Part shown: one piece after another, positions 1 to 64,000 of the stretch
Layout: each line of letters begins with the position of its first letter
Numbering within the stretch: the first letter of the stretch is position 1
Source: Synergistaceae bacterium
Lineage (GTDB): Bacteria > Synergistota > Synergistia > Synergistales > Synergistaceae
Direction of reading: 5' to 3'
NCBI GenBank assembly: GCA_031289775.1
Contig: JAITOY010000002.1
Coordinates: 28,337-92,336 of the forward strand
Length of the DNA stretch: 64,000 nucleotides
Position numbers and translations under genes: made by a program
Notes under the pieces: generated by a model
Told to the model about the DNA's origin: nothing
The model's input: the letters and a program-made list of their open reading frames with translations, nothing else
Database searches by the model: none

Positions 1-416
1 CGGGACTCCATGGTCGGCTGGAGCGCGACGCCGTTTTTGTAGTCGTTTTCGTTTACCGGTTCGCCCGGGTCGAATATGACGAAGTGCCGCGGGTTAGGGA
101 ACAAGCCGTTGTCGTTGATGTCGCCTCCTGTTATGTACGCCTTGACTATACAGTCCCCGTCGTCAGGGCAGTCGTCCCGCCGCACCCCATCGATGACCGC
201 CTGCCTGATGTTGGCGACGATGTCGCCGACCGCGATACCGCTTCGGAGAGCGCTGTCCTCGAGGCGTTTCAAGTGCTCGCCCAGCGCAAACGGCCTGCGG
301 CTGTAGCTCCGTATGCTGTCGAACACCCCGATCCCGCGTGTGATCACGAGATCCGTAACCGGCAGGGAGCATTCACCTGTCAGACGAAAACCCCCTTCGA
401 AAAAACAAATGGACAT
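1..416 (-). CDS. Class IV aminotransferase, N-terminal part (branched-chain or D-amino-acid aminotransferase family). The gene runs off the window start.
   Basis: The reverse-strand translation starting at the ATG (reverse complement of 414-416) reads MSICFFEGGFRLTGECSLPVTDLVITRGIGVFDSIRSY...FALGEHLKRLEDSALRSGI. This matches the conserved N-terminal fold-type IV PLP aminotransferase pattern (GdGvFE..r.y.....f.l.eHl.RL..Sa). It explains why + strand ORF 84..1649 reads through here as an artefact. Confidence 0.55.
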   Translation of the reverse strand, partial: MSICFFEGGFRLTGECSLPVTDLVITRGIGVFDSIRSYSRRPFALGEHLKRLEDSALRSGIAVGDIVANIRQAVIDGVRRDDCPDDGDCIVKAYITGGDINDNGLFPNPRHFVIFDPGEPVNENDYKNGVALQPTMES

Positions 417-560
417 ATTTTCGCAACTCCTTATTATAAAATTCGCCTCAGCAAGAGAAGTATACGACAATTTGTATGGTTTAGACAATCGCATGGTGCT
501 AAAATCTTATTGTTGCAAGCGCAAATTTGGAACGCCCTAAAATTAAGGGGAGGGAATCGC

Positions 561-1649
561 ATGTCTTCCAAGGTTCTCGCGCTTTTCCCGCGAGAAACTA
601 CGACTCAGCTCGGGCTTTTTGACGAGCGGTTCGCTATAATGCGAACGGAGATTCGCCACGACAGGGATGAACTTCTGGGGTTTAAGACGCCCGCTGATCA
701 GTGGAGCCACAGGCTGCGCGCAATCGAGGAGTCCCTTGCCGATTGCGGCGAGAGCGCAGGGGTCGACGCTGTAATAGCGCCCGCAGGGCCTGTTCTCGAC
801 CTAAATGGCGGGATATTCTCCGTGGATCGGGCTTTCCTGAAAAAAATACAGGATGGCCAGGGCTCGTTCCTCAACCTCGGCGCTCTTCTCGCAGACGCGC
901 TGGCGCTCGTGAGGGACGCCCGCGCTTTCGCGGTGGTTTCCCTCTCGGACGACGAGCTCGACCCCATCTCGCGGGTGACGGGCCTTCCGGGCGTCTTTTT
1001 CGGAAGCGCGATACGCACGTTTGTCATAAAGGACGTTATATACAGGGCGCTGCCGGAGACAGGACGCCCCTTCCAGGATGTTTCCGCAGTGGTCGCTTAT
1101 CTGGGCACGAATTTTATAATATGCGCATTTCGCGGCGGAAAAATTACCGACCTGAGCAATTCCAACGAACGCGGGCCGTTCTCTCTCACTAAAAGCGGGG
1201 CTATACCGGCAGCCGAGCTCATCAGGATGGCTTACAGCGGAATGTGGTCGATGGACAGCCTTGTGGATAAGCTTGGCCTGCATGGGGGGATGGAGAGCTA
1301 CACCGGGACTGACGACCTGGGCGGAATTGTCAGCCGCGCTTACGAAGGCGACGTGATCGCCGCGCTCATACTTCGCGGCATGGCATATCAGACAGCCCAG
1401 GAGATAGCTGCCCAGGCGGTCGCGCTCTCCGGCGACGTCGACGCGATTATCCTGACAGGGGTCTGCGCCGAAAGCGAAGTTTTCGTAAAACTCCTGAATG
1501 AGCGCGTCTCGTGGATCACAGACAGGGTCATTGTCTACCCGGAGGACGACGACCTGAGCACCGTGGCAAGATTTGCGTTCAGGGCGCTTAAAAACGAGGT
1601 TCCTGTGTTGTGCGCTTCGGATGAGACGAGAGATGGCGAAAACGCTTGA
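561..1649 (+). CDS. buk: Butyrate kinase
   Basis: GGGAGGGA sits 6 nt upstream of the ATG at 561. The 362-aa product is butyrate-kinase sized. It has acetate/butyrate kinase family motifs in the buk arrangement (…DELDPISRVTGLPGV…GPFSLTKSGAIPAAELIRMAYSG…DAIILTGVCAESEVFVKL…DDDLSTVARFAF), including the C-terminal 'DAIILTGG' type motif. The upstream part of ORF 84..1649 is antisense read-through. Confidence 0.75.
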   Translation: MSSKVLALFPRETTTQLGLFDERFAIMRTEIRHDRDELLGFKTPADQWSHRLRAIEESLADCGESAGVDAVIAPAGPVLDLNGGIFSVDRAFLKKIQDGQGSFLNLGALLADALALVRDARAFAVVSLSDDELDPISRVTGLPGVFFGSAIRTFVIKDVIYRALPETGRPFQDVSAVVAYLGTNFIICAFRGGKITDLSNSNERGPFSLTKSGAIPAAELIRMAYSGMWSMDSLVDKLGLHGGMESYTGTDDLGGIVSRAYEGDVIAALILRGMAYQTAQEIAAQAVALSGDVDAIILTGVCAESEVFVKLLNERVSWITDRVIVYPEDDDLSTVARFAFRALKNEVPVLCASDETRDGENA

Positions 1650-1721
1650 AAAATAGCCGTCAAGAGATATACTCGTTTTGCGGGAGACAAGTTTTTTTTT
1701 GCTAATTAAGCGAGGAGGAGA

Positions 1722-2993
1722 ATGGACATGAATGTTGACGGCAAGGGTTACAAGGCGCTGCTTGAAAGACGTCCGCTCAATGTACAGGCGCTTTATGGAG
1801 GAGAGCCGCTCGGTTTGGTCAGCGGCCGCGACATAGCGACGGCGGTGAAGGAGACTGGGGCGATAGTCCTCGCGGGCAACGCGCGGAACGCGCTCATTAT
1901 AAAAGGTCTCTTGAAGGCCGCGAAGGATCTGAACGCGCCGCTTCTCATAGAGCTCGCCAAGTCTGAGTGCACTTACTGCGGGGCGACATATGACAATATA
2001 CCGGACTACGCGTTGAAGTATTCGGCCGAACTGGGCCACGGGGTTATATTCGCTCTGCACGTCGACCATTACGCGATAAAAGGACACGATGACGTCAAAA
2101 AAGGCGTAGGCCATCTGTCGAAAATCGTGGCAAACGGCTTCACGTCCGTGGCGATAGACGCCTCGCACCTCGACGACTACGCAAACCTCTCCGCGACGCG
2201 CGACCTAGGCGCGTGGCTGCCGTCCGCCGTCGGGCTCGAAGTAGAGGTCGGCGAGATCAAAGGTGCGGGAGAACTGTCAACTGTCGAGGAAGCACTGTAC
2301 TTCATAGGCGGTCTGAACGCTTGGGGCGTGTTCCCCGACTACCTCGCCATATCGAACGGAAGCCTGCACGGCACATACGACATCTCCGCCGGCGTGAACG
2401 AAGGGATCGACCTGGATCGTACAAAGCAGATCGCGGACGCCATAGCCCCTTACGGAGTCTCGATCGCGCAGCACGGCATTTCCGGCACGCCGTTCAGCAA
2501 GGTCTCGAAGTTCTCGAAGTACGGCATAAACAAGGGCAACGTCGCTACGCTTTTCCAGAACGTCGTTTTCGGAATTAAAATGGATCCGGAGACCGGCAAC
2601 GCCGTGACGGACGGCGGCACGTACATAAAGGAGAGCGACAGAGGCATATCGGACGCGCTCTGGCAGCAGATTGTGGCCGAAGCCGACGGCAAGGGCATGA
2701 GCCGCAAGAGCGGCGACTACAAGAAGCTGAATCTGCCGTACCACGAGAGGATACTTGCGGAGCCGGACAATATCATCGGACGCATCGTGGACGAGGTCGC
2801 CGATTGGGGCAGGCGTTTCATAAAGGCGTTTGGCACAGAGGGCGCCGCCGAGAAGGTGATAGAGGTCGCGTCCCGCAGGACGGATCACAATTCGTCCCCA
2901 GAGCGCGTCATCAGGAGCCCAAGGGTCAAGTACGGCCCGGAGCAGGCCCCGAACAAGGCGAAGAGCGGCTCTGGCGGCAAATTTGACGATTAG
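1722..2993 (+). CDS. Class II (metal-dependent) ketose-bisphosphate aldolase family protein, FbaA-like, with a C-terminal extension
   Basis: AGGAGGAG RBS. Class II aldolase motifs occur in order: ALHVDHYA (LHxDH), SVAIDASHL, LEVEVGEIKGAGE (EiElG..gG.E) and LAISNGSLHGTYD (GnvHG.Y). About 60 extra C-terminal residues (…KYGPEQAPNKAKSGSGGKFDD) are atypical. Confidence 0.6.
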   Translation: MDMNVDGKGYKALLERRPLNVQALYGGEPLGLVSGRDIATAVKETGAIVLAGNARNALIIKGLLKAAKDLNAPLLIELAKSECTYCGATYDNIPDYALKYSAELGHGVIFALHVDHYAIKGHDDVKKGVGHLSKIVANGFTSVAIDASHLDDYANLSATRDLGAWLPSAVGLEVEVGEIKGAGELSTVEEALYFIGGLNAWGVFPDYLAISNGSLHGTYDISAGVNEGIDLDRTKQIADAIAPYGVSIAQHGISGTPFSKVSKFSKYGINKGNVATLFQNVVFGIKMDPETGNAVTDGGTYIKESDRGISDALWQQIVAEADGKGMSRKSGDYKKLNLPYHERILAEPDNIIGRIVDEVADWGRRFIKAFGTEGAAEKVIEVASRRTDHNSSPERVIRSPRVKYGPEQAPNKAKSGSGGKFDD

Positions 2994-3001
2994 TCGAGCG
3001 G

Positions 3002-3838
3002 ATGAGCCCCGATAAGGGCTGGAGGGGGCTTGTGGCCGCGTTCGCAGCGACCGCAGCTCTTTCGACTCTTTTTCTGATTTCAGTGACATTTCAACACTCC
3101 GCCGCAGCGGGACAAGGCGGCGGAGTTTCAGATTCAGCGCGGGATTTTGCGCGAGCTTATCCTGATGCCGGTATAGCGGTTGATAGCGACGACGCCGGGG
3201 TTTATATCTCGATCGGAAAAAGCCGGATGATCTTCTCGCCGGCGCCATACGACGTGACGCCGGATCCAAACTCGCAGGTCGATCAACCGATATGCGCGTC
3301 TCTCTTTTGGGAATACCCGGTCGGGGCCGGAGGACGGAACCCCGCGCCTGGATTCGACCCTGGGAGAGTGCGGCACGAGGGTCTGATGAAGCTTCTGTAC
3401 GGCGCCGACGCCGAATCCGTCAGGAAAAACTGCGTGACAGTAAAATTCATGGGGGAGAACGTTCTCTTCAACGCAAGGCACGGCGCGGCTGACGCCTTAG
3501 CGCGAGTGGCCGGAAGGCTCGAAAAACTCGCGTCGGCCGCGTCGCCTCTGCGCGGTTATCTTCTCCCGACGTCCGGAACATTCAACTGGCGAACGGTCAA
3601 AGGCAGCAAACGTCTTTCTTCCCATTCGTTCGCCATAGCCATCGACCTGAACGTAGAAAAAGCCCCGTATTGGCAGTGGTCATCGCGGAATTCCGCAGAG
3701 GTGAAGCGGGCGAGGGAAAATTATCCTCAGGCGATAGTGGACGCGTTCGAGGCCGAGGGCTTCATCTGGGGTGGCAAGTGGCATTCGTTCGACTACATGC
3801 ACTTCGAGTACAGGCCGGAACTGTTGAACGGGAATTGA
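3002..3838 (+). CDS. M15 family zinc peptidase (D-Ala-D-Ala carboxypeptidase or VanY-like), secreted or membrane-anchored
   Basis: It has an N-terminal hydrophobic segment (LVAAFAATAALSTLFLISV). The M15 signature is SSHSFAIAIDLN (SxHxxGxAxD) followed by WGGKWHSFDYMHFEY (DxxH). Confidence 0.55.
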   Translation: MSPDKGWRGLVAAFAATAALSTLFLISVTFQHSAAAGQGGGVSDSARDFARAYPDAGIAVDSDDAGVYISIGKSRMIFSPAPYDVTPDPNSQVDQPICASLFWEYPVGAGGRNPAPGFDPGRVRHEGLMKLLYGADAESVRKNCVTVKFMGENVLFNARHGAADALARVAGRLEKLASAASPLRGYLLPTSGTFNWRTVKGSKRLSSHSFAIAIDLNVEKAPYWQWSSRNSAEVKRARENYPQAIVDAFEAEGFIWGGKWHSFDYMHFEYRPELLNGN

Positions 3839-3853
3839 AAAATTTTTGATGAT

Positions 3854-5440
3854 ATGTTATTTTATTTTTCTCCAAAACATAGGAGAAATTGCGCAGGAAA
3901 CGGATATGATGCTTTCATGATATGTAGTGCGGCTACTGTGAGGCTGGAAAAAATAATCGATGGCAGACTGACTCATAATTCGGACGATCGATGTTTCTGG
4001 TGGGACGGAAAGTGGTACTCGAAAGCGGATTTTTCAAAGCTCGCTGCCGAATGCGAAAGTTATCTTCGGAACGCTGGTTTCAGCGAAGGGCAGCGTCTGG
4101 CGACTCTTATGCCAAACTGTCCGGTATTCACTGCGCTGTCGCTGGCGATCTGGAGGATAGGCGGCGCCGTCGTTCCCTTGAACATCAAGTCAGGCGCGGA
4201 ATCTTTGACCAGCACACTCGAGCTTATCGAACCTTACGCCGTCGCGATGCTTGACAATGTACGAAATGAAATGCGCTCTGTTCTGCAGGCTGGAGGATTC
4301 GACTGTCTCGCTCTGCCGCCAAACTCGCCTCTTCCGAGATTCGCCGAAAACCGGAAATTTGGAAAGACATCGTCGATCCTTAGTCCCGACACCTGCGTCA
4401 TTTTTACCACTTCGGGCACGACCGGGAAGCCAAAGGCGGTTCCTTTGAGTCACGTCAATATATACGAAAATTGCTGCGCTATTCATGAGGCCGTCATACC
4501 GCTCGATTCGAAAGACGTGCTGCTCAATGTCATGCCGAATTTTCACACTGTCGGTTATACCATCGCAAATATAATGCCCCTGATAATCGATGCCTCGCAG
4601 GCTATAGTGCCGGAATTCATGCCGCCAGGCAGGACAATTAAAGCTATTCAGGACGCGGGCGTCACATTCATGTTCGTCGTTCCGGCTGTCGTGTCATATC
4701 TGTTGCACGCCATGGAGCGCGGAGACGCCCCCAAAGATTTGTTAGAGCCTTTCACGATGATCATCACCGGAGGCGACCGTCTCGCGGATAACGTACACGA
4801 AATGGCCGTGCGTATTGGGGGGAAAGACGTGGCGGAAGGCTACGGGCTTACAGAAACTTCCCCGGCGATCGCGCTGAACCGCGATTACGAAACTCACAGG
4901 CGCGGCACGGTCGGCCCGTTCGTCAGAAACTATGAATGGCGTTTGAGAACCAAATCCGGCGAGGATACCGACAAAAACGAAGGCGTCCTGTGGGTGCGAG
5001 GGCCTTCCGTGACAACAGGTTATTTCCGTTCGCCTGAAACCACGGCGGAACGTTTCGTTGACGGATGGTTTAACACCGGCGATTACGTACAGGTGGAAGA
5101 CGGTTATCTTAAAATTCTGGACAGGATCACCGACATCATAATCGTCAGCGGTTTCAACGTCTATCCGCAGGAAGTGGAGCTTATCCTGAATGAACATCCG
5201 GCGATCCGCGGCGCTATAGTAGTGGGGATCCCGAACAAGTTCGGCGGGGAGATACCAAAAGCGTTTGTCCTGAAAGAAGAGCGCGCGAACGTGACAGAGC
5301 GTGAAATCGTGAAATACTGCAAAGAGCGCCTTGCCCACTTCAAGGTTCCGAGAAGCGTAGAGTTCGTGGACGAGTTTCCTCTCTCAGGAACAGGCAAAGT
5401 ATTGCGCCGCATCCTCCGCGACAGAGAACGCGAAAAGTAA
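3854..5440 (+). CDS. AMP-forming acyl-CoA synthetase / ligase (ANL superfamily)
   Basis: The AMP-binding P-loop motif FTTSGTTGKPKAV is present, with GYGLTETSP, a YFRSPE/GWFNTGD core and the C-terminal GKVLRR lysine motif. The true start may be the in-frame ATG at 3917 (MICSAATV…). Confidence 0.75.
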   Translation: MLFYFSPKHRRNCAGNGYDAFMICSAATVRLEKIIDGRLTHNSDDRCFWWDGKWYSKADFSKLAAECESYLRNAGFSEGQRLATLMPNCPVFTALSLAIWRIGGAVVPLNIKSGAESLTSTLELIEPYAVAMLDNVRNEMRSVLQAGGFDCLALPPNSPLPRFAENRKFGKTSSILSPDTCVIFTTSGTTGKPKAVPLSHVNIYENCCAIHEAVIPLDSKDVLLNVMPNFHTVGYTIANIMPLIIDASQAIVPEFMPPGRTIKAIQDAGVTFMFVVPAVVSYLLHAMERGDAPKDLLEPFTMIITGGDRLADNVHEMAVRIGGKDVAEGYGLTETSPAIALNRDYETHRRGTVGPFVRNYEWRLRTKSGEDTDKNEGVLWVRGPSVTTGYFRSPETTAERFVDGWFNTGDYVQVEDGYLKILDRITDIIIVSGFNVYPQEVELILNEHPAIRGAIVVGIPNKFGGEIPKAFVLKEERANVTEREIVKYCKERLAHFKVPRSVEFVDEFPLSGTGKVLRRILRDREREK

Positions 5441-5572
5441 ATAATATATAACGATATTTCGTAAAGTTCCTTCGGAGTCGGCAACGCGCGTCCTGCTGGC
5501 TCATCAACTTCATGTATTGACAAGTCATGGATTAATGGATACGATAATCGCGTTTTATATAATTAAACATAT

Positions 5573-6865
5573 ATGAAAATAGGTGTTTTGAGGGGTTCTT
5601 TCTTAATGAGCTATGATCGCTCGCACACTGGCGCTTGGCGTGAAAAGGAGCTTAGCCTGCGACAGGTAATGGAGAAATATCCGGAGGTATCTCCGTTCGT
5701 CATAATTAAAACCGACGCGCAGCGGCGCGGAGTCGAGTACGCCGACAGGGCGCTCGCCGCTGTCGATCCGGATATTCACCTCACCAAAGTCCGCAGCGAC
5801 TACAGCAACAAGGAGGATCTGACCCCAGTTTCCCTGATGATGAGGGACGGAACTTCCATCTGTACGAGCGTGGACGTGGGAGGAAATACCTCGTCCGGCC
5901 GCGATCCGTATCTTGTGGACGTCGTGGACGGTAAAGTTGTGCTCGTGGACGAAAACAGAGTCATCGAGGAGGTTTCTTACTGGGAAAAACCTGATTTCCA
6001 CGAAAAGGAGACTTCCAGGGGGACGCCGATGTGGCACGTCGTCTCCGTTCGTCCTCAGAGACTTTGCATCCATCCTCACCAGCACTGCGATTACTGGAAG
6101 ACCCCTGGTCATGGTTGTAAATTCTGCGCGATGTCGGCCGTCTACCATTCCGGCAACAAGCCGGAGCTGCTCGACGTGCGCGACATCGTGGAGAGCGTGG
6201 CTGAGGCGATAAAGGAGCCCGGTAGGAACGTCAACATATTTTTGACAGGAGGGACGCTCTGCGGCGGGGAAAATTTCCTCGACGACGAGGTGAATTACTA
6301 CGAGGAGATTCTGGGCGGTATCACGAAACTGTTTGGCGGCCGCCGCTTCCCGAGCCAACTGATCAGCACGGCGTTTTCCTTCGAACAGCTCCGGCGTCTG
6401 TACGACAACACGGGTTTGACTTCTTATACGGCCGATATCGAGGTGCTCAACAAGGATCTGTTCGCGTGGATCTGTCCCGGCAAAGCGGCCACGATCGGTT
6501 ACGACGAATGGAAGGAGCGCCTCTGCCGGGCTGTGGAAATCTTTGGAAAGGGCAACGTAAACACAGGCCTCGTCGTCGGGGTGGAGTTTGCTACGCCAAA
6601 CGGATTTGAGAACGAGGATGAGGCGCTGGAGTCGATCCTGGCAGAGGCCGATGAATTATCCTCGTGCGGGGTGGGCGTTGTAGGTTGTGTCTGGCACGTC
6701 TCCCCGGTTTCGATCTTTAAAAAACAAATTTCTCCCGGGTTGGAGTATTACGTCCGATTAGCCAAGGGCTTCGACAGGATTCGACGGAAATACGGCATTA
6801 ACGTGGATATGGATAATTACCGCCGCTGCGGTAACCATCCCGATACCGATCTCGGCAGGATTTGA
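5573..6865 (+). CDS. Radical-SAM-like protein with an atypical Cys motif (CX6CX10CX2C) and a glycine-rich GGT/GGE segment
   Basis: …CIHPHQHCDYWKTPGHGCKFCAMSAVYHSGNKPELLDVRDIVESV…NIFLTGGTLCGGENFL… resembles radical-SAM layout: a cluster-binding Cys triad, then ~35 aa, then a GGE-type SAM-binding motif, then TIM-barrel-like strands. The first loop is 10 residues instead of 3. The alternative start at 5606 (MSYDR…) has a GAGGGG RBS. The functional call is inference only. Confidence 0.4.
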   Translation: MKIGVLRGSFLMSYDRSHTGAWREKELSLRQVMEKYPEVSPFVIIKTDAQRRGVEYADRALAAVDPDIHLTKVRSDYSNKEDLTPVSLMMRDGTSICTSVDVGGNTSSGRDPYLVDVVDGKVVLVDENRVIEEVSYWEKPDFHEKETSRGTPMWHVVSVRPQRLCIHPHQHCDYWKTPGHGCKFCAMSAVYHSGNKPELLDVRDIVESVAEAIKEPGRNVNIFLTGGTLCGGENFLDDEVNYYEEILGGITKLFGGRRFPSQLISTAFSFEQLRRLYDNTGLTSYTADIEVLNKDLFAWICPGKAATIGYDEWKERLCRAVEIFGKGNVNTGLVVGVEFATPNGFENEDEALESILAEADELSSCGVGVVGCVWHVSPVSIFKKQISPGLEYYVRLAKGFDRIRRKYGINVDMDNYRRCGNHPDTDLGRI

Positions 6866-6880
6866 GGGGGCTGCAATTTA

Positions 6881-7369
6881 GTGGGAGTTTTGTTGAGCGT
6901 GTTGAACGAAGATTTTGGGCAGATCCTCGCGGATCCTGAGACGATAGCGGCTCTGGCCACCACGGGGAGCGACGGTTCCGTCCATGTCGCCTTCAAGGGA
7001 TCGTTTTGTCTTAGAGAAGACGGTAATCTGGAGTATGACGAAGTTATTGAGGCCTCGCAGACGAATAAAAACCTCGTATACTCGATATGGTTCGGGAAGA
7101 CCGTATCGATAAGCTTTCTGGCCAAAGACCACCGCAGTTTTCTCGTCATCGGGCGCCCGGTTCGCGCGCTCGTCTCGGGGCGGGAGTTCCGCGAACATTA
7201 CGTCGCCATACGCGGGAGGCTGGGGGACGTGGATCTTTCGACCGTCTGGATCATCGAACCAGTTTCTGTATGCGAGCAAAGCTTTGAGAAAAGAAGGACG
7301 GAGGAGGAAAACGCTCATCCGCTGTTTCGGCATCTTGACCGCCTGGCTGTCTCCGGAAGCGGACTTTGA
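6881..7369 (+). CDS. Pyridoxamine-5'-phosphate-oxidase-like (FMN-binding split-barrel) family protein
   Basis: GTG start with GAGGGGG upstream. The protein is 162 aa, with a general PNPOx-like/flavin-reductase-like pattern (…TGSDGSVHVAFKGSF…). This is a weak, size- and pattern-based call. Confidence 0.4.
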   Translation: MGVLLSVLNEDFGQILADPETIAALATTGSDGSVHVAFKGSFCLREDGNLEYDEVIEASQTNKNLVYSIWFGKTVSISFLAKDHRSFLVIGRPVRALVSGREFREHYVAIRGRLGDVDLSTVWIIEPVSVCEQSFEKRRTEEENAHPLFRHLDRLAVSGSGL

Positions 7370-7480
7370 TCGCGGCGGGGGGCGATATCATGACTATTAT
7401 GTAGAGATTGACTGAGAAAACATGAAGTTAATTGTAACGAAATCTATGAAATGAAATAAAAAAAGAGGAGAGAATTAATT

Positions 7481-8500
7481 ATGAGATATGAAGGGTTTAA
7501 ATTCAGATTTTCCCTTATTTCCTTTGTCGTCGCGTTGTTTTTTGCCGTTTACGGCGGGCCTTTTGCGAGCGTCACAGCGGCGGGAGAGACGAAAAAAGAC
7601 TACAAGGGATTGGTGATACATCTCGCGACCCAGCCCAGCCAGGTGCAGATTTCTCTTGCTGAGGAGCTCGGTTATTTCAAGGATGAATTCGGGGGTGACG
7701 GCATCACTTTCGACGTGCGCACCTTCCCGTCCGGTCCTCCGATTATCGAGGCGATCGCGGCCGGCAACATCGATATCGGCCAGGTCGGCAACCTGCCCGC
7801 CATTCAGGCGTTCAACAATAAAATCCCGATTAAAATAATAGGCGCTTATATGACCGACACCGGGAAAAGCCAGGGCCTGCTCTCCAGGAAGGGTTCCGGT
7901 ATCGAAAAGCTCGAGGATATCCGCGGCAGAAAGATCGGCGCCCAGATAGGTTCAGCGTCTCATTTCCTCCTGATGCAATATCTGCAAACGCTGAATTTAA
8001 CGGAGGACGACATACAGATCGTAAACCTGTCGTTCGGCGATATCAACGCGGCGCTGGAAGCCGGGAGCATTGACGGCGGTGTGAACCAGCTGCCGCAGAT
8101 GGCCTCTGTGCTTGAAAACGGGACGGCCACGTTGATTGCGGACGCGTCTGGCTACCCCCTTTCGCCGAGCACAGTCGTTGCGAGAACGGCGCTGCTTGAA
8201 AAATACCCTGAATTGATCCCCCGTATTTTAAAGACGTTCGATCGTGCCGTTCAGTACTGCATCACGAACGAGGACGACGCGATCCGCATCCTTCACGAGA
8301 GGAACGACGTGGCGGAAAGCGCCTACAAGGCTTCATTCACTAGCAACAGCTTTGCGCTGTTTCTCGACGCGAAACGCATCGAAGCGCTGAAGCTCAACGA
8401 GGTTTTTCTCAGGAAGGAAGGCACTATAACAGGCGTCGATATCGACAAGCTCGTTGATGCGTCGTTCCTCGAAGCGGCCGGTCTCAACACGCCTAAATAG
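7481..8500 (+). CDS. ABC transporter substrate-binding protein, NitT/TauT (SsuA/TauA/NMT1-THI5-like) family
   Basis: AGGAGAG RBS and a signal peptide (FSLISFVVALFFAVYGG). It has the SsuA/TauA-type periplasmic binding-fold pattern. It is first in a three-gene operon with the permease and ATPase that follow. Confidence 0.7.
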   Translation: MRYEGFKFRFSLISFVVALFFAVYGGPFASVTAAGETKKDYKGLVIHLATQPSQVQISLAEELGYFKDEFGGDGITFDVRTFPSGPPIIEAIAAGNIDIGQVGNLPAIQAFNNKIPIKIIGAYMTDTGKSQGLLSRKGSGIEKLEDIRGRKIGAQIGSASHFLLMQYLQTLNLTEDDIQIVNLSFGDINAALEAGSIDGGVNQLPQMASVLENGTATLIADASGYPLSPSTVVARTALLEKYPELIPRILKTFDRAVQYCITNEDDAIRILHERNDVAESAYKASFTSNSFALFLDAKRIEALKLNEVFLRKEGTITGVDIDKLVDASFLEAAGLNTPK

Positions 8501-8551
8501 CCGAAATAAAAAAGCCGAAGTGAGCGAAATACGGCAGGGGGAAATAGTTGA

Positions 8552-9337
8552 ATGAACGCGCGTTCGAAGAACAGTGTCAAAGCGATCGCCATTGGGTTTA
8601 TCATGCCAGTCGCGTTCCTCGTCGCGTGGGAGATTCTCGGGCGGAGGGGGATCCTGAACAGCTCTATTTTCCCCACTCCTTCGCGTATTTTCACGTCATT
8701 TATGGACATGGTGAGCCGCGGCAGGATGCAAAAGCATCTTCTGATAAGCCTCCTCCGCGTCGTAAAGGGCTTTTGCGTGGGCTCGGTTCTCGGGTTGGTA
8801 ATCGGGACGGTCATCGGTCTTTCAAACGCGGCGAATGCCCTGATGTCATCCATTATAGGCCTCCTGAGGCCGATTCCGATGGTCGCGTGGATACCAGTGC
8901 TCATACTCTGGCTCGGCATCGACGAGGCCTCGAAGGTGACGCTGATTGCGATTGGCACGTTTTGGCCCGTCCTCATAAACACGAGCCGAGGCATAAAAAA
9001 CAGCGACAGAAAACTTCTCGAAGTGGGTATTATTCTCGAGAAAACCCGCTTACAGATGCTCGCTAAAGTGGTGCTTCCCTCCGCGTTTCCCTTTATCTTT
9101 ACTGGGCTTCGCCTTGGGGTCGGCAGCGCCTGGACGTGCGTTGTAACAGCCGAGGCCATTGCCGCCGCGTCCGGCATAGGTTATCTCATCATGTACGCGA
9201 GGGAGCTTTCGCAACCGCCAGTCATGTTCTCGGCGGTTATGACAATCGCGGTTGTCGGCCTTATTCTAGACGCGATTTTGCTTCGAGTCGAAAAACGCGT
9301 CCTTCGTTGGAACGAGCCGGACGAAGAACGGGGCTAG
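8552..9337 (+). CDS. ABC transporter permease (SsuC/TauC-type)
   Basis: It has six hydrophobic spans and the EAA-like permease loop (…LIAIGTFWPVLINTSRG…). Confidence 0.75.
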   Translation: MNARSKNSVKAIAIGFIMPVAFLVAWEILGRRGILNSSIFPTPSRIFTSFMDMVSRGRMQKHLLISLLRVVKGFCVGSVLGLVIGTVIGLSNAANALMSSIIGLLRPIPMVAWIPVLILWLGIDEASKVTLIAIGTFWPVLINTSRGIKNSDRKLLEVGIILEKTRLQMLAKVVLPSAFPFIFTGLRLGVGSAWTCVVTAEAIAAASGIGYLIMYARELSQPPVMFSAVMTIAVVGLILDAILLRVEKRVLRWNEPDEERG

Positions 9338-9347
9338 ATTAAAGGCC

Positions 9348-10139
9348 ATGGCCGAACATAACGGCGAGGACAAAAGCGTAGATATCCGAGGCGTGTCGAA
9401 AATTTTTACGCTGAGCGCGGGAGACCTTCCTGTGCTCGACAAGGTCGATCTGCATATCTCGAGCGGCGAGTTCATCAGCGTTGTCGGGTCGAGCGGGTGC
9501 GGGAAAAGCACTTTTTTGCGCATTATCTCGGGGCTGGAGAGCGCGACTGCTGGCGACGTGTTTATCGGCGGAAGAAAGGTCGATCGCCCGAGCGTGAAGA
9601 CAGGAGTCATTTTTCAGGAATCCAGGCTGTTTCCGTGGCTCTCTGTGGAACAGAACATCGCGTTCGGCATTCACAAAAAAGTGGATAAAGAGGGCAGGAA
9701 AAAACTTATATGCCAACACGTCGGCCTCGTGGGGCTCGCTGGTTTTGAAAACGCCTACCCAAGGCAGCTTTCCGGTGGTATGCGGCAAAGGGTCAGCATC
9801 GCTCGCGCGCTTATCAATAAACCGGGGGTATTGCTTTTGGACGAACCCTTCGGAGCGCTGGACGCTTTGACGAGAATCCACATGCAGAACGAGGTTCTGC
9901 GCATATGGAGCGCGGAAAAATCCACGATGGTTTTGGTGACGCATGACGTCGACGAGGCAATATTCCTGAGCGACCGCATAGTAGTGATGTCCGACAGGCC
10001 GGGTTATATAAAAAATGTGCTCGATGTCGATATTTCGAGACCCAGGGATCGCAGCAGCGTTCCTTTTATGGAGATCCGCAAAAAAATTTATACGCATTTT
10101 TTTGCGGAGTCAGCGCTCTCGCTGGAGTATTATCTATAA
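9348..10139 (+). CDS. ABC transporter ATP-binding protein (SsuB/TauB-type)
   Basis: Walker A GSSGCGKST, signature LSGGMRQRVSIARAL, Walker B LLLDEPFGALD and an H-loop VTHD are all present. Confidence 0.8.
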   Translation: MAEHNGEDKSVDIRGVSKIFTLSAGDLPVLDKVDLHISSGEFISVVGSSGCGKSTFLRIISGLESATAGDVFIGGRKVDRPSVKTGVIFQESRLFPWLSVEQNIAFGIHKKVDKEGRKKLICQHVGLVGLAGFENAYPRQLSGGMRQRVSIARALINKPGVLLLDEPFGALDALTRIHMQNEVLRIWSAEKSTMVLVTHDVDEAIFLSDRIVVMSDRPGYIKNVLDVDISRPRDRSSVPFMEIRKKIYTHFFAESALSLEYYL

Positions 10140-10353
10140 AGCGAATTAATTTTCGCGCGTCGGCAACTCCTCCCTTTTCAACCCTCTCTCTGATGTTACA
10201 ATACGCTCGACTGTTCATAAGGAAACGCTGATTTATTGTCAGAGGCCTTCACGATAACGAATAAAAAACAGTCTCTGTGTTCCCGGACGAAGAAATTTCG
10301 TTTGAGGAATTTGATCAGCGCTCCCAAAAATCTCTGAAGGGTGGAAATCAATT

Positions 10354-11487
10354 ATGTCGACCCAGACGCCTCCAAACAGCGCGTCATGTCAGCCGAACTC
10401 CGCCGGATTGCCCAGTCAGTCCAGCCAGCCAAACGCATCGAGGCTCATGAATACGTCGGACGTTCGGAAGCTTGTCGCATCTGACGCGTTCAAGGGCATC
10501 TATGTTGTGAACAACTTATTAAAGAAGACTGATAAAAACGGCAGGCCGTACTGGGAGATGACTGTCTCGGATCAGCAGGGCATCCTGAACGCGAAGATAT
10601 GGTCGGACGCCGGGTGGTGGGACAGGTCGACGCCGGAGCTCGAGGGCAAACCCGACATGCTCTCGGAGGCTGGCATCAAAGCGCTCAAGGGGAAGACGGT
10701 TGGCATCACCGGTAAAGTCGCCGACTTCAGAGGGCAGCTTCAGTATAATTTCAACGCCATAACGCTCCTCAACCAGGACAAATATTCGCCGACGCAGTAT
10801 ATCGCTCATTCGGAGATACCCCTCCCCGTCCTTATTCAGCGGCTGGAGTCGGCTATAGACGTGTGCCGGCCGGAGGTGCGAGATTTCCTGAGATATGTCT
10901 TCAGCGGCGAGAGGGGCAGAGCCTTCCGGGACGCCCCGGCCGCCGTATCGAACCATCACGCCTACGCGCATGGCCTGCTCGAACACACTCTGGCCGTCGC
11001 TGACGCGGCCAGGGCGATGGCCCTCACATACGTCGACGTTCACCCGTCGCTCGACGTCGACGTCGTGGCCGCGGGCGCGCTTTTGCACGACCTGGGCAAG
11101 ATCGAGTCTTACTCCATGTCCCCGATTCCAGAGATAACGCTGCCGGGGGCTGTGCTCGACCACATCGCGATAGGTTACGCTATGTTCGCTCGCCTCACGG
11201 AGGAGTCGAACCTCGGCCGCGAGCTTCGTCTCCAGATCGGGCACATAATATTGAGCCATCACGGACAGAAGGAGTTCGGCTCGCCAGTCCTCCCCGCGAC
11301 GCTCGAGGCGCTTATCGTCTCGGCCGCCGACGAGCTCGACTTCAGGCTGTTCTGCTGGAAGGACGCGGTGAAGGATCTTTCGCCGGGACAGAGCATCTCC
11401 GCGTTCCACTTCGCGGCCCAGAGACGCTTCTGGCGAGCGGCGCCGGAGCTTGAAGAAAAACAGGATGCGAACAGAAAAGAGCCCTGA
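10354..11487 (+). CDS. HD-domain protein with an N-terminal OB-fold, YhaM-like 3'-5' exoribonuclease family
   Basis: The OB-fold region (GIYVVNNLLKKTDKNGRPYWEMTVSDQQG) is followed by HD motifs (H..AHGLLEHTL…LLHDLGKIE…ILSHHG). The N-terminal ~35 aa are low-complexity S/Q/P-rich. An alternative start lies near 10447. Confidence 0.55.
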   Translation: MSTQTPPNSASCQPNSAGLPSQSSQPNASRLMNTSDVRKLVASDAFKGIYVVNNLLKKTDKNGRPYWEMTVSDQQGILNAKIWSDAGWWDRSTPELEGKPDMLSEAGIKALKGKTVGITGKVADFRGQLQYNFNAITLLNQDKYSPTQYIAHSEIPLPVLIQRLESAIDVCRPEVRDFLRYVFSGERGRAFRDAPAAVSNHHAYAHGLLEHTLAVADAARAMALTYVDVHPSLDVDVVAAGALLHDLGKIESYSMSPIPEITLPGAVLDHIAIGYAMFARLTEESNLGRELRLQIGHIILSHHGQKEFGSPVLPATLEALIVSAADELDFRLFCWKDAVKDLSPGQSISAFHFAAQRRFWRAAPELEEKQDANRKEP

Positions 11488-12373
11488 TTTCACGGTCACG
11501 ACGGATCAGGCGGACCGGCGCCTCGACAGAGTGCTTCGCGGGCTTTATCCGGACGTGCCCTTAGGCGCGATAATGAAGGCGATGCGCAAGGGCGCCGTGC
11601 GGGTCAACGGCGCAAAAAGCGACGGCGCGACCCGGCTCGACGCCGGCGACGTCGTCTCCGTTCCCTGGGTCGTCTTGCGGCCGGACAGGCCGAAAACTTT
11701 AGATTCCGCTCGCGTCGGACAGGCAAAACGCGTCACGGCCCTGAAAACCTTGTTGCGGACGGACGACCTCTGGTGTCTCGAAAAACCAGCTGGCCTGTTG
11801 AGCCAGCCGGACAGCAAAGGCGGCGACTCTGTGATCACGAGGGCGTGGGCAGAGCTGTCCTGGGAGCGGGACGACTTTCGTCCGGCGCTCATAGGCAGGC
11901 TCGACCGCAACGTCTCCGGCGTAGTCGTCATAGCGCTGAACGCGCCCGTCCTGCGCTTACTTTCGTCCCTCGTCAGGGACGGGCTCGTCAGAAAAATTTA
12001 CAGGGCGGTAGTTTTCGGGACGCCTCCGCCGGCGGGCGCGATAGACCTGCGGGTCGCCAAGGACGCTCGGACGAACAGAGTCTTGGCCGGCGACGGCGGA
12101 CAGGACGCCCTCACGAGATACAGAGTATTGCGGAGCGGAAAAAAATTTTCACTCGTCGAACTCGATCTGGTGACGGGACGCCCGCATCAGGCGAGAATTC
12201 ATCTTTCCTCGATAGGGCATCCGATAGCCGGAGACTTCAAGTACGGCGGCGGCAAGGGCGCCCGGATATTCCTCCACGCGTGCTCTCTCTCCCTGCCGGA
12301 AGGCCTGCCGCACTATCTCCGCGGCCTCACGATCGTCTCGCCCCCGCCCGACGAATTCGAATCGATGCTTTAG
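11450..12373 (+). CDS. RluA-family rRNA pseudouridine synthase (S4-like domain plus catalytic domain)
   Basis: It has an S4-like RNA-binding N-terminus (RLDRVLRGLYPDVPLGAIMKAMRKGAVRVNG) and the catalytic motif HRLDRxxSG (here IGRLDRNVSGVVVIA), with a conserved C-terminal GRPHQ(A)R. A probable start is 11465. Confidence 0.7.
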   Translation: MKKNRMRTEKSPDFTVTTDQADRRLDRVLRGLYPDVPLGAIMKAMRKGAVRVNGAKSDGATRLDAGDVVSVPWVVLRPDRPKTLDSARVGQAKRVTALKTLLRTDDLWCLEKPAGLLSQPDSKGGDSVITRAWAELSWERDDFRPALIGRLDRNVSGVVVIALNAPVLRLLSSLVRDGLVRKIYRAVVFGTPPPAGAIDLRVAKDARTNRVLAGDGGQDALTRYRVLRSGKKFSLVELDLVTGRPHQARIHLSSIGHPIAGDFKYGGGKGARIFLHACSLSLPEGLPHYLRGLTIVSPPPDEFESML

Positions 12374-12568
12374 CCCCTTGTACGCTCATCCAATAATGCG
12401 GGCCGGTATCCCCGCCTATATTTCCTCAGATACCATATCCCATGGGTCAGAGCCGCGGGAGGCGGCAAAATTTACTGGTATACGCGGTTGATCGACGAAA
12501 TTTTGAAGCCTGCCGAGGCGTTTGGCCTGGGGATAATGGACGTTGAAACTACTGGCGACGCGCTGTCT

Positions 12569-13243
12569 TTATTTGCCTGGCACGAGCGCGAGTATTTTAT
12601 TGGCCAACCCCGCCACGGACATCGACTGAAGCCAGATTTTCCCCGGGCCGGTCGCTGTCGTCAGGAACAAGCCCTCGCCGCCGAACAGGATGTTCTTGAA
12701 GCCCTTCACCATCTGGATATCGAGGTCGACAGTCGGCTCGCACATCGCGAGGCTTCCCGTGTCTATAAGCATCTTCTGGCCTGGTTTCAGTCCGTACTCC
12801 ACCACAGTGCCGTCAAGCTCGACAAACGCTGTGCCGGGGCCTGTCAGCTTCTGCATCACGAAACCTTCGCCGCCGAAGAAACCAAATCCGATCTTTTTTT
12901 TGAAGTGGGCAGCGAGCGTGACCGAGCGCTCCGCAGCCATGAACGCGTCCTTCTGGCAGATGACGCTCTCCCCGTCGCGCAGATTCAAGGCCTTTATCTC
13001 TCCCGGATACTCCGACGCGAAGGCGATCTCACCGCTTGCCTTTGCCGTGTATGTCGTCATGAAAAACGACTCGCCGGACATTTTTCTGGTCAGCCCGCTG
13101 AAAAGGCCGCCGTCCATGTTCGTGGACATGTCGAAGCCCTCCGTCATCCACGACATGCCGCCTTTTTCGGTGAAAACGGCCTCACCCTTGTTTAGCGAAC
13201 AGATGGCTACCGGCAGAGGACTGCCGGCTATTTTATATTCCAT
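12569..13243 (-). CDS. TIGR00266 / AIM24 (DUF124) family protein
   Basis: GGGAGGG sits 6 nt upstream of the ATG at 13243. The sequence has a β-rich repeat typical of the family (…GESVICQKDAFMAAERSV…GEGFVMQKLTGPGTAFVE…). The ORF-track start at 13258 is a TTG and is less likely. Confidence 0.5.
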   Translation of the reverse strand: MEYKIAGSPLPVAICSLNKGEAVFTEKGGMSWMTEGFDMSTNMDGGLFSGLTRKMSGESFFMTTYTAKASGEIAFASEYPGEIKALNLRDGESVICQKDAFMAAERSVTLAAHFKKKIGFGFFGGEGFVMQKLTGPGTAFVELDGTVVEYGLKPGQKMLIDTGSLAMCEPTVDLDIQMVKGFKNILFGGEGLFLTTATGPGKIWLQSMSVAGLANKILALVPGK

Positions 13244-13417
13244 AAAATGCCCTCCCAATTTTTAGTGATTGTCAATATAATTTTTCCAAGCGTCGAATTC
13301 ATTCTAGTTATTATTTTACACTAAATGTGAAAGCTACACTAGGCTGTTTAAGAAGTTGCTGATAAAATGGACTCGATAAAAATTCAGTATTTTATTTTTT
13401 CTCGGGGTGAATTGTGA

Positions 13418-13912
13418 ATGGCGCTGCTTGAGGTTCTTGCTTATCCAAATCCCGTGCTTCGTGTCACAGCGGATAGTGTTACGGTTTTTGACGACAAGCT
13501 CAGAAAATTGATTTCAGATATGTGGGAGACCATGTATTTTTCAAAAGGGGTCGGACTCGCCGCCCCACAGATAGGTCTCTCCATGAGGGTTGTGGTGATT
13601 GACTGGGAGGGAGAGAGGTACGCGCTCGTCAACCCGAGAATAGTCGAAGAGGAAGGGGAGGAGCGCTGTGAGGAGGGATGTCTCAGCTTCCCGGGCATCT
13701 ACGAGGAAATAACGAGGTCGACTAAAATAAAGGTTTTATACCAGGACGAGAACAGTATCGAGCACGACGACGTCATAGAGGGATTTCTCGCGCGCGTGTT
13801 CAGCCACGAGATAGACCACCTGGACGCGAAGCTTTTGATAGACCATCTTTCGCCGCTCAAAAAAACATTCCTGAAAAAAAAGATGGAGAGGAAGGCAAAA
13901 GAGCAGGAATGA
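13418..13912 (+). CDS. def: Peptide deformylase
   Basis: The three PDF motifs are present: GVGLAAPQIG, EGCLSFPG and HEIDHL. Confidence 0.85.
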   Translation: MALLEVLAYPNPVLRVTADSVTVFDDKLRKLISDMWETMYFSKGVGLAAPQIGLSMRVVVIDWEGERYALVNPRIVEEEGEERCEEGCLSFPGIYEEITRSTKIKVLYQDENSIEHDDVIEGFLARVFSHEIDHLDAKLLIDHLSPLKKTFLKKKMERKAKEQE

Positions 13913-14883
13913 GCGGGAATGAGGGTTCGGCTTTCACCGGCTCGTTCGGTTTTTTCGGCGCTGGGAGGTTTGCGGCTCGATGCCTCGAGCTGCTTTTGAA
14001 GTGGCGCCCGCCGTCGTGGATAGTAACGTCGCCTCCAAGTCGCGCCGGGCGTGGCAATGGGCTGTTGCCGACGCCTGTAGAGGTCTTCGCGAGGTTCTCG
14101 CTTCCAGGCATACCGATCGTGAACTCGTCTTTTGTGTCGCGTGACGTTTCGGTGATCGACCTCGCGGAACGATACCAGGCGAGTTTTTGTTTTGTGATAG
14201 ATTTTGGGCAGAGGATAGAGGCGCCGTTTCTCTCGCTAGGGCAGGCCGGGTGCCTCAACATACACCCCTCGCTTTTGCCGCGCTACAGGGGCGCGGCGCC
14301 GGTTCAGCGGGCGTTGATGGATTGCGCCGGGGAGACGGGCGTGACTGTCTTCAGGCTGTCCGAGGGGATGGACGCGGGGCCGGTTTTGCTGCGCGAAACG
14401 ATACAGATAGGCGAGGATGACGACGCGGGGACGCTTCTGGAGCGTGCCGCGCTTGCGGCGACATCGGCGTTTATAAAGCACGCCCAGCGCCTGCCGATTG
14501 GCGTGTGGACGTTCGAGCCGCAGAATGACGCTCTCGCGACAGACGCCCCAAAGATACGCCCCGAGGAGGAGCGTATAGATTGGGGAAAAAGCGCCGAAAA
14601 GATATGCGGCGTCGTTCGCGCCCTCGCCCCGAAGCCAGGCGCGTGGACCACGTCGCGCGGCAGACGTCTTAAAGTGCTGAAGGCAGCGCGCGCGCGCCTG
14701 AGTTCGTTCGGGGAGAGCGCCTCGACGGGCGGGTTGCTTGGGCTGGCCGAGGGCGGCGTTGGCGTCGCCTCTGGAGAGGGGAACGTGATTTTGAAGGAAG
14801 TGCAACTGGATGGCAAAAAAATTCAAGCGGCCGCAGAGTGGTGGAATGGACTCCGCGCAGCCTCAGGGGAGCGTCTTTTATGA
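13909..14883 (+). CDS. fmt: Methionyl-tRNA formyltransferase
   Basis: It has a 4-nt overlap with def (ATGA). The formyltransferase core (…CLNIHPSLLPRYRGAAPVQRAL…) and the C-terminal Fmt domain are present. It sits in the classic def-fmt operon position. Confidence 0.8.
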   Translation: MSGNEGSAFTGSFGFFGAGRFAARCLELLLKWRPPSWIVTSPPSRAGRGNGLLPTPVEVFARFSLPGIPIVNSSFVSRDVSVIDLAERYQASFCFVIDFGQRIEAPFLSLGQAGCLNIHPSLLPRYRGAAPVQRALMDCAGETGVTVFRLSEGMDAGPVLLRETIQIGEDDDAGTLLERAALAATSAFIKHAQRLPIGVWTFEPQNDALATDAPKIRPEEERIDWGKSAEKICGVVRALAPKPGAWTTSRGRRLKVLKAARARLSSFGESASTGGLLGLAEGGVGVASGEGNVILKEVQLDGKKIQAAAEWWNGLRAASGERLL

Positions 14884-15446
14884 CATTTGATATTGGCCGC
14901 AAGGCAGACTTCAGCGAGACTCGCGTGGAGAGCAAAAGCGTATATGACGGAAAAATTCTCAACCTTAGAGTCGACCGTGTGCGCCTGACGGATGGACGGC
15001 TGGTTTCAAGGGAGGTAGTGGAGCACAGACCCGCTGTCGTTATCCTCGCGGAGAACGACGATGAGAGCGTGGCGCTCGTGCGGCAGTACAGGTACGCCGC
15101 CGGCGAGACTCTTTTTGAGCTGCCGGCCGGACTGGCCGAACCTAGCGAGGATATCGCGGAGAGCGCCGTGCGCGAGTTGAGGGAGGAGGTGGGCCTTCGG
15201 CCCTCGCGTGTCGAAAAGGTCGCCGAATTCTATACGTCGCCCGGTTTCACGGACGAGATCATCTCGATGTTTTACGCCACAGGCCTCTCCCCAGACAGGC
15301 TTCCGCTCGACGACGACGAGCTCCTCGTCGCGGGTTTCGCTTCGCGCGGAGAGATCGAGGATTTGCTGCGCGCCGGTTCAATAAAGGATTGCAAGACTCT
15401 GTTCGGCCTCCACTGGTGGCTCAACAAGCTGAACGCGAGGTCGTGA
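14880..15446 (+). CDS. NUDIX hydrolase (ADP-ribose pyrophosphatase-like)
   Basis: The Nudix box is GETLFELPAGLAEPSEDIAESAVRELREEVGL (GX5EX7REUXEEXGU). The start is taken at ATG 14880, overlapping the fmt stop. The ORF-track start is 14838. Confidence 0.65.
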   Translation: MTFDIGRKADFSETRVESKSVYDGKILNLRVDRVRLTDGRLVSREVVEHRPAVVILAENDDESVALVRQYRYAAGETLFELPAGLAEPSEDIAESAVRELREEVGLRPSRVEKVAEFYTSPGFTDEIISMFYATGLSPDRLPLDDDELLVAGFASRGEIEDLLRAGSIKDCKTLFGLHWWLNKLNARS

Positions 15447-15450
15447 TCCC

Positions 15451-16491
15451 GTGAAGGCCCGAGTGGCCGCTCCCTACATGGATGGCGATGTTTGCGAGCT
15501 CATAACAGGTTTTTTGGACTACATGCGCTTTGAGCGGGACGCGAGCCCGCATACTGTCAGCGCCTACAGGAGCGACCTCCTGAACTGGCGCGGTTTTTGC
15601 GCGGAGCAGGGCAAGCCGCATTATCCGGTGGCGCCCGAGATGCTTTCGAGGTACCTGCGGCACATGGAGAAGACGGGCATGGCCTCTGGAACGAGGGCGC
15701 GAAGGGCATCAACTCTCTCCGCATTTTCGAAGTACCTTCTGTACGACGGCAGGGTAGACTCCGTGATTCCGCTCGGGCCTCTGCCAAAACGCGAGAGGTC
15801 GCTGCCGCACGTCATGACGGAGGGCGAGATACAGCGGCTTCTGGAGAGCTGCGAAAACCCGCTCTCACTCGGCATTTCAGGCGCGCTGGGCATCAGGAAG
15901 CGGCGAAACAGGAAAAAAGGGCAAAAAATTTCCGAGATGAAGGCCGTGCTTGGCCTGAGGGATCGGACTATGATCGAGATGGCGTATGACTGCGGGCTTC
16001 GGGCGAGTGAACTCTGTTCGCTCAAGTTGTCCGACATGGACGAGACGGGCGGCGTGATGTACGTCAGGGGCAAGGGGGACAAGGAGAGGATAGTGCCATA
16101 CGTAGGCGCTCTGCGCGGAGTTGTCAGGAGGTATCTCGACGAGTCGCGCCCCGTGCTTTTGCGGCGGGCGGATGACGACGGCAGTTTTCTTTTCCTATCG
16201 TCTCGCGGACGGAGAATGTCGCGGCAGGAATTGTGGAATATTGTTCAAAAAAGGGGGAGGAGCGCTGGAATATCCTCAAAGTCGCGCCTCCATCCTCATG
16301 TATTGAGGCACTCTTTCGCGACGCACCTGCAGCGAAGGGGGATGGACCTGCGTACTTTGCAGGAGTTGCTGGGGCACTCCTCCATAGCGACCACCGAGAA
16401 GTACGTTCATCTTGACACGGATTTGAGGGATCTTTATGACAGTTTTCACCCACGCGCAAGGCATAATCAAGACGCTAAAGGAGGTTACTGA
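15451..16491 (+). CDS. xerD: Tyrosine site-specific recombinase XerD/XerC family
   Basis: GTG start. It has the N-terminal SAM-like core-binding domain (LDYMRFERDASPHTVSAYRSDL) and catalytic residues in order (…R…HVLRHSFATHL…GHSSIATTEKYVHL). There is a ~30-aa basic insertion (GIRKRRNRKKGQKISEMK) ahead of the catalytic domain. Confidence 0.8.
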   Translation: MKARVAAPYMDGDVCELITGFLDYMRFERDASPHTVSAYRSDLLNWRGFCAEQGKPHYPVAPEMLSRYLRHMEKTGMASGTRARRASTLSAFSKYLLYDGRVDSVIPLGPLPKRERSLPHVMTEGEIQRLLESCENPLSLGISGALGIRKRRNRKKGQKISEMKAVLGLRDRTMIEMAYDCGLRASELCSLKLSDMDETGGVMYVRGKGDKERIVPYVGALRGVVRRYLDESRPVLLRRADDDGSFLFLSSRGRRMSRQELWNIVQKRGRSAGISSKSRLHPHVLRHSFATHLQRRGMDLRTLQELLGHSSIATTEKYVHLDTDLRDLYDSFHPRARHNQDAKGGY

Positions 16492-16504
16492 GGAAGGCAT
16501 TGGA

Positions 16505-17344
16505 ATGCTTAACTCCGAGAAAACGGCGGAGACTTTGGCGGCGATTAACCGCAGGACGACGCTTCGCCCGAAGGTCGGTATAATACTCGGCTCCGGCCTA
16601 GGTGACATAGCCGACTCCATAGAGAACTCCGTCGCTATAGTTTACGACGAGATACCGTACTGGCCTCGCACAACAGCCATAGGACACGCGGGACGCCTCG
16701 TAATCGGCACGCTCGAGGGGGCGCCGGTCGTGGCTATGCAGGGACGAGTGCACTATTACGAGGGTTATACGATGGAGGAGATAACGTTCCCGGTGCGAAT
16801 CTTCGGGGAGATGGGCATTCGGTCGATCATTGCGACTAACGCGGCTGGCGGCGTGAACCTGGACTACGCCCCCGGAGACCTCGTGGCGATCCGCGACCAC
16901 ATCAACTTCATGGGCACGAACCCGCTCATCGGGGCCAACAACAACAAATGGGGGCAGCGCTTCCCGGACATGACGTATGCCTACGACCCGGACTACATCG
17001 AAAAAGCGGCTCAGGTCGCGCGAGATAACAACATAAGGTTTCACAATGGCGTGTACATAGCGTTTTCTGGGCCTTCGTACGAGACGCCGGCCGAGATACT
17101 CATGAGCAGGGCGCTAGGGGCCGATGTCGTCGGCATGTCCACTGTGCCGGAGGTAATAGTGGCGAACCATATGGGCATGAGGGTGCTCGCTATTTCGTGC
17201 GTGTCGAATTACGCCGCCGGCGTGAGACCGGTAAGGCTGCTGCACAACGAGGTTCTTGAGGGGATGTCGCGCGCGGTCGGTTCGCTTGCCGCGGTGATAA
17301 AGGGTTTCTTGAGGGTTATCGCCGGCGATGTCCTGGGCGCTTGA
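16505..17344 (+). CDS. Purine nucleoside phosphorylase (PNP family 2, PunA-type)
   Basis: …KVGIILGSGLG…EGAPVVAMQGRVHYYEGY…FPVRIFGEMGIRSIIATNAAGG…MSTVPEV are characteristic of trimeric PNP. The start at ATG 16505 gives the usual ~24-aa N-terminus. The ORF-track start of 16436 would overlap xerD. Confidence 0.8.
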   Translation: MLNSEKTAETLAAINRRTTLRPKVGIILGSGLGDIADSIENSVAIVYDEIPYWPRTTAIGHAGRLVIGTLEGAPVVAMQGRVHYYEGYTMEEITFPVRIFGEMGIRSIIATNAAGGVNLDYAPGDLVAIRDHINFMGTNPLIGANNNKWGQRFPDMTYAYDPDYIEKAAQVARDNNIRFHNGVYIAFSGPSYETPAEILMSRALGADVVGMSTVPEVIVANHMGMRVLAISCVSNYAAGVRPVRLLHNEVLEGMSRAVGSLAAVIKGFLRVIAGDVLGA

Positions 17345-18632
17345 GTTTATAGAGCGCAAGCGGGACGGCCTGTCTCACTCCGACGAGGAGATCCGGAAGT
17401 TCGTCGAGGCAGTCCGGGACGGAGATATGCCGGATTACCAGATATCGGCGTGGCTCATGGCGGCGTTCCTGCGCGGGTTTGACGGGGACGAGTTGAGGGC
17501 GTTCACTGCGGCCCTGGCGTCGTCCGGCGACGTCGTGAGTTTGCCAGGCGGCGCGGTTGTCGACAAACACAGCACTGGCGGCGTCGGCGACAAGACGACC
17601 CTCGTTGTCGCCCCGCTCGTCGCGGCATGCGGCCTCAGGGTCGCCAAGCTCAGCGGGCGCGGCCTCGGTTTCACCGGAGGCACAGTAGACAAGCTCGAGT
17701 CAATTCCTGGCATGGATCTCCACCTGACGACCGAACGCTTTATGAGGCAGGCTGACGAGCTGGGGATCGCGCTAAGCGGGCACTCGCTCGCGCTCGCCCC
17801 GGCGGAGGGAAAGTTCTACGCAATGAGGGACGTCACGGGCACAGTTCCGTCAATACCGCTCATAGCGAGCAGCATAGTTTCAAAAAAAATTGCCGGCGGC
17901 GCGAGCGCGTTTGTCTTCGACGTGAAGTGCGGGGCAGGCGCGTTTATGCGAACAAAGGGCGAAGCCGAAAAGCTTGCTCGCGCGCTTGTGGATCTCTCCG
18001 CGTCCCTTGACAGAAAAAGCTCGTGCCTGATCTCCGACATGGAGAATCCCCTTGGCGAGTGGGTCGGGAACTCAGCGGAGGTCGTAGAGGCGGTGGATGT
18101 GCTGTCTGGAAATGGCCCTGACGACACGAGGGAGTTGTGCCTCGCGCTCGCCTCGGAGATGCTGCTTCAGGGCGGGGCCGTGAGCGACGCCGAGTCCGCC
18201 GTCGCGATGGCGACGGGCGCGCTTGACTGCGGCGCGGGGCTGAGTAAATTCGAGGCGCTGATAAGAGCGCAGGGCGGAGACGGAGACGTGTGCGCCGCGC
18301 CGAAAAAGATTCTTCCTCTAGCGTCGCGCAAAAAAGTGATCGAGTCGGCGCGCGCCGGGCGCGTGGAGCGGATGGACGCGCGGAGCGCCGGGGAAGCTGT
18401 GCGCGCTTTAGGCGGCGGCAGGTCGCGAAAAGAGGACGCCGTCGACCCGTCCGTGGCTCTCAGGATACTGAAAAAGACCGGGGACGCCGTCGACAGGGGT
18501 GAACCTCTAGCCGAGGCCTTCTTCAACGATGAGAGCAAGCTTGAATCGGCGTTGCGGTATCTGGATTCGATGTACTCGGTCGGTTCGGAGAGCGTAAAGC
18601 GCCGCAAACTGATACTCGGCCGGGTGGGCTGA
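17328..18632 (+). CDS. pdp: Pyrimidine-nucleoside (thymidine) phosphorylase
   Basis: The N-terminal helical domain (IRKFVEAVRDGDMPDYQISAWLMAAFLRG) and HSTGGVGDKTTL phosphate-binding motif are present, followed by the C-terminal α/β domain. Confidence 0.8.
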   Translation: MSWALEFIERKRDGLSHSDEEIRKFVEAVRDGDMPDYQISAWLMAAFLRGFDGDELRAFTAALASSGDVVSLPGGAVVDKHSTGGVGDKTTLVVAPLVAACGLRVAKLSGRGLGFTGGTVDKLESIPGMDLHLTTERFMRQADELGIALSGHSLALAPAEGKFYAMRDVTGTVPSIPLIASSIVSKKIAGGASAFVFDVKCGAGAFMRTKGEAEKLARALVDLSASLDRKSSCLISDMENPLGEWVGNSAEVVEAVDVLSGNGPDDTRELCLALASEMLLQGGAVSDAESAVAMATGALDCGAGLSKFEALIRAQGGDGDVCAAPKKILPLASRKKVIESARAGRVERMDARSAGEAVRALGGGRSRKEDAVDPSVALRILKKTGDAVDRGEPLAEAFFNDESKLESALRYLDSMYSVGSESVKRRKLILGRVG

Positions 18633-18651
18633 TCCAAACTGAGGGCGGGTC

Positions 18652-19227
18652 ATGGTCGAGCGTGATTGCGGCATCGCGAGGATAGCCTCTGAGATGGGAT
18701 CGTTCCTGCCCGTCGTGATGAGCGAAGCGAGGAAGTTGTCTGGGGGCGACCTTTTCACGAGGGAGGATCTGGTTCAGGAGGGTTTCATAGCCGCGCTTCA
18801 CGCCCTGGACACATACGACCCGAAGCGAGGAAGCATCGAGGGCTACGTTAGAACATGCGCGCGCAACAGAATGATATCGTACCTTCGGCGAAGCTGGCAT
18901 GAATCCCTGATCGATTCGGACGCGCTGAACGAGCGGGCGCCTGTGCCGCCGCCAATCGGCGGCGGCTCGCAGGAGAGGATAGAGATAGGCGAAGCGCTCT
19001 CTAACCTCCTGAAGAGCCTGAGCCAGTTTGAGGCGATAGTGCTTCACGCCTACCTTAGGGGCGGAAGCGTCTCCAGCGCGGCGCTTTTGCTGCAATGCGA
19101 CAGAAAGAGGGTCGACAACGCCCTTCAGAGGATCCGCAACAAGGCGAGGGCTATGCAGGACGAAGACGAGAATGTGGATGGCGAAACCGCGTCCCGGTGC
19201 GCCTCCGAGTCCCGGCAGCAGACGTAA
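18652..19227 (+). CDS. Sigma-70 family RNA polymerase sigma factor (short, with regions 2 and 4 only; ECF/SigH-like)
   Basis: Region 2 is LVQEGFIAALHALDTYDPKRGSIEGYVRTCARNRMISYLRR. Region 4 is an HTH (LSQFEAIVLHAYLRGGSVSSAALLLQCDRKRVDNALQRIRNK). Confidence 0.55.
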   Translation: MVERDCGIARIASEMGSFLPVVMSEARKLSGGDLFTREDLVQEGFIAALHALDTYDPKRGSIEGYVRTCARNRMISYLRRSWHESLIDSDALNERAPVPPPIGGGSQERIEIGEALSNLLKSLSQFEAIVLHAYLRGGSVSSAALLLQCDRKRVDNALQRIRNKARAMQDEDENVDGETASRCASESRQQT

Positions 19228-19247
19228 TTTTATCGAGGTGAGGAGAC

Positions 19248-20111
19248 ATGCGAAAAAATCTTCCGTCAGCGATTCTGGTTTTTATGTTTATTTTCATCTC
19301 ATTCCGATGCGAGGCGGCTCAGCTTTACGGCGACCGGGCTGGCAAGGATGACCCGGTCAGAATCGCCGAGTTTTTAAATTCTCCGGCGATTCAACTGTTG
19401 CTCGTCAGCATTAACACTGTCATTGAGGATGCGGTCGATTCGCCGCCGGCATGGCAAACTCTTTCGGCTCGGACAGAGGAAGAACGGGCCGCGCTGGCAG
19501 CACAGGGAGCTATGATCCCATTCGACCTCGTCCTGACAAGCGACGAGCTCGTCGTCGGCGAGCTTTTCGCGCAGGGCGAGCTGCGGAGCGCATTCCCCAT
19601 TTTCAGCGAGGAGTTGATTTTGGTCGGTCCCTCAGGCGACGTATCCGGTTTGAACGCCGAGGGCATAATGGGAAAAATTTTTTCAGAGGAACTTCATTTC
19701 GTGAACCTCATGTATAACGCGTGGGTTTGGGAGTCCGAGCGGCGTCTCTGGAGCGCGGCCGGCGTCGAGCGCCCTGGCGATAACAAGAACTATATAGAGT
19801 CGAGCCGAAACGACGTCACCGCTCTCTTCCAGGCTGGTGACGAGGGAGCTTACGCGTTGGTCGGCGAGGGGTCGTTCGCGCAGTACTCCGACGCGCAAGG
19901 TGAGGACGCGGCGCTTGTTAAGATAGTTGGCACAGGGATATACAGGAAGTGTTATCTCTGCGTCACGAAAAGCCCCGCTTCCAGACTTCAGCGGGCAGCT
20001 GCCGCAGAAAGCCTCGGCGTCTGGTTCAGGAGCGAGGGCTTCCGCGAGGCGATAGACAACTTCGAAATTGGCGGCGTTAAGGCGTTCAAGTCGGCGCCGC
20101 CGCTCTATTAA
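19248..20111 (+). CDS. Secreted PBP-like (type-2 periplasmic-binding fold, ModA/TupA-like) protein with no adjacent transporter
   Basis: GAGGTGAGGAGA RBS and a signal peptide (LPSAILVFMFIFISFRCEAA). Weak resemblance to molybdate/tungstate-type binding proteins (DLVLTSDELVVGELFAQGEL…LILVGPSG…). No permease or ATPase gene follows it. Confidence 0.35.
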   Translation: MRKNLPSAILVFMFIFISFRCEAAQLYGDRAGKDDPVRIAEFLNSPAIQLLLVSINTVIEDAVDSPPAWQTLSARTEEERAALAAQGAMIPFDLVLTSDELVVGELFAQGELRSAFPIFSEELILVGPSGDVSGLNAEGIMGKIFSEELHFVNLMYNAWVWESERRLWSAAGVERPGDNKNYIESSRNDVTALFQAGDEGAYALVGEGSFAQYSDAQGEDAALVKIVGTGIYRKCYLCVTKSPASRLQRAAAAESLGVWFRSEGFREAIDNFEIGGVKAFKSAPPLY

Positions 20112-20157
20112 AAAAATTAAAAAATCTAAAGCAGGGTTTCCCTGTATATTGGGTGGA

Positions 20158-21048
20158 ATGCAGATGAGGATTGACAAAAAAATAGCAGACGCGCGAACGC
20201 TCTCCTTCGAGGTATTTCCGCCGAAGCCGGAGGCCGACGACGACCTCTCGGGGATAAAAAGGACAATCGCGGAGCTGTCGTCGTCGTCGCCGGATTTTGT
20301 CTCGGTTACGTTTGGCGCTGGCGGAAACAACAGGCCGCGCGCGCTCGATATCGCAAAGATAGTGACGTCGCATGGAATGGTTCCTCTGTCGCACATCACG
20401 GCGGCCGGTTACACGAGGGAGGACGCCTCGCGTCTGCTTGGCTTGCTCAGGGATCTGGGTGTCGAGAACATCCTTGCTCTACGCGGGGACGTCCCGAAGG
20501 ATGTCTCAGAGGAGACCTGCTGGAGGGATTACAGGCGCGCGAGCGAACTGTCGGCGCACGTATCCGAGTTTGGAGCGTTTTGCATAGGCGGGGCCGCCTA
20601 TCCAGAGGGTCATCAGCATAGCGTCTCCACTGAGATGGATATCAGGTTCATGAAGGAGAAGGTAGAATCTGGCGTATCTTTTTTCATCACACAGTTGTTT
20701 TTCGACAACGACGCGTTCTTTCGTTTCGCTGAAAGGGTGGCCGGCGTCCTGGACACGCCGGTTATAGCCGGGATAATGCCGGTTTTTAGGGCGTCGCAGA
20801 TAACGCGCGTCATCGAGATATCGGGGTGCCGGGCGCCTGAAAAATTATCCAGCCTTCTCGATAAGTACATGGATGACGACGACTCGATGAGAGAGGCCGG
20901 GATCGACTATGCGGTAGAGCAGATAAACGGACTGTGGAGCGCCGGGACGAGGGGCGTGCATATTTATACCATGAACAGGTCGCGGGAGATTCTCGAGATA
21001 TTGAAACGCTGTGATTTGCCCGGCAGGGGCGAATCTGTCCAACGATAA
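20158..21048 (+). CDS. metF: 5,10-methylenetetrahydrofolate reductase
   Basis: …LSFEVFPPK…VSVTFGAGG…ILALRGD…FFITQLFFD are MetF hallmarks. The start is taken at ATG 20158 (MQMRIDKK). The ORF-track start of 20068 overlaps the preceding gene. Confidence 0.8.
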   Translation: MQMRIDKKIADARTLSFEVFPPKPEADDDLSGIKRTIAELSSSSPDFVSVTFGAGGNNRPRALDIAKIVTSHGMVPLSHITAAGYTREDASRLLGLLRDLGVENILALRGDVPKDVSEETCWRDYRRASELSAHVSEFGAFCIGGAAYPEGHQHSVSTEMDIRFMKEKVESGVSFFITQLFFDNDAFFRFAERVAGVLDTPVIAGIMPVFRASQITRVIEISGCRAPEKLSSLLDKYMDDDDSMREAGIDYAVEQINGLWSAGTRGVHIYTMNRSREILEILKRCDLPGRGESVQR

Positions 21049-21208
21049 ATCATGCTCTTTTTGTCCAGAAAATTGCCGCTGTTTAAAAAGTCCGGAGGGG
21101 TTATTATATTGCTTGCCGCGGACGGGGAGATCGAGGGCTGCGGCGTGACGTGACCGAGGGGCGCCGGACGCGCGCTCCCGCCTTTTTAGCTCGCGGAGGG
21201 GCTTTGAG

Positions 21209-21874
21209 ATGACGATCAGCATCGTTATAGCGGACGACCACCCGCTCACGAGATCTGGACTCGCAGAGTGGATAAAAAAGAACGCGAATTTCACGCTAGC
21301 CGCCGAGGTGGAGGACGGGATCTCGGCGTGGGCCGTTATAGAGGCGCAGCGTCCGGATATCGCTCTGCTCGACATCCAGATGCCAGGCGAGAATGGTATA
21401 GCTGTAGCCCAGAGGATAAAGGATCTCGGATTCGCGACAAGGCCGATAATGCTCACATCCTTCAACGCCCAGCCCTACGTGATGGCGTCGCTGCGCGCAG
21501 GGGCGATGGGTTTCGTACTGAAGACGACGGCCGTTCGAGAGCTGGAGGTCGCAATAAAACAGGTCATGAGCGGCGGGTTTTACCTCGATTCGCAGGTAGC
21601 GGGAATACTCGGCGACAGGGGAGTGGTTCCGGAGTCTCTCTCCGTTCGCGAGAGAGAGGTGCTCCTCGTAACGTCGAAGGGCTTCTCCATCAAGGAGATA
21701 GCGGCCAAACTATGCATAACGGAGAGGACGGTTCAGGCGCATCTGACGTCCGTTTACTCGAAGTTCGGGTGCAGGGGCAAGGGCGAAGCGCTGCTCGTGG
21801 CGCTGAAGCACGGCATTATCACTATAGATGAGCTTCTTGAAGGCACGTCTCTCGACGAGGCGCCGGCCCAGTGA
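21209..21874 (+). CDS. Two-component response regulator, NarL/FixJ (LuxR-HTH) family
   Basis: The REC domain has the acidic pocket and phospho-Asp (IVIADDHPL…IALLDIQMPGENG). The C-terminal LuxR HTH is LSVREREVLLVTSKGFSIKEIAAKLCITERTVQAHL. Confidence 0.8.
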   Translation: MTISIVIADDHPLTRSGLAEWIKKNANFTLAAEVEDGISAWAVIEAQRPDIALLDIQMPGENGIAVAQRIKDLGFATRPIMLTSFNAQPYVMASLRAGAMGFVLKTTAVRELEVAIKQVMSGGFYLDSQVAGILGDRGVVPESLSVREREVLLVTSKGFSIKEIAAKLCITERTVQAHLTSVYSKFGCRGKGEALLVALKHGIITIDELLEGTSLDEAPAQ

Positions 21875-23346
21875 TTCGCAGAAAGCTTTTGACTATATTG
21901 TTCATCTGCATCCTTCTGCCGGTCGTAATAACCCTCGTCGAGTCGACGAGGGCGATAATATCGCAAAAAAACGCAATGACCAGCATATCTGGCGCTTACG
22001 TCAGGAATCTCTCCAACTTCGCAGCCGACAGGTGGAACGAGGGCAACGCCGAGCGGATAACCTCCTTTTTGTCGCTCGTTGCCGACAACGGCTACGATAC
22101 ACTTGTGTCCGTCAGGAACACTCCGGAGGCGCCGCCTGGGCCGCTGAGCCTGAACGCCAGGACGATGCGCGAGAAGCTCATCCCTGGTCTTGTCGCCTAT
22201 GTGAGCGGGAGCGGGCGGCTCATATCCTGCTCCCAGAACGCGGCCATACTTCTCAATATTTTCCCTCGCGCCCCGCTTGTTGCGTCAGGGAACAGGTTTT
22301 CGCGGGGAGGCGGCATCATAAGCAAGTTCAGGGTGGGCAAGGAGGATATAACCTACGTCGCGCATGTCACGCCGACAAAGGATCCGAGTGTCTACGCGGT
22401 CGCTGCAGTTACGATGCTGAGCTGGATGGGGCGCAACGACTTCAACCTCATCAGACTCGCTACGGCGGGAACGCTCTCGATGATAATGTGCCTCCTCGGA
22501 CTGCTGCTTCTGCGACGGTCAGTCATTATTCCTCTTCAGGCTCTTTCGGCGCAGGTGGAGACACTAGAATGGGGCAGACAGTCGCCGCCTGACGAGGGCA
22601 AAGCCAGGACCGCGATGCAGGTGGAGGAGATATCCTCGCTTAAAAAGGCAATATTCGACCTTGCCTTGAGGATGATAGAGAAGGGGGAGCTGGAGAAACG
22701 ATATATGCGCGACATCATGAAGGCCCAAGAGCATGAGCGCGGAAGAATCGCGCAGGATATTCACGACGGCCCCATACAAGTTGCCTCCGCTCTGATACAG
22801 AGGATACAGATGGCTAATTTAGGGGCAGGCGACATGGAGGACGAAACGCGTCGGCAACTCGTCACGGCAGAGAGCGTGGCACAGGATCTCGTGAAGGATC
22901 TCCGCGACGTCTGCGACTCGCTCGTGCCTCCCTGGGTGTCGCTGGGCATCGTCTCGTGCATGGAGGAGTCGGCGAGCCGTTTTGAGCGGCTGTACTCCAT
23001 TGAGATAAACCTGAACATCGACCAGTCTATAGACATTCCTCTGGAGCAGACGCTGGCGTTCTTCAGGGTTTTTCAGGAGGCTGTCTCGAACGCCGTCCGT
23101 CACGGCGGTGCGACAGAGGTGGAAATGGAACTGCTCCGGCGTGAAGACGGGGATGGCGTGATATTTCAGGTGAGCGACAACGGCAGAGGTTTTGACCTTT
23201 TTGACCTTGTCGGGAGGATGGAGGCGCTTCGTCTCGAGGGGAAAAGGGGTCTGAACGGAATGAGGCAGCGTGCGGAGCTGCTCGGGGGTAAGTTTGGGCT
23301 CGTCTCAAGCACGGGGAAAGGAACTTCGATTACCATAACAATCTGA
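21871..23346 (+). CDS. Sensor histidine kinase, NarX/LiaS-type (HisKA_3 plus HATPase_c)
   Basis: It has a 4-nt overlap with the response regulator gene. Two TM segments flank a periplasmic region. The H-box is HERGRIAQDIHDG. The ATPase N, G1 and G2 boxes are …AVRHGGAT…VSDNGRGF…GLNGMRQRAELLGG. Confidence 0.75.
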   Translation: MIRRKLLTILFICILLPVVITLVESTRAIISQKNAMTSISGAYVRNLSNFAADRWNEGNAERITSFLSLVADNGYDTLVSVRNTPEAPPGPLSLNARTMREKLIPGLVAYVSGSGRLISCSQNAAILLNIFPRAPLVASGNRFSRGGGIISKFRVGKEDITYVAHVTPTKDPSVYAVAAVTMLSWMGRNDFNLIRLATAGTLSMIMCLLGLLLLRRSVIIPLQALSAQVETLEWGRQSPPDEGKARTAMQVEEISSLKKAIFDLALRMIEKGELEKRYMRDIMKAQEHERGRIAQDIHDGPIQVASALIQRIQMANLGAGDMEDETRRQLVTAESVAQDLVKDLRDVCDSLVPPWVSLGIVSCMEESASRFERLYSIEINLNIDQSIDIPLEQTLAFFRVFQEAVSNAVRHGGATEVEMELLRREDGDGVIFQVSDNGRGFDLFDLVGRMEALRLEGKRGLNGMRQRAELLGGKFGLVSSTGKGTSITITI

Positions 23347-23405
23347 CAGGCGCTCTCGCATTCATGGGGCGCACCCGGATATCCCGGAGTGAAAGGACGA
23401 CGCGC

Positions 23406-24413
23406 ATGATATTCATCAGCCATGCCGAGAGAGACGCGCCTCTGGCGGCAGCTCTCAAAAATTTTTTTGCGGAATGTATCGATGTTGCGCCGAAAAAAAT
23501 ATTTTGCACATGCATTCATGATCCGGAGCAGACGGACAACGAGTTGCCTTATGGGCGGTTGAAGGAGGAAATCTCCGAGAGCAGCATCGTCTTCGCCATA
23601 GTGACGCAGGATGGAGTCTCGTCCGGCAGCGTCCTTTTCGAGCTAGGCGCGGCGTGGATACTCGCAAATGGCATTTTTTTAATCTGTCTCGACGGTTCTG
23701 ACTTTCGTGATCTTCCGGGGCCGCTCAGCGCTTTCCCTTGCGTAGACGTCGAGGACAAGGACGCCGCGATCCGCATTATGGGCATGTGTCGTGACGCGGC
23801 CGCCGCCCTTGGAGTTGGGATAAAAAGAGGACCTAAAGTCGTCTCTTCGCTGACGGATGTTCTTGACTCGATCGCAAACCGCAAGAAGGATGACGACGCC
23901 GAATACGAATACGAAGACGAAGACGAAGACGAAGACGAAGACGAAGACGAAGAGAGGGACGGCTCTGACGAAGAAACTGGCGAGCGGTATGAAGTTGCCG
24001 AGTGGAGGGGCAGCGACTATTGCGAGATAAGTTTCATGGTCGACGGAATAGGAAGGAAAGATGTCGCGACGGTGCGGATTTTCTGGGACGACGTCTTCAT
24101 GACGATTGCGCAGAACACAAGGAAGTCTCAGGACGAGCCGTTTGTGGCAAGCGTGCTGTTGGAGCTGTGCAGAGAGAGAGACCCGGATTTTTCGAAAGCC
24201 CTCAGCTATAGGCTTATGCTGAATCCCGAGATATCTCCGGAGAGCTTCGCCCTTATCATGTCGCGGCTCTCGTCCATGGGTTTCATAGGCCCGTCCCAGC
24301 CGCCCCACACCGTATTCCAAAAGCAAGCTCGCGGGACGTTCTGGAAATTGACCCATGTCGGCGAGGAACACCTGCGTAGCGTGATTGCCGGACGGAGAAA
24401 GCTTCAAATGTGA
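23406..24413 (+). CDS. TIR-like domain protein: N-terminal TIR-like domain, acidic repeat linker, and a C-terminal domain of unknown function
   Basis: AAGGA sits 9 nt upstream of ATG 23406. The N-terminus MIFISHAERDAPLAAALKNFF…SSIVFAIVTQDGVSSGSVLFELGAAW matches the bacterial TIR pattern (vFISYs..D……ivlS..y..S.WC..El). The linker is DDDAEYEYEDEDEDEDEDEDEE, encoded by (GAAGAC)6. I do not recognise the ~150-aa C-terminal domain. The ORF-track start at 23364 is less likely. Confidence 0.5.
   Translation: MIFISHAERDAPLAAALKNFFAECIDVAPKKIFCTCIHDPEQTDNELPYGRLKEEISESSIVFAIVTQDGVSSGSVLFELGAAWILANGIFLICLDGSDFRDLPGPLSAFPCVDVEDKDAAIRIMGMCRDAAAALGVGIKRGPKVVSSLTDVLDSIANRKKDDDAEYEYEDEDEDEDEDEDEERDGSDEETGERYEVAEWRGSDYCEISFMVDGIGRKDVATVRIFWDDVFMTIAQNTRKSQDEPFVASVLLELCRERDPDFSKALSYRLMLNPEISPESFALIMSRLSSMGFIGPSQPPHTVFQKQARGTFWKLTHVGEEHLRSVIAGRRKLQM
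23901..23954 (+). repeat. In-frame hexanucleotide tandem repeat (GAATAC)2(GAAGAC)6(GAAGAG), encoding EYEYEDEDEDEDEDEDEE
   Basis: Read directly from the sequence: gaatacgaatacgaagacgaagacgaagacgaagacgaagacgaagacgaagag. Confidence 0.9.
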
Positions 24414-24527
24414 GTGCCGGACGAACATCCTGCTTACGTCCTAAACGCGAAAAATCGGCGAATGCAATCGGCGGCATAACTATTGACTTATATCCTGTTT
24501 GGCGTAGAATAATCGCTTGTGATGTTT

Positions 24528-24603
24528 GAGCCGTTAGCTCAGTCGGTAGAGCACCGGATTTTTAATCCGGGTGTCCCGGGTTCAACCCCCGGACGGCTCA
24601 CCA
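24528..24603 (+). tRNA. tRNA-Lys (anticodon UUU)
   Basis: The 76-nt cloverleaf has a 7-bp acceptor stem (GAGCCGT/ACGGCTC), a D-arm AGCTCAGTCGGTAGAGC, an anticodon loop aTTTTTAAt (anticodon TTT), a T-arm GGGTTCAACCCCC and an encoded CCA. Confidence 0.85.
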
Positions 24604-24627
24604 AACATCCTTCTAAATCCCTTCAGC

Positions 24628-24703
24628 GGTCCCATCGTCCAGTGGTCTAGGACACCGCCCTTTCAAGGCGGCGACACGGGTTCAAACCCCGTTGGGACCG
24701 CCA
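24628..24703 (+). tRNA. tRNA-Glu (anticodon UUC)
   Basis: The 76-nt sequence GGTCCCATCGTCCAGTGGTCTAGGACACCGCCCTTTCAAGGCGGCGACACGGGTTCAAACCCCGTTGGGACCGCCA closely follows the canonical tRNA-Glu architecture. It has a 7-bp acceptor stem and the anticodon loop C-TTC-AA. Confidence 0.85.
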
Positions 24704-25293
24704 GGTAAAGCCAAGGTCTCACCGCGATTCAGCGTGAGGCCTTTTTCGTGGTGCGTTGCCCACGGGGGTTCCAGCAGGCAAAAATTGTAAGTACAACGAT
24801 CACCCTTTAAGACAATATCAAGAGCAGAGCCGTTTACCTTCGACTCTGAATTTTTAGAAGAAACCGCCGATGACATAAGACCTTTTACATTTTCCATGAT
24901 AAAAAAACGGGGCCGCATGTAATCTATCATTCGTATAAAATCCATAAACAAACTGCCGCAGGGGTCGGCGATACCCTTCCTCTTGCCAGCCGTCGAAAAC
25001 GGCTGGCACGGTGGACCACCGCACACTAAAAACGGCTCTCCTTGTGACAAATTTGCCGCTTCTAATAACTGCTGAGGCTGTAATTTCCTAATGTCACCCT
25101 CTAAAACCTGATGGTTATTAGCTCTCATTGTCGTAACACAAGAATTATCTATATCCTGTCCCACTTTCACTAATAAACCCGCCTGAGATAAGCCAATATC
25201 AAGCCCCATAGCGCCGGAAAAAAGAGAAATAACGTCACGATTCGACGAAATATTATCACGTTGTAAAAACAAGATTTGATACCCCCTTTCCAA
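24682..25293 (-). pseudogene. Truncated DNA (cytosine-5)-methyltransferase with motifs I, IV and VI only
   Basis: The reverse-strand ORF has ISLFSGAMGLDIGL (motif I, FxGxGG-like), GGPPCQPFSTAGKRKG (motif IV PCQ) and IMENVKGL (motif VI ENV). Motif VIII (QxRxR), the target-recognition domain and motifs IX-X are absent. Beyond about 24795 the ORF reads through terminator/intergenic sequence into the tRNA-Glu 3' end. Confidence 0.6.
24715..24746 (+). terminator. Rho-independent terminator downstream of the tRNA pair
   Basis: ggtctcac-(11-nt loop)-gtgaggcc forms an 8-bp stem with one G·U pair, followed by TTTTT. Confidence 0.5.
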
Positions 25294-25426
25294 GGGTCTG
25301 CATAAAAAATTATAGCATTAATCAATAAAGTTTGCCGGAAATGTGCGCGCTATTTTATGGCTTGACGAATTTCCCAAAGTCGGTAAATATTGATGGACGA
25401 GGTTCATGAGAACAGGAGGGATTCGT

Positions 25427-25510
25427 ATGTCGACGCAGACCGTGACGGCAGAGCAGCAGGAGTTACTCGAGATTATAGAGGAGGTGGCATACTATGTCCG
25501 ACATCATTAA
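25427..25510 (+). CDS. Small ORF (27 aa, MSTQTVTAEQQELLEIIEEVAYYVRHH) upstream of and overlapping the next small ORF
   Basis: GGAGGG sits 7 nt upstream of the ATG. Its stop overlaps the next ORF, consistent with translational coupling. It is below the 60-aa cutoff of the ORF track. Confidence 0.2.
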   Translation: MSTQTVTAEQQELLEIIEEVAYYVRHH

Positions 25511-25661
25511 GGATGTTGAACGCACCTGTGCTTATTGCGGCAGGCCCTTGAATAGCCTCGAAATCGGCCATGATTATCTGAACGGCCTTTGCGAGAAGTG
25601 TCATGGCGTTGGAGTATCCGTAAATGCTGCGGCAGATTGGGTGCCTTACGATGGGAATTAA
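25494..25661 (+). CDS. Small zinc-ribbon-like protein (55 aa, CxxC-x17-CxxC)
   Basis: GAGGAGG sits 9 nt upstream of the ATG. The product is MSDIIKDVERTCAYCGRPLNSLEIGHDYLNGLCEKCHGVGVSVNAAADWVPYDGN, with two CxxC knuckles. It lies in the low-GC islet. Confidence 0.3.
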   Translation: MSDIIKDVERTCAYCGRPLNSLEIGHDYLNGLCEKCHGVGVSVNAAADWVPYDGN

Positions 25662-25894
25662 CGATTCGAGCAATCGAGAGTAAATCGGCGTTCCGCGTTT
25701 CTTCACGTCACACTACGTCACCTTCTGGAATTACGAATTATATCGCGGTGGCGCCAGAGAAAAAAGCGCCCCCGCGCTCTTCTCCTAATCGCTTGCGGGT
25801 ATCTGACTTTAGTAACAAAAACGGTCTTTTATTTTTAGGGATGTCTGTTACAATATTCTTACATTGGCGTCGATAGTGCGAGGTGGGGTTTTTC

Positions 25895-28426
25895 ATGAAA
25901 AAAAATCTCAGCAATCATTTGGTCATACTTTCATTTTTCGTCTCTGCCATAACCGTGCTTATCATATCAGTATACGCCAGTCTCATGATGAACTCCACAT
26001 CGGACTTCCTGAAGTCGAATATCGAATCGCGCCTGCTCTCCATCAGCCGCTACGCGGCTCAGTTGATTTCAGCGGACGAGCTGGAACAGCTCGTCACGCC
26101 GGAGGACATGCAAAAGCCGATTTACGCCGAGATCAAGGAACGGCTGATTGCCTTTGGCGAGGAAGCGGACATACTCTTCGTCTATTATTTGCGAGACGCC
26201 GGCAACGACGAGATGCAGTTCATCGTCGACAACGACACGACCGAGGACGCGGTTGACCTCGAAACTCCGCCGATACCTTATGAGGAGAGCCCGAAATTAG
26301 CGCAGAGCGGCACGGCGTCCACCGCTGGGCTGGGGAATTACTCCGTCGGTTATACAGGGCTCCTCTCGGCGTTCGCGCCGGTGTTCGATTCGGAGGGGAA
26401 CGTCATTGCGATAGTGGGGGTCGACATCACGGACGAGCATGTCCTGCTGATGAAGAGGCGCATAAACACGCTCTCTCTTTTGCTGATCGTCTCCATGACC
26501 GTCGCCATATCGAGCGGTTACATCGGTTTTTCGCTCTACAAAAAGAAGGCGGCGCAGTCCGAGGTCGCCAACATATCGAAGAGCCTCTTCCTCGCCAACA
26601 TAAGCCACGAGATGCGCACGCCCCTCAACGCCATCATCGGCCTCTCAGAGCTGACCCTCGACTCGGACGACGTGCGCGGCGAGGCCAGAGAGAACATGGA
26701 GAAGGTCTACAACTCAGGCATGACTCTGCTTAGTCTCATCAACGACATTCTCGACATCTCAAAAATCGAGGCGGGAAGGTTCGATCTGATTCCGGCCGAG
26801 TACGACACGCCGAGCCTCATCAACGACGCTGTCACGCTCAATATAATCCGCATTGGCTCAAAACCCATTACGTTCAGCCTGTCGATCGACCCGGCTCTGC
26901 CGGGCAGCCTCTTAGGGGATGAGGTGAGGATCAAGCAGATTCTGAACAACCTCCTCTCCAACGCTTTTAAATACACGAAGGAGGGCAAAATCGATCTTGG
27001 CATCTCGTTCGAGCGAGAAGGGGAAAGCGTCTGGATCACCTTTAGTGTCAGCGACACCGGCATTGGCATACACCGGGAGGACATGGAGAAGCTGTTCGTC
27101 GACTACAGCCAGCTCGACTCGAAAAGCAACCGTAAAATCGAGGGCACTGGGCTCGGCCTCGCCATCACGAAAAGGCTCGTGGATATGATGGACGGCGCCA
27201 TCACGGTCGAGAGCGAGTACGGCAGGGGCAGCGTCTTTACAGCGCGCCTCAGACAGGGCGCCGCCGGTGATACCCCTATAGGCGAGGATGTCGTGGAGAA
27301 TCTCAAGCGCTTTCACTACTCCGACAACAAGCGCGACCGAAACGCGCGGCTCGTGCGCGTCCAGATACCGTACGCGAATGTGCTCGTGGTCGACGACATC
27401 GCGACAAATCTTGACGTCGCGAGGGGGATGCTGAAGCCATATGGTATGCAGATCGACTGCGCTACGAGCGGGGCCGCCGCCATCGAGCTCGTGAGGGCCG
27501 GGACGAAGTACAGCGCGATATTCATGGATCATATGATGCCCGGTATGGATGGGATCGAGGCCCTGCGTCTGATTCGGGAGGATATAGGCACGGAGTACGC
27601 CAGGACTGTCCCCATAATCGCGCTCACGGCCAACGCGGTCGTCGGCAACAAGGAGATGTTCCTCAAGAGTGGCTTCCAGGACTTCCTTACGAAGCCTATC
27701 GACATCATGAGAATGGATGCCGTCATAAACCGCTGGGTGCGCGACATGGAGATGGAGATGGCCCCTGCGGAAGCCCCGGCAGGGGAGGACTCCGCCAACG
27801 GAGGACTGGCGGGGAAGCCGGACAGGAGGAAGCTCCGAGAGAGGAGGGTTAACGGAGTCGATTTAGAGATTGGACTGAGGCGTTTCGGCGGCGACGAGGA
27901 CGTTTATTATGACGTGTTGAAGTCATACGTGCGCAACACGCCTTCCCTGATCGACGAGATTCGGGACTGCCGGGAGGATGGCTTGGCCGCTTACGCCGTG
28001 GTAGTTCACGGCATAAAGGGCAGCAGCCGAGGCATCGGGGCTGAGATGATGGGCCTGAGGGCCGAGTCGCTCGAGTTCGCGGCGAAGGACGGCGATTTCG
28101 CGTTCGTCGAGGCGAACAACGGTATTTTCATTGCTGAGACTGAAAAGTTGATCGGCGAGCTCTCCGCCATACTGCAAAGCGTTGACGCCGAGACGGAAAG
28201 ACCGATGAGGCCTGCGCCGGATGAGGCGGCGCTGGACTCCCTGATGGAGGCCTGCGCCGGATTCGACATCGACGGCGTGGATAGGGCAATGGAGGAGTTG
28301 GAGAGCTTCGATTACGAATCCGGCTTCGAGCTTGTAGTTTGGCTGAGAAATCAGGTGAGCCTCATGGGCTTCAAGGGGATCAAGGAACGTCTCGAGAGCA
28401 GAAAAAAATCTCGGGCGCAATCCTGA
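25895..28426 (+). CDS. Hybrid sensor histidine kinase (TM-sensor-TM, HisKA, HATPase_c, REC, Hpt)
   Basis: GAGGTGGGG RBS. The H-box is [17 protein letters not shown]. The N/G boxes are …NAFKYT…SDTGIGI…GTGLGLAI. The receiver is [10 protein letters not shown]…[13 protein letters not shown]…ALTANA. The C-terminal Hpt-like histidine is in [15 protein letters not shown]. Confidence 0.8.
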
Positions 28427-28516
28427 AACGGCGCGGGCATAAGCGCTCGCCCAAGGCTCTGGCAAGAGCCGTGCGGTTCGGCTATTCCGGGCTTATCCGA
28501 GGAGGTTTTAAGAGAG

Positions 28517-29596
28517 ATGGACAAAGCGCGCAGGACGATTTTGCTCGTGGACGACAACGCCACTAACCTCACGATGGGGAAGGAAATCCTGAAGGAGAAT
28601 TATAAAGTTTACCCGATTCCCTCGGCTGAGATCATGTTCGATTTGATAGAGAACGTCACGCCCGACATGATCCTCCTCGATATAGAGATGCCTGAGATGG
28701 ATGGATACGAGGCCATAAAAAAATTGAAGGCCAACCCGGCATTGGCGGAGATTCCAGTCATATTTCTGACCTCGAAGATAGATGAGGGCAGCGAGCTGGA
28801 GGGTCTGAGCCTCGGCGCCATAGACTACGTCGCGAAGCCTTTTTCAGCCCCGCTCCTGCTCAAACGGATAGAAAACCATCTTTTTACCGAGCTGCAGAAA
28901 AAGCAGCTGAAGGAGTTCAACAACAACCTCGAGGAGATGGTGAACCTGAAGACGGCACAGGTGCTGAATCTGCAAAACGCCGTTTTGAGCACGGTGGCGG
29001 ATCTTGTCGAGTTTCGCGACGACGTCACGGGAGGGCATATAGCGCGGACGCAGAGGTACCTGAAGATTTTGCTAGACGAGATTCTCGCCGGGGACATCTA
29101 CGCCGATGAGAGGGCAAACTGGGAAATGAACTACCTGCTTCCCTCGGCACAGCTCCACGACGTTGGGAAAATAGCGATCAGCGACTTGATATTGAACAAG
29201 CCCGGGAAGCTCACGCCCGAGGAGTTCGAGATAATGAAGACGCACGTGGTGATTGGCGTCAAGGCAATAAGGAAAATCGAACAAAACGCTGAGGAGCACT
29301 CTTTTTTGAGGCACGCGCGGCTCATCGCCGGGGGCCACCATGAAAAATGGGACGGCAGCGGATATCCAGCAGGGCTCCGGGGGCGCGACATCCCGCTCGA
29401 GGGGCGCCTCATGGCGATCGCGGACGTTTACGACGCGCTGGTATCGACGCGCCCATACAAACGACCAATGAGCATCGACGAGGCGCGTGCGATCATAGAG
29501 GCTGGCAGTGGGGCTCACTTCGACCCCATACTGACCGACGTCTTCTCGAAGACGGCCGACAAATTCGCCGAGGTGGTGAAGGACTCGATAATATAA
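28517..29596 (+). CDS. Response regulator with an HD-GYP domain (c-di-GMP phosphodiesterase type)
   Basis: The REC domain is ILLVDDNATN…MILLDIEMPEMDG. The HD-GYP motifs are HDVGKIAI…GHHEKWDGSGYP. Confidence 0.8.
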   Translation: MDKARRTILLVDDNATNLTMGKEILKENYKVYPIPSAEIMFDLIENVTPDMILLDIEMPEMDGYEAIKKLKANPALAEIPVIFLTSKIDEGSELEGLSLGAIDYVAKPFSAPLLLKRIENHLFTELQKKQLKEFNNNLEEMVNLKTAQVLNLQNAVLSTVADLVEFRDDVTGGHIARTQRYLKILLDEILAGDIYADERANWEMNYLLPSAQLHDVGKIAISDLILNKPGKLTPEEFEIMKTHVVIGVKAIRKIEQNAEEHSFLRHARLIAGGHHEKWDGSGYPAGLRGRDIPLEGRLMAIADVYDALVSTRPYKRPMSIDEARAIIEAGSGAHFDPILTDVFSKTADKFAEVVKDSII

Positions 29597-29616
29597 TATC
29601 TTTATTATAGAAACGA

Positions 29617-29638
29617 GCGCGGTTATCCGCGCGAATTT
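29617..29638 (+). terminator. Possible weak terminator hairpin after the HD-GYP response regulator gene
   Basis: gcgcgg-ttat-ccgcgc forms a 6-bp stem, followed by gaattt. The U-tract is poor. Confidence 0.25.
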
Positions 29639-29654
29639 GACTGGGGGAGAATGC

Positions 29655-30833
29655 ATGAACAACTTCGAGTTTTTCGCGCCGACGCGCATCATTTATGGCC
29701 GGGGCACTCACAGGGAGATAGGCGAGCTTTTGAAGCCGATCGCGAAAAAAGTTCTGCTGCACTACGGCGGCGGCAGCGTAAAAAAAAGCGGCGTCTACGA
29801 CGCAGTGGTAGCGTCGCTCGAGGCGAGCGGGATTGAATTCGTCGAGCTTGGCGGGGTAGCGCCCAACCCAAAACTATCGCTCGTCCTGGAGGGCGTTGCG
29901 CTTTCTCGGAGGGAGAACGTGGACGCCGTTCTCGCCGTTGGCGGCGGAAGCGCGATCGACTCGTCGAAGGCAATCGCGCTTGGCGTCTGCCTCGACGGCG
30001 ACCTATGGGACATCTATGAGAGCAAGGCCAGTGTTGAACGCGCCCTGCCGGTCGTGGTCATATTGACGATACCGGCTGCCGGCAGCGAGTCGAGCGAGGT
30101 CTCTGTCATCACGAACGAGAAAAAAGAGCTCAAGATCGGCTACCATAGTCCTCTTATCCGTCCGAAACTCAGCGTGATAAACCCGGAGCTTTTTTTCACG
30201 CTCCCGAAAAACCAGATTGCGAACGGCATAGCGGACATGATGAGCCATATTTTCGAGCGTTATTTCACGAACACGCTTCACGTCGACCTGACGGACTCTC
30301 TCTGCGAGGCTACGCTCAGGACGATAATAAAAAATGGGCCGGCGCTTGTCGAAAACCCGCGCGACTACGACGCGTGGGCAGAGATAGGTTTTTCCGCGAC
30401 CATCGCTCATAACGACATTTTAGGTGTCGGGCGTGAGCAGGACTGGGCGTCGCACCGCATACAACACCAACTGTCCGCACTGTACGACATCGCGCACGGC
30501 GCCGGGCTCGCCGTACTCACGCCCTTCTGGATGAAATACGTTTACAAGGACAACGTCAACATGTTCGCGCAGTTTGCCGTAAAGGTCATGGGCGTGGACG
30601 CGAGCTTCCGCGACCCGGAGGCCGTCGCCCTGGCGGGAATCGACAGATTGAGCGCGCTTTTCAGGGGGATGAACCTCCCCGTCACGCTCCGGGATCTCGG
30701 TATAGGCGAGGAGAATCTGGAGCGCATGGCGAAAGGCGCGACCGGCGAGTCATCAGGCAAGGAAAAACCGATAGGCGGTCTGAAAAAACTGTACTGGCAG
30801 GACGCGCTCGCGATATACAAAATGGCGCTGTGA
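29655..30833 (+). CDS. Iron-containing alcohol dehydrogenase (NADH-dependent butanol/1,3-propanediol dehydrogenase family)
   Basis: MNNFEFFAPTRIIYGRG… with a GGGS NAD-binding motif (LLHYGGGSV), and Fe-ADH signatures (AVGGGSAIDSSKAIA; HxxxH region HGAGLAVLTPFWM). Confidence 0.8.
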   Translation: MNNFEFFAPTRIIYGRGTHREIGELLKPIAKKVLLHYGGGSVKKSGVYDAVVASLEASGIEFVELGGVAPNPKLSLVLEGVALSRRENVDAVLAVGGGSAIDSSKAIALGVCLDGDLWDIYESKASVERALPVVVILTIPAAGSESSEVSVITNEKKELKIGYHSPLIRPKLSVINPELFFTLPKNQIANGIADMMSHIFERYFTNTLHVDLTDSLCEATLRTIIKNGPALVENPRDYDAWAEIGFSATIAHNDILGVGREQDWASHRIQHQLSALYDIAHGAGLAVLTPFWMKYVYKDNVNMFAQFAVKVMGVDASFRDPEAVALAGIDRLSALFRGMNLPVTLRDLGIGEENLERMAKGATGESSGKEKPIGGLKKLYWQDALAIYKMAL

Positions 30834-30865
30834 TGCGGCGTTCGGCGCGGATGATATAATAAATC

Positions 30866-31993
30866 ATGTTCGAGTTCAAGATAATCGCGGCGTGTCCCGT
30901 GACCGGGGCGAGGGCGGGGGAGTTTGTCACTCGGCACGGCACGGTCGAAACTCCTCTTTTTATGCCTGTCGGCACTCAGGCGACCGTGAAGGCCATGTCG
31001 CCGCGAGAACTGGAGGAGATAGGCGCTTCTATCGTCCTCGGCAACACATACCACCTTTACCTTCGGCCCGGCGCGGCCGTAATCGCCGAAGCGGGCGGGC
31101 TTCACGGCTTCATGAACTGGAACGGAGGAATACTCACCGACAGCGGCGGATTTCAGGTATTTTCGTTATCGCAGCTTCGTAAAATAACGGAGGACGGCGT
31201 CGAGTTTCGCTCGCACATCGACGGGAGCGCTCACTTCATGACGCCGGAGCTTTCGATCGACGTCCAGCAAAAGCTGGGCAGTGATATAGCCATGTGTTTC
31301 GACGAGTGCGTGAAACTGCCGACGACGGAGGATACGTCGCGCGAGGCGGTCGGGCGCACCTTAAGATGGGCAGAGCGGTGTAAAAATTTTCACAAGCGGG
31401 ACGACCAGGCGCTTTTTGGCATAGTGCAGGGGGGGCTTTTTGAGGATCAGAGGCTCCTTTGCGCCAGCAGCCTCGTCGACATCGACTTCCCTGGCTACGC
31501 GATCGGCGGGCTATCTGTGGGCGAACCTCGCGAGGAGATGTATCGAATCCTCGACGTCCTGGGCCCTGCGCTTCCGAAGAACCGGCCGAGATATCTCATG
31601 GGCGTCGGGATGCCGGACAACCTCGTAGAGGGGGTCGCTCGCGGCGTCGATATGTTCGACTGCGTCCTGCCGACCCGCAACGGGCGCAATGGCAACCTGC
31701 TCACCCACGTCGGCAGGATAAATATAAAAAACGCGGCATACGCGCGGGACTTCAGGCCGATCGACGAAAAGTGCGGCTGTTATGCCTGCTCCAACTTCAC
31801 GAGGGCTTACGTAAGGCACCTTTATAAATGCGGAGAGATACTCGCGGCTCGCCTTTGCACCTGGCACAACCTTCATTTTCTCGTGGGGTTGATGAAAGAG
31901 GCGCGAAGGGCGATAATAAACGGAAGTTATCCTGACTTTTACAACGGTTTTTTGCGCAGCTGGTTTGCGGAGGACGTGGGCAATGATTTATGA
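30866..31993 (+). CDS. tgt: Queuine tRNA-ribosyltransferase (tRNA-guanine transglycosylase)
   Basis: The start is MFEFKI…TRHGTVETPLFMPVGT. It has LGNTYHL, a DSGGFQ active site and the Zn motif CxC…C…H (CGCYACSNF…H). Confidence 0.85.
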   Translation: MFEFKIIAACPVTGARAGEFVTRHGTVETPLFMPVGTQATVKAMSPRELEEIGASIVLGNTYHLYLRPGAAVIAEAGGLHGFMNWNGGILTDSGGFQVFSLSQLRKITEDGVEFRSHIDGSAHFMTPELSIDVQQKLGSDIAMCFDECVKLPTTEDTSREAVGRTLRWAERCKNFHKRDDQALFGIVQGGLFEDQRLLCASSLVDIDFPGYAIGGLSVGEPREEMYRILDVLGPALPKNRPRYLMGVGMPDNLVEGVARGVDMFDCVLPTRNGRNGNLLTHVGRINIKNAAYARDFRPIDEKCGCYACSNFTRAYVRHLYKCGEILAARLCTWHNLHFLVGLMKEARRAIINGSYPDFYNGFLRSWFAEDVGNDL

Positions 31994-32981
31994 AACGAGC
32001 GAAACGAAAATAGTCCCGGCGACACGGGAGTGGATTGCGAGTGCCGCGGAGATAATAAAATCCGGCGGGCTCGTCGCGTTTCCGACAGAGACTGTATATG
32101 GGCTGGGGGCGAACGCTCTCGACGGCGGGGCTGTGGGAAAAATTTTCAAGGCGAAGGGGCGTCCGCAGGACAACCCGCTGATCCTTCACGTCTCAGGCAT
32201 ACGAGACGCCATGAAATACGCTGAGGTAAACGAAAGCGCGGAGGCCATGATGCACGCCTTCTGGCCAGGTCCGCTCACGATAGTGATGTTTTCGACCGCC
32301 TCGGCGGACACAGACTGCCAGGTTCCATCTGTGACGAGAGCAAACCTCGGCACAGTGGCGTTGCGGGCGCCGCTTCACCCTGTCGCGATATCCCTGATAG
32401 AGTCGACCGGTTTCCCAATTGCGGCCCCGTCGGCGAACAGAAGCGGGCGTCCAAGCCCAACGACGGCACAGGCCGTCGCCGACGACCTCGGGGACGCGGT
32501 CGACCTGATACTCGACGGCGGCCCGACAAAAATCGGGGTGGAGTCGACAGTCGTCGACGCGACGCGCGGTTCTGTAGCGATCCTGAGGCCTGGCGGAGTG
32601 ACTGAAGAGATGCTCGGGAAGGTCGTCGACCTGTTCGAAGGTGACGAGGGCGATATCGCGCACAGGTCGCCTGGCACGAGACACAGGCATTACGCACCCG
32701 ATATTCCCCTGTTTCTTTGGGATGGAGAGGAGCGCGATTCGTTCGTGAGGGTGCTCGGCGTCAGGTGGTGTTATATGGGGCTCAGGGAGCCCCCGAGCGA
32801 CCTGGATACGTCGCACCGCAAGGCAATATTCAGCTCGGTCGACGAATACGCGAGGGAGCTTTTTACGAAACTGCGCGAGTTCGAGTCCTGCGGCGGGGAG
32901 ATAATAATAGCGGAGCTCCCGGACGGGCGTAACATTGGCGGCGCGGTTCGCAACCGGCTTATGCGGGCCGCCGGCTCATAA
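31983..32981 (+). CDS. L-threonylcarbamoyladenylate synthase (Sua5/YwlC type with a C-terminal Sua5 domain)
   Basis: The YrdC-fold motifs are GGLVAFPTETVYGLGANALD and KGRPQDNPLILHV. The ~338-aa length implies the extra Sua5 C-terminal domain. The start is taken at ATG 31983. Confidence 0.7.
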   Translation: MIYETSETKIVPATREWIASAAEIIKSGGLVAFPTETVYGLGANALDGGAVGKIFKAKGRPQDNPLILHVSGIRDAMKYAEVNESAEAMMHAFWPGPLTIVMFSTASADTDCQVPSVTRANLGTVALRAPLHPVAISLIESTGFPIAAPSANRSGRPSPTTAQAVADDLGDAVDLILDGGPTKIGVESTVVDATRGSVAILRPGGVTEEMLGKVVDLFEGDEGDIAHRSPGTRHRHYAPDIPLFLWDGEERDSFVRVLGVRWCYMGLREPPSDLDTSHRKAIFSSVDEYARELFTKLREFESCGGEIIIAELPDGRNIGGAVRNRLMRAAGS

Positions 32982-32999
32982 AAAAGGGGAACGAATATT

Positions 33000-33824
33000 A
33001 TGAAGATTTACATAAGCGCGGATATGGAGGGCGCGACTGGCGTTGTCCATAGTCGCCAGACGGATCACAGGGAACCGGAGTACGCCTTTGGACGCAAAAT
33101 GCAGCTGCACGATGTCAGGGTCGTCGTCAAAGGCGCGCTCGACGCAGGCGCGGACGAGATATTGATAAACGACTCCCACTGGCGCATGATCAACCTCGAC
33201 ATCTCCGAGCTAGGTTTTGATTCGAGGGTGCGCCTTATCTCGGGCGCGTCCAAAACGCTCTGCATGGTCGAAGGGCTGCAGGGGTATGACGCGGCGTTTT
33301 TTGTGGGTTATCACGCCAAGGCCGGGACGCCGAGGGCGATCATCGACCATACGATGAGCGACGCGATATACTCCATATCCCTGAACGGTCGCGAGGTGGG
33401 GGAGACGGGCCTAAACGCGGCGGTTTGCGCGGCTTGCGGCGTTCCCGTAGCTCTCGTGACCGGCGACACCGCGCTCTGCGCCGAGGCTGTGGAGCTTTTG
33501 GGCGATGGGCTTGTGGCCGCGGGGGTGAAAGAGGCTCGAGGCTGTCAGGCGGCTACTTGCCTGCTCCCTGAGGAGAGCGGCCCCCTGCTGAAAGAGGCCG
33601 CTTCCAAGGCGACAGAGCGCGCGCGCTCCGGAGGCGCGCCCGTTATGGACATCGGCGACGGTTCGTTCGACCTCCGCCTCACGTTCCGCAGCGCGGCTCA
33701 GTGTGACAACGCCGCTGTAGCGCCAGGTTCCGAGAGAATTGACGGACGAACCCTGCGCATAACCGGCAGCGGCATGACGGATATGATGCGCTGGACTCTG
33801 GCGCTTATTTCGCTTTCCTCATGA
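33000..33824 (+). CDS. D-aminopeptidase DppA (peptidase family M55)
   Basis: MKIYISADMEGATGVV… is the characteristic M55 N-terminus. It sits ahead of a Dpp ABC operon, as in Bacillus dppA. Confidence 0.65.
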   Translation: MKIYISADMEGATGVVHSRQTDHREPEYAFGRKMQLHDVRVVVKGALDAGADEILINDSHWRMINLDISELGFDSRVRLISGASKTLCMVEGLQGYDAAFFVGYHAKAGTPRAIIDHTMSDAIYSISLNGREVGETGLNAAVCAACGVPVALVTGDTALCAEAVELLGDGLVAAGVKEARGCQAATCLLPEESGPLLKEAASKATERARSGGAPVMDIGDGSFDLRLTFRSAAQCDNAAVAPGSERIDGRTLRITGSGMTDMMRWTLALISLSS

Positions 33825-33868
33825 GCGGGAAAATATAATCAATCGAGAAATAGGAGGAGTGACTTAAT

Positions 33869-35479
33869 ATGGAAAAAATGAATAAAAACCTGATATGTAG
33901 AATTTCGCTCGCGGCAGCCCTCTGTCTTTGCCTCTCTTTGCCGCTTTTCGCGGCGGAGGCGGACAAAAAAATCCTGCGCTACGGCGCGGTGAACCAGAAA
34001 TCGACGCTCGACATGCAGTTGAACACTTACAGCCGCGTGATGGACATATCCGACGCCATCGTGGAGCCGCTCCTGCGGATCGATGAGGAGAACAGGTTGA
34101 TTCCGGTTCTCCTGGACGAGACGCCGAAGCCGTCGAAGGACGGACGGACATATCGCTTCAAGCTCAAACCAGGTATAAAGTTCCACGACGGCACGACGCT
34201 AAAAGCGTCCGACGTGCAGTACACGTTCGAGCGTATGTTCAAACCCTCCACGGAGGCCGTGGCGACGTATATATGCGACATGATCGTCGGCGCTCAGGAT
34301 ATGCTCGAGGGCAACTCCGAGGATCTGAAGGGCTTCAAGGTAATAGACGACCTCACGTTCGAGATAACGCTCGACTTCCCGTACTCGCCGTTTTTAAATG
34401 CGATCGCGACGTCGTACGCTGGGATATACTCGCGGAAAGCTTGCGAGGCCGCCGGAAAAGATTGGGGGCTTGTGACATACATCGGCACAGGGCCGTTCAA
34501 GGTGACGAAAATGGATCTCGACAACGGCGTCGTCACTGAACGCTTTGAGGATTATCACGGCGACAAACAGCCCCTCGACGGCATAGAGTTTATTTTCATC
34601 GAGGATCCGAACACGAGGCGCATGGAGTACGAGAGCGGCAATATAGACATCATGACGCTCGACGCCATGCTGTACCCCGAGTACTCGAAGAGCCGCCTTG
34701 CGCCCGAGATAGGCAGCTACGCTCCTATAGGAATTATATTCGTGGATCCGAACGTGAAAAGCGAGTTCCTGGGCGACGTCAGGGTGCGCGAAGCAGTCAG
34801 TCTCGCTATCGACAGGCGTGCTCTCGCCGATGACCTGATGAAAGGAACGGCGATAGAGGCCCGGTCATTCCTGCCAAAAGGGATGGTTGGTTATGACGAC
34901 AAAGTCGCTCCGTACAAGCGCGACGTCGAGCGGGCCAGGAAGCTGCTGGCGGACGCCGGCTATCCAAATGGCATCGAGGTCGAGAGCTATATCCGCAACA
35001 CGGCGATGAACGAGATGACCGGGCGCATCCTGCTTGCCGTCCAAAACCAGCTCGCGGAGGCCGGGATAAACATCCGCGTCATACAGGTCGACCCGGCGAC
35101 GATGAGCGACATGAGAAGCAACGGCGCCGTGCCATTTGAGGTTTTTGACTGGTATGCCGACTTCCCCGACCCTGACGGGTTTTTATACTCCATGCTTTAC
35201 TCCGTAAACGCCGAGCAGTTGACGAGCAACTACAGAAGCGCCGAGTTCGATAAGCTGCTCGACGACGCGCGCGCGACAGCCGACGCGGAGAAGAGGGCGG
35301 AGCTTTACAAAAAGGCCGACAATATGGCAACGAGGGTCGACTACGCGGCCATCCCCCTGTTTCACGAGAAGCTATACTTCCTCGCGAAGCCGTATGTGAA
35401 AAATTTCAAAATGGTCTACAACGACGTGTTCCACTTCTACGGAGTCGACATAGACCTCGCGGCCAGGAAGAAAAAATAA
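33869..35479 (+). CDS. ABC transporter substrate-binding protein, family 5 (dipeptide/oligopeptide/nickel)
   Basis: AGGAGGAG RBS and a signal peptide. The family-5 SBP pattern (…KFHDGT…TLKASDVQYTFERM…) is present. Confidence 0.8.
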   Translation: MEKMNKNLICRISLAAALCLCLSLPLFAAEADKKILRYGAVNQKSTLDMQLNTYSRVMDISDAIVEPLLRIDEENRLIPVLLDETPKPSKDGRTYRFKLKPGIKFHDGTTLKASDVQYTFERMFKPSTEAVATYICDMIVGAQDMLEGNSEDLKGFKVIDDLTFEITLDFPYSPFLNAIATSYAGIYSRKACEAAGKDWGLVTYIGTGPFKVTKMDLDNGVVTERFEDYHGDKQPLDGIEFIFIEDPNTRRMEYESGNIDIMTLDAMLYPEYSKSRLAPEIGSYAPIGIIFVDPNVKSEFLGDVRVREAVSLAIDRRALADDLMKGTAIEARSFLPKGMVGYDDKVAPYKRDVERARKLLADAGYPNGIEVESYIRNTAMNEMTGRILLAVQNQLAEAGINIRVIQVDPATMSDMRSNGAVPFEVFDWYADFPDPDGFLYSMLYSVNAEQLTSNYRSAEFDKLLDDARATADAEKRAELYKKADNMATRVDYAAIPLFHEKLYFLAKPYVKNFKMVYNDVFHFYGVDIDLAARKKK

Positions 35480-35535
35480 GGATGACTAGATAAATTGATT
35501 GCGTTATTTCTCACGTCGGGGGACAGTTTGGCGGC

Positions 35536-36465
35536 ATGATTGTTTATATCCTGAAGCGTCTGCTCCAGACGATATTTGTCCTGTGGGGCGCCTCGCTAGT
35601 GACATTTATACTGATGAACGTTCTGCCGGGCGACCCGGTTCGCCTCATGCTCGAAAAACGCGCGACGCCGCAGGCCGTTGAACGAATACGGCACGAGATG
35701 GGCCTCGACAAACCAAAGATCACGCAATACCTGGATTTTGTCAAAAACGCGCTAAAGCTGGATCTCGGGCGCTCCTACTTCACAAGGGAGCCGGTGATGA
35801 CCGCGCTGTCGAGGCGGTTTGGGGTTACGCTACGGCTGGCGTCGTCCGCTTACGCAATAGCGCTTGTTCTCGGGATATCCATAGGAGTCCTGTCCGCGCT
35901 CCAGAGGGGGCGTGCGCTAGATTCGGCCGTCAGGGGCGTTGCGGTGCTCGGCATTTCGGCGCCGGTCTTCTGGGTCGCCATCATTTTACAGATGGTCTTC
36001 GGGCTCCGGCTCGGCTGGTTTCCCATCAGCGGCATCCGGTCGGCCGGCAGTTTCGTGCTGCCGGCCGCCGCGCTTGGGCTTCGCCACATGGCCTCTATTT
36101 CGCGCGTCACGCGAACGAGCATGCTCGAAGTCATAAGTCAGGATTATATCAGAACCGCGCGGGCGAAGGGCCTTGCGGAGAACGCCGTAATCCTGAAGCA
36201 CGCGCTCAAAAACGCCCTCATCCCGATAATAACGCTCGCCGGAACGGAGCTTGGCGACCTGTTGACCGGCTCGATGCTCACCGAGTGGGTATTCGCGATT
36301 CCAGGGATAGGCAAGCTGATGGTTGACAGCATACTTATGCGAGACCTGCCGATGCTTCAGGGAACCGTGCTTTATGTGGCCGTGGTTTTTGTCCTCTCGA
36401 ACCTTGCCGTAGACATATCTTACGCGTTTATCGATCCCCGAATACGCTATGCGAAGTCGGACTGA
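35536..36465 (+). CDS. Dpp/Opp ABC permease (DppB-like)
   Basis: It has the N-terminal MIVYILKRLLQTIFVLWGASLVTF and an EAA loop (…YIRTARAKGL…). Confidence 0.8.
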   Translation: MIVYILKRLLQTIFVLWGASLVTFILMNVLPGDPVRLMLEKRATPQAVERIRHEMGLDKPKITQYLDFVKNALKLDLGRSYFTREPVMTALSRRFGVTLRLASSAYAIALVLGISIGVLSALQRGRALDSAVRGVAVLGISAPVFWVAIILQMVFGLRLGWFPISGIRSAGSFVLPAAALGLRHMASISRVTRTSMLEVISQDYIRTARAKGLAENAVILKHALKNALIPIITLAGTELGDLLTGSMLTEWVFAIPGIGKLMVDSILMRDLPMLQGTVLYVAVVFVLSNLAVDISYAFIDPRIRYAKSD

Positions 36466-37372
36466 GACGATGGCGCCCGTAGATAAAGACAGCGCGGGTC
36501 TCTTTGGCCCGGATGGCTTGGCGGTGGAGAGCCGCGGTTTTTTCGCGGACAGCGTTTTGCGGCTGTGCGCGAATCGTCTCGTTATCCTCGCCGCTGTCGT
36601 TCTTGCGATCTTGGCGGCGCTGGCACTGTTCGCGCCGTTCATATCGCCTTACGACCCAATGAAGCAGACTCTGGCGGACAGCCTTCATGGGCCGGGCGCG
36701 AAGCATCTTCTCGGGACGGACGAGCTCGGGCGCGACATCCTGTCCAGAATTATTTACGGCGCGAGAATATCCCTCAGCGTCGGCCTCGTCTCACAGTTGA
36801 TAGCCTGTAGCATTGGTGTTCTGCTGGGCGCGATCGCTGGCTTTTACGGCGGTTTCGCCGACACGCTGATCTCGCGTACGATGGAGATATTCGCCGCATT
36901 CCCAGAGCTTTTGTTCGCCATAGCTATAATGTTCGTACTCGGGCCTGGGGTGATAAATGTTTTTATCGCGCTCGGGCTTTTGTCGTGGACGCACTACGCC
37001 AGGCTTGTTCGCGGGCAAGTCATGCTGCTGCGCGAGATGGAGTACGCTCAGGCGTGCCGCGTCTGCGGCGGTTCGAACGCCCGAGTGATAATCCGCCACC
37101 TTCTGCCTAACTGCTTCTCGACGATCATAGTCCTCGTCACTCTCGGCATCCCTGGCGCGATACTCACGGAGGCCTCGCTCAGCTACATCGGGCTAGGCGT
37201 ACAGCCGCCGATGGCGAGCTGGGGCCAGATGATAAGCACAGCGCAGCAATACGTCAGCTTCTACCCGTACTACAGCGTCGCACCGGGGCTCGCTATCGTC
37301 ATAACCGTGCTCGCGTTCAATATTTTCGGCGATGGGCTGCGCGACGCTCTCGACCCGCGTCTGCGCAGATAG
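36449..37372 (+). CDS. Dpp/Opp ABC permease (DppC-like)
   Basis: It has membrane spans and an EAA loop region (…YAQACRVCGGSNARVI…), which are typical of DppC. Confidence 0.8.
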   Translation: MRSRTETMAPVDKDSAGLFGPDGLAVESRGFFADSVLRLCANRLVILAAVVLAILAALALFAPFISPYDPMKQTLADSLHGPGAKHLLGTDELGRDILSRIIYGARISLSVGLVSQLIACSIGVLLGAIAGFYGGFADTLISRTMEIFAAFPELLFAIAIMFVLGPGVINVFIALGLLSWTHYARLVRGQVMLLREMEYAQACRVCGGSNARVIIRHLLPNCFSTIIVLVTLGIPGAILTEASLSYIGLGVQPPMASWGQMISTAQQYVSFYPYYSVAPGLAIVITVLAFNIFGDGLRDALDPRLRR

Positions 37373-37383
37373 CGAGACTCGTC

Positions 37384-38376
37384 TTGGGTGATTCGGGAAC
37401 GGTCGTTCTTTCGGTGAAAAACCTGCAGACGAGCTTTCCGTCAAGGAATGGCAAGGCGCGGGCAGTCGACGGCGTCAGCTTCGACGTAGGGAGAGGCGAG
37501 ACGCTCGGGATAGTGGGAGAGTCCGGCTGCGGCAAGAGCGTAACCGCGCTTTCGATAATACGCCTCGTCGGCGAACCGGGGCGCGTCGAGGGCGGCGAGA
37601 TACTTTACGGCGGCAGGGACTTGCTCGAGCTTCCGCTCGGGGAGATGCGCCGGATTCGCGGCAACAAGATCGCGATGATTTTTCAGGAGCCTATGACGTC
37701 GCTCAACCCGGTCTTGACAGTAGGCGCGCAGATTTCCGAGGCGCTGAGGCTTCACGAGGGCCTCGGGAAGCGCGAGGCGATGGCGAGGACGAGAGAGATG
37801 CTGGCGATGGTGAACTTTCCCGCGCCGGAAAAGCGGGCGAAGGAGTATCCGCATCAGTTATCCGGGGGGATGCGGCAGCGTGTGATGATAGCGATGGCGT
37901 TGTGTTGTACTCCCGACGTACTCATCTGCGATGAGCCGACTACAGCGCTCGACGTGACGATCCAGGCGCAGATAATATCGCTGATAGAGGAGCAAAAGAG
38001 CAGAACCGGCGCGGCGGTTTTGATGATAACACACGATCTTGGCCTCATTTCGGAGATGGCCGACAGGGTGATAGTCATGTACGCGGGAAAGATCGTAGAG
38101 GAGGGGACGAAGATGAATGTTCTTACGAACCCGCTTCACCCGTACACGGAGGGACTTTTGAACGCCGTGCCGCGCATAGACAGGGACAGCGGGACGCTCG
38201 ATGTGATCCCAGGCATGGTTCCGAACCTCGCCTGTCTGCCCGAGGGCTGCGCTTTCAGGCCGCGCTGTTCCAGAGCATCGGAGGCCTGCCTGATGTCGCC
38301 GCCGCGTTTCGAGACATTGGGCAGCGACAGTTCCTTTCACGGCGTGAACTGTTGGCTTGCGGAGTCCGCGTCATGA
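37384..38376 (+). CDS. Dpp/Opp ABC ATP-binding protein (DppD-like)
   Basis: Walker A GESGCGKS, LSGGMRQRVMIA, and a C-terminal oligopeptide-transporter C-domain with cysteines. Confidence 0.8.
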   Translation: MGDSGTVVLSVKNLQTSFPSRNGKARAVDGVSFDVGRGETLGIVGESGCGKSVTALSIIRLVGEPGRVEGGEILYGGRDLLELPLGEMRRIRGNKIAMIFQEPMTSLNPVLTVGAQISEALRLHEGLGKREAMARTREMLAMVNFPAPEKRAKEYPHQLSGGMRQRVMIAMALCCTPDVLICDEPTTALDVTIQAQIISLIEEQKSRTGAAVLMITHDLGLISEMADRVIVMYAGKIVEEGTKMNVLTNPLHPYTEGLLNAVPRIDRDSGTLDVIPGMVPNLACLPEGCAFRPRCSRASEACLMSPPRFETLGSDSSFHGVNCWLAESAS

Positions 38377-39434
38377 GTTCGAAGTTCGCGGATTCCGCGA
38401 TTTTCAGGAGAAACGTGCCTGAGGAGAAAATCCCGATAGAGGACATGGCGTTCATAGTGGAGGGGAATTCGGCGCCTCTGCTTGAGGTGAAGGATCTGAA
38501 AAAATGGTTCCGAGTCTCGAAAGGCGCGTTTTCTAGCGGCGGCGCCGTGCGAGCGCTTGACGGCGTCGACCTCGACGTGCGGGTGGGCGAGACGGTCGCG
38601 TTGGTGGGGGAGTCCGGATGCGGAAAGTCGACGCTGGGCCGCGCGATTGTCCGGCTGCTCGTTCCGACGTCCGGCAGCGTCCGTTTCGAGGGGGAGAACC
38701 TCGCGAGCTTGAGAAGCGAGACGCTGCAAAAAAAACGCCGCGACATGCAGTTTATCTTTCAGGATCCGTACGCGTCCCTTGACCCTCGGATGACCATAGG
38801 GGACGTGATAGCCGAGCCGCTCGATATCCACAGGATATGTGCATCCCGGGCGGAACGCTCGTCGCGGGTGGGCGAGATAATGGAGACTGTGGGCCTCAAC
38901 CCGTCGTACGCGTCCCGATACGCCCACGAGCTTTCTGGCGGCCAGCGCCAGAGGATAGGCATAGCGCGCGCCATAGCGCTTCACCCAAAACTAGTGATCT
39001 GCGACGAACCAGTCTCGGCCCTCGACGTATCCATACAGGCCCAGATCATCAATCTGTTGAAGGATCTCCAGACGCGCTTTGGGATGGCGTATATTTTCAT
39101 ATCGCACGACCTCAACGTCGTTCGGCACATAGCGGATCGCGTATGTGTCATGTATCTGGGAAAGTTCGTTGAGACTGCCGACAAGCGCGACATCTTCGGT
39201 TCTCCGCGCCACCCGTACACGCAGGCGCTCCTTTCGGCCATACCTGTCTCGAACCCGAGGGTGAAGCGCGAAAAAATAGTGCTGAAAGGGGATATACCGA
39301 GTCCGGCGAACCCTCCGTCAGGCTGCCGTTTTCACACGAGATGCCCGGCGGCAACGGAAGTCTGCCGACAGGTATCCCCGGAACTGAAGGAGGTAGCTCC
39401 AGGGCATCGATGCGCCTGTTCGCGGATGATGTGA
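38352..39434 (+). CDS. Dpp/Opp ABC ATP-binding protein (DppF-like)
   Basis: Walker A GESGCGKST, LSGGQRQRIGIARA and a C-terminal Cys motif CRFHTRCP. The true start is probably ATG 38373 (MSSKFADS…). Confidence 0.8.
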   Translation: MACGVRVMSSKFADSAIFRRNVPEEKIPIEDMAFIVEGNSAPLLEVKDLKKWFRVSKGAFSSGGAVRALDGVDLDVRVGETVALVGESGCGKSTLGRAIVRLLVPTSGSVRFEGENLASLRSETLQKKRRDMQFIFQDPYASLDPRMTIGDVIAEPLDIHRICASRAERSSRVGEIMETVGLNPSYASRYAHELSGGQRQRIGIARAIALHPKLVICDEPVSALDVSIQAQIINLLKDLQTRFGMAYIFISHDLNVVRHIADRVCVMYLGKFVETADKRDIFGSPRHPYTQALLSAIPVSNPRVKREKIVLKGDIPSPANPPSGCRFHTRCPAATEVCRQVSPELKEVAPGHRCACSRMM

Positions 39435-39608
39435 AGCGCCTCGCTCTGTCGCATGTTCCAAATCATTCACTTTCACGACGCCTGAATGGATATTGTGTAT
39501 GAAGGGCGCTCTTCGACCGCTTTCTTAAACTTTATTTATAGGCTTCGCCGCAACGACCTTCGATGAAAATTTCATAAAATACTGATAAATTATCGGCTAA
39601 ATTACTGG

Positions 39609-39637
39609 TTGACAGCAAAACCGACGAAGCGTAATAT
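39609..39637 (+). promoter_or_regulatory. Near-consensus sigma-70-type promoter (TTGACA, 17 nt, TAATAT) with no ORF downstream
   Basis: ttGACAgcaaaaccgacgaagcgTAATATgatggc has a perfect -35 hexamer and an exact 17-nt spacer. The -10 matches TATAAT at 5 of 6 positions. Confidence 0.4.
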
Positions 39638-39643
39638 GATGGC

Positions 39644-39816
39644 GCAGTAAACGAGAACATTTGCCACATTTTGAGGTTCCGGTGAAGCTGGCAAGACATA
39701 ATTACGCCACAGGCAGGTCTATTGATAGAGCCTGAAATCCCATCATAAATCCGCACAAATATCCACGTACCAAGTTCCTTTCTCGGAGGCCCCGATGAGT
39801 CGGGGTCTCTGATTTT
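39644..39816 (+). ncRNA. Candidate small RNA (~170 nt) between the promoter at 39609-39637 and the terminator at 39786-39816
   Basis: A strong promoter and a strong terminator bracket ~170 nt with no ORF above ~17 codons. I did not recognise the family. Confidence 0.3.
39786..39816 (+). terminator. Rho-independent terminator (10-bp stem, GNRA-like tetraloop, U-tract)
   Basis: gaggccccga-tgag-tcggggtctc forms a 10-bp stem with one G·U pair, followed by tgaTTTTgg. Confidence 0.45.
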
Positions 39817-39911
39817 GGCGCCCCAGGCATGAGCCCGGCCCGCCGCCCATGCGCGCCAACGAATCAGCCCGACGGCCAAGGACGGCGGCTGTCGCACTCT
39901 TTCTGAAACTT

Positions 39912-40985
39912 TTACCGGAGGATGATTATCATGTCCCGCGTGAACTTGTTGAGCGGCTCCGCTGTCCCGTCATCCCGTACTGCGACTAAGTTTTCGATTC
40001 TGACGCCGAATTTCCCCTCCAAGTAAATCCCGGGCTCCACGCTGAAGACGTTGCCGGGCTGTAACGGGATGTCGTTGCCCTCGATTATGTACGGCGATTC
40101 ATGTATCGCGATCCCGACCCCGTGGCCGACCCTGTTGATGAAATGGGCCCCGTACCCGGCGCTGTTTATGACGGCCCGCGCGGCCCTGTCGACATCCTGA
40201 CCGGTTGCGCCTGGGCGGACGGCGGCTTCGCCCGCCTTCTGCGCCTCGAGGACGATGTCGTATACTTTTCGCTGTTCGTCGTCCGGCTCGCCAATGCAGA
40301 ACGTCCGCGTCATGTCGGAGCAGTAGCCGCGGTACTTGCATCCCATGTCGACGACAAGGAAATCCCCGGGTCGAAGCCTGCGATCGTTTCTGGAGTAGTG
40401 GGGCATAGATCCGCCGGGCCCGGACGCGGCGATCGGGCTGAAGGAGAGCTTCGGAGCGCCGCGTTCGGCGCAGAGACGCGCTATTTCGTCCTGCACCTCC
40501 TTTTCGGAGACGCCGGCTCGGATGAAACGAGATAGCTCGTCCATCACTTCGTCCGCGATGCCGCCGGCCCGCCTGAGATAATCCAACTCCGTCGAGTCCT
40601 TCACCATACGGAACGGCGCAAGGGCGTCGCTCCCGTTCGCCCATTCGAAATCGAGGACGGCCCTCATATCAATCAAGTCTACGGCGCGTACCCCGTCGTT
40701 GAAGGCGATTACGCTCCTTTTGCCATTTTTGTCAGAGCCCAGCCCCATTTCAGAGCATCCTGCGGCAAACGCGCCGGCAAACCCCTCGTGGTCGGCCCAC
40801 TCTTTGTAGATAACGTCGGGGCCAAGAGCGGCGCGCATCTCCTCGCGGTAAATGAGCGGGGTCATAGCGAAAAGTCCGCCGGTTGTCACCATAAGCCCCT
40901 TCACTCGCTCATCCTGAAAGAGCCTCAGCTCGGCCAGATATTCCATGTCCGTAGATGGGCCAAAATAAATGGCGTCCACTTCCAT
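39912..40985 (-). CDS. M24 family Xaa-Pro dipeptidase / aminopeptidase (PepQ/PepP-like)
   Basis: The creatinase N-domain is followed by the M24 pita-bread fold. Metal ligands lie in …DFLVVDMGCKYRGYCSDMTRTF…HGVGIAIHE…EPGIY…ENLV. Confidence 0.8.
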   Translation of the reverse strand: MEVDAIYFGPSTDMEYLAELRLFQDERVKGLMVTTGGLFAMTPLIYREEMRAALGPDVIYKEWADHEGFAGAFAAGCSEMGLGSDKNGKRSVIAFNDGVRAVDLIDMRAVLDFEWANGSDALAPFRMVKDSTELDYLRRAGGIADEVMDELSRFIRAGVSEKEVQDEIARLCAERGAPKLSFSPIAASGPGGSMPHYSRNDRRLRPGDFLVVDMGCKYRGYCSDMTRTFCIGEPDDEQRKVYDIVLEAQKAGEAAVRPGATGQDVDRAARAVINSAGYGAHFINRVGHGVGIAIHESPYIIEGNDIPLQPGNVFSVEPGIYLEGKFGVRIENLVAVRDDGTAEPLNKFTRDMIIILR

Positions 40986-41290
40986 TGAAACGAGATGCCG
41001 TTTTAGTTTATTAACCCTATCAGTGTTAAGAATGATAACGCCCCCTTATATGATATACTATAAATAAATTATAGGATATTAATGACGAAAACTTCGTTGA
41101 ATTCTGCTAAATCACGCGTAATTTCTTGTTTATCGAAACACACTAAGCAATTAGTATTACCAAAATTAGCATAAATCAAGTATTTATGGAAATTATTTTA
41201 TATTTATTGCGCCTTTCCCCTTCCCAATTTCAATATTCGTTGATATCATCAAATTACGGGGATAATTTATTTTACTCGAGGTGATCTCAC

Positions 41291-41956
41291 ATGAAACCTA
41301 TTCATTTGTTAATAGTCGAATCAGATCCGCTAGTCCTATTCTCCATCAGCCAGGTAATCAGGTATTTTGACAATTATCTGGTGGTGGATAAAGTGGACAA
41401 CGCCGAAGATGCCCTCGAGAGAATGAGGGTCGTGCCTGTAGACCTCATTATATTGGGGGGGCAGGAGAACATTGGCAAGTGGCACATTTTTGTCGAGTCT
41501 GGGCTCAAAACCAAGCTCCTGATGCTGGTGACAAATCCAGCGAAGGAGATGGTTCAGGACGCGATATCCTATGGGGTATGGGATATGGTCATCAGGCCCA
41601 TATCCACGGAGAGGCTGAGGTTCTCCCTCGAAATGTTCAGGTATCGCCATATATACGGCGAGTCGCTTGAGTATCCGGTACAGCAGGAGAGGCTCGACTC
41701 TATATTTTTCCCGCGCGAGCGTCATCAGCACATCATCGCTGGAACGATAAAAAACAGCGAGATGCTTGAAAAAGTCCTGCAGCTTATCGAAAACGGCGAC
41801 GAACCGCAGTCGGCGGGCGAGATAGCCGGCGTACTGAGCGTGTCGAGGATAACAGTCCGCAAATACTGCGAGGCACTCGTAAACACTGGCAAACTCCACG
41901 TGAAGAACAAATACCAGGCGAAGGGACGGCCGATAAAACAGTACTATATGGCCTGA
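41291..41956 (+). CDS. CitB/DcuR-family response regulator (REC plus C-terminal HTH) with no cognate kinase nearby
   Basis: The REC-like N-terminus is LLIVESDPL…VDLIILGG. The C-terminal …ISRITVRKYCEALVNTGKLHV…KGRPIKQYY matches the DcuR/CitB HTH tail. Confidence 0.55.
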   Translation: MKPIHLLIVESDPLVLFSISQVIRYFDNYLVVDKVDNAEDALERMRVVPVDLIILGGQENIGKWHIFVESGLKTKLLMLVTNPAKEMVQDAISYGVWDMVIRPISTERLRFSLEMFRYRHIYGESLEYPVQQERLDSIFFPRERHQHIIAGTIKNSEMLEKVLQLIENGDEPQSAGEIAGVLSVSRITVRKYCEALVNTGKLHVKNKYQAKGRPIKQYYMA

Positions 41957-41960
41957 TCGG

Positions 41961-43205
41961 TTACGCAAGGCCAGTCGCAAGCAGAAGCCTCTCAATCGAG
42001 ACAGAGCCGCCCCATTCGCCGGGATATTCGTGCGACCCGTCACGGTCTCGGAACGACAGACGCCGTTCCGAGACGTGAGCGGCGCCTGTTCTTATCTCAC
42101 CGGATTCTCGAAAGCTCGCCGATTCGAAAGCCCCTCCACAGGGGCAGGGAGTTCCGGGGGCGCAGGCGGCTATGTCGGCCATGGGAGGGTCGAAGTCCCT
42201 TCCGTGACAGCAGCCGGTTCTGTGGAAGCCGGGACGGTTGGCGCCGGCCACGATGTTTTTGGCGCCGGCCACGCTGTTGTCGCACACGGCGATCACATTA
42301 TCTGGAAGGCCAACGGGGCCGCAGTAACCGGCAACATCCCCGACAAGCTCGTAAAGCTCCGGTTTCTCGGCGATCCTGAGGCCGCCTAGTCCAAAAGTCG
42401 CATTCAAGTAACGCGCCAGTTTGTTCATGCTGACGTTGAAGTCGCCCCTGACAAAGGAGGCAACAGCGCGTCGCGCCGATGGCTTCCCGGCCTCGGGTTT
42501 TTCCATGGCAACGTACAGCATCGCCTTCACTGTGCGCTCAACTCGTATATCCAATAGCGAACAGAGCGCGGCGATAGTGTTCGCGCCAGGCGTTTCGATA
42601 TCGCTCATACTCTCCTCCGGCTCTTTCACGCCCGGCTGGCGTACGGGAAAGTCAATCGGCGAGTCCGGCAGGAGCAATTTACCGCAGGCCGTGCAGACAA
42701 AACCTAGCCTCGCGTCGATTGTGCCTGGGCCAGACTGACAAAGCAGCGAAAAAAAACGGCTGTCCTCAGAGCGGATCTCCTCGACGAAATTGAAGTTCAC
42801 GCGACTTTCGCGAAGCACAGAGATTATTGCGGACATAGCCAACTCGGCAGCGCTAAACGCGAGATATTCATCCTCTCGCCAGCCCAAAAGCCGGAGCTCC
42901 CTGTGCCTTGTGTCGCAATACGAGAGAGCCTGATCCTTCCACTCCCTCACGTACCTCTCCGCAAGCGAGAAGATCGCTTCGTCGCTTCCGCAGTCGACCG
43001 ATTGCAGCCCGCTATCTTGAAAAAGCGCGCGTTCGATATTTTCGCAAAGCGCGCGAGCCGCGGCGAGGCCGGTTGGCAGAAGCAGAAGCTCGCCGGATTT
43101 AGCGTTGTAAGCGGCCGCTCCGGCCTTGACGAGGGCTATTACGCCGTCGTCCTTCTGCTTCGCCGGCGCGTTTTGCGTCGCCGGTTTGAATATCTCTCGT
43201 TTCAT
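41961..43205 (-). CDS. Prolyl-tRNA-synthetase-like paralog: class II catalytic core with degenerate motifs and an INS editing domain, but no anticodon-binding domain
   Basis: It follows bacterial ProRS from the N-terminus (…ALVKAGAAAYNAKSGELLLLPTGLAAARALCENIERAL… versus L.RAG.i.....GlY.wLPtG.rv..kv.n.ire). The INS domain follows (DIETPGANTIAALCSLLDIRVERTVKAMLYV…FVRGD…AGANRPG). It terminates right after a motif-3-like segment (GEWGGSVSIERLLLATGLA). The motif 2 and 3 consensus residues are degenerate. There is a 4-nt start/stop overlap with hisC. Confidence 0.5.
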   Translation of the reverse strand: MKREIFKPATQNAPAKQKDDGVIALVKAGAAAYNAKSGELLLLPTGLAAARALCENIERALFQDSGLQSVDCGSDEAIFSLAERYVREWKDQALSYCDTRHRELRLLGWREDEYLAFSAAELAMSAIISVLRESRVNFNFVEEIRSEDSRFFSLLCQSGPGTIDARLGFVCTACGKLLLPDSPIDFPVRQPGVKEPEESMSDIETPGANTIAALCSLLDIRVERTVKAMLYVAMEKPEAGKPSARRAVASFVRGDFNVSMNKLARYLNATFGLGGLRIAEKPELYELVGDVAGYCGPVGLPDNVIAVCDNSVAGAKNIVAGANRPGFHRTGCCHGRDFDPPMADIAACAPGTPCPCGGAFESASFRESGEIRTGAAHVSERRLSFRDRDGSHEYPGEWGGSVSIERLLLATGLA

Positions 43206-44368
43206 TTCCCAAATATTCCCGCAGAGATTATCTCCTTCAACGCCGCGATAAGTTTCTCGTTCTCCTCCGTCGTCCCTATCGAAAACCTCAGCCCGCTGGG
43301 AGCTTTATCATGCTTGAGGGCGCGGACAAGTATTCCGCGTTTGGCAAGTTCATTCGCTGCTTTTACGTGCTCCTCGTAAGGTTTGTCGTAAAACGCGAAA
43401 ACAAAGTTCGCCTTAGATGGGACGTACGTTATGCCGGAGTCCTTGAGGAAGTCCTCAAGGCGCTCCCTGCCGGCGATTATTATCCCGCGCGCGTTATCCT
43501 TGAACAGTTTAACGGACTCGTCCGTGAGGTCGATCAGCGCAGATTCCTGCGCGATGGAGTTCACTGTGTACGGCGGCCTTACCCTGTAGATGTACGAGAG
43601 CATGCTCGGCCGCGCTATGATATAACCAGCCCGAAGGCCGGCAAGGCCGGAGAGTTTCGAGAACGTCCGTAAAACCGCGAGATTCGTGAAACCATTCATG
43701 TATTTTATCGCGTTTACGGAGTCGCCAGCCGGTCTGTCGAAGTCGACGTAAGCGTGGTCGACTAACAGAATAGGCTGTGCCGGCATGTGCGCTAGTTTTT
43801 CGAGGAACGAGTCGAACTCGTTCCTCTTTATCGTAGTCCCCGTCGGGTTGTTCGGGCTGCACAGAAAAATTATCTTTGTATTGCTTTTTATAGCGTCGGC
43901 TGTCGCGTCGAGGTCAATGGACATGTCGGGCCTCATCGGTATTATTATAGGCGACGCGCCCATCATCCGGGAGGCGTTCGTATACGCCGAAAATGTGGCG
44001 GCCGGTATTATGACGCTGTCGTTTGGGCTCAAAAACGAGAGAGCGATCATGTTTATCACGTCGTCGAGCCCGTTTCCCAGAAGGAACCAGTCCGGCGGGA
44101 AGCGGTATTTTTCGGACAAGGCCTCTCGTATTCTTGTGCAGGTGATGTCCGGGTATCTGTGCAGCCTCGCGTCCCCCATCATGCGGGATTTGAGCGCTTC
44201 GATCACGGCGGGTGGCGCACCGAATCCATTTTCGTTCGCCGATATTCGCACAGTTTCAGCGTCCTCGTGAACCATTCCAGGGGAGTATGGTTCCAGCGCG
44301 AGTATATGCGACCTCGCTAACCTCTTGAAATAGAAGTCCGTAGTATCCCTCTTGGCGTTTTTTTTCAT
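43202..44368 (-). CDS. hisC: Histidinol-phosphate aminotransferase (class II aminotransferase)
   Basis: …ISANENGFGAPP…NPNNPTG (SPNNPTGT)…TFSKLSGLAGLRAGY… carries the HisC-type PLP lysine motif. The start is taken at ATG 44368, overlapping the HAD stop (ATGA). The ORF-track start is 44398. Confidence 0.7.
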   Translation of the reverse strand: MKKNAKRDTTDFYFKRLARSHILALEPYSPGMVHEDAETVRISANENGFGAPPAVIEALKSRMMGDARLHRYPDITCTRIREALSEKYRFPPDWFLLGNGLDDVINMIALSFLSPNDSVIIPAATFSAYTNASRMMGASPIIIPMRPDMSIDLDATADAIKSNTKIIFLCSPNNPTGTTIKRNEFDSFLEKLAHMPAQPILLVDHAYVDFDRPAGDSVNAIKYMNGFTNLAVLRTFSKLSGLAGLRAGYIIARPSMLSYIYRVRPPYTVNSIAQESALIDLTDESVKLFKDNARGIIIAGRERLEDFLKDSGITYVPSKANFVFAFYDKPYEEHVKAANELAKRGILVRALKHDKAPSGLRFSIGTTEENEKLIAALKEIISAGIFGK

Positions 44369-45225
44369 GACTTTTCTCTCCTCCATCCGAGAATACAAAA
44401 AAGCGCATCCTCAACGTTCGCGAAGTTAGGCTTGTCGTCTCGCAGTATATCCCCAATGGCCACAAAATGTCCCTTTCCGAAGGCCTCCCACGCTTTCCTG
44501 TCGCTCGCGGTGTCGCCAAAAAACATTGGCCGCTCGTGACCAAAAGCGTCGCACAGCGAAAAAAGACCTCGCGGGGACGGCTTGCGGATGCCGCTGTCGA
44601 AACCGATGACTCGTTCGTCGGGGAAGTCCTCCCATGAGAGTATCTCCTTGGCGAGGCCCCATTCGGCGCCGTTGCGCCCCGTGTATATGTAGGCAGGAAG
44701 CGGAAGAGATCTCCAGTGGGAGCGGAGAAGCGGCGTCTCTATAGCGTACATTCCCTTTTGTTCCTCCAGGCCGAAGTACGTTCTAACGCACATCTCACGA
44801 ACATGTTCGCGTCCGAACCTCTCGGGGAAAGCCGACCGCATCCACTCTACGCAGTCGCCGGCGCAGCGCGAGATAATGTCCCCCAACTCCTCGGGTGACA
44901 GCGGGAATTCGGGCGATCTTTTGCCGTTTTCGCCGCGTCGGTTCGTCCCGGATCGAAACGCCATTATGTTGAGAAGAGACCACGCTATGTCATAGTCGTC
45001 GTTAAAAGAGCCGTGGCGTTTGAAGACATAGTTCAGTTCCGCCGAGTAGCCTGGCGATTCCGCGACAAAACCAGCGCCGTGCCATAAATCCTCAACGACA
45101 GCCCGAATCATCTCCGGGAATGATTTATCGGCCTCGATAAGGACGCCGTCAACGTCGAAGATCAGGCAATCCGGCGAAAAATCGCTGTCATTCCCAAACT
45201 CGACGCCGCCAGGGGGAAAAACCAT
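44365..45225 (-). CDS. HAD-superfamily hydrolase, a candidate histidinol-phosphatase
   Basis: HAD motif I is CLIFDVDGVLIE. A second Asp-containing motif is FFGDTASDRKAWEAFG. It lies immediately upstream of hisC on the same strand. Confidence 0.6.
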   Translation of the reverse strand: MVFPPGGVEFGNDSDFSPDCLIFDVDGVLIEADKSFPEMIRAVVEDLWHGAGFVAESPGYSAELNYVFKRHGSFNDDYDIAWSLLNIMAFRSGTNRRGENGKRSPEFPLSPEELGDIISRCAGDCVEWMRSAFPERFGREHVREMCVRTYFGLEEQKGMYAIETPLLRSHWRSLPLPAYIYTGRNGAEWGLAKEILSWEDFPDERVIGFDSGIRKPSPRGLFSLCDAFGHERPMFFGDTASDRKAWEAFGKGHFVAIGDILRDDKPNFANVEDALFCILGWRREKS

Positions 45226-45315
45226 TTTACCACCTCCATGTCACAAATCGGGATTCATGATATCATCAAAAAGAAGCGCTTGCGACATATTTTTTTCGAA
45301 GGGAGCCTCAGACTT

Positions 45316-46515
45316 ATGAACATTACCCCGCGCGGGTGCGTCAGCATAGGCGGGGAGCTTGCGCATGGTATGGAGGAGTGCCGCGCCAGGACGCTCGGGC
45401 TTTTTACGTCCTACGGGTACAACCCCTTTAATCCTGCGGAGTTCCAGCTTATCGAGGGCACGATGAAAAACCTCCACCGACGGAGGAGCGGGCGTATCAT
45501 CGCCGTCAACAGTCCTTTTGGCGAGCCCTGCTGCCTGAGGGCGGATATAACGCTGTCCGCGTTATCATACATGGCGCTTCACCACGCTCCGGAGGAGTTC
45601 CCGCTCCGGCTCTGTTACGCGGAGCGCGTTTTTGCGTCCCCGAAGGCGCCGAAAGAAAATCTGGAGGACACGCAGGTGGGGGTCGAACTTCTTGGCTGGG
45701 AGGGTCTCGGCGCGGACGTCGAAGTAATCACGCTTCTGTTGCGCGCCCTCGACTCCCTCGGGCTGAGCGGCTCCGTCGTCGTTCTCGGCGACGCGTCCAT
45801 CGCCCCCGCGCTTTTCTCAGGCCTGCCGGGAAATCTCGCGGACGTTCTCGTCGACTATCTCCAGGAGGGCGCATACTACGACTTCGAGCGGACTCTGGCA
45901 AGCGCGGACGCGCTCTCCGATCATGACAAAAAAATCCTGAGCGAGCTTCCGTCGCTCAAGGGAACGATAGACGTGCTGGATTACGCGGAGGATCTGTTTG
46001 GGGCGCGACGCCTCATGAAACCGCTCAGCGAAATTTGCGGCGCGCTCGGCAGGCTCGGCCTCGGAAGCAGGGTCAGGATAGACCTTGGGTTCATCAGGGA
46101 TCTTGGCTACTACAATGGCCCAATGTTCAACGTCTATTCGTCTCCGGACGGCGTCCTGCTCGGCGGCGGCGGCAGGTACGACGGGTCGCTCGCGGACACG
46201 CGTTTTTATTGTCAGGCCGTCGGTTTCGGTGTCAGCCTGCGCGAGCTCGCCCTCGCGCGCAAACCAACCGCAAGGGCGGAGCGACTCATGATATGGTCGG
46301 GCGGAGCATATCCAGACCGCGCTCTTTCTTACGCGTCGTTGCTCGCGGACAGAGGCGTCTCCTTTGAAATTAGCTGGAACCCGGATATGGAGGCATCGAA
46401 AAAATTTGCCCTCTTGCGCGGATGCAGTTGGTGGGTGGACGTAGAGTCGGACGTCGCGCACGAGCTGCCGTCGGGCAGGCGTCTTGCGGCGCGAGAGATA
46501 CGGGGGACTGCGTAA
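45316..46515 (+). CDS. hisZ: ATP phosphoribosyltransferase regulatory subunit (HisRS-like paralog)
   Basis: It has a class II aaRS-like core without an anticodon-binding domain (…LRADITLSALSYMAL…GGGGRYDGSL…). It precedes a short-form hisG. The start is taken at ATG 45316. Confidence 0.7.
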   Translation: MNITPRGCVSIGGELAHGMEECRARTLGLFTSYGYNPFNPAEFQLIEGTMKNLHRRRSGRIIAVNSPFGEPCCLRADITLSALSYMALHHAPEEFPLRLCYAERVFASPKAPKENLEDTQVGVELLGWEGLGADVEVITLLLRALDSLGLSGSVVVLGDASIAPALFSGLPGNLADVLVDYLQEGAYYDFERTLASADALSDHDKKILSELPSLKGTIDVLDYAEDLFGARRLMKPLSEICGALGRLGLGSRVRIDLGFIRDLGYYNGPMFNVYSSPDGVLLGGGGRYDGSLADTRFYCQAVGFGVSLRELALARKPTARAERLMIWSGGAYPDRALSYASLLADRGVSFEISWNPDMEASKKFALLRGCSWWVDVESDVAHELPSGRRLAAREIRGTA

Positions 46516-47165
46516 TGCCCATAATGGCCCTTCCCACAGGACGTTCGCTGGACTCCTGTATAGAGGTAATAGAGGGCGCCGGCCTTCCTTCGAAAAACCT
46601 GAGGAGCGTCGGACGAAATCTTGTTGTGGACGAGGGGGGTTACAGATACCTCCTCGGGAAACCGTCGGACATACCGACGCTCGTTTCGCAGGGGCTGGCG
46701 GAGCTCGCGCTTGTCGGCAACGACGTGACCGACGAGTCGGAAGTCGAGTTGACCGAACTGCTCGACACTGGCAGGGGTCGCTGTTTCATGGCGATAGCCG
46801 GTCCTCCGGAGCTTACGCTTCGCTTTGACGGACACGCCAGCAGCCTCATGGGACTCAGAGTCGCGAGCAAGTACCAGCACAGCGCGCGCCGCACGTTCGA
46901 GTCGTGGGGCGTCCAGGTGAAGATACTCCACCTGAACGGCTCCGTCGAGCTCGCCCCGGCACTCGGTTTCGCGGACTGCATCTTCGACATCGTCCAGACT
47001 GGTGGAACGCTAAAGGCGAACGGGCTCGCCGTCATAAAACGCGCGCAGGACGTCTCGCTGCGTCTCGTTGCTAATCCAGGGATCCTTCAGCTCCGCTGGG
47101 AGACGCTTCGCGGCACGGTGGAAGCCATGAAAAAATTTGTAAACGCGCGACAAACGGAGGTCTGA
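46515..47165 (+). CDS. hisG: ATP phosphoribosyltransferase, short form
   Basis: MPIMALPTGRSLDSCIEVIEGAG… matches the short HisG fold and lacks the C-terminal regulatory domain. The start overlaps the hisZ stop (TAATG). Confidence 0.8.
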   Translation: MPIMALPTGRSLDSCIEVIEGAGLPSKNLRSVGRNLVVDEGGYRYLLGKPSDIPTLVSQGLAELALVGNDVTDESEVELTELLDTGRGRCFMAIAGPPELTLRFDGHASSLMGLRVASKYQHSARRTFESWGVQVKILHLNGSVELAPALGFADCIFDIVQTGGTLKANGLAVIKRAQDVSLRLVANPGILQLRWETLRGTVEAMKKFVNARQTEV

Positions 47166-47170
47166 GTCGT

Positions 47171-47749
47171 ATGTATACTGTCAACAGGAACACGAGGGAG
47201 ACCAAAGTGGCCCTTTCCGTCTCGCATCCCGCTCCCTCGGGGAGCAGCCATGTTAGCGTGGGCTGCGGTTTTTTGGCCCACATGCTTGAACTTATGGCTC
47301 ACCGCGCGAAACTTTGCCTGGAAGTCGAGGCTTCCGGCGATGCGCACGTCGACGCTCACCACATCACAGAGGACGTGGGCATCGTTTTCGGCATGGCGCT
47401 CAAGAAGATGCTCTCCTCGACAGAGTCGCCGCGCAGCAGGTACGGCTGGTGCCTCTTGCCGATGGACGGCTCGCTCGCCCGAGTCGCGCTCGACCTGAGC
47501 GGCAGAGGGGGGCTTTATTGGGAGGGAAACTTCCCGACGCACAGGTGCGGCGACTTCGACCTCGAACTCGTCCCGGAGTTCTTCCGCGCGTTCTGCCGTG
47601 AGTCGTGCTCGACGCTGCACATAGCCCTGATAACCGCCGACAACTCGCACCACGCTGCGGAGGCCGTCTTCAAGGGCTTTGGGATAGCGCTCGACATGGG
47701 GCTCGCGCCCTCACAAATCGATCCAAGCACAAAGGGGGAGTGGATATGA
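47171..47749 (+). CDS. hisB: Imidazoleglycerol-phosphate dehydratase (monofunctional)
   Basis: The IGPD motifs are RNTRETKV, HMLELMAHRA, DAHHITEDVGIVFG and HHAAEAVFKGFG. Confidence 0.85.
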   Translation: MYTVNRNTRETKVALSVSHPAPSGSSHVSVGCGFLAHMLELMAHRAKLCLEVEASGDAHVDAHHITEDVGIVFGMALKKMLSSTESPRSRYGWCLLPMDGSLARVALDLSGRGGLYWEGNFPTHRCGDFDLELVPEFFRAFCRESCSTLHIALITADNSHHAAEAVFKGFGIALDMGLAPSQIDPSTKGEWI

Positions 47750-48462
47750 TAGTCCTCCCCGCCATAGACCTCTACGACGGGAAAGTCGTGCGCCTCAGCA
47801 AAGGAGATTTTTCCAAAAAAACGGAGTATGGCACGGACGCCCTGGAGGCAGCGCGCGCTTATGCCGGGCTCGGCTGTACAAACCTCCACGTCGTCGACTT
47901 GGAGGGGGCAGAGTCAGGCTCGCCGAAACACTTGCGCGTCCTTCGGAAAATAGTGAACCTGGGGCTCGAAATAGAGTACGGCGGCGGCCTCCGGGAGCGA
48001 AGCGCGATACGAGACGTCCTGTCGGCCGGTGCGGCGCGCGCCATACTCGGCAGCCTTCTATTTAAATCGGAGGACGCGGCCGGCGCAATATTCGAGGAGT
48101 TCGGGAACTCCGTCCTGCCGGCGATAGACGTGCGAGACGGCAAAGTAGCGGTCTTTGGCTGGGCGGAGAGCACGGGCTATGCGCCAGAGTCATGCCTCGA
48201 CCGTCTGTCCGCTGTAGGTTTCAAAAGGTTCCTGGTGACTTCCGCGGACAGGGACGGCATGCTAGCTGGCCCCGACATGGAGCTTATAGGAAGTCTTATC
48301 CGCGCCCCCCTGGAGATAATCGCGGCGGGCGGCGTCACGACGTTGGACGACATAAAAAAACTCAAGGCTGCCGGCGCTTTCGGCGCCGTCGTGGGCAAGG
48401 CTCTATACGAAAGCGGTTTTGACCTCGCGGCCGCTCTCGAAATAGCGGAGGATGCCCGATGA
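47746..48462 (+). CDS. hisA: 1-(5-phosphoribosyl)-5-[(5-phosphoribosylamino)methylideneamino]imidazole-4-carboxamide isomerase
   Basis: MIVLPAIDLYDGKVVRL… plus the C-terminal GG…GAFGAVVGKALYE. It has a 4-nt overlap with hisB. Confidence 0.8.
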   Translation: MIVLPAIDLYDGKVVRLSKGDFSKKTEYGTDALEAARAYAGLGCTNLHVVDLEGAESGSPKHLRVLRKIVNLGLEIEYGGGLRERSAIRDVLSAGAARAILGSLLFKSEDAAGAIFEEFGNSVLPAIDVRDGKVAVFGWAESTGYAPESCLDRLSAVGFKRFLVTSADRDGMLAGPDMELIGSLIRAPLEIIAAGGVTTLDDIKKLKAAGAFGAVVGKALYESGFDLAAALEIAEDAR

Positions 48463-49103
48463 TGGACGTTTCACCGGATTTTTCGGAGGCGATAAAAAAA
48501 ACAAAGTTCGACCGTGACGGCCTGGTGACGGTTGTAGTCCAGGATTCCGACACTGCCGAGGTTCTCATGGTCGCGTGGGCGAACGAGGAGGCGCTGCGCC
48601 TCACTGCGGAGCGCGGCGAGATGGTCTTCTGGAGTCGTTCGCGCAACGAGATATGGCACAAGGGCCTCACAAGCGGCAACAGGCTGAAGGTTCGCGAGAT
48701 CAGGCTTGACTGCGACGGGGACGCCCTGCTGGCCTTGGTCGAACCCACAGGCCCCGCCTGCCACACCGGCGAGAGGAGCTGTTTTTTCAAGAGAGTCCTC
48801 GAGGTTGGCGACTCGGACGCTGGGACATTCCTCGGCAAACTCTTCAGATATCTAGAGACACGCTCAAAGGATTCCCCGGAGGAGAGCTACACGGCACGGC
48901 TTCTTGGCATGGGTATGTCGAGGGTCGCCCAGAAAGTGGGGGAGGAGGGCGTAGAGACGGCGCTGGCCGTAGCGACAGGCGACGCCGCAGGCTTCCGCTA
49001 CGAAGCCGCCGACCTGCTCTACCACCTGCAAGTAGCCTGCATCGCAGCCGGCGTCCCATTCGCCGATATTCTGAAGGAGCTGAAGTCGCGGCATAAGGCG
49101 TAA
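48459..49103 (+). CDS. hisI: Bifunctional phosphoribosyl-AMP cyclohydrolase / phosphoribosyl-ATP pyrophosphatase
   Basis: The HisI part is GLVTVVVQD…VWANEEAL…WSRSRNEIWHKG…CDGDALL. The HisE part is a MazG-like helical C-terminus (…YLETRSKDSPEESYTARLL…EAADLLYHLQV). Confidence 0.8.
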   Translation: MMDVSPDFSEAIKKTKFDRDGLVTVVVQDSDTAEVLMVAWANEEALRLTAERGEMVFWSRSRNEIWHKGLTSGNRLKVREIRLDCDGDALLALVEPTGPACHTGERSCFFKRVLEVGDSDAGTFLGKLFRYLETRSKDSPEESYTARLLGMGMSRVAQKVGEEGVETALAVATGDAAGFRYEAADLLYHLQVACIAAGVPFADILKELKSRHKA

Positions 49104-49160
49104 TCGGGGATATACGCCGTGACTGCCGGCGCCGAAAACCCTCATGCGCAACGGAGGATT

Positions 49161-50444
49161 CTATGTCTTCACGATCTGCTTCCTGTGTTCAGTCGTCTTC
49201 GAAATTATCTCGTCCCTGTCCATTGTGAGATATCTGCCGTCTTTGTACAGGATTTTGCCGCCGACTATCGTCGCGCGGACGTCGCGGGACGATCCGGCGT
49301 AGACGAGGAACTCCGGCAGATTCGTCACGTCGGCGCCGACGTATGCCGGGCCGGCGATGTTGACTAGGGCGAGGTCGGCATGCCAGCCTTTTTTGATCAA
49401 GCCGACGCGCTCGAAGCCCATGCCGGACGCGCCCGCCACAGTCGCCATCTTCAGAACCTGCCGGGCGGAGAGAAGCGTCGGATCCTTGTGGTATCCCTTG
49501 TGCATCAGGGCGGCCGTGCGCATCTCGTCCCAGACGTCGAGTCTGTTGTTGCTCGCCGCGCCGTCCGTGCCCAACGCCACGTTCACGCCTTTCTCCAGCA
49601 TCTGTTTAATTGGGGCGTAACCGCTGCCCAGCTTCAGGTTGCTCTTTGGGTTGTGCACGAGCGTCACGTTGTCACGCTTAACCCTGTCGAGCTCGTCGAC
49701 CGGGTGCCAGACACAGTGGGCAAGCAGAAGTTTTGGAACGGCTAGCAACCCTGTCCCCTCGAGGTAGTCTGACGGCGAAATTTTATATTCGTCGCGGAAC
49801 GTTTCGAGTTCGCCCTCCGTTTCGAGCCAGTGGAAGTGGACGCCGAGTTTTTTGTCTCTGGCGATCGAAGCTATTTTTTCTATAGCGTCGCGCGGGACAG
49901 TGTAGGGAGCGTGGGGGCCAAGCTGAACGATGATCCTTCCGTCGCGGCCGTTAAACTCGTCGGCCAGCGCCAGATTTTCGTTGAGTTTTTTCGAGTCGTC
50001 GCCGGTGATTCCGCGGCAAAGAGCGGCCCTCATGCCGGCGCCGACCGTCGCGGCCGCTACCTCCCTCATGAAGTAGTACATGTCGGCGAAGCACGTCACG
50101 CCGCCGGAGATCATCTCGAGCAGAGCAAGTTCACCGCCGGATCTTATATGCTGGGGCAAAAGCCTGTTCTCGACTGGGAAAATCTTCGTCTGGAGCCACC
50201 GCATTAGGGGCAACTCCTCGGCGAGCCCGCGCAACAGCGTCATCGAAACGTGCGTGTGAGAGTTCACGAGCCCGGGAATTGCCGCCGTGTAGCCGCCTCC
50301 ATCGAAGAGGCGCTCGCCCTTTGCGCTTTTTGGCGGCAAAATCTCCGAAACAAGACCGCTGTCATTTATGACTATATCGCCGGCCTCGGCGTTTTGCCGT
50401 TCGCTGTCCCAGATGAGCACGTCACGTATTATGGACACTCTCAA
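49161..50444 (-). CDS. Amidohydrolase-superfamily deaminase (MTA/SAH deaminase MtaD-like)
   Basis: HxH metal motif (NSHTHVSM), …HAPYT…, HWLET/HFHW, …LGTDGAASNN…. It is transcribed ahead of ahcY on the same strand. Confidence 0.6.
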   Translation of the reverse strand: MRVSIIRDVLIWDSERQNAEAGDIVINDSGLVSEILPPKSAKGERLFDGGGYTAAIPGLVNSHTHVSMTLLRGLAEELPLMRWLQTKIFPVENRLLPQHIRSGGELALLEMISGGVTCFADMYYFMREVAAATVGAGMRAALCRGITGDDSKKLNENLALADEFNGRDGRIIVQLGPHAPYTVPRDAIEKIASIARDKKLGVHFHWLETEGELETFRDEYKISPSDYLEGTGLLAVPKLLLAHCVWHPVDELDRVKRDNVTLVHNPKSNLKLGSGYAPIKQMLEKGVNVALGTDGAASNNRLDVWDEMRTAALMHKGYHKDPTLLSARQVLKMATVAGASGMGFERVGLIKKGWHADLALVNIAGPAYVGADVTNLPEFLVYAGSSRDVRATIVGGKILYKDGRYLTMDRDEIISKTTEHRKQIVKT

Positions 50445-51715
50445 GCCCTCCAGTCGTTGAGGTATTTTTCCTGCTCGGCCGTCAATTTCTCAAGCTTCAG
50501 TCCAAGCGACTCCACCTTGTAATTCGCGACTATTTCGTCCAGGAAAGCCGGAACCGGCTGTAAGCCTTTTTTCAGGTCGGCCCCCTTCGCGATGTAAAGC
50601 GCGGAGAGGAGTTGGGTCGCGAAGCTCGTGTCCATGATTTCGACAGGGTGGCCGTCGCCGGACGCGAGGTTCACCAGCCGCCCTTCGCCCAGAAGATGCA
50701 GCCTCCTGCCGTCCCGAGCCTCATATGTGCGGATGCCCTCGCGGGACTCGTACACTTTCGCGGCCATCGTCTCGAGATCGGGGATACTGACCTCGACGTC
50801 GAAGTGCCCGGCGTTCGCCAGGAAAACTCCGTCCTTCATGCGAGCGAAGTGCTCGCCTCGGATGACCCGCGAGTTGCCTGTGACTGTCACGAAAACGTCG
50901 CCGACCTCGGAGGCCTGCGCGATGTCCATGACTCGGAAGCCGTCCATGTGGGCTTCGAGCGCCCTGTGCGCGTTTATCTCCGCGACGACGACGCTCGCAC
51001 CGAGGCCGTCGGCCCGCTTCGCCACGCCCTTGCCGCACCAGCCGTAGCCGATGACCACGGAGGTTCTGCCTGCTATGACGCAGTTTGTAGTGTTCATTAT
51101 GGCCTCCCAGACGGATTGTCCGGTACCATATCGATTGTCGAACAGGTACTTGCTCAGCGCGTCGTTCACGGCGAGCATTGGGAACTCGAGAAGCCCCTCG
51201 GCGTCCATGGCGCGAAGGCGCTTTATGCCGGTCGTAGTCTCCTCGCAGCCGCCGAGTATTTTGGGGGCGAGGCCGCGGTGCTTGTTGTGAATTAGCGCCA
51301 CGGCGTCCGCCCCGTCATCGATCAAAACGTCCGGTTCCCATGCCAGCATTTTGGCGAGGTTCTCCTCGTACTCCTCCGCGCTCATGCCGTGCCTGCTGAA
51401 TACGTGGACGCCGTACTCGGCGAGGGCCGCGCAGATCGGATCCTGAGTGGAGAGCGGGTTGCTCCCGGCCGCCGAGACCGTCGCGCCGAGATCCTTCAAC
51501 ACCTTCAGGAGACACGCCGTCTTCGCTTCAAGGTGGAGACATGCGGCCACAGTGCGCCCCTCGAGCGGTTTTTTGCCGCCGGCGAGCTCTTTCTCCTTGA
51601 TGAGCCTTATGACTGGCATATATTGCCACGCCCAGTCGATCCTCGCTCTCCCTGCCGGGGCGAGTCTTATATCGGCGACACCGTATTCCTCTCTTTTTAG
51701 ACCTTTTTGCTCCAC
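50441..51715 (-). CDS. ahcY: Adenosylhomocysteinase
   Basis: It has the NAD-binding GYGWCGKGVA motif and conserved SAHH blocks (…CLHLEAKTA…DDGAD…). Confidence 0.85.
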   Translation of the reverse strand: MEQKGLKREEYGVADIRLAPAGRARIDWAWQYMPVIRLIKEKELAGGKKPLEGRTVAACLHLEAKTACLLKVLKDLGATVSAAGSNPLSTQDPICAALAEYGVHVFSRHGMSAEEYEENLAKMLAWEPDVLIDDGADAVALIHNKHRGLAPKILGGCEETTTGIKRLRAMDAEGLLEFPMLAVNDALSKYLFDNRYGTGQSVWEAIMNTTNCVIAGRTSVVIGYGWCGKGVAKRADGLGASVVVAEINAHRALEAHMDGFRVMDIAQASEVGDVFVTVTGNSRVIRGEHFARMKDGVFLANAGHFDVEVSIPDLETMAAKVYESREGIRTYEARDGRRLHLLGEGRLVNLASGDGHPVEIMDTSFATQLLSALYIAKGADLKKGLQPVPAFLDEIVANYKVESLGLKLEKLTAEQEKYLNDWRA

Positions 51716-51829
51716 GTCCGAGTCCTCCCTAAAAATGAATGGCGTGCATTTTCATATTGCTATATTACCACTTTAGCCATCTGATATAATTGGCTTGCAT
51801 AACGAATTTGCGCGTGGAGGGACGAATTT

Positions 51830-54502
51830 ATGCGTTCAATAAAATGGAGGAGCTCGAAGGAGCTTCGCGAGCTGTTTTTATCATACTTCGAGGGACATGG
51901 ATGCAGGCGATACCCGAGCTTTCCGCTCGTCCCGGATGATCCTACGCTTCTTTTCACGGTCGCCGGCATGGTTCCTTTCAAGCCTTATTTTCTCGGGTTG
52001 AGGACGCCCGAGGTAACGCGAGCGACCACGTCGCAGAAGTGCATTCGCACGAACGACATTGACAACGTCGGGCACACCGCGAGGCACCATACGTTTTTCG
52101 AGATGCTAGGGAACTTCAGCTTCGGCGACTACTTCAAAAAAGAGATAATCCCCTGGGCGTGGGAATTTATCACAAGCCAGATCGGGCTCGACCCTGGTCG
52201 CCTGTACGCGACGATATACCTCGACGACGACGAGGCGCGCGATTTCTGGCGCGACCTTGTCGGTCTGCCTGAGGACAGGATAATTCGCCTCGGCGAGGAC
52301 GACAACTTCTGGGCGGCCGGCCCGACGGGGCCTTGCGGCCCATGCTCCGAGATATTGTACGATCAAGGGCCGTCGTATTCCTGCGGCAAGCCCGGCTGCG
52401 GCGTCGGGTGCGGTTGCGACAGGTACCTCGAGATATGGAACCTCGTTTTTATGCAGTACTCGCGCGACGAGGCCGGCGTTCTCTCGCCGCTGCCGAAAAA
52501 AAATATCGATACCGGCATGGGCCTCGAACGCCTGGCGAGCATCGTGCAGGGCGTGAGGGGAGACTTCGAGACCGACCTGTTCAAGCCTATAATGGACAAG
52601 GCCTGTTCCGTGGCCGGCGTAAAATATGGCGACTCGCCGAAATATGACCTCGCGATGCGGGTCATCTCCGACCACTTGAGGGCGTCGGCCTTTATGATCG
52701 CGGACGGGATTCTCCCGTCGAACGAGGGCCCAGGCTACGTCCTGCGCAGACTGATCAGGCGCGGAGTCCGTTATGGGCGTCTCACCGGCGTCGACCGCCC
52801 GTTCCTGCTCGAGCTGCTGCCGGCGGTAAACGAAATAATGAGCGACCCATACGGCGAGCTGATCGAATATTCGTCCACGATAAAACAGGTGCTCGAGCTG
52901 GAGGAGTCCAGATTCGGCAAAACCCTTGCGCAGGGCATGGAGCTTTTGGAGAACGAGCTCGGAAAGTTAGCTCGCGAAGCGGGCAGAAGCAGCCTCCCGG
53001 GCGAGCTCGCCTTCACCCTGTACGACACGTTCGGTTTTCCGCTGGAACTGACGGAGGAGATAGCGTCGGAGGCCGGCGTCGACGTCGACAAAAACGGCTT
53101 CGACGTCGAGATGGAGCGGCAGAGGGATCGCGCCCGCGCGTCGAGCAAGCAGAGCGCCGCGGTCATATCGGCAAATGTTTACACAAGGCTCGCGGACAGG
53201 CTGGGCCCGACGAGGTTCGACGGCTACGAGACGACGAGCGGCAGCGCCGTCGTGTCTGCAATAGTGTCGGATGAGCGCGTGGTGGAGTCGATAACCGCGG
53301 GCGAGTCCGCGACGGTTTTTCTGTCGAACACGCCCTTTTACGCGGAGCGCGGAGGTCAGGTGGGGGACAAGGGAGTTTTGGGGATTTTCGGCGGCGACCC
53401 CGCGAAGGACGTGCGCTTCGAGGTGGATGACGCGGTATACTCGAGCGGCGAGACGATAGGGCACTCAGGCAGGCTCGCGGCGGGCGAGATTCGCCTCGGC
53501 ATGACCCTCGACGCGCTGGTCGACGAGGATAGGCGCAACGCGATCAGGCAGCATCACACGGCGACACACTTGCTGCACGAGGCGCTCTCCCGGGTGCTCG
53601 GCAGCCACGTTCGCCAGGCCGGCTCTCTAGTCACGCCGGCATTCCTGAGGTTCGACTTCAACCACTTCGCGCCTCTTTCGACGGACGAGATTCGCGACGT
53701 GGAACGCTTGGTTTACGAGCAGGTGCTGCGAGCCATCCCTGTGACAACGAGCGTCATGAACTATGACGAGTCGAGGAAAAGCGGCGTGAAGGCACTGTTC
53801 GAGGAAAAATACGGCGACGTCGTCCGTGTTCTGGATATCCCGGGTTTTTCGACGGAACTTTGCGGCGGTACGCACGTCGGCAACACAGGTGAAATAGGCG
53901 TCGTCAAGATCATAAGGGACGAGGGCATAGGATCCGGCATCAGGCGCATAAACGCCGTCGCCGGCTTGATATCGCTGCGCCTTTTGCAGGAAGCGCTTTA
54001 CACGATGAGGCAGCTCTCTGAGCTTTTGGGCGGCGACGTAGACTCGCTCGCGTCGAAGGCAGAGGATCTGTTGGAGGAGAAGAAGGTTCTCGAGCGAAGG
54101 AACAGAGAGCTTCTTCTGCGCGGCGCGTCGGAGGACATAGAAGCCCGCCTGAGAAGGGCCGTAAGGATAGGGGATCTCGCGCTCGTCGTCGATAAATTCG
54201 ACGGCATCCCGAGGGACATGCTGCGACAGATCGGCGACAGGATAAAGCAGGTCGAGCAGAACTCGGTCGCGCTGCTGGCGGGCTTGGAGGACGGCGCCGT
54301 ATCCCTCGTCGGGATGGCCTCGGATAACGCGGTGAAAAAAGGAGTTCACGCCGGCAACCTCGTGAAGGAGGTCTCGGCGATTATTGGCGGAAGCGGGGGA
54401 GGCAAGCCGGCCACAGGCCAGGGCGGCGGCAAGGACGCGGCCAAGCTGAAAGAGGCCCTCGACGCGGCGGAGGATATAGTGAGGGCTCAACTGTCGAAAT
54501 AA
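51830..54502 (+). CDS. alaS: Alanyl-tRNA synthetase
   Basis: The class II AlaRS N-terminus is FLSYFEGHGCRRYPSFPLVP…FTVAGM. The editing-domain HxxxH/CxxxH Zn motif is HTATHLLHEA…CGGTH. The C-terminal DHHA1-like domain ends in GGGKP. Confidence 0.9.
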   Translation: MRSIKWRSSKELRELFLSYFEGHGCRRYPSFPLVPDDPTLLFTVAGMVPFKPYFLGLRTPEVTRATTSQKCIRTNDIDNVGHTARHHTFFEMLGNFSFGDYFKKEIIPWAWEFITSQIGLDPGRLYATIYLDDDEARDFWRDLVGLPEDRIIRLGEDDNFWAAGPTGPCGPCSEILYDQGPSYSCGKPGCGVGCGCDRYLEIWNLVFMQYSRDEAGVLSPLPKKNIDTGMGLERLASIVQGVRGDFETDLFKPIMDKACSVAGVKYGDSPKYDLAMRVISDHLRASAFMIADGILPSNEGPGYVLRRLIRRGVRYGRLTGVDRPFLLELLPAVNEIMSDPYGELIEYSSTIKQVLELEESRFGKTLAQGMELLENELGKLAREAGRSSLPGELAFTLYDTFGFPLELTEEIASEAGVDVDKNGFDVEMERQRDRARASSKQSAAVISANVYTRLADRLGPTRFDGYETTSGSAVVSAIVSDERVVESITAGESATVFLSNTPFYAERGGQVGDKGVLGIFGGDPAKDVRFEVDDAVYSSGETIGHSGRLAAGEIRLGMTLDALVDEDRRNAIRQHHTATHLLHEALSRVLGSHVRQAGSLVTPAFLRFDFNHFAPLSTDEIRDVERLVYEQVLRAIPVTTSVMNYDESRKSGVKALFEEKYGDVVRVLDIPGFSTELCGGTHVGNTGEIGVVKIIRDEGIGSGIRRINAVAGLISLRLLQEALYTMRQLSELLGGDVDSLASKAEDLLEEKKVLERRNRELLLRGASEDIEARLRRAVRIGDLALVVDKFDGIPRDMLRQIGDRIKQVEQNSVALLAGLEDGAVSLVGMASDNAVKKGVHAGNLVKEVSAIIGGSGGGKPATGQGGGKDAAKLKEALDAAEDIVRAQLSK

Positions 54503-54532
54503 TTAAAAAACTTTACTAAATAAAGGGGATAG

Positions 54533-56173
54533 ATGATTATGTCAATCTTAACAGTATTTATCGCTTTACTCGTTCTTTTTGTGTTCATGACGTTCATAGC
54601 GCTCTTGAGGCGCTACAGGCGCTGCCCGTCGGACAAGATTCTCGTCATATTCGGAAAAACTGGCGAGGGCTCCGCTAGGTGTATTCATGGAGGCGCTGCG
54701 TTCGTCTGGCCGCTCTTTCAGGATTATTCTTATCTCGACCTCACGCCAATATCCATAGATATCCCGCTCCAGGGGGCGCTCTCGCAGGAAAACATTCGAA
54801 TCGCGGCCCCGTCGACGTTCACCGTCGGCATCAGCACGGAGCCAGTCGTCATGAAAAACGCCGCCGAGAGGCTGCTCGAACTGAACCAGGCCGACGTCAG
54901 GAAAGTGGCCGAGGACATAATATTCGGCCAGTTTCGCGCCACGATAGCCACGATGAAAATCGAGGAGATAAACATGGACAGGGAGAAATTCCAGTCCGCA
55001 GTCATGGGCTCCGTCGAGGTAGAGCTCGCGAAGGTCGGCCTTCGCGTCATCAACGTCAACATAAAGGACATAGACGACGAGTCCGGTTACATAAAGGCCC
55101 TCGGCCAGAAGGCGGCGAGCGAGGCGATAAACCAAGCGAGGATCGATGTCGCGGAGCAGGAGAAAACGGGGCAGATAGGCGTCGCCGAGGCCGACAAGGA
55201 GAAGGAAATAGGCGTCGCCGAAGCCGCGAAAGAGCGGGAGATAGGCGTCGCCGGCGCGAGCAAGGAACGCGAAATCGGGCTCGCTCAGGCCGCCAAAGAG
55301 CGCGAGATAGGCATAGCCGGCGCGAACCGCGACAGGGATATAGGCATCGCCGACGCCGACAAGGACAAGGAGATCGGGCTCGCCGAGGCGGAGAAGGAGC
55401 GGGAGATAGGTATTGCGCTCGCCGCGAAGGTACGGGAAATAGCGCTCGCCGACGCGACGAAGGAACAGCGCATAGGTGTCTCCTCCGCCGACGCCCAGGC
55501 CGTAAAGGGCGAAAACATAGCGCGCCAGATAAAGGCCGACTCGGACGCGGAGCTGCGTGAGAAAGTGGCCGAGGCGAACAGGCGGGGCACGGTGGCCGAG
55601 AAGACAAAAGAGGCCGAGGCGAAACGCCTCGCGTACCAGGCCGAGATGGAGGCCGAAAAAGCGCGCGCCGAGCGCGACAAAGCGTCGAGGATCGCCGACA
55701 CGATCCCTGTGGCCGAGGCTGAAAAACAGCGCATGATAATAGAAGCGGACGCCCAGATGGAGCGCCAGAGCCGCGAGGGCCGAGGCGAGGGCGAGCGCGT
55801 CAAAAACGAGATGCTCGGCCGCGCCGAGGGCATGAAGGCCGTTTTCGACGCGAACTCCGAAGGTATAAAAAAGCTCGTCGCGGCCGCCTCCGGCGACGCA
55901 AACGCCGCCTTCCTCCTCATGATGGCCGACCGCGTCCCCGAGATGATGGGCATACAGGCCACAGCGATCTCGAACTTCAAAGTCGACAAGGTCACTGTCT
56001 GGGACTCCGGCGCGTCCGGCGGCAAGTCGATTTCGAACCTCGTCAAAGACTACGCCACAAGCCTGCCGCCGCTTCACGACCTGTTGAAGATGACGGGCGT
56101 GATGCCGCCCGGGATAATGGGCGGCGACGATAAAGCGGGTAAAGAGGCAAAAGCGGCGGAGCCTGTGGAATAA
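54533..56173 (+). CDS. Flotillin-like SPFH (band 7) domain protein with an EA-rich repeat region
   Basis: An N-terminal TM segment and the SPFH domain are followed by eleven 11-aa repeats (…KEREIGVAEAA…). Confidence 0.7.
   Translation: MIMSILTVFIALLVLFVFMTFIALLRRYRRCPSDKILVIFGKTGEGSARCIHGGAAFVWPLFQDYSYLDLTPISIDIPLQGALSQENIRIAAPSTFTVGISTEPVVMKNAAERLLELNQADVRKVAEDIIFGQFRATIATMKIEEINMDREKFQSAVMGSVEVELAKVGLRVINVNIKDIDDESGYIKALGQKAASEAINQARIDVAEQEKTGQIGVAEADKEKEIGVAEAAKEREIGVAGASKEREIGLAQAAKEREIGIAGANRDRDIGIADADKDKEIGLAEAEKEREIGIALAAKVREIALADATKEQRIGVSSADAQAVKGENIARQIKADSDAELREKVAEANRRGTVAEKTKEAEAKRLAYQAEMEAEKARAERDKASRIADTIPVAEAEKQRMIIEADAQMERQSREGRGEGERVKNEMLGRAEGMKAVFDANSEGIKKLVAAASGDANAAFLLMMADRVPEMMGIQATAISNFKVDKVTVWDSGASGGKSISNLVKDYATSLPPLHDLLKMTGVMPPGIMGGDDKAGKEAKAAEPVE
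55171..55480 (+). repeat. 33-bp tandem repeat array inside the flotillin gene (encodes repeated EIGxAxAxKER units)
   Basis: gataggcgtcgccga(g/a)gccg…aaggag… recurs about 9-10 times. It also creates the spurious antisense ORFs at 55056..56046. Confidence 0.7.
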
Positions 56174-56197
56174 AGGAGGCCGGCGAATAAATTCACT

Positions 56198-56776
56198 ATG
56201 CACAGGAGAGCGCGCGGCGATGCCATCGAAAAAAATATCGACGGACAATTTCGCGGGACAAGTCAAACGAGAATCATCGCTCTCGATATCGGAACGGTTC
56301 GGATAGGAGTCGCGGCGAGCGACCCGCTAGGTACGTTCGCGCAGGGGATCGCCGTGCTCCAGATGTCGGGCGAGTGGATGGACGAGTTGTCGGTCATAAT
56401 GAACGAGTACAGGGCGGGGAAACTCGTCGTTGGGATGCCCCGGCGAACCGACGGCTCGGACGGGCCGGAGGCTGTCAGGATGAGGAGCGTTATCGAAAGC
56501 CTGTCGGAGCGTTTTACGGGTATCGAGATTATTCCGTGGGACGAACGCTTCACGACGACGATCGCAAATCAGGCTCTTATAGGGGCGGACGTCTCGCGCA
56601 AAAATCGCAGAGGACAGGTCGACAAAGTCGCGGCGGCGCTCATCCTCCAGAACTACCTCGACTCGCTTTGCGGAGCTTCGCGGTTGGTTGGCCCGCCGGC
56701 CGAGTTCGCCGAACCAGTTTTGGATTCGAGGGACGCGGGACGAAACAAACGCAAGAAAAAAAGGGCCTATGACTAG
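56198..56776 (+). CDS. ruvX: Holliday-junction resolvase-like nuclease RuvX/YqgF (pre-16S rRNA nuclease)
   Basis: IIALDIGTVRIGVAASD… is the RNase H-like N-terminus of YqgF. The C-terminal ~45 aa are a basic extension. The true start is probably downstream of the ORF-track start. Confidence 0.65.
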   Translation: MHRRARGDAIEKNIDGQFRGTSQTRIIALDIGTVRIGVAASDPLGTFAQGIAVLQMSGEWMDELSVIMNEYRAGKLVVGMPRRTDGSDGPEAVRMRSVIESLSERFTGIEIIPWDERFTTTIANQALIGADVSRKNRRGQVDKVAAALILQNYLDSLCGASRLVGPPAEFAEPVLDSRDAGRNKRKKKRAYD

Positions 56777-56809
56777 AAAAATTCGTTCAACAACAAAAGA
56801 GGTCGAGTC

Positions 56810-59410
56810 GTGAAACTGCCGGACGGGATCAAAATAACCCCGATGCTGAAACAGTACTCCGAGTGGAAGGATAAATACCCGGACTGCTTGTTGCTTTTTC
56901 GCATGGGAGACTTCTTCGAGATGTTCTTCGAGGATGCCGTGACCGCCTCCGAGGTGCTGGATATCGCGCTCACGGCGCGAGACCAGGACAAGGCCATACC
57001 GATGGCCGGCGTCCCGCACCACGCGCTCGACGCCTATATGGGGAGGCTGATTGCCGCCGGTTTCAGGGTGGCTGTCTGCGACCAGATGACGGCGCCCGAC
57101 GGCAAGACGCTCGTCGAACGAAGCGTCGTCCGTGTGGTGACGCCCGGCACTTACGTGCCGCAGGACTTGGAGGGCGACGGCAGGCTCGCTTCGATTTTTT
57201 TCGCGGGGGAGTCGGCCGCAGTGGCGCTTCTCACGGCTGGGACAGGGCTTTTGGAGGCTGGGACATTTCCGTGCGACGAGGCATTATCGCTCGTTTTTGC
57301 GTACCGCCCCGGCGAGCTGCTTTTGGCGAAGGGGCAGGAAGTGGAGTTCGAGAGACGTCTCGAAGCCGCCCTCTCGCTCGCTGGCGAACGGCCCGTCACT
57401 GTAACGCGGGAGCGAGGCGAGTTCGCGCCAGTCGCCGCGTCCGACTGGCTCTGCCGTCGGTGGGGGGTGTCGAGCCTCATGGCGATGGGGATCGAAGACG
57501 CGGATCCCGCGGCTGGCGCGGCGGCAGCCGCTCTGAGATATCTCGAGGAGACGCAGTTCGGCGGGGCCGGCCACATCCACGGGGTGAGGCCGCTTCTGCA
57601 GGAGGGCATGCTCATACTCGACCACGCTACGCAGTCGAACCTCGAGCTTCTTGACGGAGAAACGTCGCTCTACTCCGTGCTCAACAGGTGCAAAACTCCC
57701 ATGGGGAAAAGGCTCCTGCGCGAGTGGATAATCCACCCGCTCATAAACCTCGATACTATAGCGTTTCGCCACGATTGCGTCGGATTCTTCGCCGGAGAAC
57801 CGTCATTAATGAAAAAATTATCCAGCGCGCTCTCCCTCTGTCGCGACATGGAGCGCGCGCTTGGCAGACTCAGCATGAAGGTCGGAAACCCGAGGGATCT
57901 CGGGGTCGTCCGCGACACGCTTGCCGCGATTCCTCCAATTCGCGGGATACTGGAGGAATCCGGAGCGTTTCTCCCAGACTCAATTTTTGACGAAGCGCCG
58001 GACATGTCCGAGTTGGAACTATTGCTCTGCCGCGCGCTCTCCGACGAACTGCCGAGGGCGCTTTCGGCCGGCGGGGTCATTCGCGACGGCTTCGACGAAA
58101 ACCTGGATGACGCGCGCGACGCCATAACCCACGCAGAGGAGAACCTGAAGGTCTTCGAGCAAAACGAGCGGGAGAGAACCGGAATTAAAATCAGGGTTGG
58201 CATAAACAAGGTCTTCGGCTATTACATCGAGGTGAGCCGGAACCAGGCGGATAAAGTCCCCGACGACTACGTGAGGCGGCAGACAGTTGTGAACGGCGAG
58301 CGTTTTATCAACGAGGCGCTGAAGGATATAGAGCGCCGCGCGTTTCGCGCAGAGCACGAAAGCGGCGCGCGCGAGGAGGAGCTTTATAAAAAAGTTCTCG
58401 CGTCGGCGCTCGCGGAGAGCAGGGCGTGCCAGACGCTCTCACGCGCCGTCGCTGAACTTGACGTCCTGCGTTCGCTCGCGGAGGTCGCGCGCGACAATGC
58501 CTACACGAGGCCTGAGATGGACGGCAGCAGAAAATTCGTCGCGAAAGGCGCGCGCCACCCCGTAGTCGAAAAATTTCTCGGCAACCTGCCATTCACTCCA
58601 AACGACATCGAGCTCGACCCTGACTCGCCGGATAAAGGCTGCATCGCCATAATCACCGGCCCAAATATGGCGGGCAAGTCGACGTATCTGCGCACGGCCG
58701 CATTAATCGCTCTCATGGCGCATACTGGCTCGTTCGTCCCGGCCCAGAGCGCTTGTATAGGCCTTCTCGACAGAATATTTACGAGGATCGGGGCGCGCGA
58801 CGAGCTCGCGAAGGGACGCAGCACATTTATGGTCGAGATGGTTGAAACCGCCAACATACTCAGGCACGTCACGCGCCGGAGCCTCGTGATTCTCGACGAG
58901 ATAGGGCGGGGGACGTCGACGTTCGACGGCATGAGCATAGCCTGGGCCGTCGTCGAGTTTCTCTCGCTCAACATAGACGGCCGCACAAAAGCGCTTTTTG
59001 CCACGCACTATCACGAGCTGACAAACCTGGCCCTGCCGCAGCTCGTGAACCTGAGCATGGCGGTGGACGAGTCCTCGGCCGGGATAAGATTCCTCCACAA
59101 AGTCGTCCCTTGCCCCGCGAACAGATCCTATGGCATTGAGGTAGCCAGGCTCGCCGGAGTACCGAGCATCGTCATCCGCAGGTCTCAAGAGCTGCTGGAT
59201 GAGTTCGAGAGGGATCCGGCCAAATCGAGGGAGGATCTTCAGGGCATATCGAAAAAACACGTTCAAAAGGAGATATTTTTCGACGTCGAGCGCGAGGGCG
59301 TGATTGAGCAGCTTGCGCAGACCGACCCGAACGCCATGACCCCTATGGAGGCGCTCGACCTCATATTTCGCCTCAGGGAGAAGAGCAGAAAGATCCTGGG
59401 CCTGAAATGA
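56810..59410 (+). CDS. mutS: DNA mismatch repair protein MutS
   Basis: TPMLKQYSEWKDKYPDCLLLFRMGDFFEMF (mismatch-binding domain with Phe-x-Glu), Walker A GPNMAGKST and DEIGRGTST. Confidence 0.9.
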   Translation: MKLPDGIKITPMLKQYSEWKDKYPDCLLLFRMGDFFEMFFEDAVTASEVLDIALTARDQDKAIPMAGVPHHALDAYMGRLIAAGFRVAVCDQMTAPDGKTLVERSVVRVVTPGTYVPQDLEGDGRLASIFFAGESAAVALLTAGTGLLEAGTFPCDEALSLVFAYRPGELLLAKGQEVEFERRLEAALSLAGERPVTVTRERGEFAPVAASDWLCRRWGVSSLMAMGIEDADPAAGAAAAALRYLEETQFGGAGHIHGVRPLLQEGMLILDHATQSNLELLDGETSLYSVLNRCKTPMGKRLLREWIIHPLINLDTIAFRHDCVGFFAGEPSLMKKLSSALSLCRDMERALGRLSMKVGNPRDLGVVRDTLAAIPPIRGILEESGAFLPDSIFDEAPDMSELELLLCRALSDELPRALSAGGVIRDGFDENLDDARDAITHAEENLKVFEQNERERTGIKIRVGINKVFGYYIEVSRNQADKVPDDYVRRQTVVNGERFINEALKDIERRAFRAEHESGAREEELYKKVLASALAESRACQTLSRAVAELDVLRSLAEVARDNAYTRPEMDGSRKFVAKGARHPVVEKFLGNLPFTPNDIELDPDSPDKGCIAIITGPNMAGKSTYLRTAALIALMAHTGSFVPAQSACIGLLDRIFTRIGARDELAKGRSTFMVEMVETANILRHVTRRSLVILDEIGRGTSTFDGMSIAWAVVEFLSLNIDGRTKALFATHYHELTNLALPQLVNLSMAVDESSAGIRFLHKVVPCPANRSYGIEVARLAGVPSIVIRRSQELLDEFERDPAKSREDLQGISKKHVQKEIFFDVEREGVIEQLAQTDPNAMTPMEALDLIFRLREKSRKILGLK

Positions 59411-61164
59411 CTGAAATCGACAATAATCGTATCAAAAAGCTCGGGCCGAGCATCGCGAGCAGGATAGCGGCGGGAGAGGTCATCGAGCGGCCAGTTTCGG
59501 CCGCGAAGGAGCTTCTCGAGAACTCCATCGACGCGGGGGCGACCGACGTCAGGATCAGCCTGGAGCAGGGGGGGAAGGTCTCTCTTGTCGTCGAGGACGA
59601 CGGGCGAGGCATTTTCGGTGACGACTTGCTTTTAGCCTTAGAGCGATACGCGACGAGCAAAATAAGGCGCCTCGACGACCTGGAGCGCGTCCGCACCCTT
59701 GGTTATAGGGGCGAAGCGCTTTCGAGCATCGCGGCTGTGAGCAGACTCGAACTGCGCAGCCGCGCGCGTGGGGCGGAGTCGGGCGGTTTGATCCGCTGCG
59801 AGGGCGGCGAGATTCTCTCCAACGTCGAGATACCGCTCTCGCCCGGCACGAGGGTTCAGGTGGACGACCTGTTCTACAATCTGCCGGCAAGGAAAAAGTT
59901 CATGAAAAGCGCTACGGCAGAGCTGAAGCGCATTATTCAGGTTGTGCAGGACTACGCGCTCGTCCACCCGAACGTCCGCTTCAGGGTGACGAACGACGGG
60001 AAGCAGCTCCTCGACCTCGGCGACGCGGAGACGACTGACGATGTGCTCCGGGAGCTGTGGGGCGACGAACACCGCACCGTTTCCGCGACGGTTCGCCGCG
60101 AAAGCGCGTCGGCATCGCTCTGGTGGAACAAACTGCCGGGTTCGAGGCGCGTCAACGTGACGACGTTCGTGAACGGCCGGCGGGTGCAGGACGCGACAGT
60201 GCGATCGGCCCTGAACTCGACCGGCGCGTCCATGTACGGCGAGTGGATAGTGATGATCGACATATCACCGGAGGAGGTCGACGTAAACATCCACCCTGCA
60301 AAGGCTGAGATTCGCTTCCGAAAGACCGGCCCGATATTCGAGCTCGTCCGAAGGGGAGCGCAGGAGCTGTTGCTGTCCGCCGGCGGTTTTGCGGACGGCG
60401 CCGATAAAGGATCGCCAGCGCGGATCGACCCGTGGGAGAACTACGTGCCGCAAGTGGATCCGATACGGCAGAGCGCAAAAAGCGAGGATTTTTTTTCGCC
60501 AACGCCCCCAACGACGTTCGAAGCTAAACAAGAGACGCGAGAGCGGATGCTCAAATTTCCCGGCGAGACGCCAGATACTCTCCGCAAATTTCTAGGGCAG
60601 GCTCAGGGCGGTTATCTCGTTTTCGACGACAATCGCGGGCTTTGCCTCGTAGACGCCCACGCCGCTCACGAGAGGATTCTATATGAGGAGATTGAGGACG
60701 CGTGCGCCGGGCGGGACGCGCCACGCCAGCAGCTTGTCATCGAGCAGGAGATCCCTTCGGCGATAGCGGCCGGAGTCGCGTTGCACAGGGACGAACTCGG
60801 GAGCATGGGTTTTGTGTTCAGGCTGCCGGGCGACGACGACATCGACCAGAAAGAGGCCGCAATGACCGCGGTGCCGTCTGTGAGAGGTCTTGGCAGACTC
60901 TCGCCAGTAGAGCTGCTGCGCTCGGCCCTGCGAGGAATTGAGGAGGAGGACGACCCATCGAAGCGCGACAGGGAAGTCTGGTGGAGGTGGGCGAGGACGG
61001 CCTGCCGCGACGCCATAAAACACGGCGCGTCGATCGGCCGCGACGAGGCTCTCGCTCTTTTCGACAGGCTGGAGCGCTGCCGCTCTCCTTATAGCTGCCC
61101 GCACGGCCGCCCCACAACAATTTTCCTCGCCGGCGACAGGCTCAAGAGCTGGTTCGAGAGATGA
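59407..61164 (+). CDS. mutL: DNA mismatch repair protein MutL
   Basis: It has the GHKL ATPase N-terminus (IASRIAAGEVIERPVSAAKELLENSIDAGAT…DDGRGI) and the C-terminal dimerisation domain with an endonuclease-type motif. It has a 4-nt overlap with mutS. Confidence 0.9.
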   Translation: MTEIDNNRIKKLGPSIASRIAAGEVIERPVSAAKELLENSIDAGATDVRISLEQGGKVSLVVEDDGRGIFGDDLLLALERYATSKIRRLDDLERVRTLGYRGEALSSIAAVSRLELRSRARGAESGGLIRCEGGEILSNVEIPLSPGTRVQVDDLFYNLPARKKFMKSATAELKRIIQVVQDYALVHPNVRFRVTNDGKQLLDLGDAETTDDVLRELWGDEHRTVSATVRRESASASLWWNKLPGSRRVNVTTFVNGRRVQDATVRSALNSTGASMYGEWIVMIDISPEEVDVNIHPAKAEIRFRKTGPIFELVRRGAQELLLSAGGFADGADKGSPARIDPWENYVPQVDPIRQSAKSEDFFSPTPPTTFEAKQETRERMLKFPGETPDTLRKFLGQAQGGYLVFDDNRGLCLVDAHAAHERILYEEIEDACAGRDAPRQQLVIEQEIPSAIAAGVALHRDELGSMGFVFRLPGDDDIDQKEAAMTAVPSVRGLGRLSPVELLRSALRGIEEEDDPSKRDREVWWRWARTACRDAIKHGASIGRDEALALFDRLERCRSPYSCPHGRPTTIFLAGDRLKSWFER

Positions 61165-62144
61165 CCCGCGAGGCTGGGGACGAGGCTCGTCGAACCATAT
61201 ACGCGATTATAGGCCCGACGGCGGTCGGCAAGACCAGAGCCGGCTTCGAGCTCGCCAAACGTCTGGGGGCGGAGATAATCTCCGTCGACTCGAGGCAGGT
61301 TTACCGCTATCTCGACGTCGGCACGGACAAGATCTCTATCGAGGATAGGAAAATCGTCCCTCACTACCTGATCGACGTAGCGGATCCCGACGAGGTTTTT
61401 ACTGCGGCCGACTTCGTGATGCAGGCAGAGGCCGCCATAAGGCGCGTATATGCCAGAGGCAGGATACCGATTCTGGTCGGCGGCACGCCGTTTTATTACA
61501 AGGCGCTCGCGGGCGGCGTGTTGTCCAAGTCGCTGCCGAGGGACGAATCGATACGCGTGGAGCTCGAGGAGGAGGGGGATCTCCGGGGGACTTCCACGCT
61601 TCACGAGCGCCTTTCCATAATCGACCCGGCGAGCGCGGCACGGATACACCCGAACGACCGGGTCAGGATCGTGAGGGCGCTTGAAATTCACGCGCTCACC
61701 GGACAGAGCGCCACAGAGCTCTATGCGGCGAGCGAAAAAATGGGCTCGTCCAGAATTTTTTACTTCGGCTTCAACTCGCCGAGGACGTTATTATATGAAA
61801 GAATCAGCCGCAGGGTCTCCGAACAGTTTTCGTCCGGCTATCCGGAGGAGGTGATGCGGCTCCTCGACAACGGATACTCGCGCGATCTTCCGGCGCTCTC
61901 TGGGTTCGGATACAGGGAGCTCGTTCTTTTTTTGGACGGCCAGATGACATTCGATGAGGCGCTTCAGGGCGATATAAAGTCGACCAAGGCATTTGCCCGA
62001 AGACAAATGACGTGGTTTAAACAATTTTCCCCTGTTATATGGTATGATCTATCGGCAAATTCTTTCGAAAGCACAGTAGGGGATATGGAGAAAATTATCA
62101 CAGACGAAAAAAACAATTTGAAAACGAAGTCGGACTGGGCATGA
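61161..62144 (+). CDS. miaA: tRNA dimethylallyltransferase
   Basis: P-loop GPTAVGKT, DSRQVYR, and the MiaA insertion-domain pattern. Confidence 0.85.
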   Translation: MTREAGDEARRTIYAIIGPTAVGKTRAGFELAKRLGAEIISVDSRQVYRYLDVGTDKISIEDRKIVPHYLIDVADPDEVFTAADFVMQAEAAIRRVYARGRIPILVGGTPFYYKALAGGVLSKSLPRDESIRVELEEEGDLRGTSTLHERLSIIDPASAARIHPNDRVRIVRALEIHALTGQSATELYAASEKMGSSRIFYFGFNSPRTLLYERISRRVSEQFSSGYPEEVMRLLDNGYSRDLPALSGFGYRELVLFLDGQMTFDEALQGDIKSTKAFARRQMTWFKQFSPVIWYDLSANSFESTVGDMEKIITDEKNNLKTKSDWA

Positions 62145-62974
62145 ATCTTGTGGTGGCTAGCCCGACTGGTTTGTGTTTCGGAGTCAGGCGGGCCATTGAG
62201 CAGCTTGAAAAAGCGCTTGGTCAGTATGGGACGGTTTATTCGCTCGGCAGTCCTATACACAACCCGCAGGAGGTCGGACGCCTCGCCGGACTCGGCCTGA
62301 AGCTAGTGGAAAACGCGTCCGATGTGCCAACGGAGTCTATTTCCTTTGTAAGGGCGCATGGCGTCGCAAGGGACGAGCTAGTCGACCTCTCGGAGCGCTC
62401 GCGAGTCGTTGTGGACGGCACGTGCCCATTTGTCAGAACGGCCCACGAGCGGGCGGAAACCCTCTCGAGCGAGGGATACAGGATCGTGGTAGTCGGCGAC
62501 TCGAACCACCCGGAGGTTCGCGGAATACTCGGCTACATAGACGGCGAGTCGCTAGTAATAGCGGGGGCGGAGGAGATAGACTCCGGGGCGAGGTACGGAC
62601 GCCTCGGCATATTGAGCCAAACGACGCAAAAAGAGTCGTCCCTTGCGGCAGTTGTCGCAAAATTAGTACTTATTACTGGGGAGGTTAAAGTATATAATAC
62701 CATTTGTCGTGCTACTATAGAAAGGCAGGAGTCGATTCAAAGGCTTGCACCCCAAGTCGACGGCATAGTGGTCATTGGGGGAAAAAACAGCGCCAATACG
62801 CGCAAATTGGTGGAGATCGCGGAATCGCTGAGCGTTTCCACCCTTTGGATAGAACACTCGGGGGAACTCGACCGGAGGTGGTTGGAGGGGAAGCGATCGA
62901 TAGGTGTAGCCGCCGGGGGGAGTACTCCCGACTGGCTCATAAAAGATTTAAAGGAAAAATTACAGACGCTGTAG
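62141..62974 (+). CDS. ispH: 4-hydroxy-3-methylbut-2-enyl diphosphate reductase
   Basis: The three cluster cysteines are present in context (…GLCFGVRRAI…DGTCPFV…NTICRAT…) with the HNPxE motif SPIHNPQEV. Confidence 0.85.
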   Translation: MNLVVASPTGLCFGVRRAIEQLEKALGQYGTVYSLGSPIHNPQEVGRLAGLGLKLVENASDVPTESISFVRAHGVARDELVDLSERSRVVVDGTCPFVRTAHERAETLSSEGYRIVVVGDSNHPEVRGILGYIDGESLVIAGAEEIDSGARYGRLGILSQTTQKESSLAAVVAKLVLITGEVKVYNTICRATIERQESIQRLAPQVDGIVVIGGKNSANTRKLVEIAESLSVSTLWIEHSGELDRRWLEGKRSIGVAAGGSTPDWLIKDLKEKLQTL

Positions 62975-62994
62975 GTTCGAGGAGGCTGTGACGA

Positions 62995-63999
62995 GATGGT
63001 GGATGATGTCCGCAACGAAGAATTGACAACGCAGGATACAAACGAAGAAACGATGGAAAGCATCATGGAGCAGATGGGAGGCGGCTTCGGGGATATCCAT
63101 CGCGGCAAGGTGGTCGAGGGCGTGGTTGTGGACGCTCGGGACGATGGTTGGCTCGTGGACGTGGGCTACAAATGCGAGGGTTTTCTTCCGCAGAAGGAGT
63201 GGTCTCACCGCGTTCTAGTGGAGTCCATTAAAGAACCGGCTGTGGGGGATAAGGTTCGCGTGCAGGTGACCAATATCAGCCAGGGCGAGGAGGCCCAGCT
63301 GACGCTAAGCCGCTGGCGTTGTGAATTCGACGAGAGGTGGAACCGGCTCGAAGAGGAACTCGAAAAGAGCGAAATCATCGAAGTTAGAGGCCTGCGCAAG
63401 GTAAAAGGCGGACTTATAGTAGACTGTTTCGGCATAGAGGGCTTCATTCCAATATCCCACCTCGCTGAAGAGGGCCGCGGGGTCAACCCTGGCCGCTTAG
63501 TGGACCAGACATTCACAGTCAAGGTGATAGAGCGCGACCGCCGCAAAAGGCGTTTCGTACTTTCACGCCGCTCCATCCTCGAAGAAGAACTCAATGTCGA
63601 GCGAGAGAAATTCTACGAGACTGTGCATGAAGGTGACCTGGTCGAGGGCGAAGTAAGCAGCATCACCAGTTTTGGTGTCTTCGTGAACCTCGGGGTCATA
63701 GAAGGGCTCGTCCATGTGACAGAGCTCGCGTGGCAGCGCAACGCCAAGGCTAAGGATATCGTCTCAAAGGGAGACAAAATCCAGGTCAAGGTGATTGGAA
63801 TAGACAGGGAGAAGAACAGAATATCGCTTTCAATCCGTCAGAACCTCCCGGACCCGTGGGAGACGGTCTCAGAACGGTGGCCCAAGGATACTGAGACGGA
63901 GGGCGCAGTCACCAACATGACCGACTTCGGCGCTTTCGTGGAGATAGAGCCCGGCGTCGAGGGTCTCATACACATCGGCGACTTGAGTTGGAGCCGCAT
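62995..63999 (+). CDS. rpsA: 30S ribosomal protein S1, running off the window end
   Basis: The open frame from ATG 62995 has repeated S1 motifs (GKVVEGVV…D…GFLP; GEVSSITSFGVFVNL…GLVHVTEL). It is adjacent to ispH, as in many Clostridia-like genomes where the two are fused or neighbouring. Confidence 0.75.
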
Positions 64000-64000
64000 A

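Follow-up and report, generated by a model that had tools for sequence, protein, structure and literature searches.

The window, that is the whole 64-kb stretch of DNA analysed here, contains on its reverse strand three consecutive genes encoding a HAD-family hydrolase, HisC, and a 414-aa paralogue derived from prolyl-tRNA synthetase (ProRS). The ATG of the paralogue gene shares four nucleotides (ATGA) with the stop codon of hisC, which can be read directly from the sequence (GGG AAA TGA / ATG AAA) and agrees with the preliminary description of the locus, and 34 nt are shared between hisC and the HAD hydrolase gene upstream of it. Given these overlapping coding regions, co-expression of the paralogue with hisC and the HAD gene in the source genome is plausible. 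At its other end, the paralogue gene has its stop codon 4 nt from that of a convergent response-regulator gene, which is found in the same position in relatives with 76-83% identity and was counted outside the system. HisZ, reported earlier from the same locus, is indeed encoded nearby. Scans for tRNA genes, promoters, and terminators gave nothing relevant. The features are listed below.

45238..46515, strand not given: HisZ, HisRS-derived, a neighbouring gene 2 kb from the paralogue
44365..45225, reverse strand: HAD-family hydrolase, first gene of the HAD-hisC-paralogue operon (PF00702; weak TIGR01548 match)
43202..44398, reverse strand: hisC, histidinol-phosphate aminotransferase (TIGR01141, 279.8 bits against a cut-off of 276.55)
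41961..43205, reverse strand: ProRS-derived paralogue, short form, 414 aa (class II core, apparently dead, and INS, without the anticodon-binding domain)
42636..43205, reverse strand: N-terminal segment and first half of the relic class II catalytic core, aa 1-190, including the strongly conserved PPAKVKDxGV...AAYNAKSGELLLLP
42900..42905, reverse strand: junction of the motif 2 deletion, aa 101/102, where FRDExRPRxGxxRxREF (~20 aa) is absent in the three-group MAFFT alignment
42684..42695, reverse strand: C171-x-x-C174, first half of a four-Cys cluster, invariant in 46 family members
42186..42605, reverse strand: INS (YbaK-like) aminoacyl-tRNA editing domain, aa 201-340 (Pfam PF04073)
42525-42527, reverse strand: INS residue K227
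42315-42329, reverse strand: INS loop G293-P297
42222-42224, reverse strand: codon of H328 in the INS motif G321-A322-N323...H328
42138..42146, reverse strand: C354-x-C356, second half of the four-Cys cluster, invariant and aligned with CPxCGG of canonical ProRS
41964..42185, reverse strand: second half of the relic core, aa 341-414, ending in the motif-3-equivalent strand and helix (GEWGGSVSIERLLLATGLA), from the alignment
41291..41956, forward strand: response regulator (DcuR/CitB-like), convergent, bordering the 3' end of the paralogue gene

ProRS ancestry and loss of the synthetic site

Pfam, NCBIfam, and phmmer/hmmsearch searches against the PDB detected the INS region only, and tRNA_edit was the sole Pfam domain of the paralogue (aa 205-328, E 8.5e-14). 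The homology of the core was detected by profile-profile comparison and structure prediction. In hhalign, the family matched canonical ProRS with a probability of 99.96 and an E-value of 3.5e-39 over aa 1-393, and Foldseek comparison with ProRS structures gave TM scores of 0.63-0.70. The AF2 model of the paralogue is a confident and compact fold (pLDDT 93.8, pTM 0.90), in which the antiparallel-beta core of class II synthetases is present and interrupted by INS between motifs 2 and 3. The homology to bacterial-type ProRS is real and runs from the N-terminus through INS to the motif-3 helix, as the preliminary description had it. Of the domains named there, the INS/YbaK domain was found and HGTP_anticodon was absent as anticipated, whereas tRNA-synt_2b was not detected by Pfam.

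The protein ends ~8 aa past the motif-3 helix, at the point from which a linker would lead on to the anticodon-binding domain. The absence of that domain, asserted earlier, was borne out by the lack of a Pfam match to PF03129 (HGTP_anticodon) in the paralogue and by tblastn with nine domain queries, which found no credible match anywhere in the 64-kb window. Full-length bacterial-type and archaeal-type ProRS queries found nothing in the window except the open reading frame itself. The position of the stop codon, 4 nt from the stop of the convergent gene, leaves no space for a frameshifted C-terminal fragment. A frameshifted proS was therefore rejected, as no frame of the window holds an anticodon-domain fragment and the stop abuts the convergent gene. 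A 491-aa open reading frame at 21871..23346, also suspected of encoding a ProRS, turned out to be a histidine kinase.

The synthetic site was compared in a three-group MAFFT alignment comprising 23 short forms, 18 long-form relatives, and 12 other sequences together with 28 canonical ProRS sequences. Motif 2 is a gap in all short (23/23) and all long (18/18) forms but present in 28/28 canonical ProRS, and both class II arginines fall within the deleted segment. The TxE (PTHEE) proline-binding loop is gone too, with its Thr lying inside a ~30-aa deletion. In the IEVGHxF strand, E and G are kept in most short forms (E367 and G369 in the window protein), while H and F are replaced (E370 and R372). 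The columns of G443, Y445, G446, and G448 in motif 3 (GxYGxGxxR) have become W, G, x, and S, and the glycine signature is absent from the motif-3 segment GEWGGSVSIERL; the Arg column still holds Arg in 9/23 family members, among them the window protein (R406). The claim that motifs 2 and 3 are degenerate was thus accurate for the lost glycines of motif 3, whereas motif 2, like the TxE loop, is not degenerate but deleted. From these alignments, the aminoacylation machinery is judged to be destroyed and the paralogue predicted to be unable to charge tRNA. That it is a minimal, still active second ProRS, as the overall ProRS fold, the JGI automatic annotation "prolyl-tRNA synthetase", and the Arg in the motif-3 Arg column could suggest, has a negligible chance of being correct in view of the deleted motif 2 with both class II arginines and TxE loop, the lost motif-3 glycines, the missing anticodon-binding domain, and scores far under the cut-offs of the proS equivalog models of NCBIfam (80.2 bits against 558 for NF006625 and 35.9 against 306.7 for TIGR00409).

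The family nevertheless persists. Among 117 database matches, we counted ~85 full-length members from Synergistaceae MAGs at 44-66% identity, the closest orthologue being 66% identical. Their open reading frames of 404-431 aa are intact across dozens of species, the family forms 8 clusters at 50% identity in a library of 1.84 billion proteins, and 43 columns are invariant in the 46-sequence family alignment. It is very improbable that the gene is what is left of a displaced proS, functionless and in decay, with a frame left open by chance: all synthetic-site motifs and the C-terminal domain have been lost and the housekeeping role is held by another ProRS (see below), but the intact frames, the cluster number, the invariant columns, the perfectly preserved INS site, and the confident compact AF2 fold argue against decay. 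Judging from the sequences, the gene is not a pseudogene but a conserved relic of bacterial-type (P-type) ProRS; a conserved ProRS-derived paralogue with a non-functional synthetic site had indeed been postulated. The pattern C-x-x-C...CPxCGG also occurs in the consensus of canonical bacterial-type ProRS, which indicates that the four-Cys cluster of the paralogue was inherited. The cluster is probably a structural Zn site.

Conservation of the INS editing domain

The INS domain was detected by PF04073 with 52.1 bits against a gathering score of 25.5 (aa 205-328), and it accounts for 27 of the 43 invariant columns. We checked 17 INS sites and found every one of them conserved; 15 of these do not vary in canonical ProRS, and none of the 15 has changed in any of the 23 short forms. 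T205, P206, K227, R253-G254-D255, K262, G293, G296-P297, D309, G321-A322-N323, and H328 are identical in 23/23 short forms, as are I211 and L214, which vary in canonical ProRS. The long and "other" groups are near-identical at the INS sites with few single exceptions; in the G296 column, S replaces G in 10/12 "other" sequences. An INS-type pocket is therefore present, with the Gly-x-x-Gly-Pro loop, GAN...H, and the hydrophobic Ile/Leu pair.

All 81 aligned sequences have Lys in the column of K227. We take K227 to be the counterpart of K279 in E. coli ProRS and of K45 in Cc ProXp-ala, and the same assumption applies to the equivalence of the INS pocket to E. coli numbering. In the INS superfamily, this lysine is strictly conserved, and its replacement by Ala dramatically impaired deacylation in all family members tested (PMC10164551). 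The INS of the paralogue scored best against ProRS INS (2j3l, E 2e-24) and not against YbaK. In the NCBIfam search, the YbaK model TIGR00011 did not match the window protein, and its matches to the long-form relatives were weak (1e-4 to 1e-7). The strictest conservation is that of the predicted INS hydrolytic pocket, not of a new surface. The N-terminal segment (PPAKVKDxGV, AAYNAKSGELLLLP) is conserved beyond what a mere scaffold would seem to need.

Gene neighbourhoods, longer relatives, and the housekeeping ProRS

The linkage to histidine genes recurs outside the source genome but is facultative, not obligatory. Among 17 informative species-level loci, nine have hisC upstream of the paralogue, four have the HAD gene alone, and four have neither. 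The HAD-hisC-paralogue trio is found in these nine loci and in L004, and it reaches down to 39-40% identity (L004, L026). In L007, L016, L021, and L028, the HAD gene lies directly upstream without hisC, making it the most persistent neighbour. This adjacency in four species that have neither hisC nor the his block there could mean a functional pair, which the editing role discussed below does not predict. A backbone in the order AdoHcyase, amidohydrolase, [his block], paralogue is kept in 7/8 loci without hisC, which indicates that the paralogue stays in place where the his genes are absent. In L007, at a contig end, the amidohydrolase gene is the only visible part of this backbone. The paralogue follows straight after the amidohydrolase gene in L008, L017, and L022, with no his or HAD gene near, and it occurs in other contexts in L006 and L014. 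Its place behind HAD-hisC looks like a matter of gene-order history rather than of a histidine function.

The longer relatives (~500-535 aa) share the same dead core and INS, have an HGTP_anticodon domain in addition, and show 30-40% identity to the paralogue along all 414 aa. Such proteins were found in other Synergistota, including the cultured Aminobacterium sp. MB27-C1 (WP_213695602.1, labelled "YbaK/EbsC family protein"), and apparently also in Chloroflexota. Their gene contexts are unrelated to histidine: they lie beside dnaK-dnaJ-clpB or, in one relative, inside a glycine-reductase (grd) operon. We found no dedicated NCBIfam model for them.

The preliminary description had suggested a role in histidine metabolism of the kind known for HisZ. 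According to this explanation, the paralogue would be a regulator or subunit of the pathway, whose dead core tunes histidine biosynthesis, as HisZ does for HisG, by binding either an amino acid or, as partner enzyme, HisC, the HAD phosphatase, or HisG/HisZ. The ATGA that couples it to hisC, the overlaps among the three genes of the HAD-hisC-paralogue operon, the conservation of the trio over the loci and identities given above, and the HAD gene still adjacent in four further species would fit. The paralogue is kept without his or HAD genes in L008, L017, and L022 and in other contexts in L006 and L014, however, and the long forms reside beside chaperone genes or in the grd operon. Moreover, the strictest conservation falls on a tRNA-editing pocket, for which a regulator binding small molecules or proteins would have no need, and the core has lost its pocket for amino acid and ATP by deletion instead of having it remodelled. 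We consider a histidine regulator improbable, and the role proposed earlier is not supported in view of the facultative linkage, the contexts of the long forms, and the conservation of the INS pocket. HisZ is alike in being a class II synthetase paralogue without aminoacylation activity in a his locus. Unlike the paralogue, it derives from HisRS (PF13393) and has kept its histidine-binding core, whereas the paralogue derives from ProRS, has its pocket deleted, carries a conserved tRNA-editing site, and is only facultatively linked to his genes; models of the HisRS-derived core (PF13393 / TIGR00443) did not match it.

The ProRS of Synergistota is a separate enzyme of the archaeal/eukaryal type (E-type), which scored 536 bits against the TIGR00408 cut-off of 437 and comprises PF00587, PF03129, and PF09180 without INS. 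Thermanaerovibrio, Aminobacterium, Synergistes, and many Synergistaceae MAGs have this enzyme as their ProRS, and in the relative L008, it is encoded on the same contig, 3.6 kb from the paralogue. The GenBank accessions of an E-type ProRS (MDR3254352.1) and of the window protein (MDR3254043.1) are only 309 numbers apart, and from this proximity we infer that both belong to the same MAG. The gene is not the sole, frameshifted proS of the organism, in keeping with the lack of a downstream anticodon fragment.

A possible editing function in trans

Which activity could a ProRS relic with a dismantled charging site and a preserved editing site retain? In our judgement, it is probable, albeit by no means assured, that the paralogue is an editing-only relic of P-type ProRS that deacylates Ala-tRNAPro in trans. 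The relic would thereby supply the proofreading that the E-type ProRS lacks, i.e., the hydrolysis of Ala-tRNAPro. A76 with its amino acid would be guided by K227 into a small, hydrophobic pocket formed by I211, L214, H328, and the loop G293-P297. The dead core would serve as a scaffold, be it for dimerisation, for binding the acceptor arm of the tRNA, or for docking onto the E-type ProRS. The placement behind HAD-hisC would be a matter of local gene order, giving co-transcription in the source genome without any histidine-specific function. There is precedent for such a division of labour in bacteria without a functional INS in their ProRS, which use the trans-acting INS homologue ProXp-ala (PMC10164551, PMC3973320).

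How the substrate is selected bears on this proposal. On its own, the INS of E. coli ProRS is not specific for any tRNA and relies for this on the anticodon-binding domain (PMC3973320); this dependence on a domain that the short form lacks counts against the editing reading. In the relatives of 500-535 aa, the anticodon-binding domain would still select tRNAPro, whereas the 414-aa form must select its substrate in another way, which may be recognition of the acceptor stem or docking on the E-type ProRS. YbaK likewise has no tRNA specificity of its own and docks on ProRS (PMC3973320), and YbaK-like docking is one possible route by which the short form might work.

A hydrolase of the INS superfamily acting on a different substrate is the alternative that fares best, although we regard it as unlikely. 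The substrate might be another mischarged tRNA, with Cys-, Ser-, Thr-, and Gly-tRNA as well as tRNAPro carrying a non-protein amino acid as candidates, or else an aminoacyl ester that does not involve tRNA. Such an activity could be in line with a life of fermenting amino acids. Without the anticodon-binding domain, INS no longer has its known means of selecting tRNAPro, and INS homologues have diverged to several specificities, including YbaK, ProXp-ala, and others (PMC3973320). The long-form relative within the glycine-reductase operon and the conserved new features in the N-terminal segment also fit a different substrate. In contrast, the pocket positions I211, L214, H328, and the G293-P297 loop match canonical ProRS INS in all groups, and the domain scored best against the ProRS INS structure rather than YbaK, both of which speak against a different substrate.

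Comparison with known systems places the paralogue closest to the INS of P-type ProRS (E. coli; E. faecalis, 2j3l; P. aeruginosa, 5ucm). These are direct homologues with the same place of insertion in the class II core, they provided the best sequence and structure matches, and they share with the paralogue the four-Cys cluster and all INS invariants, including the Lys, the GXXXP-type loop, and GAN...H. The differences are that the synthetase of the paralogue is dead and that the anticodon-binding domain, the known tRNAPro selector, is absent; with a dead synthetase around INS, any editing by the paralogue cannot be coupled to charging in cis. ProXp-ala, e.g., of C. sticklandii and C. crescentus, is a free-standing single-domain Ala-tRNAPro deacylase of ~150-170 aa, whereas the 414-aa paralogue has its INS embedded in a class II core of ~270 aa and, by sequence, resembles INS more than it does ProXp-ala or YbaK. 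YbaK, the Cys-tRNAPro deacylase, belongs to the same superfamily but is a single domain with a different amino-acid specificity. The long forms have the same core deletions and an intact INS, and differ in having kept HGTP_anticodon and in lacking his linkage.

We see about an even chance that dead-core P-type ProRS proteins constitute an undescribed class of trans-editing factors. The E-type enzyme would have taken over charging while the old enzyme was kept for its INS, first as the form of 500-535 aa in Synergistota and apparently Chloroflexota, which would still read the anticodon of tRNAPro, and then as the 414-aa form in gut Synergistaceae. With the anticodon domain gone as well, the latter would have to recognise its substrate via its relic core or dock on the E-type ProRS to do so. 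As a more speculative extension, the short form may have gained a second role together with the adjacent HAD phosphatase. We found no description of dead-core ProRS proteins in NCBIfam or in the searchable literature, the coverage of which leaves out most subscription-journal papers.

The current labels of these proteins are "prolyl-tRNA synthetase", "YbaK/EbsC family protein", and "hypothetical", of which the first would wrongly suggest a second ProRS, and a histidine function should not be deduced from a position in a his operon. Two ways of proofreading Ala-tRNAPro are known, by INS inside an active ProRS or by free-standing ProXp-ala. The paralogue would add a third, intermediate in evolution between these two, in which the charging site has been dismantled and the editing site preserved. 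It would thus offer a natural experiment on what the class II core contributes to editing, on how an INS finds tRNAPro without an anticodon-binding domain, and on the displacement of one synthetase type by another.

The paralogue and its surroundings

The paralogue, a 414-residue protein derived from prolyl-tRNA synthetase (ProRS), is encoded in the following setting:

41961..43205 (-), paralogue ORF, 414 aa
directly upstream of the paralogue (-), hisC (TIGR01141, 279.8 bits; cut-off 276.55)
44365..45225 (-), HAD-family hydrolase (HAD) gene, upstream of hisC and overlapping it by 34 nt
41291..41956 (+), convergent DcuR/CitB-like response-regulator gene, its stop 4 nt from the paralogue stop

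As read from the sequence, the paralogue ATG overlaps the TGA of hisC (GGGAAATGAAACGA), and co-transcription and translational coupling with hisC are likely in this genome. The 4-nt gap to the convergent stop leaves no room downstream for coding in another frame, and nine anticodon-binding-domain queries gave no credible tblastn match in the 64-kb window. With full-length queries, the bacterial-type ProRS matched only the paralogue ORF in the window and the archaeal-type ProRS matched nothing there. The response regulator is 76-83% identical among genomes in which the paralogue is 50-56% identical, and no cognate kinase gene is adjacent to it.

Single-sequence and HMM searches detected just the middle of the paralogue: Pfam tRNA_edit covered aa 205-328 (E 8.5e-14), the ProRS structures 2j3l, 5ucm and 5znj matched over aa 185-370 only, and the ProRS equivalog models scored far under their cut-offs (80 versus 558 and 36 versus 307). 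A protein database search returned 117 matches, including an identical protein, LBT31_00565; about 85 were full-length (404-431 aa, 44-66% identity) and came from Synergistaceae metagenome-assembled genomes (MAGs) wherever named. The preliminary description of a ProRS-like paralogue was borne out when the family profile was compared with that of 28 canonical bacterial-type ProRSs, which aligned residues 1-393 with a probability of 99.96 and an E-value of 3.5e-39, and by a very confident AlphaFold2 model (pLDDT 93.8, pTM 0.90). It is refined in that the catalytic core is visible only by profile and structure.

Loss of the synthetic site and retention of the editing site

We aligned four groups of sequences.

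Groups in the alignment
Short forms (as in the window): 23 sequences, about 410 aa
Long relatives: 18 sequences, 487-533 aa
Other degenerate relatives: 12 sequences, 503-535 aa
Canonical ProRS: 28 sequences, about 550-655 aa

In the alignment, the synthetic site is dismantled. About 30 aa after motif 1 are deleted, among them the Thr of the proline-binding PTHEE loop, and motif 2 (KFRDExRPRFGxxRxREF), each residue of which is invariant across the 28 canonical enzymes, is a gap in 23/23 short and 18/18 long forms. The IEVGHxF strand is partly kept, with Glu and Gly present in most short forms and His and Phe replaced. Canonical G-C-Y-G-I-G of motif 3 has become W-x-G-x-x-S in the family, and the motif-3 Arg column, R406 in the window protein, holds Arg in 9 of 23 members.

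All 23 short forms keep every residue that is invariant in canonical INS, the YbaK-like editing domain of bacterial-type (P-type) ProRS: T205, P206, K227, R253-G254-D255, K262, G293, G296-P297, D309, G321-A322-N323 and H328. Conservation extends to I211 and L214 of the pocket. The other degenerate groups nearly always keep the invariants, with a few single exceptions and with Ser for Gly in the G296 column in 10 of the 12 other degenerate relatives. Residues 201-340 hold 27 of the 43 columns that are invariant in a 46-sequence family alignment. Every INS/YbaK-superfamily membership test applied to the domain places the window protein in that superfamily, hydrolysis itself being predicted; by motifs 2 and 3, TxE, the anticodon domain and the model cut-offs, it falls outside active ProRS.

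The two halves of a four-Cys cluster flank the INS insertion:

42684-42695 and 42138-42146 (-), C171/C174 and C354/C356

These cysteines are invariant in the relic family and match the consensus CxxC...CPxCGG of the sampled canonical bacterial-type ProRSs, so the cluster is inherited; it is probably a structural metal site at the INS base.

Histidine genes as a variable neighbourhood

The his locus of the window (45238-49103 (+) and 43202-45225 (-)) comprises hisZ, hisG, hisB, hisA and hisIE in a divergent run from 45238, together with hisC and the HAD gene. It contains no hisD, hisH or hisF; hisH and hisF queries from a relative's locus (L001), in which this gene pair is located some 9 kb past the paralogue, matched only the paralogous hisA in the window by tblastn. 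The longest ORFs of hisZ (45238-46515 (+)) and hisG (46422-47165 (+)) overlap by 94 nt. Relatives' HisG proteins begin to align only at about residues 19-32 of the hisG ORF in the window, which probably places the real start of hisG farther downstream.

We fetched 51 loci on contigs chosen as one genome per species and labelled the neighbours by BLAST against the window proteins and by Pfam. The short form occurred in 22 loci from 21 MAGs, with its upstream side visible in 17. The common backbone reads AlaRS, AdoHcyase, amidohydrolase, [hisIE-A-B-G-Z / HAD-hisC], paralogue, response regulator, M24 peptidase.

Genes upstream of the paralogue in 17 loci
hisC, usually with the whole block: 9/17 (L009, L011, L012, L015, L018, L019, L020, L025, L026)
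HAD directly upstream, without hisC or his block: 4/17 (L007:694-1509, L016:6921-7805, L021:5092-6465, L028:7113-7928)
Neither, amidohydrolase gene directly before the paralogue: 3/17 (L008, L017, L022)
Neither, unrelated aldolase gene upstream: 1/17 (L014)

Two metagenome contigs besides these carried HAD-hisC-paralogue (L004) and an epimerase gene upstream (L006). Since the upstream patterns differ while the paralogue stays, the his genes are a variably present insert beside an always-kept gene, as expected if its function is independent of histidine biosynthesis. The proposed his linkage thus recurs but is facultative, 8 of the 17 loci having no hisC there.

In the window, 9 kb separate the paralogue from AlaRS (51830-54502 (+)), a constant backbone member; in genomes without the his block (L008, L017, L021, L022), the distance is only about 3-4 kb. 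The HAD gene is the most persistent neighbour of the paralogue; it scores weakly on TIGR01548 (36.8 bits versus 140) and has one PDB hydrolase match, 6iah (E 3e-7). As hisB here is monofunctional, the HAD protein is a candidate for the missing histidinol-phosphate phosphatase; alternatively, it may function with the paralogue.

Relatives, and a possible role in trans editing

A profile run against 1.84 billion representative proteins recovered the short form in about eight clusters and, in some thirty clusters of 487-535 aa, an end-to-end profile match followed by an HGTP_anticodon domain. These long forms share the core deletions of the short form but keep the anticodon domain that the window protein lacks. 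Thermovirgaceae, Aminiphilus and other Synergistales carry them; that of the cultured Aminobacterium sp. MB27-C1 (WP_213695602.1) is named only 'YbaK/EbsC family protein', and NCBIfam has no model describing long forms and none dedicated to dead-core ProRS proteins. A further degenerate group (P0151-P0197, P0087; 503-535 aa) has retained SYRQLP together with INS and the anticodon domain, and it too lacks motifs 2 and 3. Because at least one of its members is from Chloroflexota (P0411, NOZ26796.1, Chloroflexi bacterium), dead-core ProRSs may extend beyond Synergistota or may have originated repeatedly.

The contexts of the long forms have no link to histidine. A small ORF and dnaK come after the long form in ten Thermovirgaceae/Synergistales loci (L033-L042), mostly with dnaJ and clpB next if the contig reaches that far (for example L035, long form at 7968-9485, then 9576-16035). 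The small ORF belongs in 7 of the 10 to a conserved 125-aa family (c4) without any family match. MAG AMR_MDS_3021 carries two long-form copies on different contigs (L033, L038). A 512-aa protein with dead core, INS and anticodon domain (P0085, L003:8718-10256) sits within a glycine-reductase operon (neighbours 4991-13069), flanked by grdX and DUF5940/FA_synthesis (GrdC/D-like) genes, a placement that may parallel that of the ProXp-ala homologue within the proline-reductase operon of C. sticklandii.

The preliminary description had left to be checked whether a canonical proS exists elsewhere; relatives encode a separate ProRS. On a 48-kb contig of Synergistaceae MAG Po218_bin54 (L008), the gene for a 488-aa ProRS is found at a distance of 3.6 kb from the paralogue. 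On TIGR00408, the archaeal/eukaryal-type (E-type) model, its product reaches 536 bits (cut-off 437), and such enzymes have PF00587, PF03129 and PF09180 and no INS. With this protein as query, Thermanaerovibrio velox, Aminobacterium, Synergistes and many Synergistaceae MAGs proved to have an E-type enzyme as their ProRS, at 67-84% identity. One of these enzymes, MDR3254352.1, is 309 accessions away from the window protein MDR3254043.1, a nearness which suggests that both come from the same MAG; another, and likewise a short-form protein, is recorded on a contig of 118,204 nt. The paralogue would thus not be the organism's only proS.

ProRS mischarges alanine, and INS hydrolyses Ala-tRNAPro. Bacteria without a functional INS in their ProRS use a free-standing homologue, ProXp-ala (PMC10164551, PMC3973320). 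The paralogue is a conserved protein whose class II ProRS core is stripped of every synthetic-site motif; its INS site is intact and it has no anticodon domain, in a lineage whose own ProRS is the INS-less E-type. We regard it as highly probable that the protein no longer aminoacylates and that this ProRS relic is maintained for its INS domain. On balance we favour the fuller proposal that it would hydrolyse Ala-tRNAPro in trans, the dead core serving as a scaffold. The short form, lacking the anticodon domain that the long forms keep, would then have to recognize the acceptor stem, as ProXp-ala does, or alternatively dock on the E-type ProRS as YbaK docks on ProRS. A speculative candidate for substrate recognition or docking is the N-terminal segment (PPAKVKDxGV...AAYNAKSGELLLLP), which is unusually conserved.

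An INS-family hydrolase acting on another substrate is a less likely reading, given that the pocket has the residues of canonical INS. The HisZ-like histidine regulator that had been suggested from the his locus is improbable, as the linkage is facultative and the conserved site is the editing pocket. Conservation leaves very little room for a functionless remnant, and the motif losses still less for an active minimal ProRS.

The relic descends from a P-type ProRS carrying INS, and its predicted way of working is nearest to that of ProXp-ala, although its architecture is not the single-domain one of ProXp-ala and YbaK. No description of dead-core ProRS proteins was found in the searched literature, which covers subscription journals incompletely. 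The relic would be a trans-editing factor of novel architecture, and its evolutionary history is clear.
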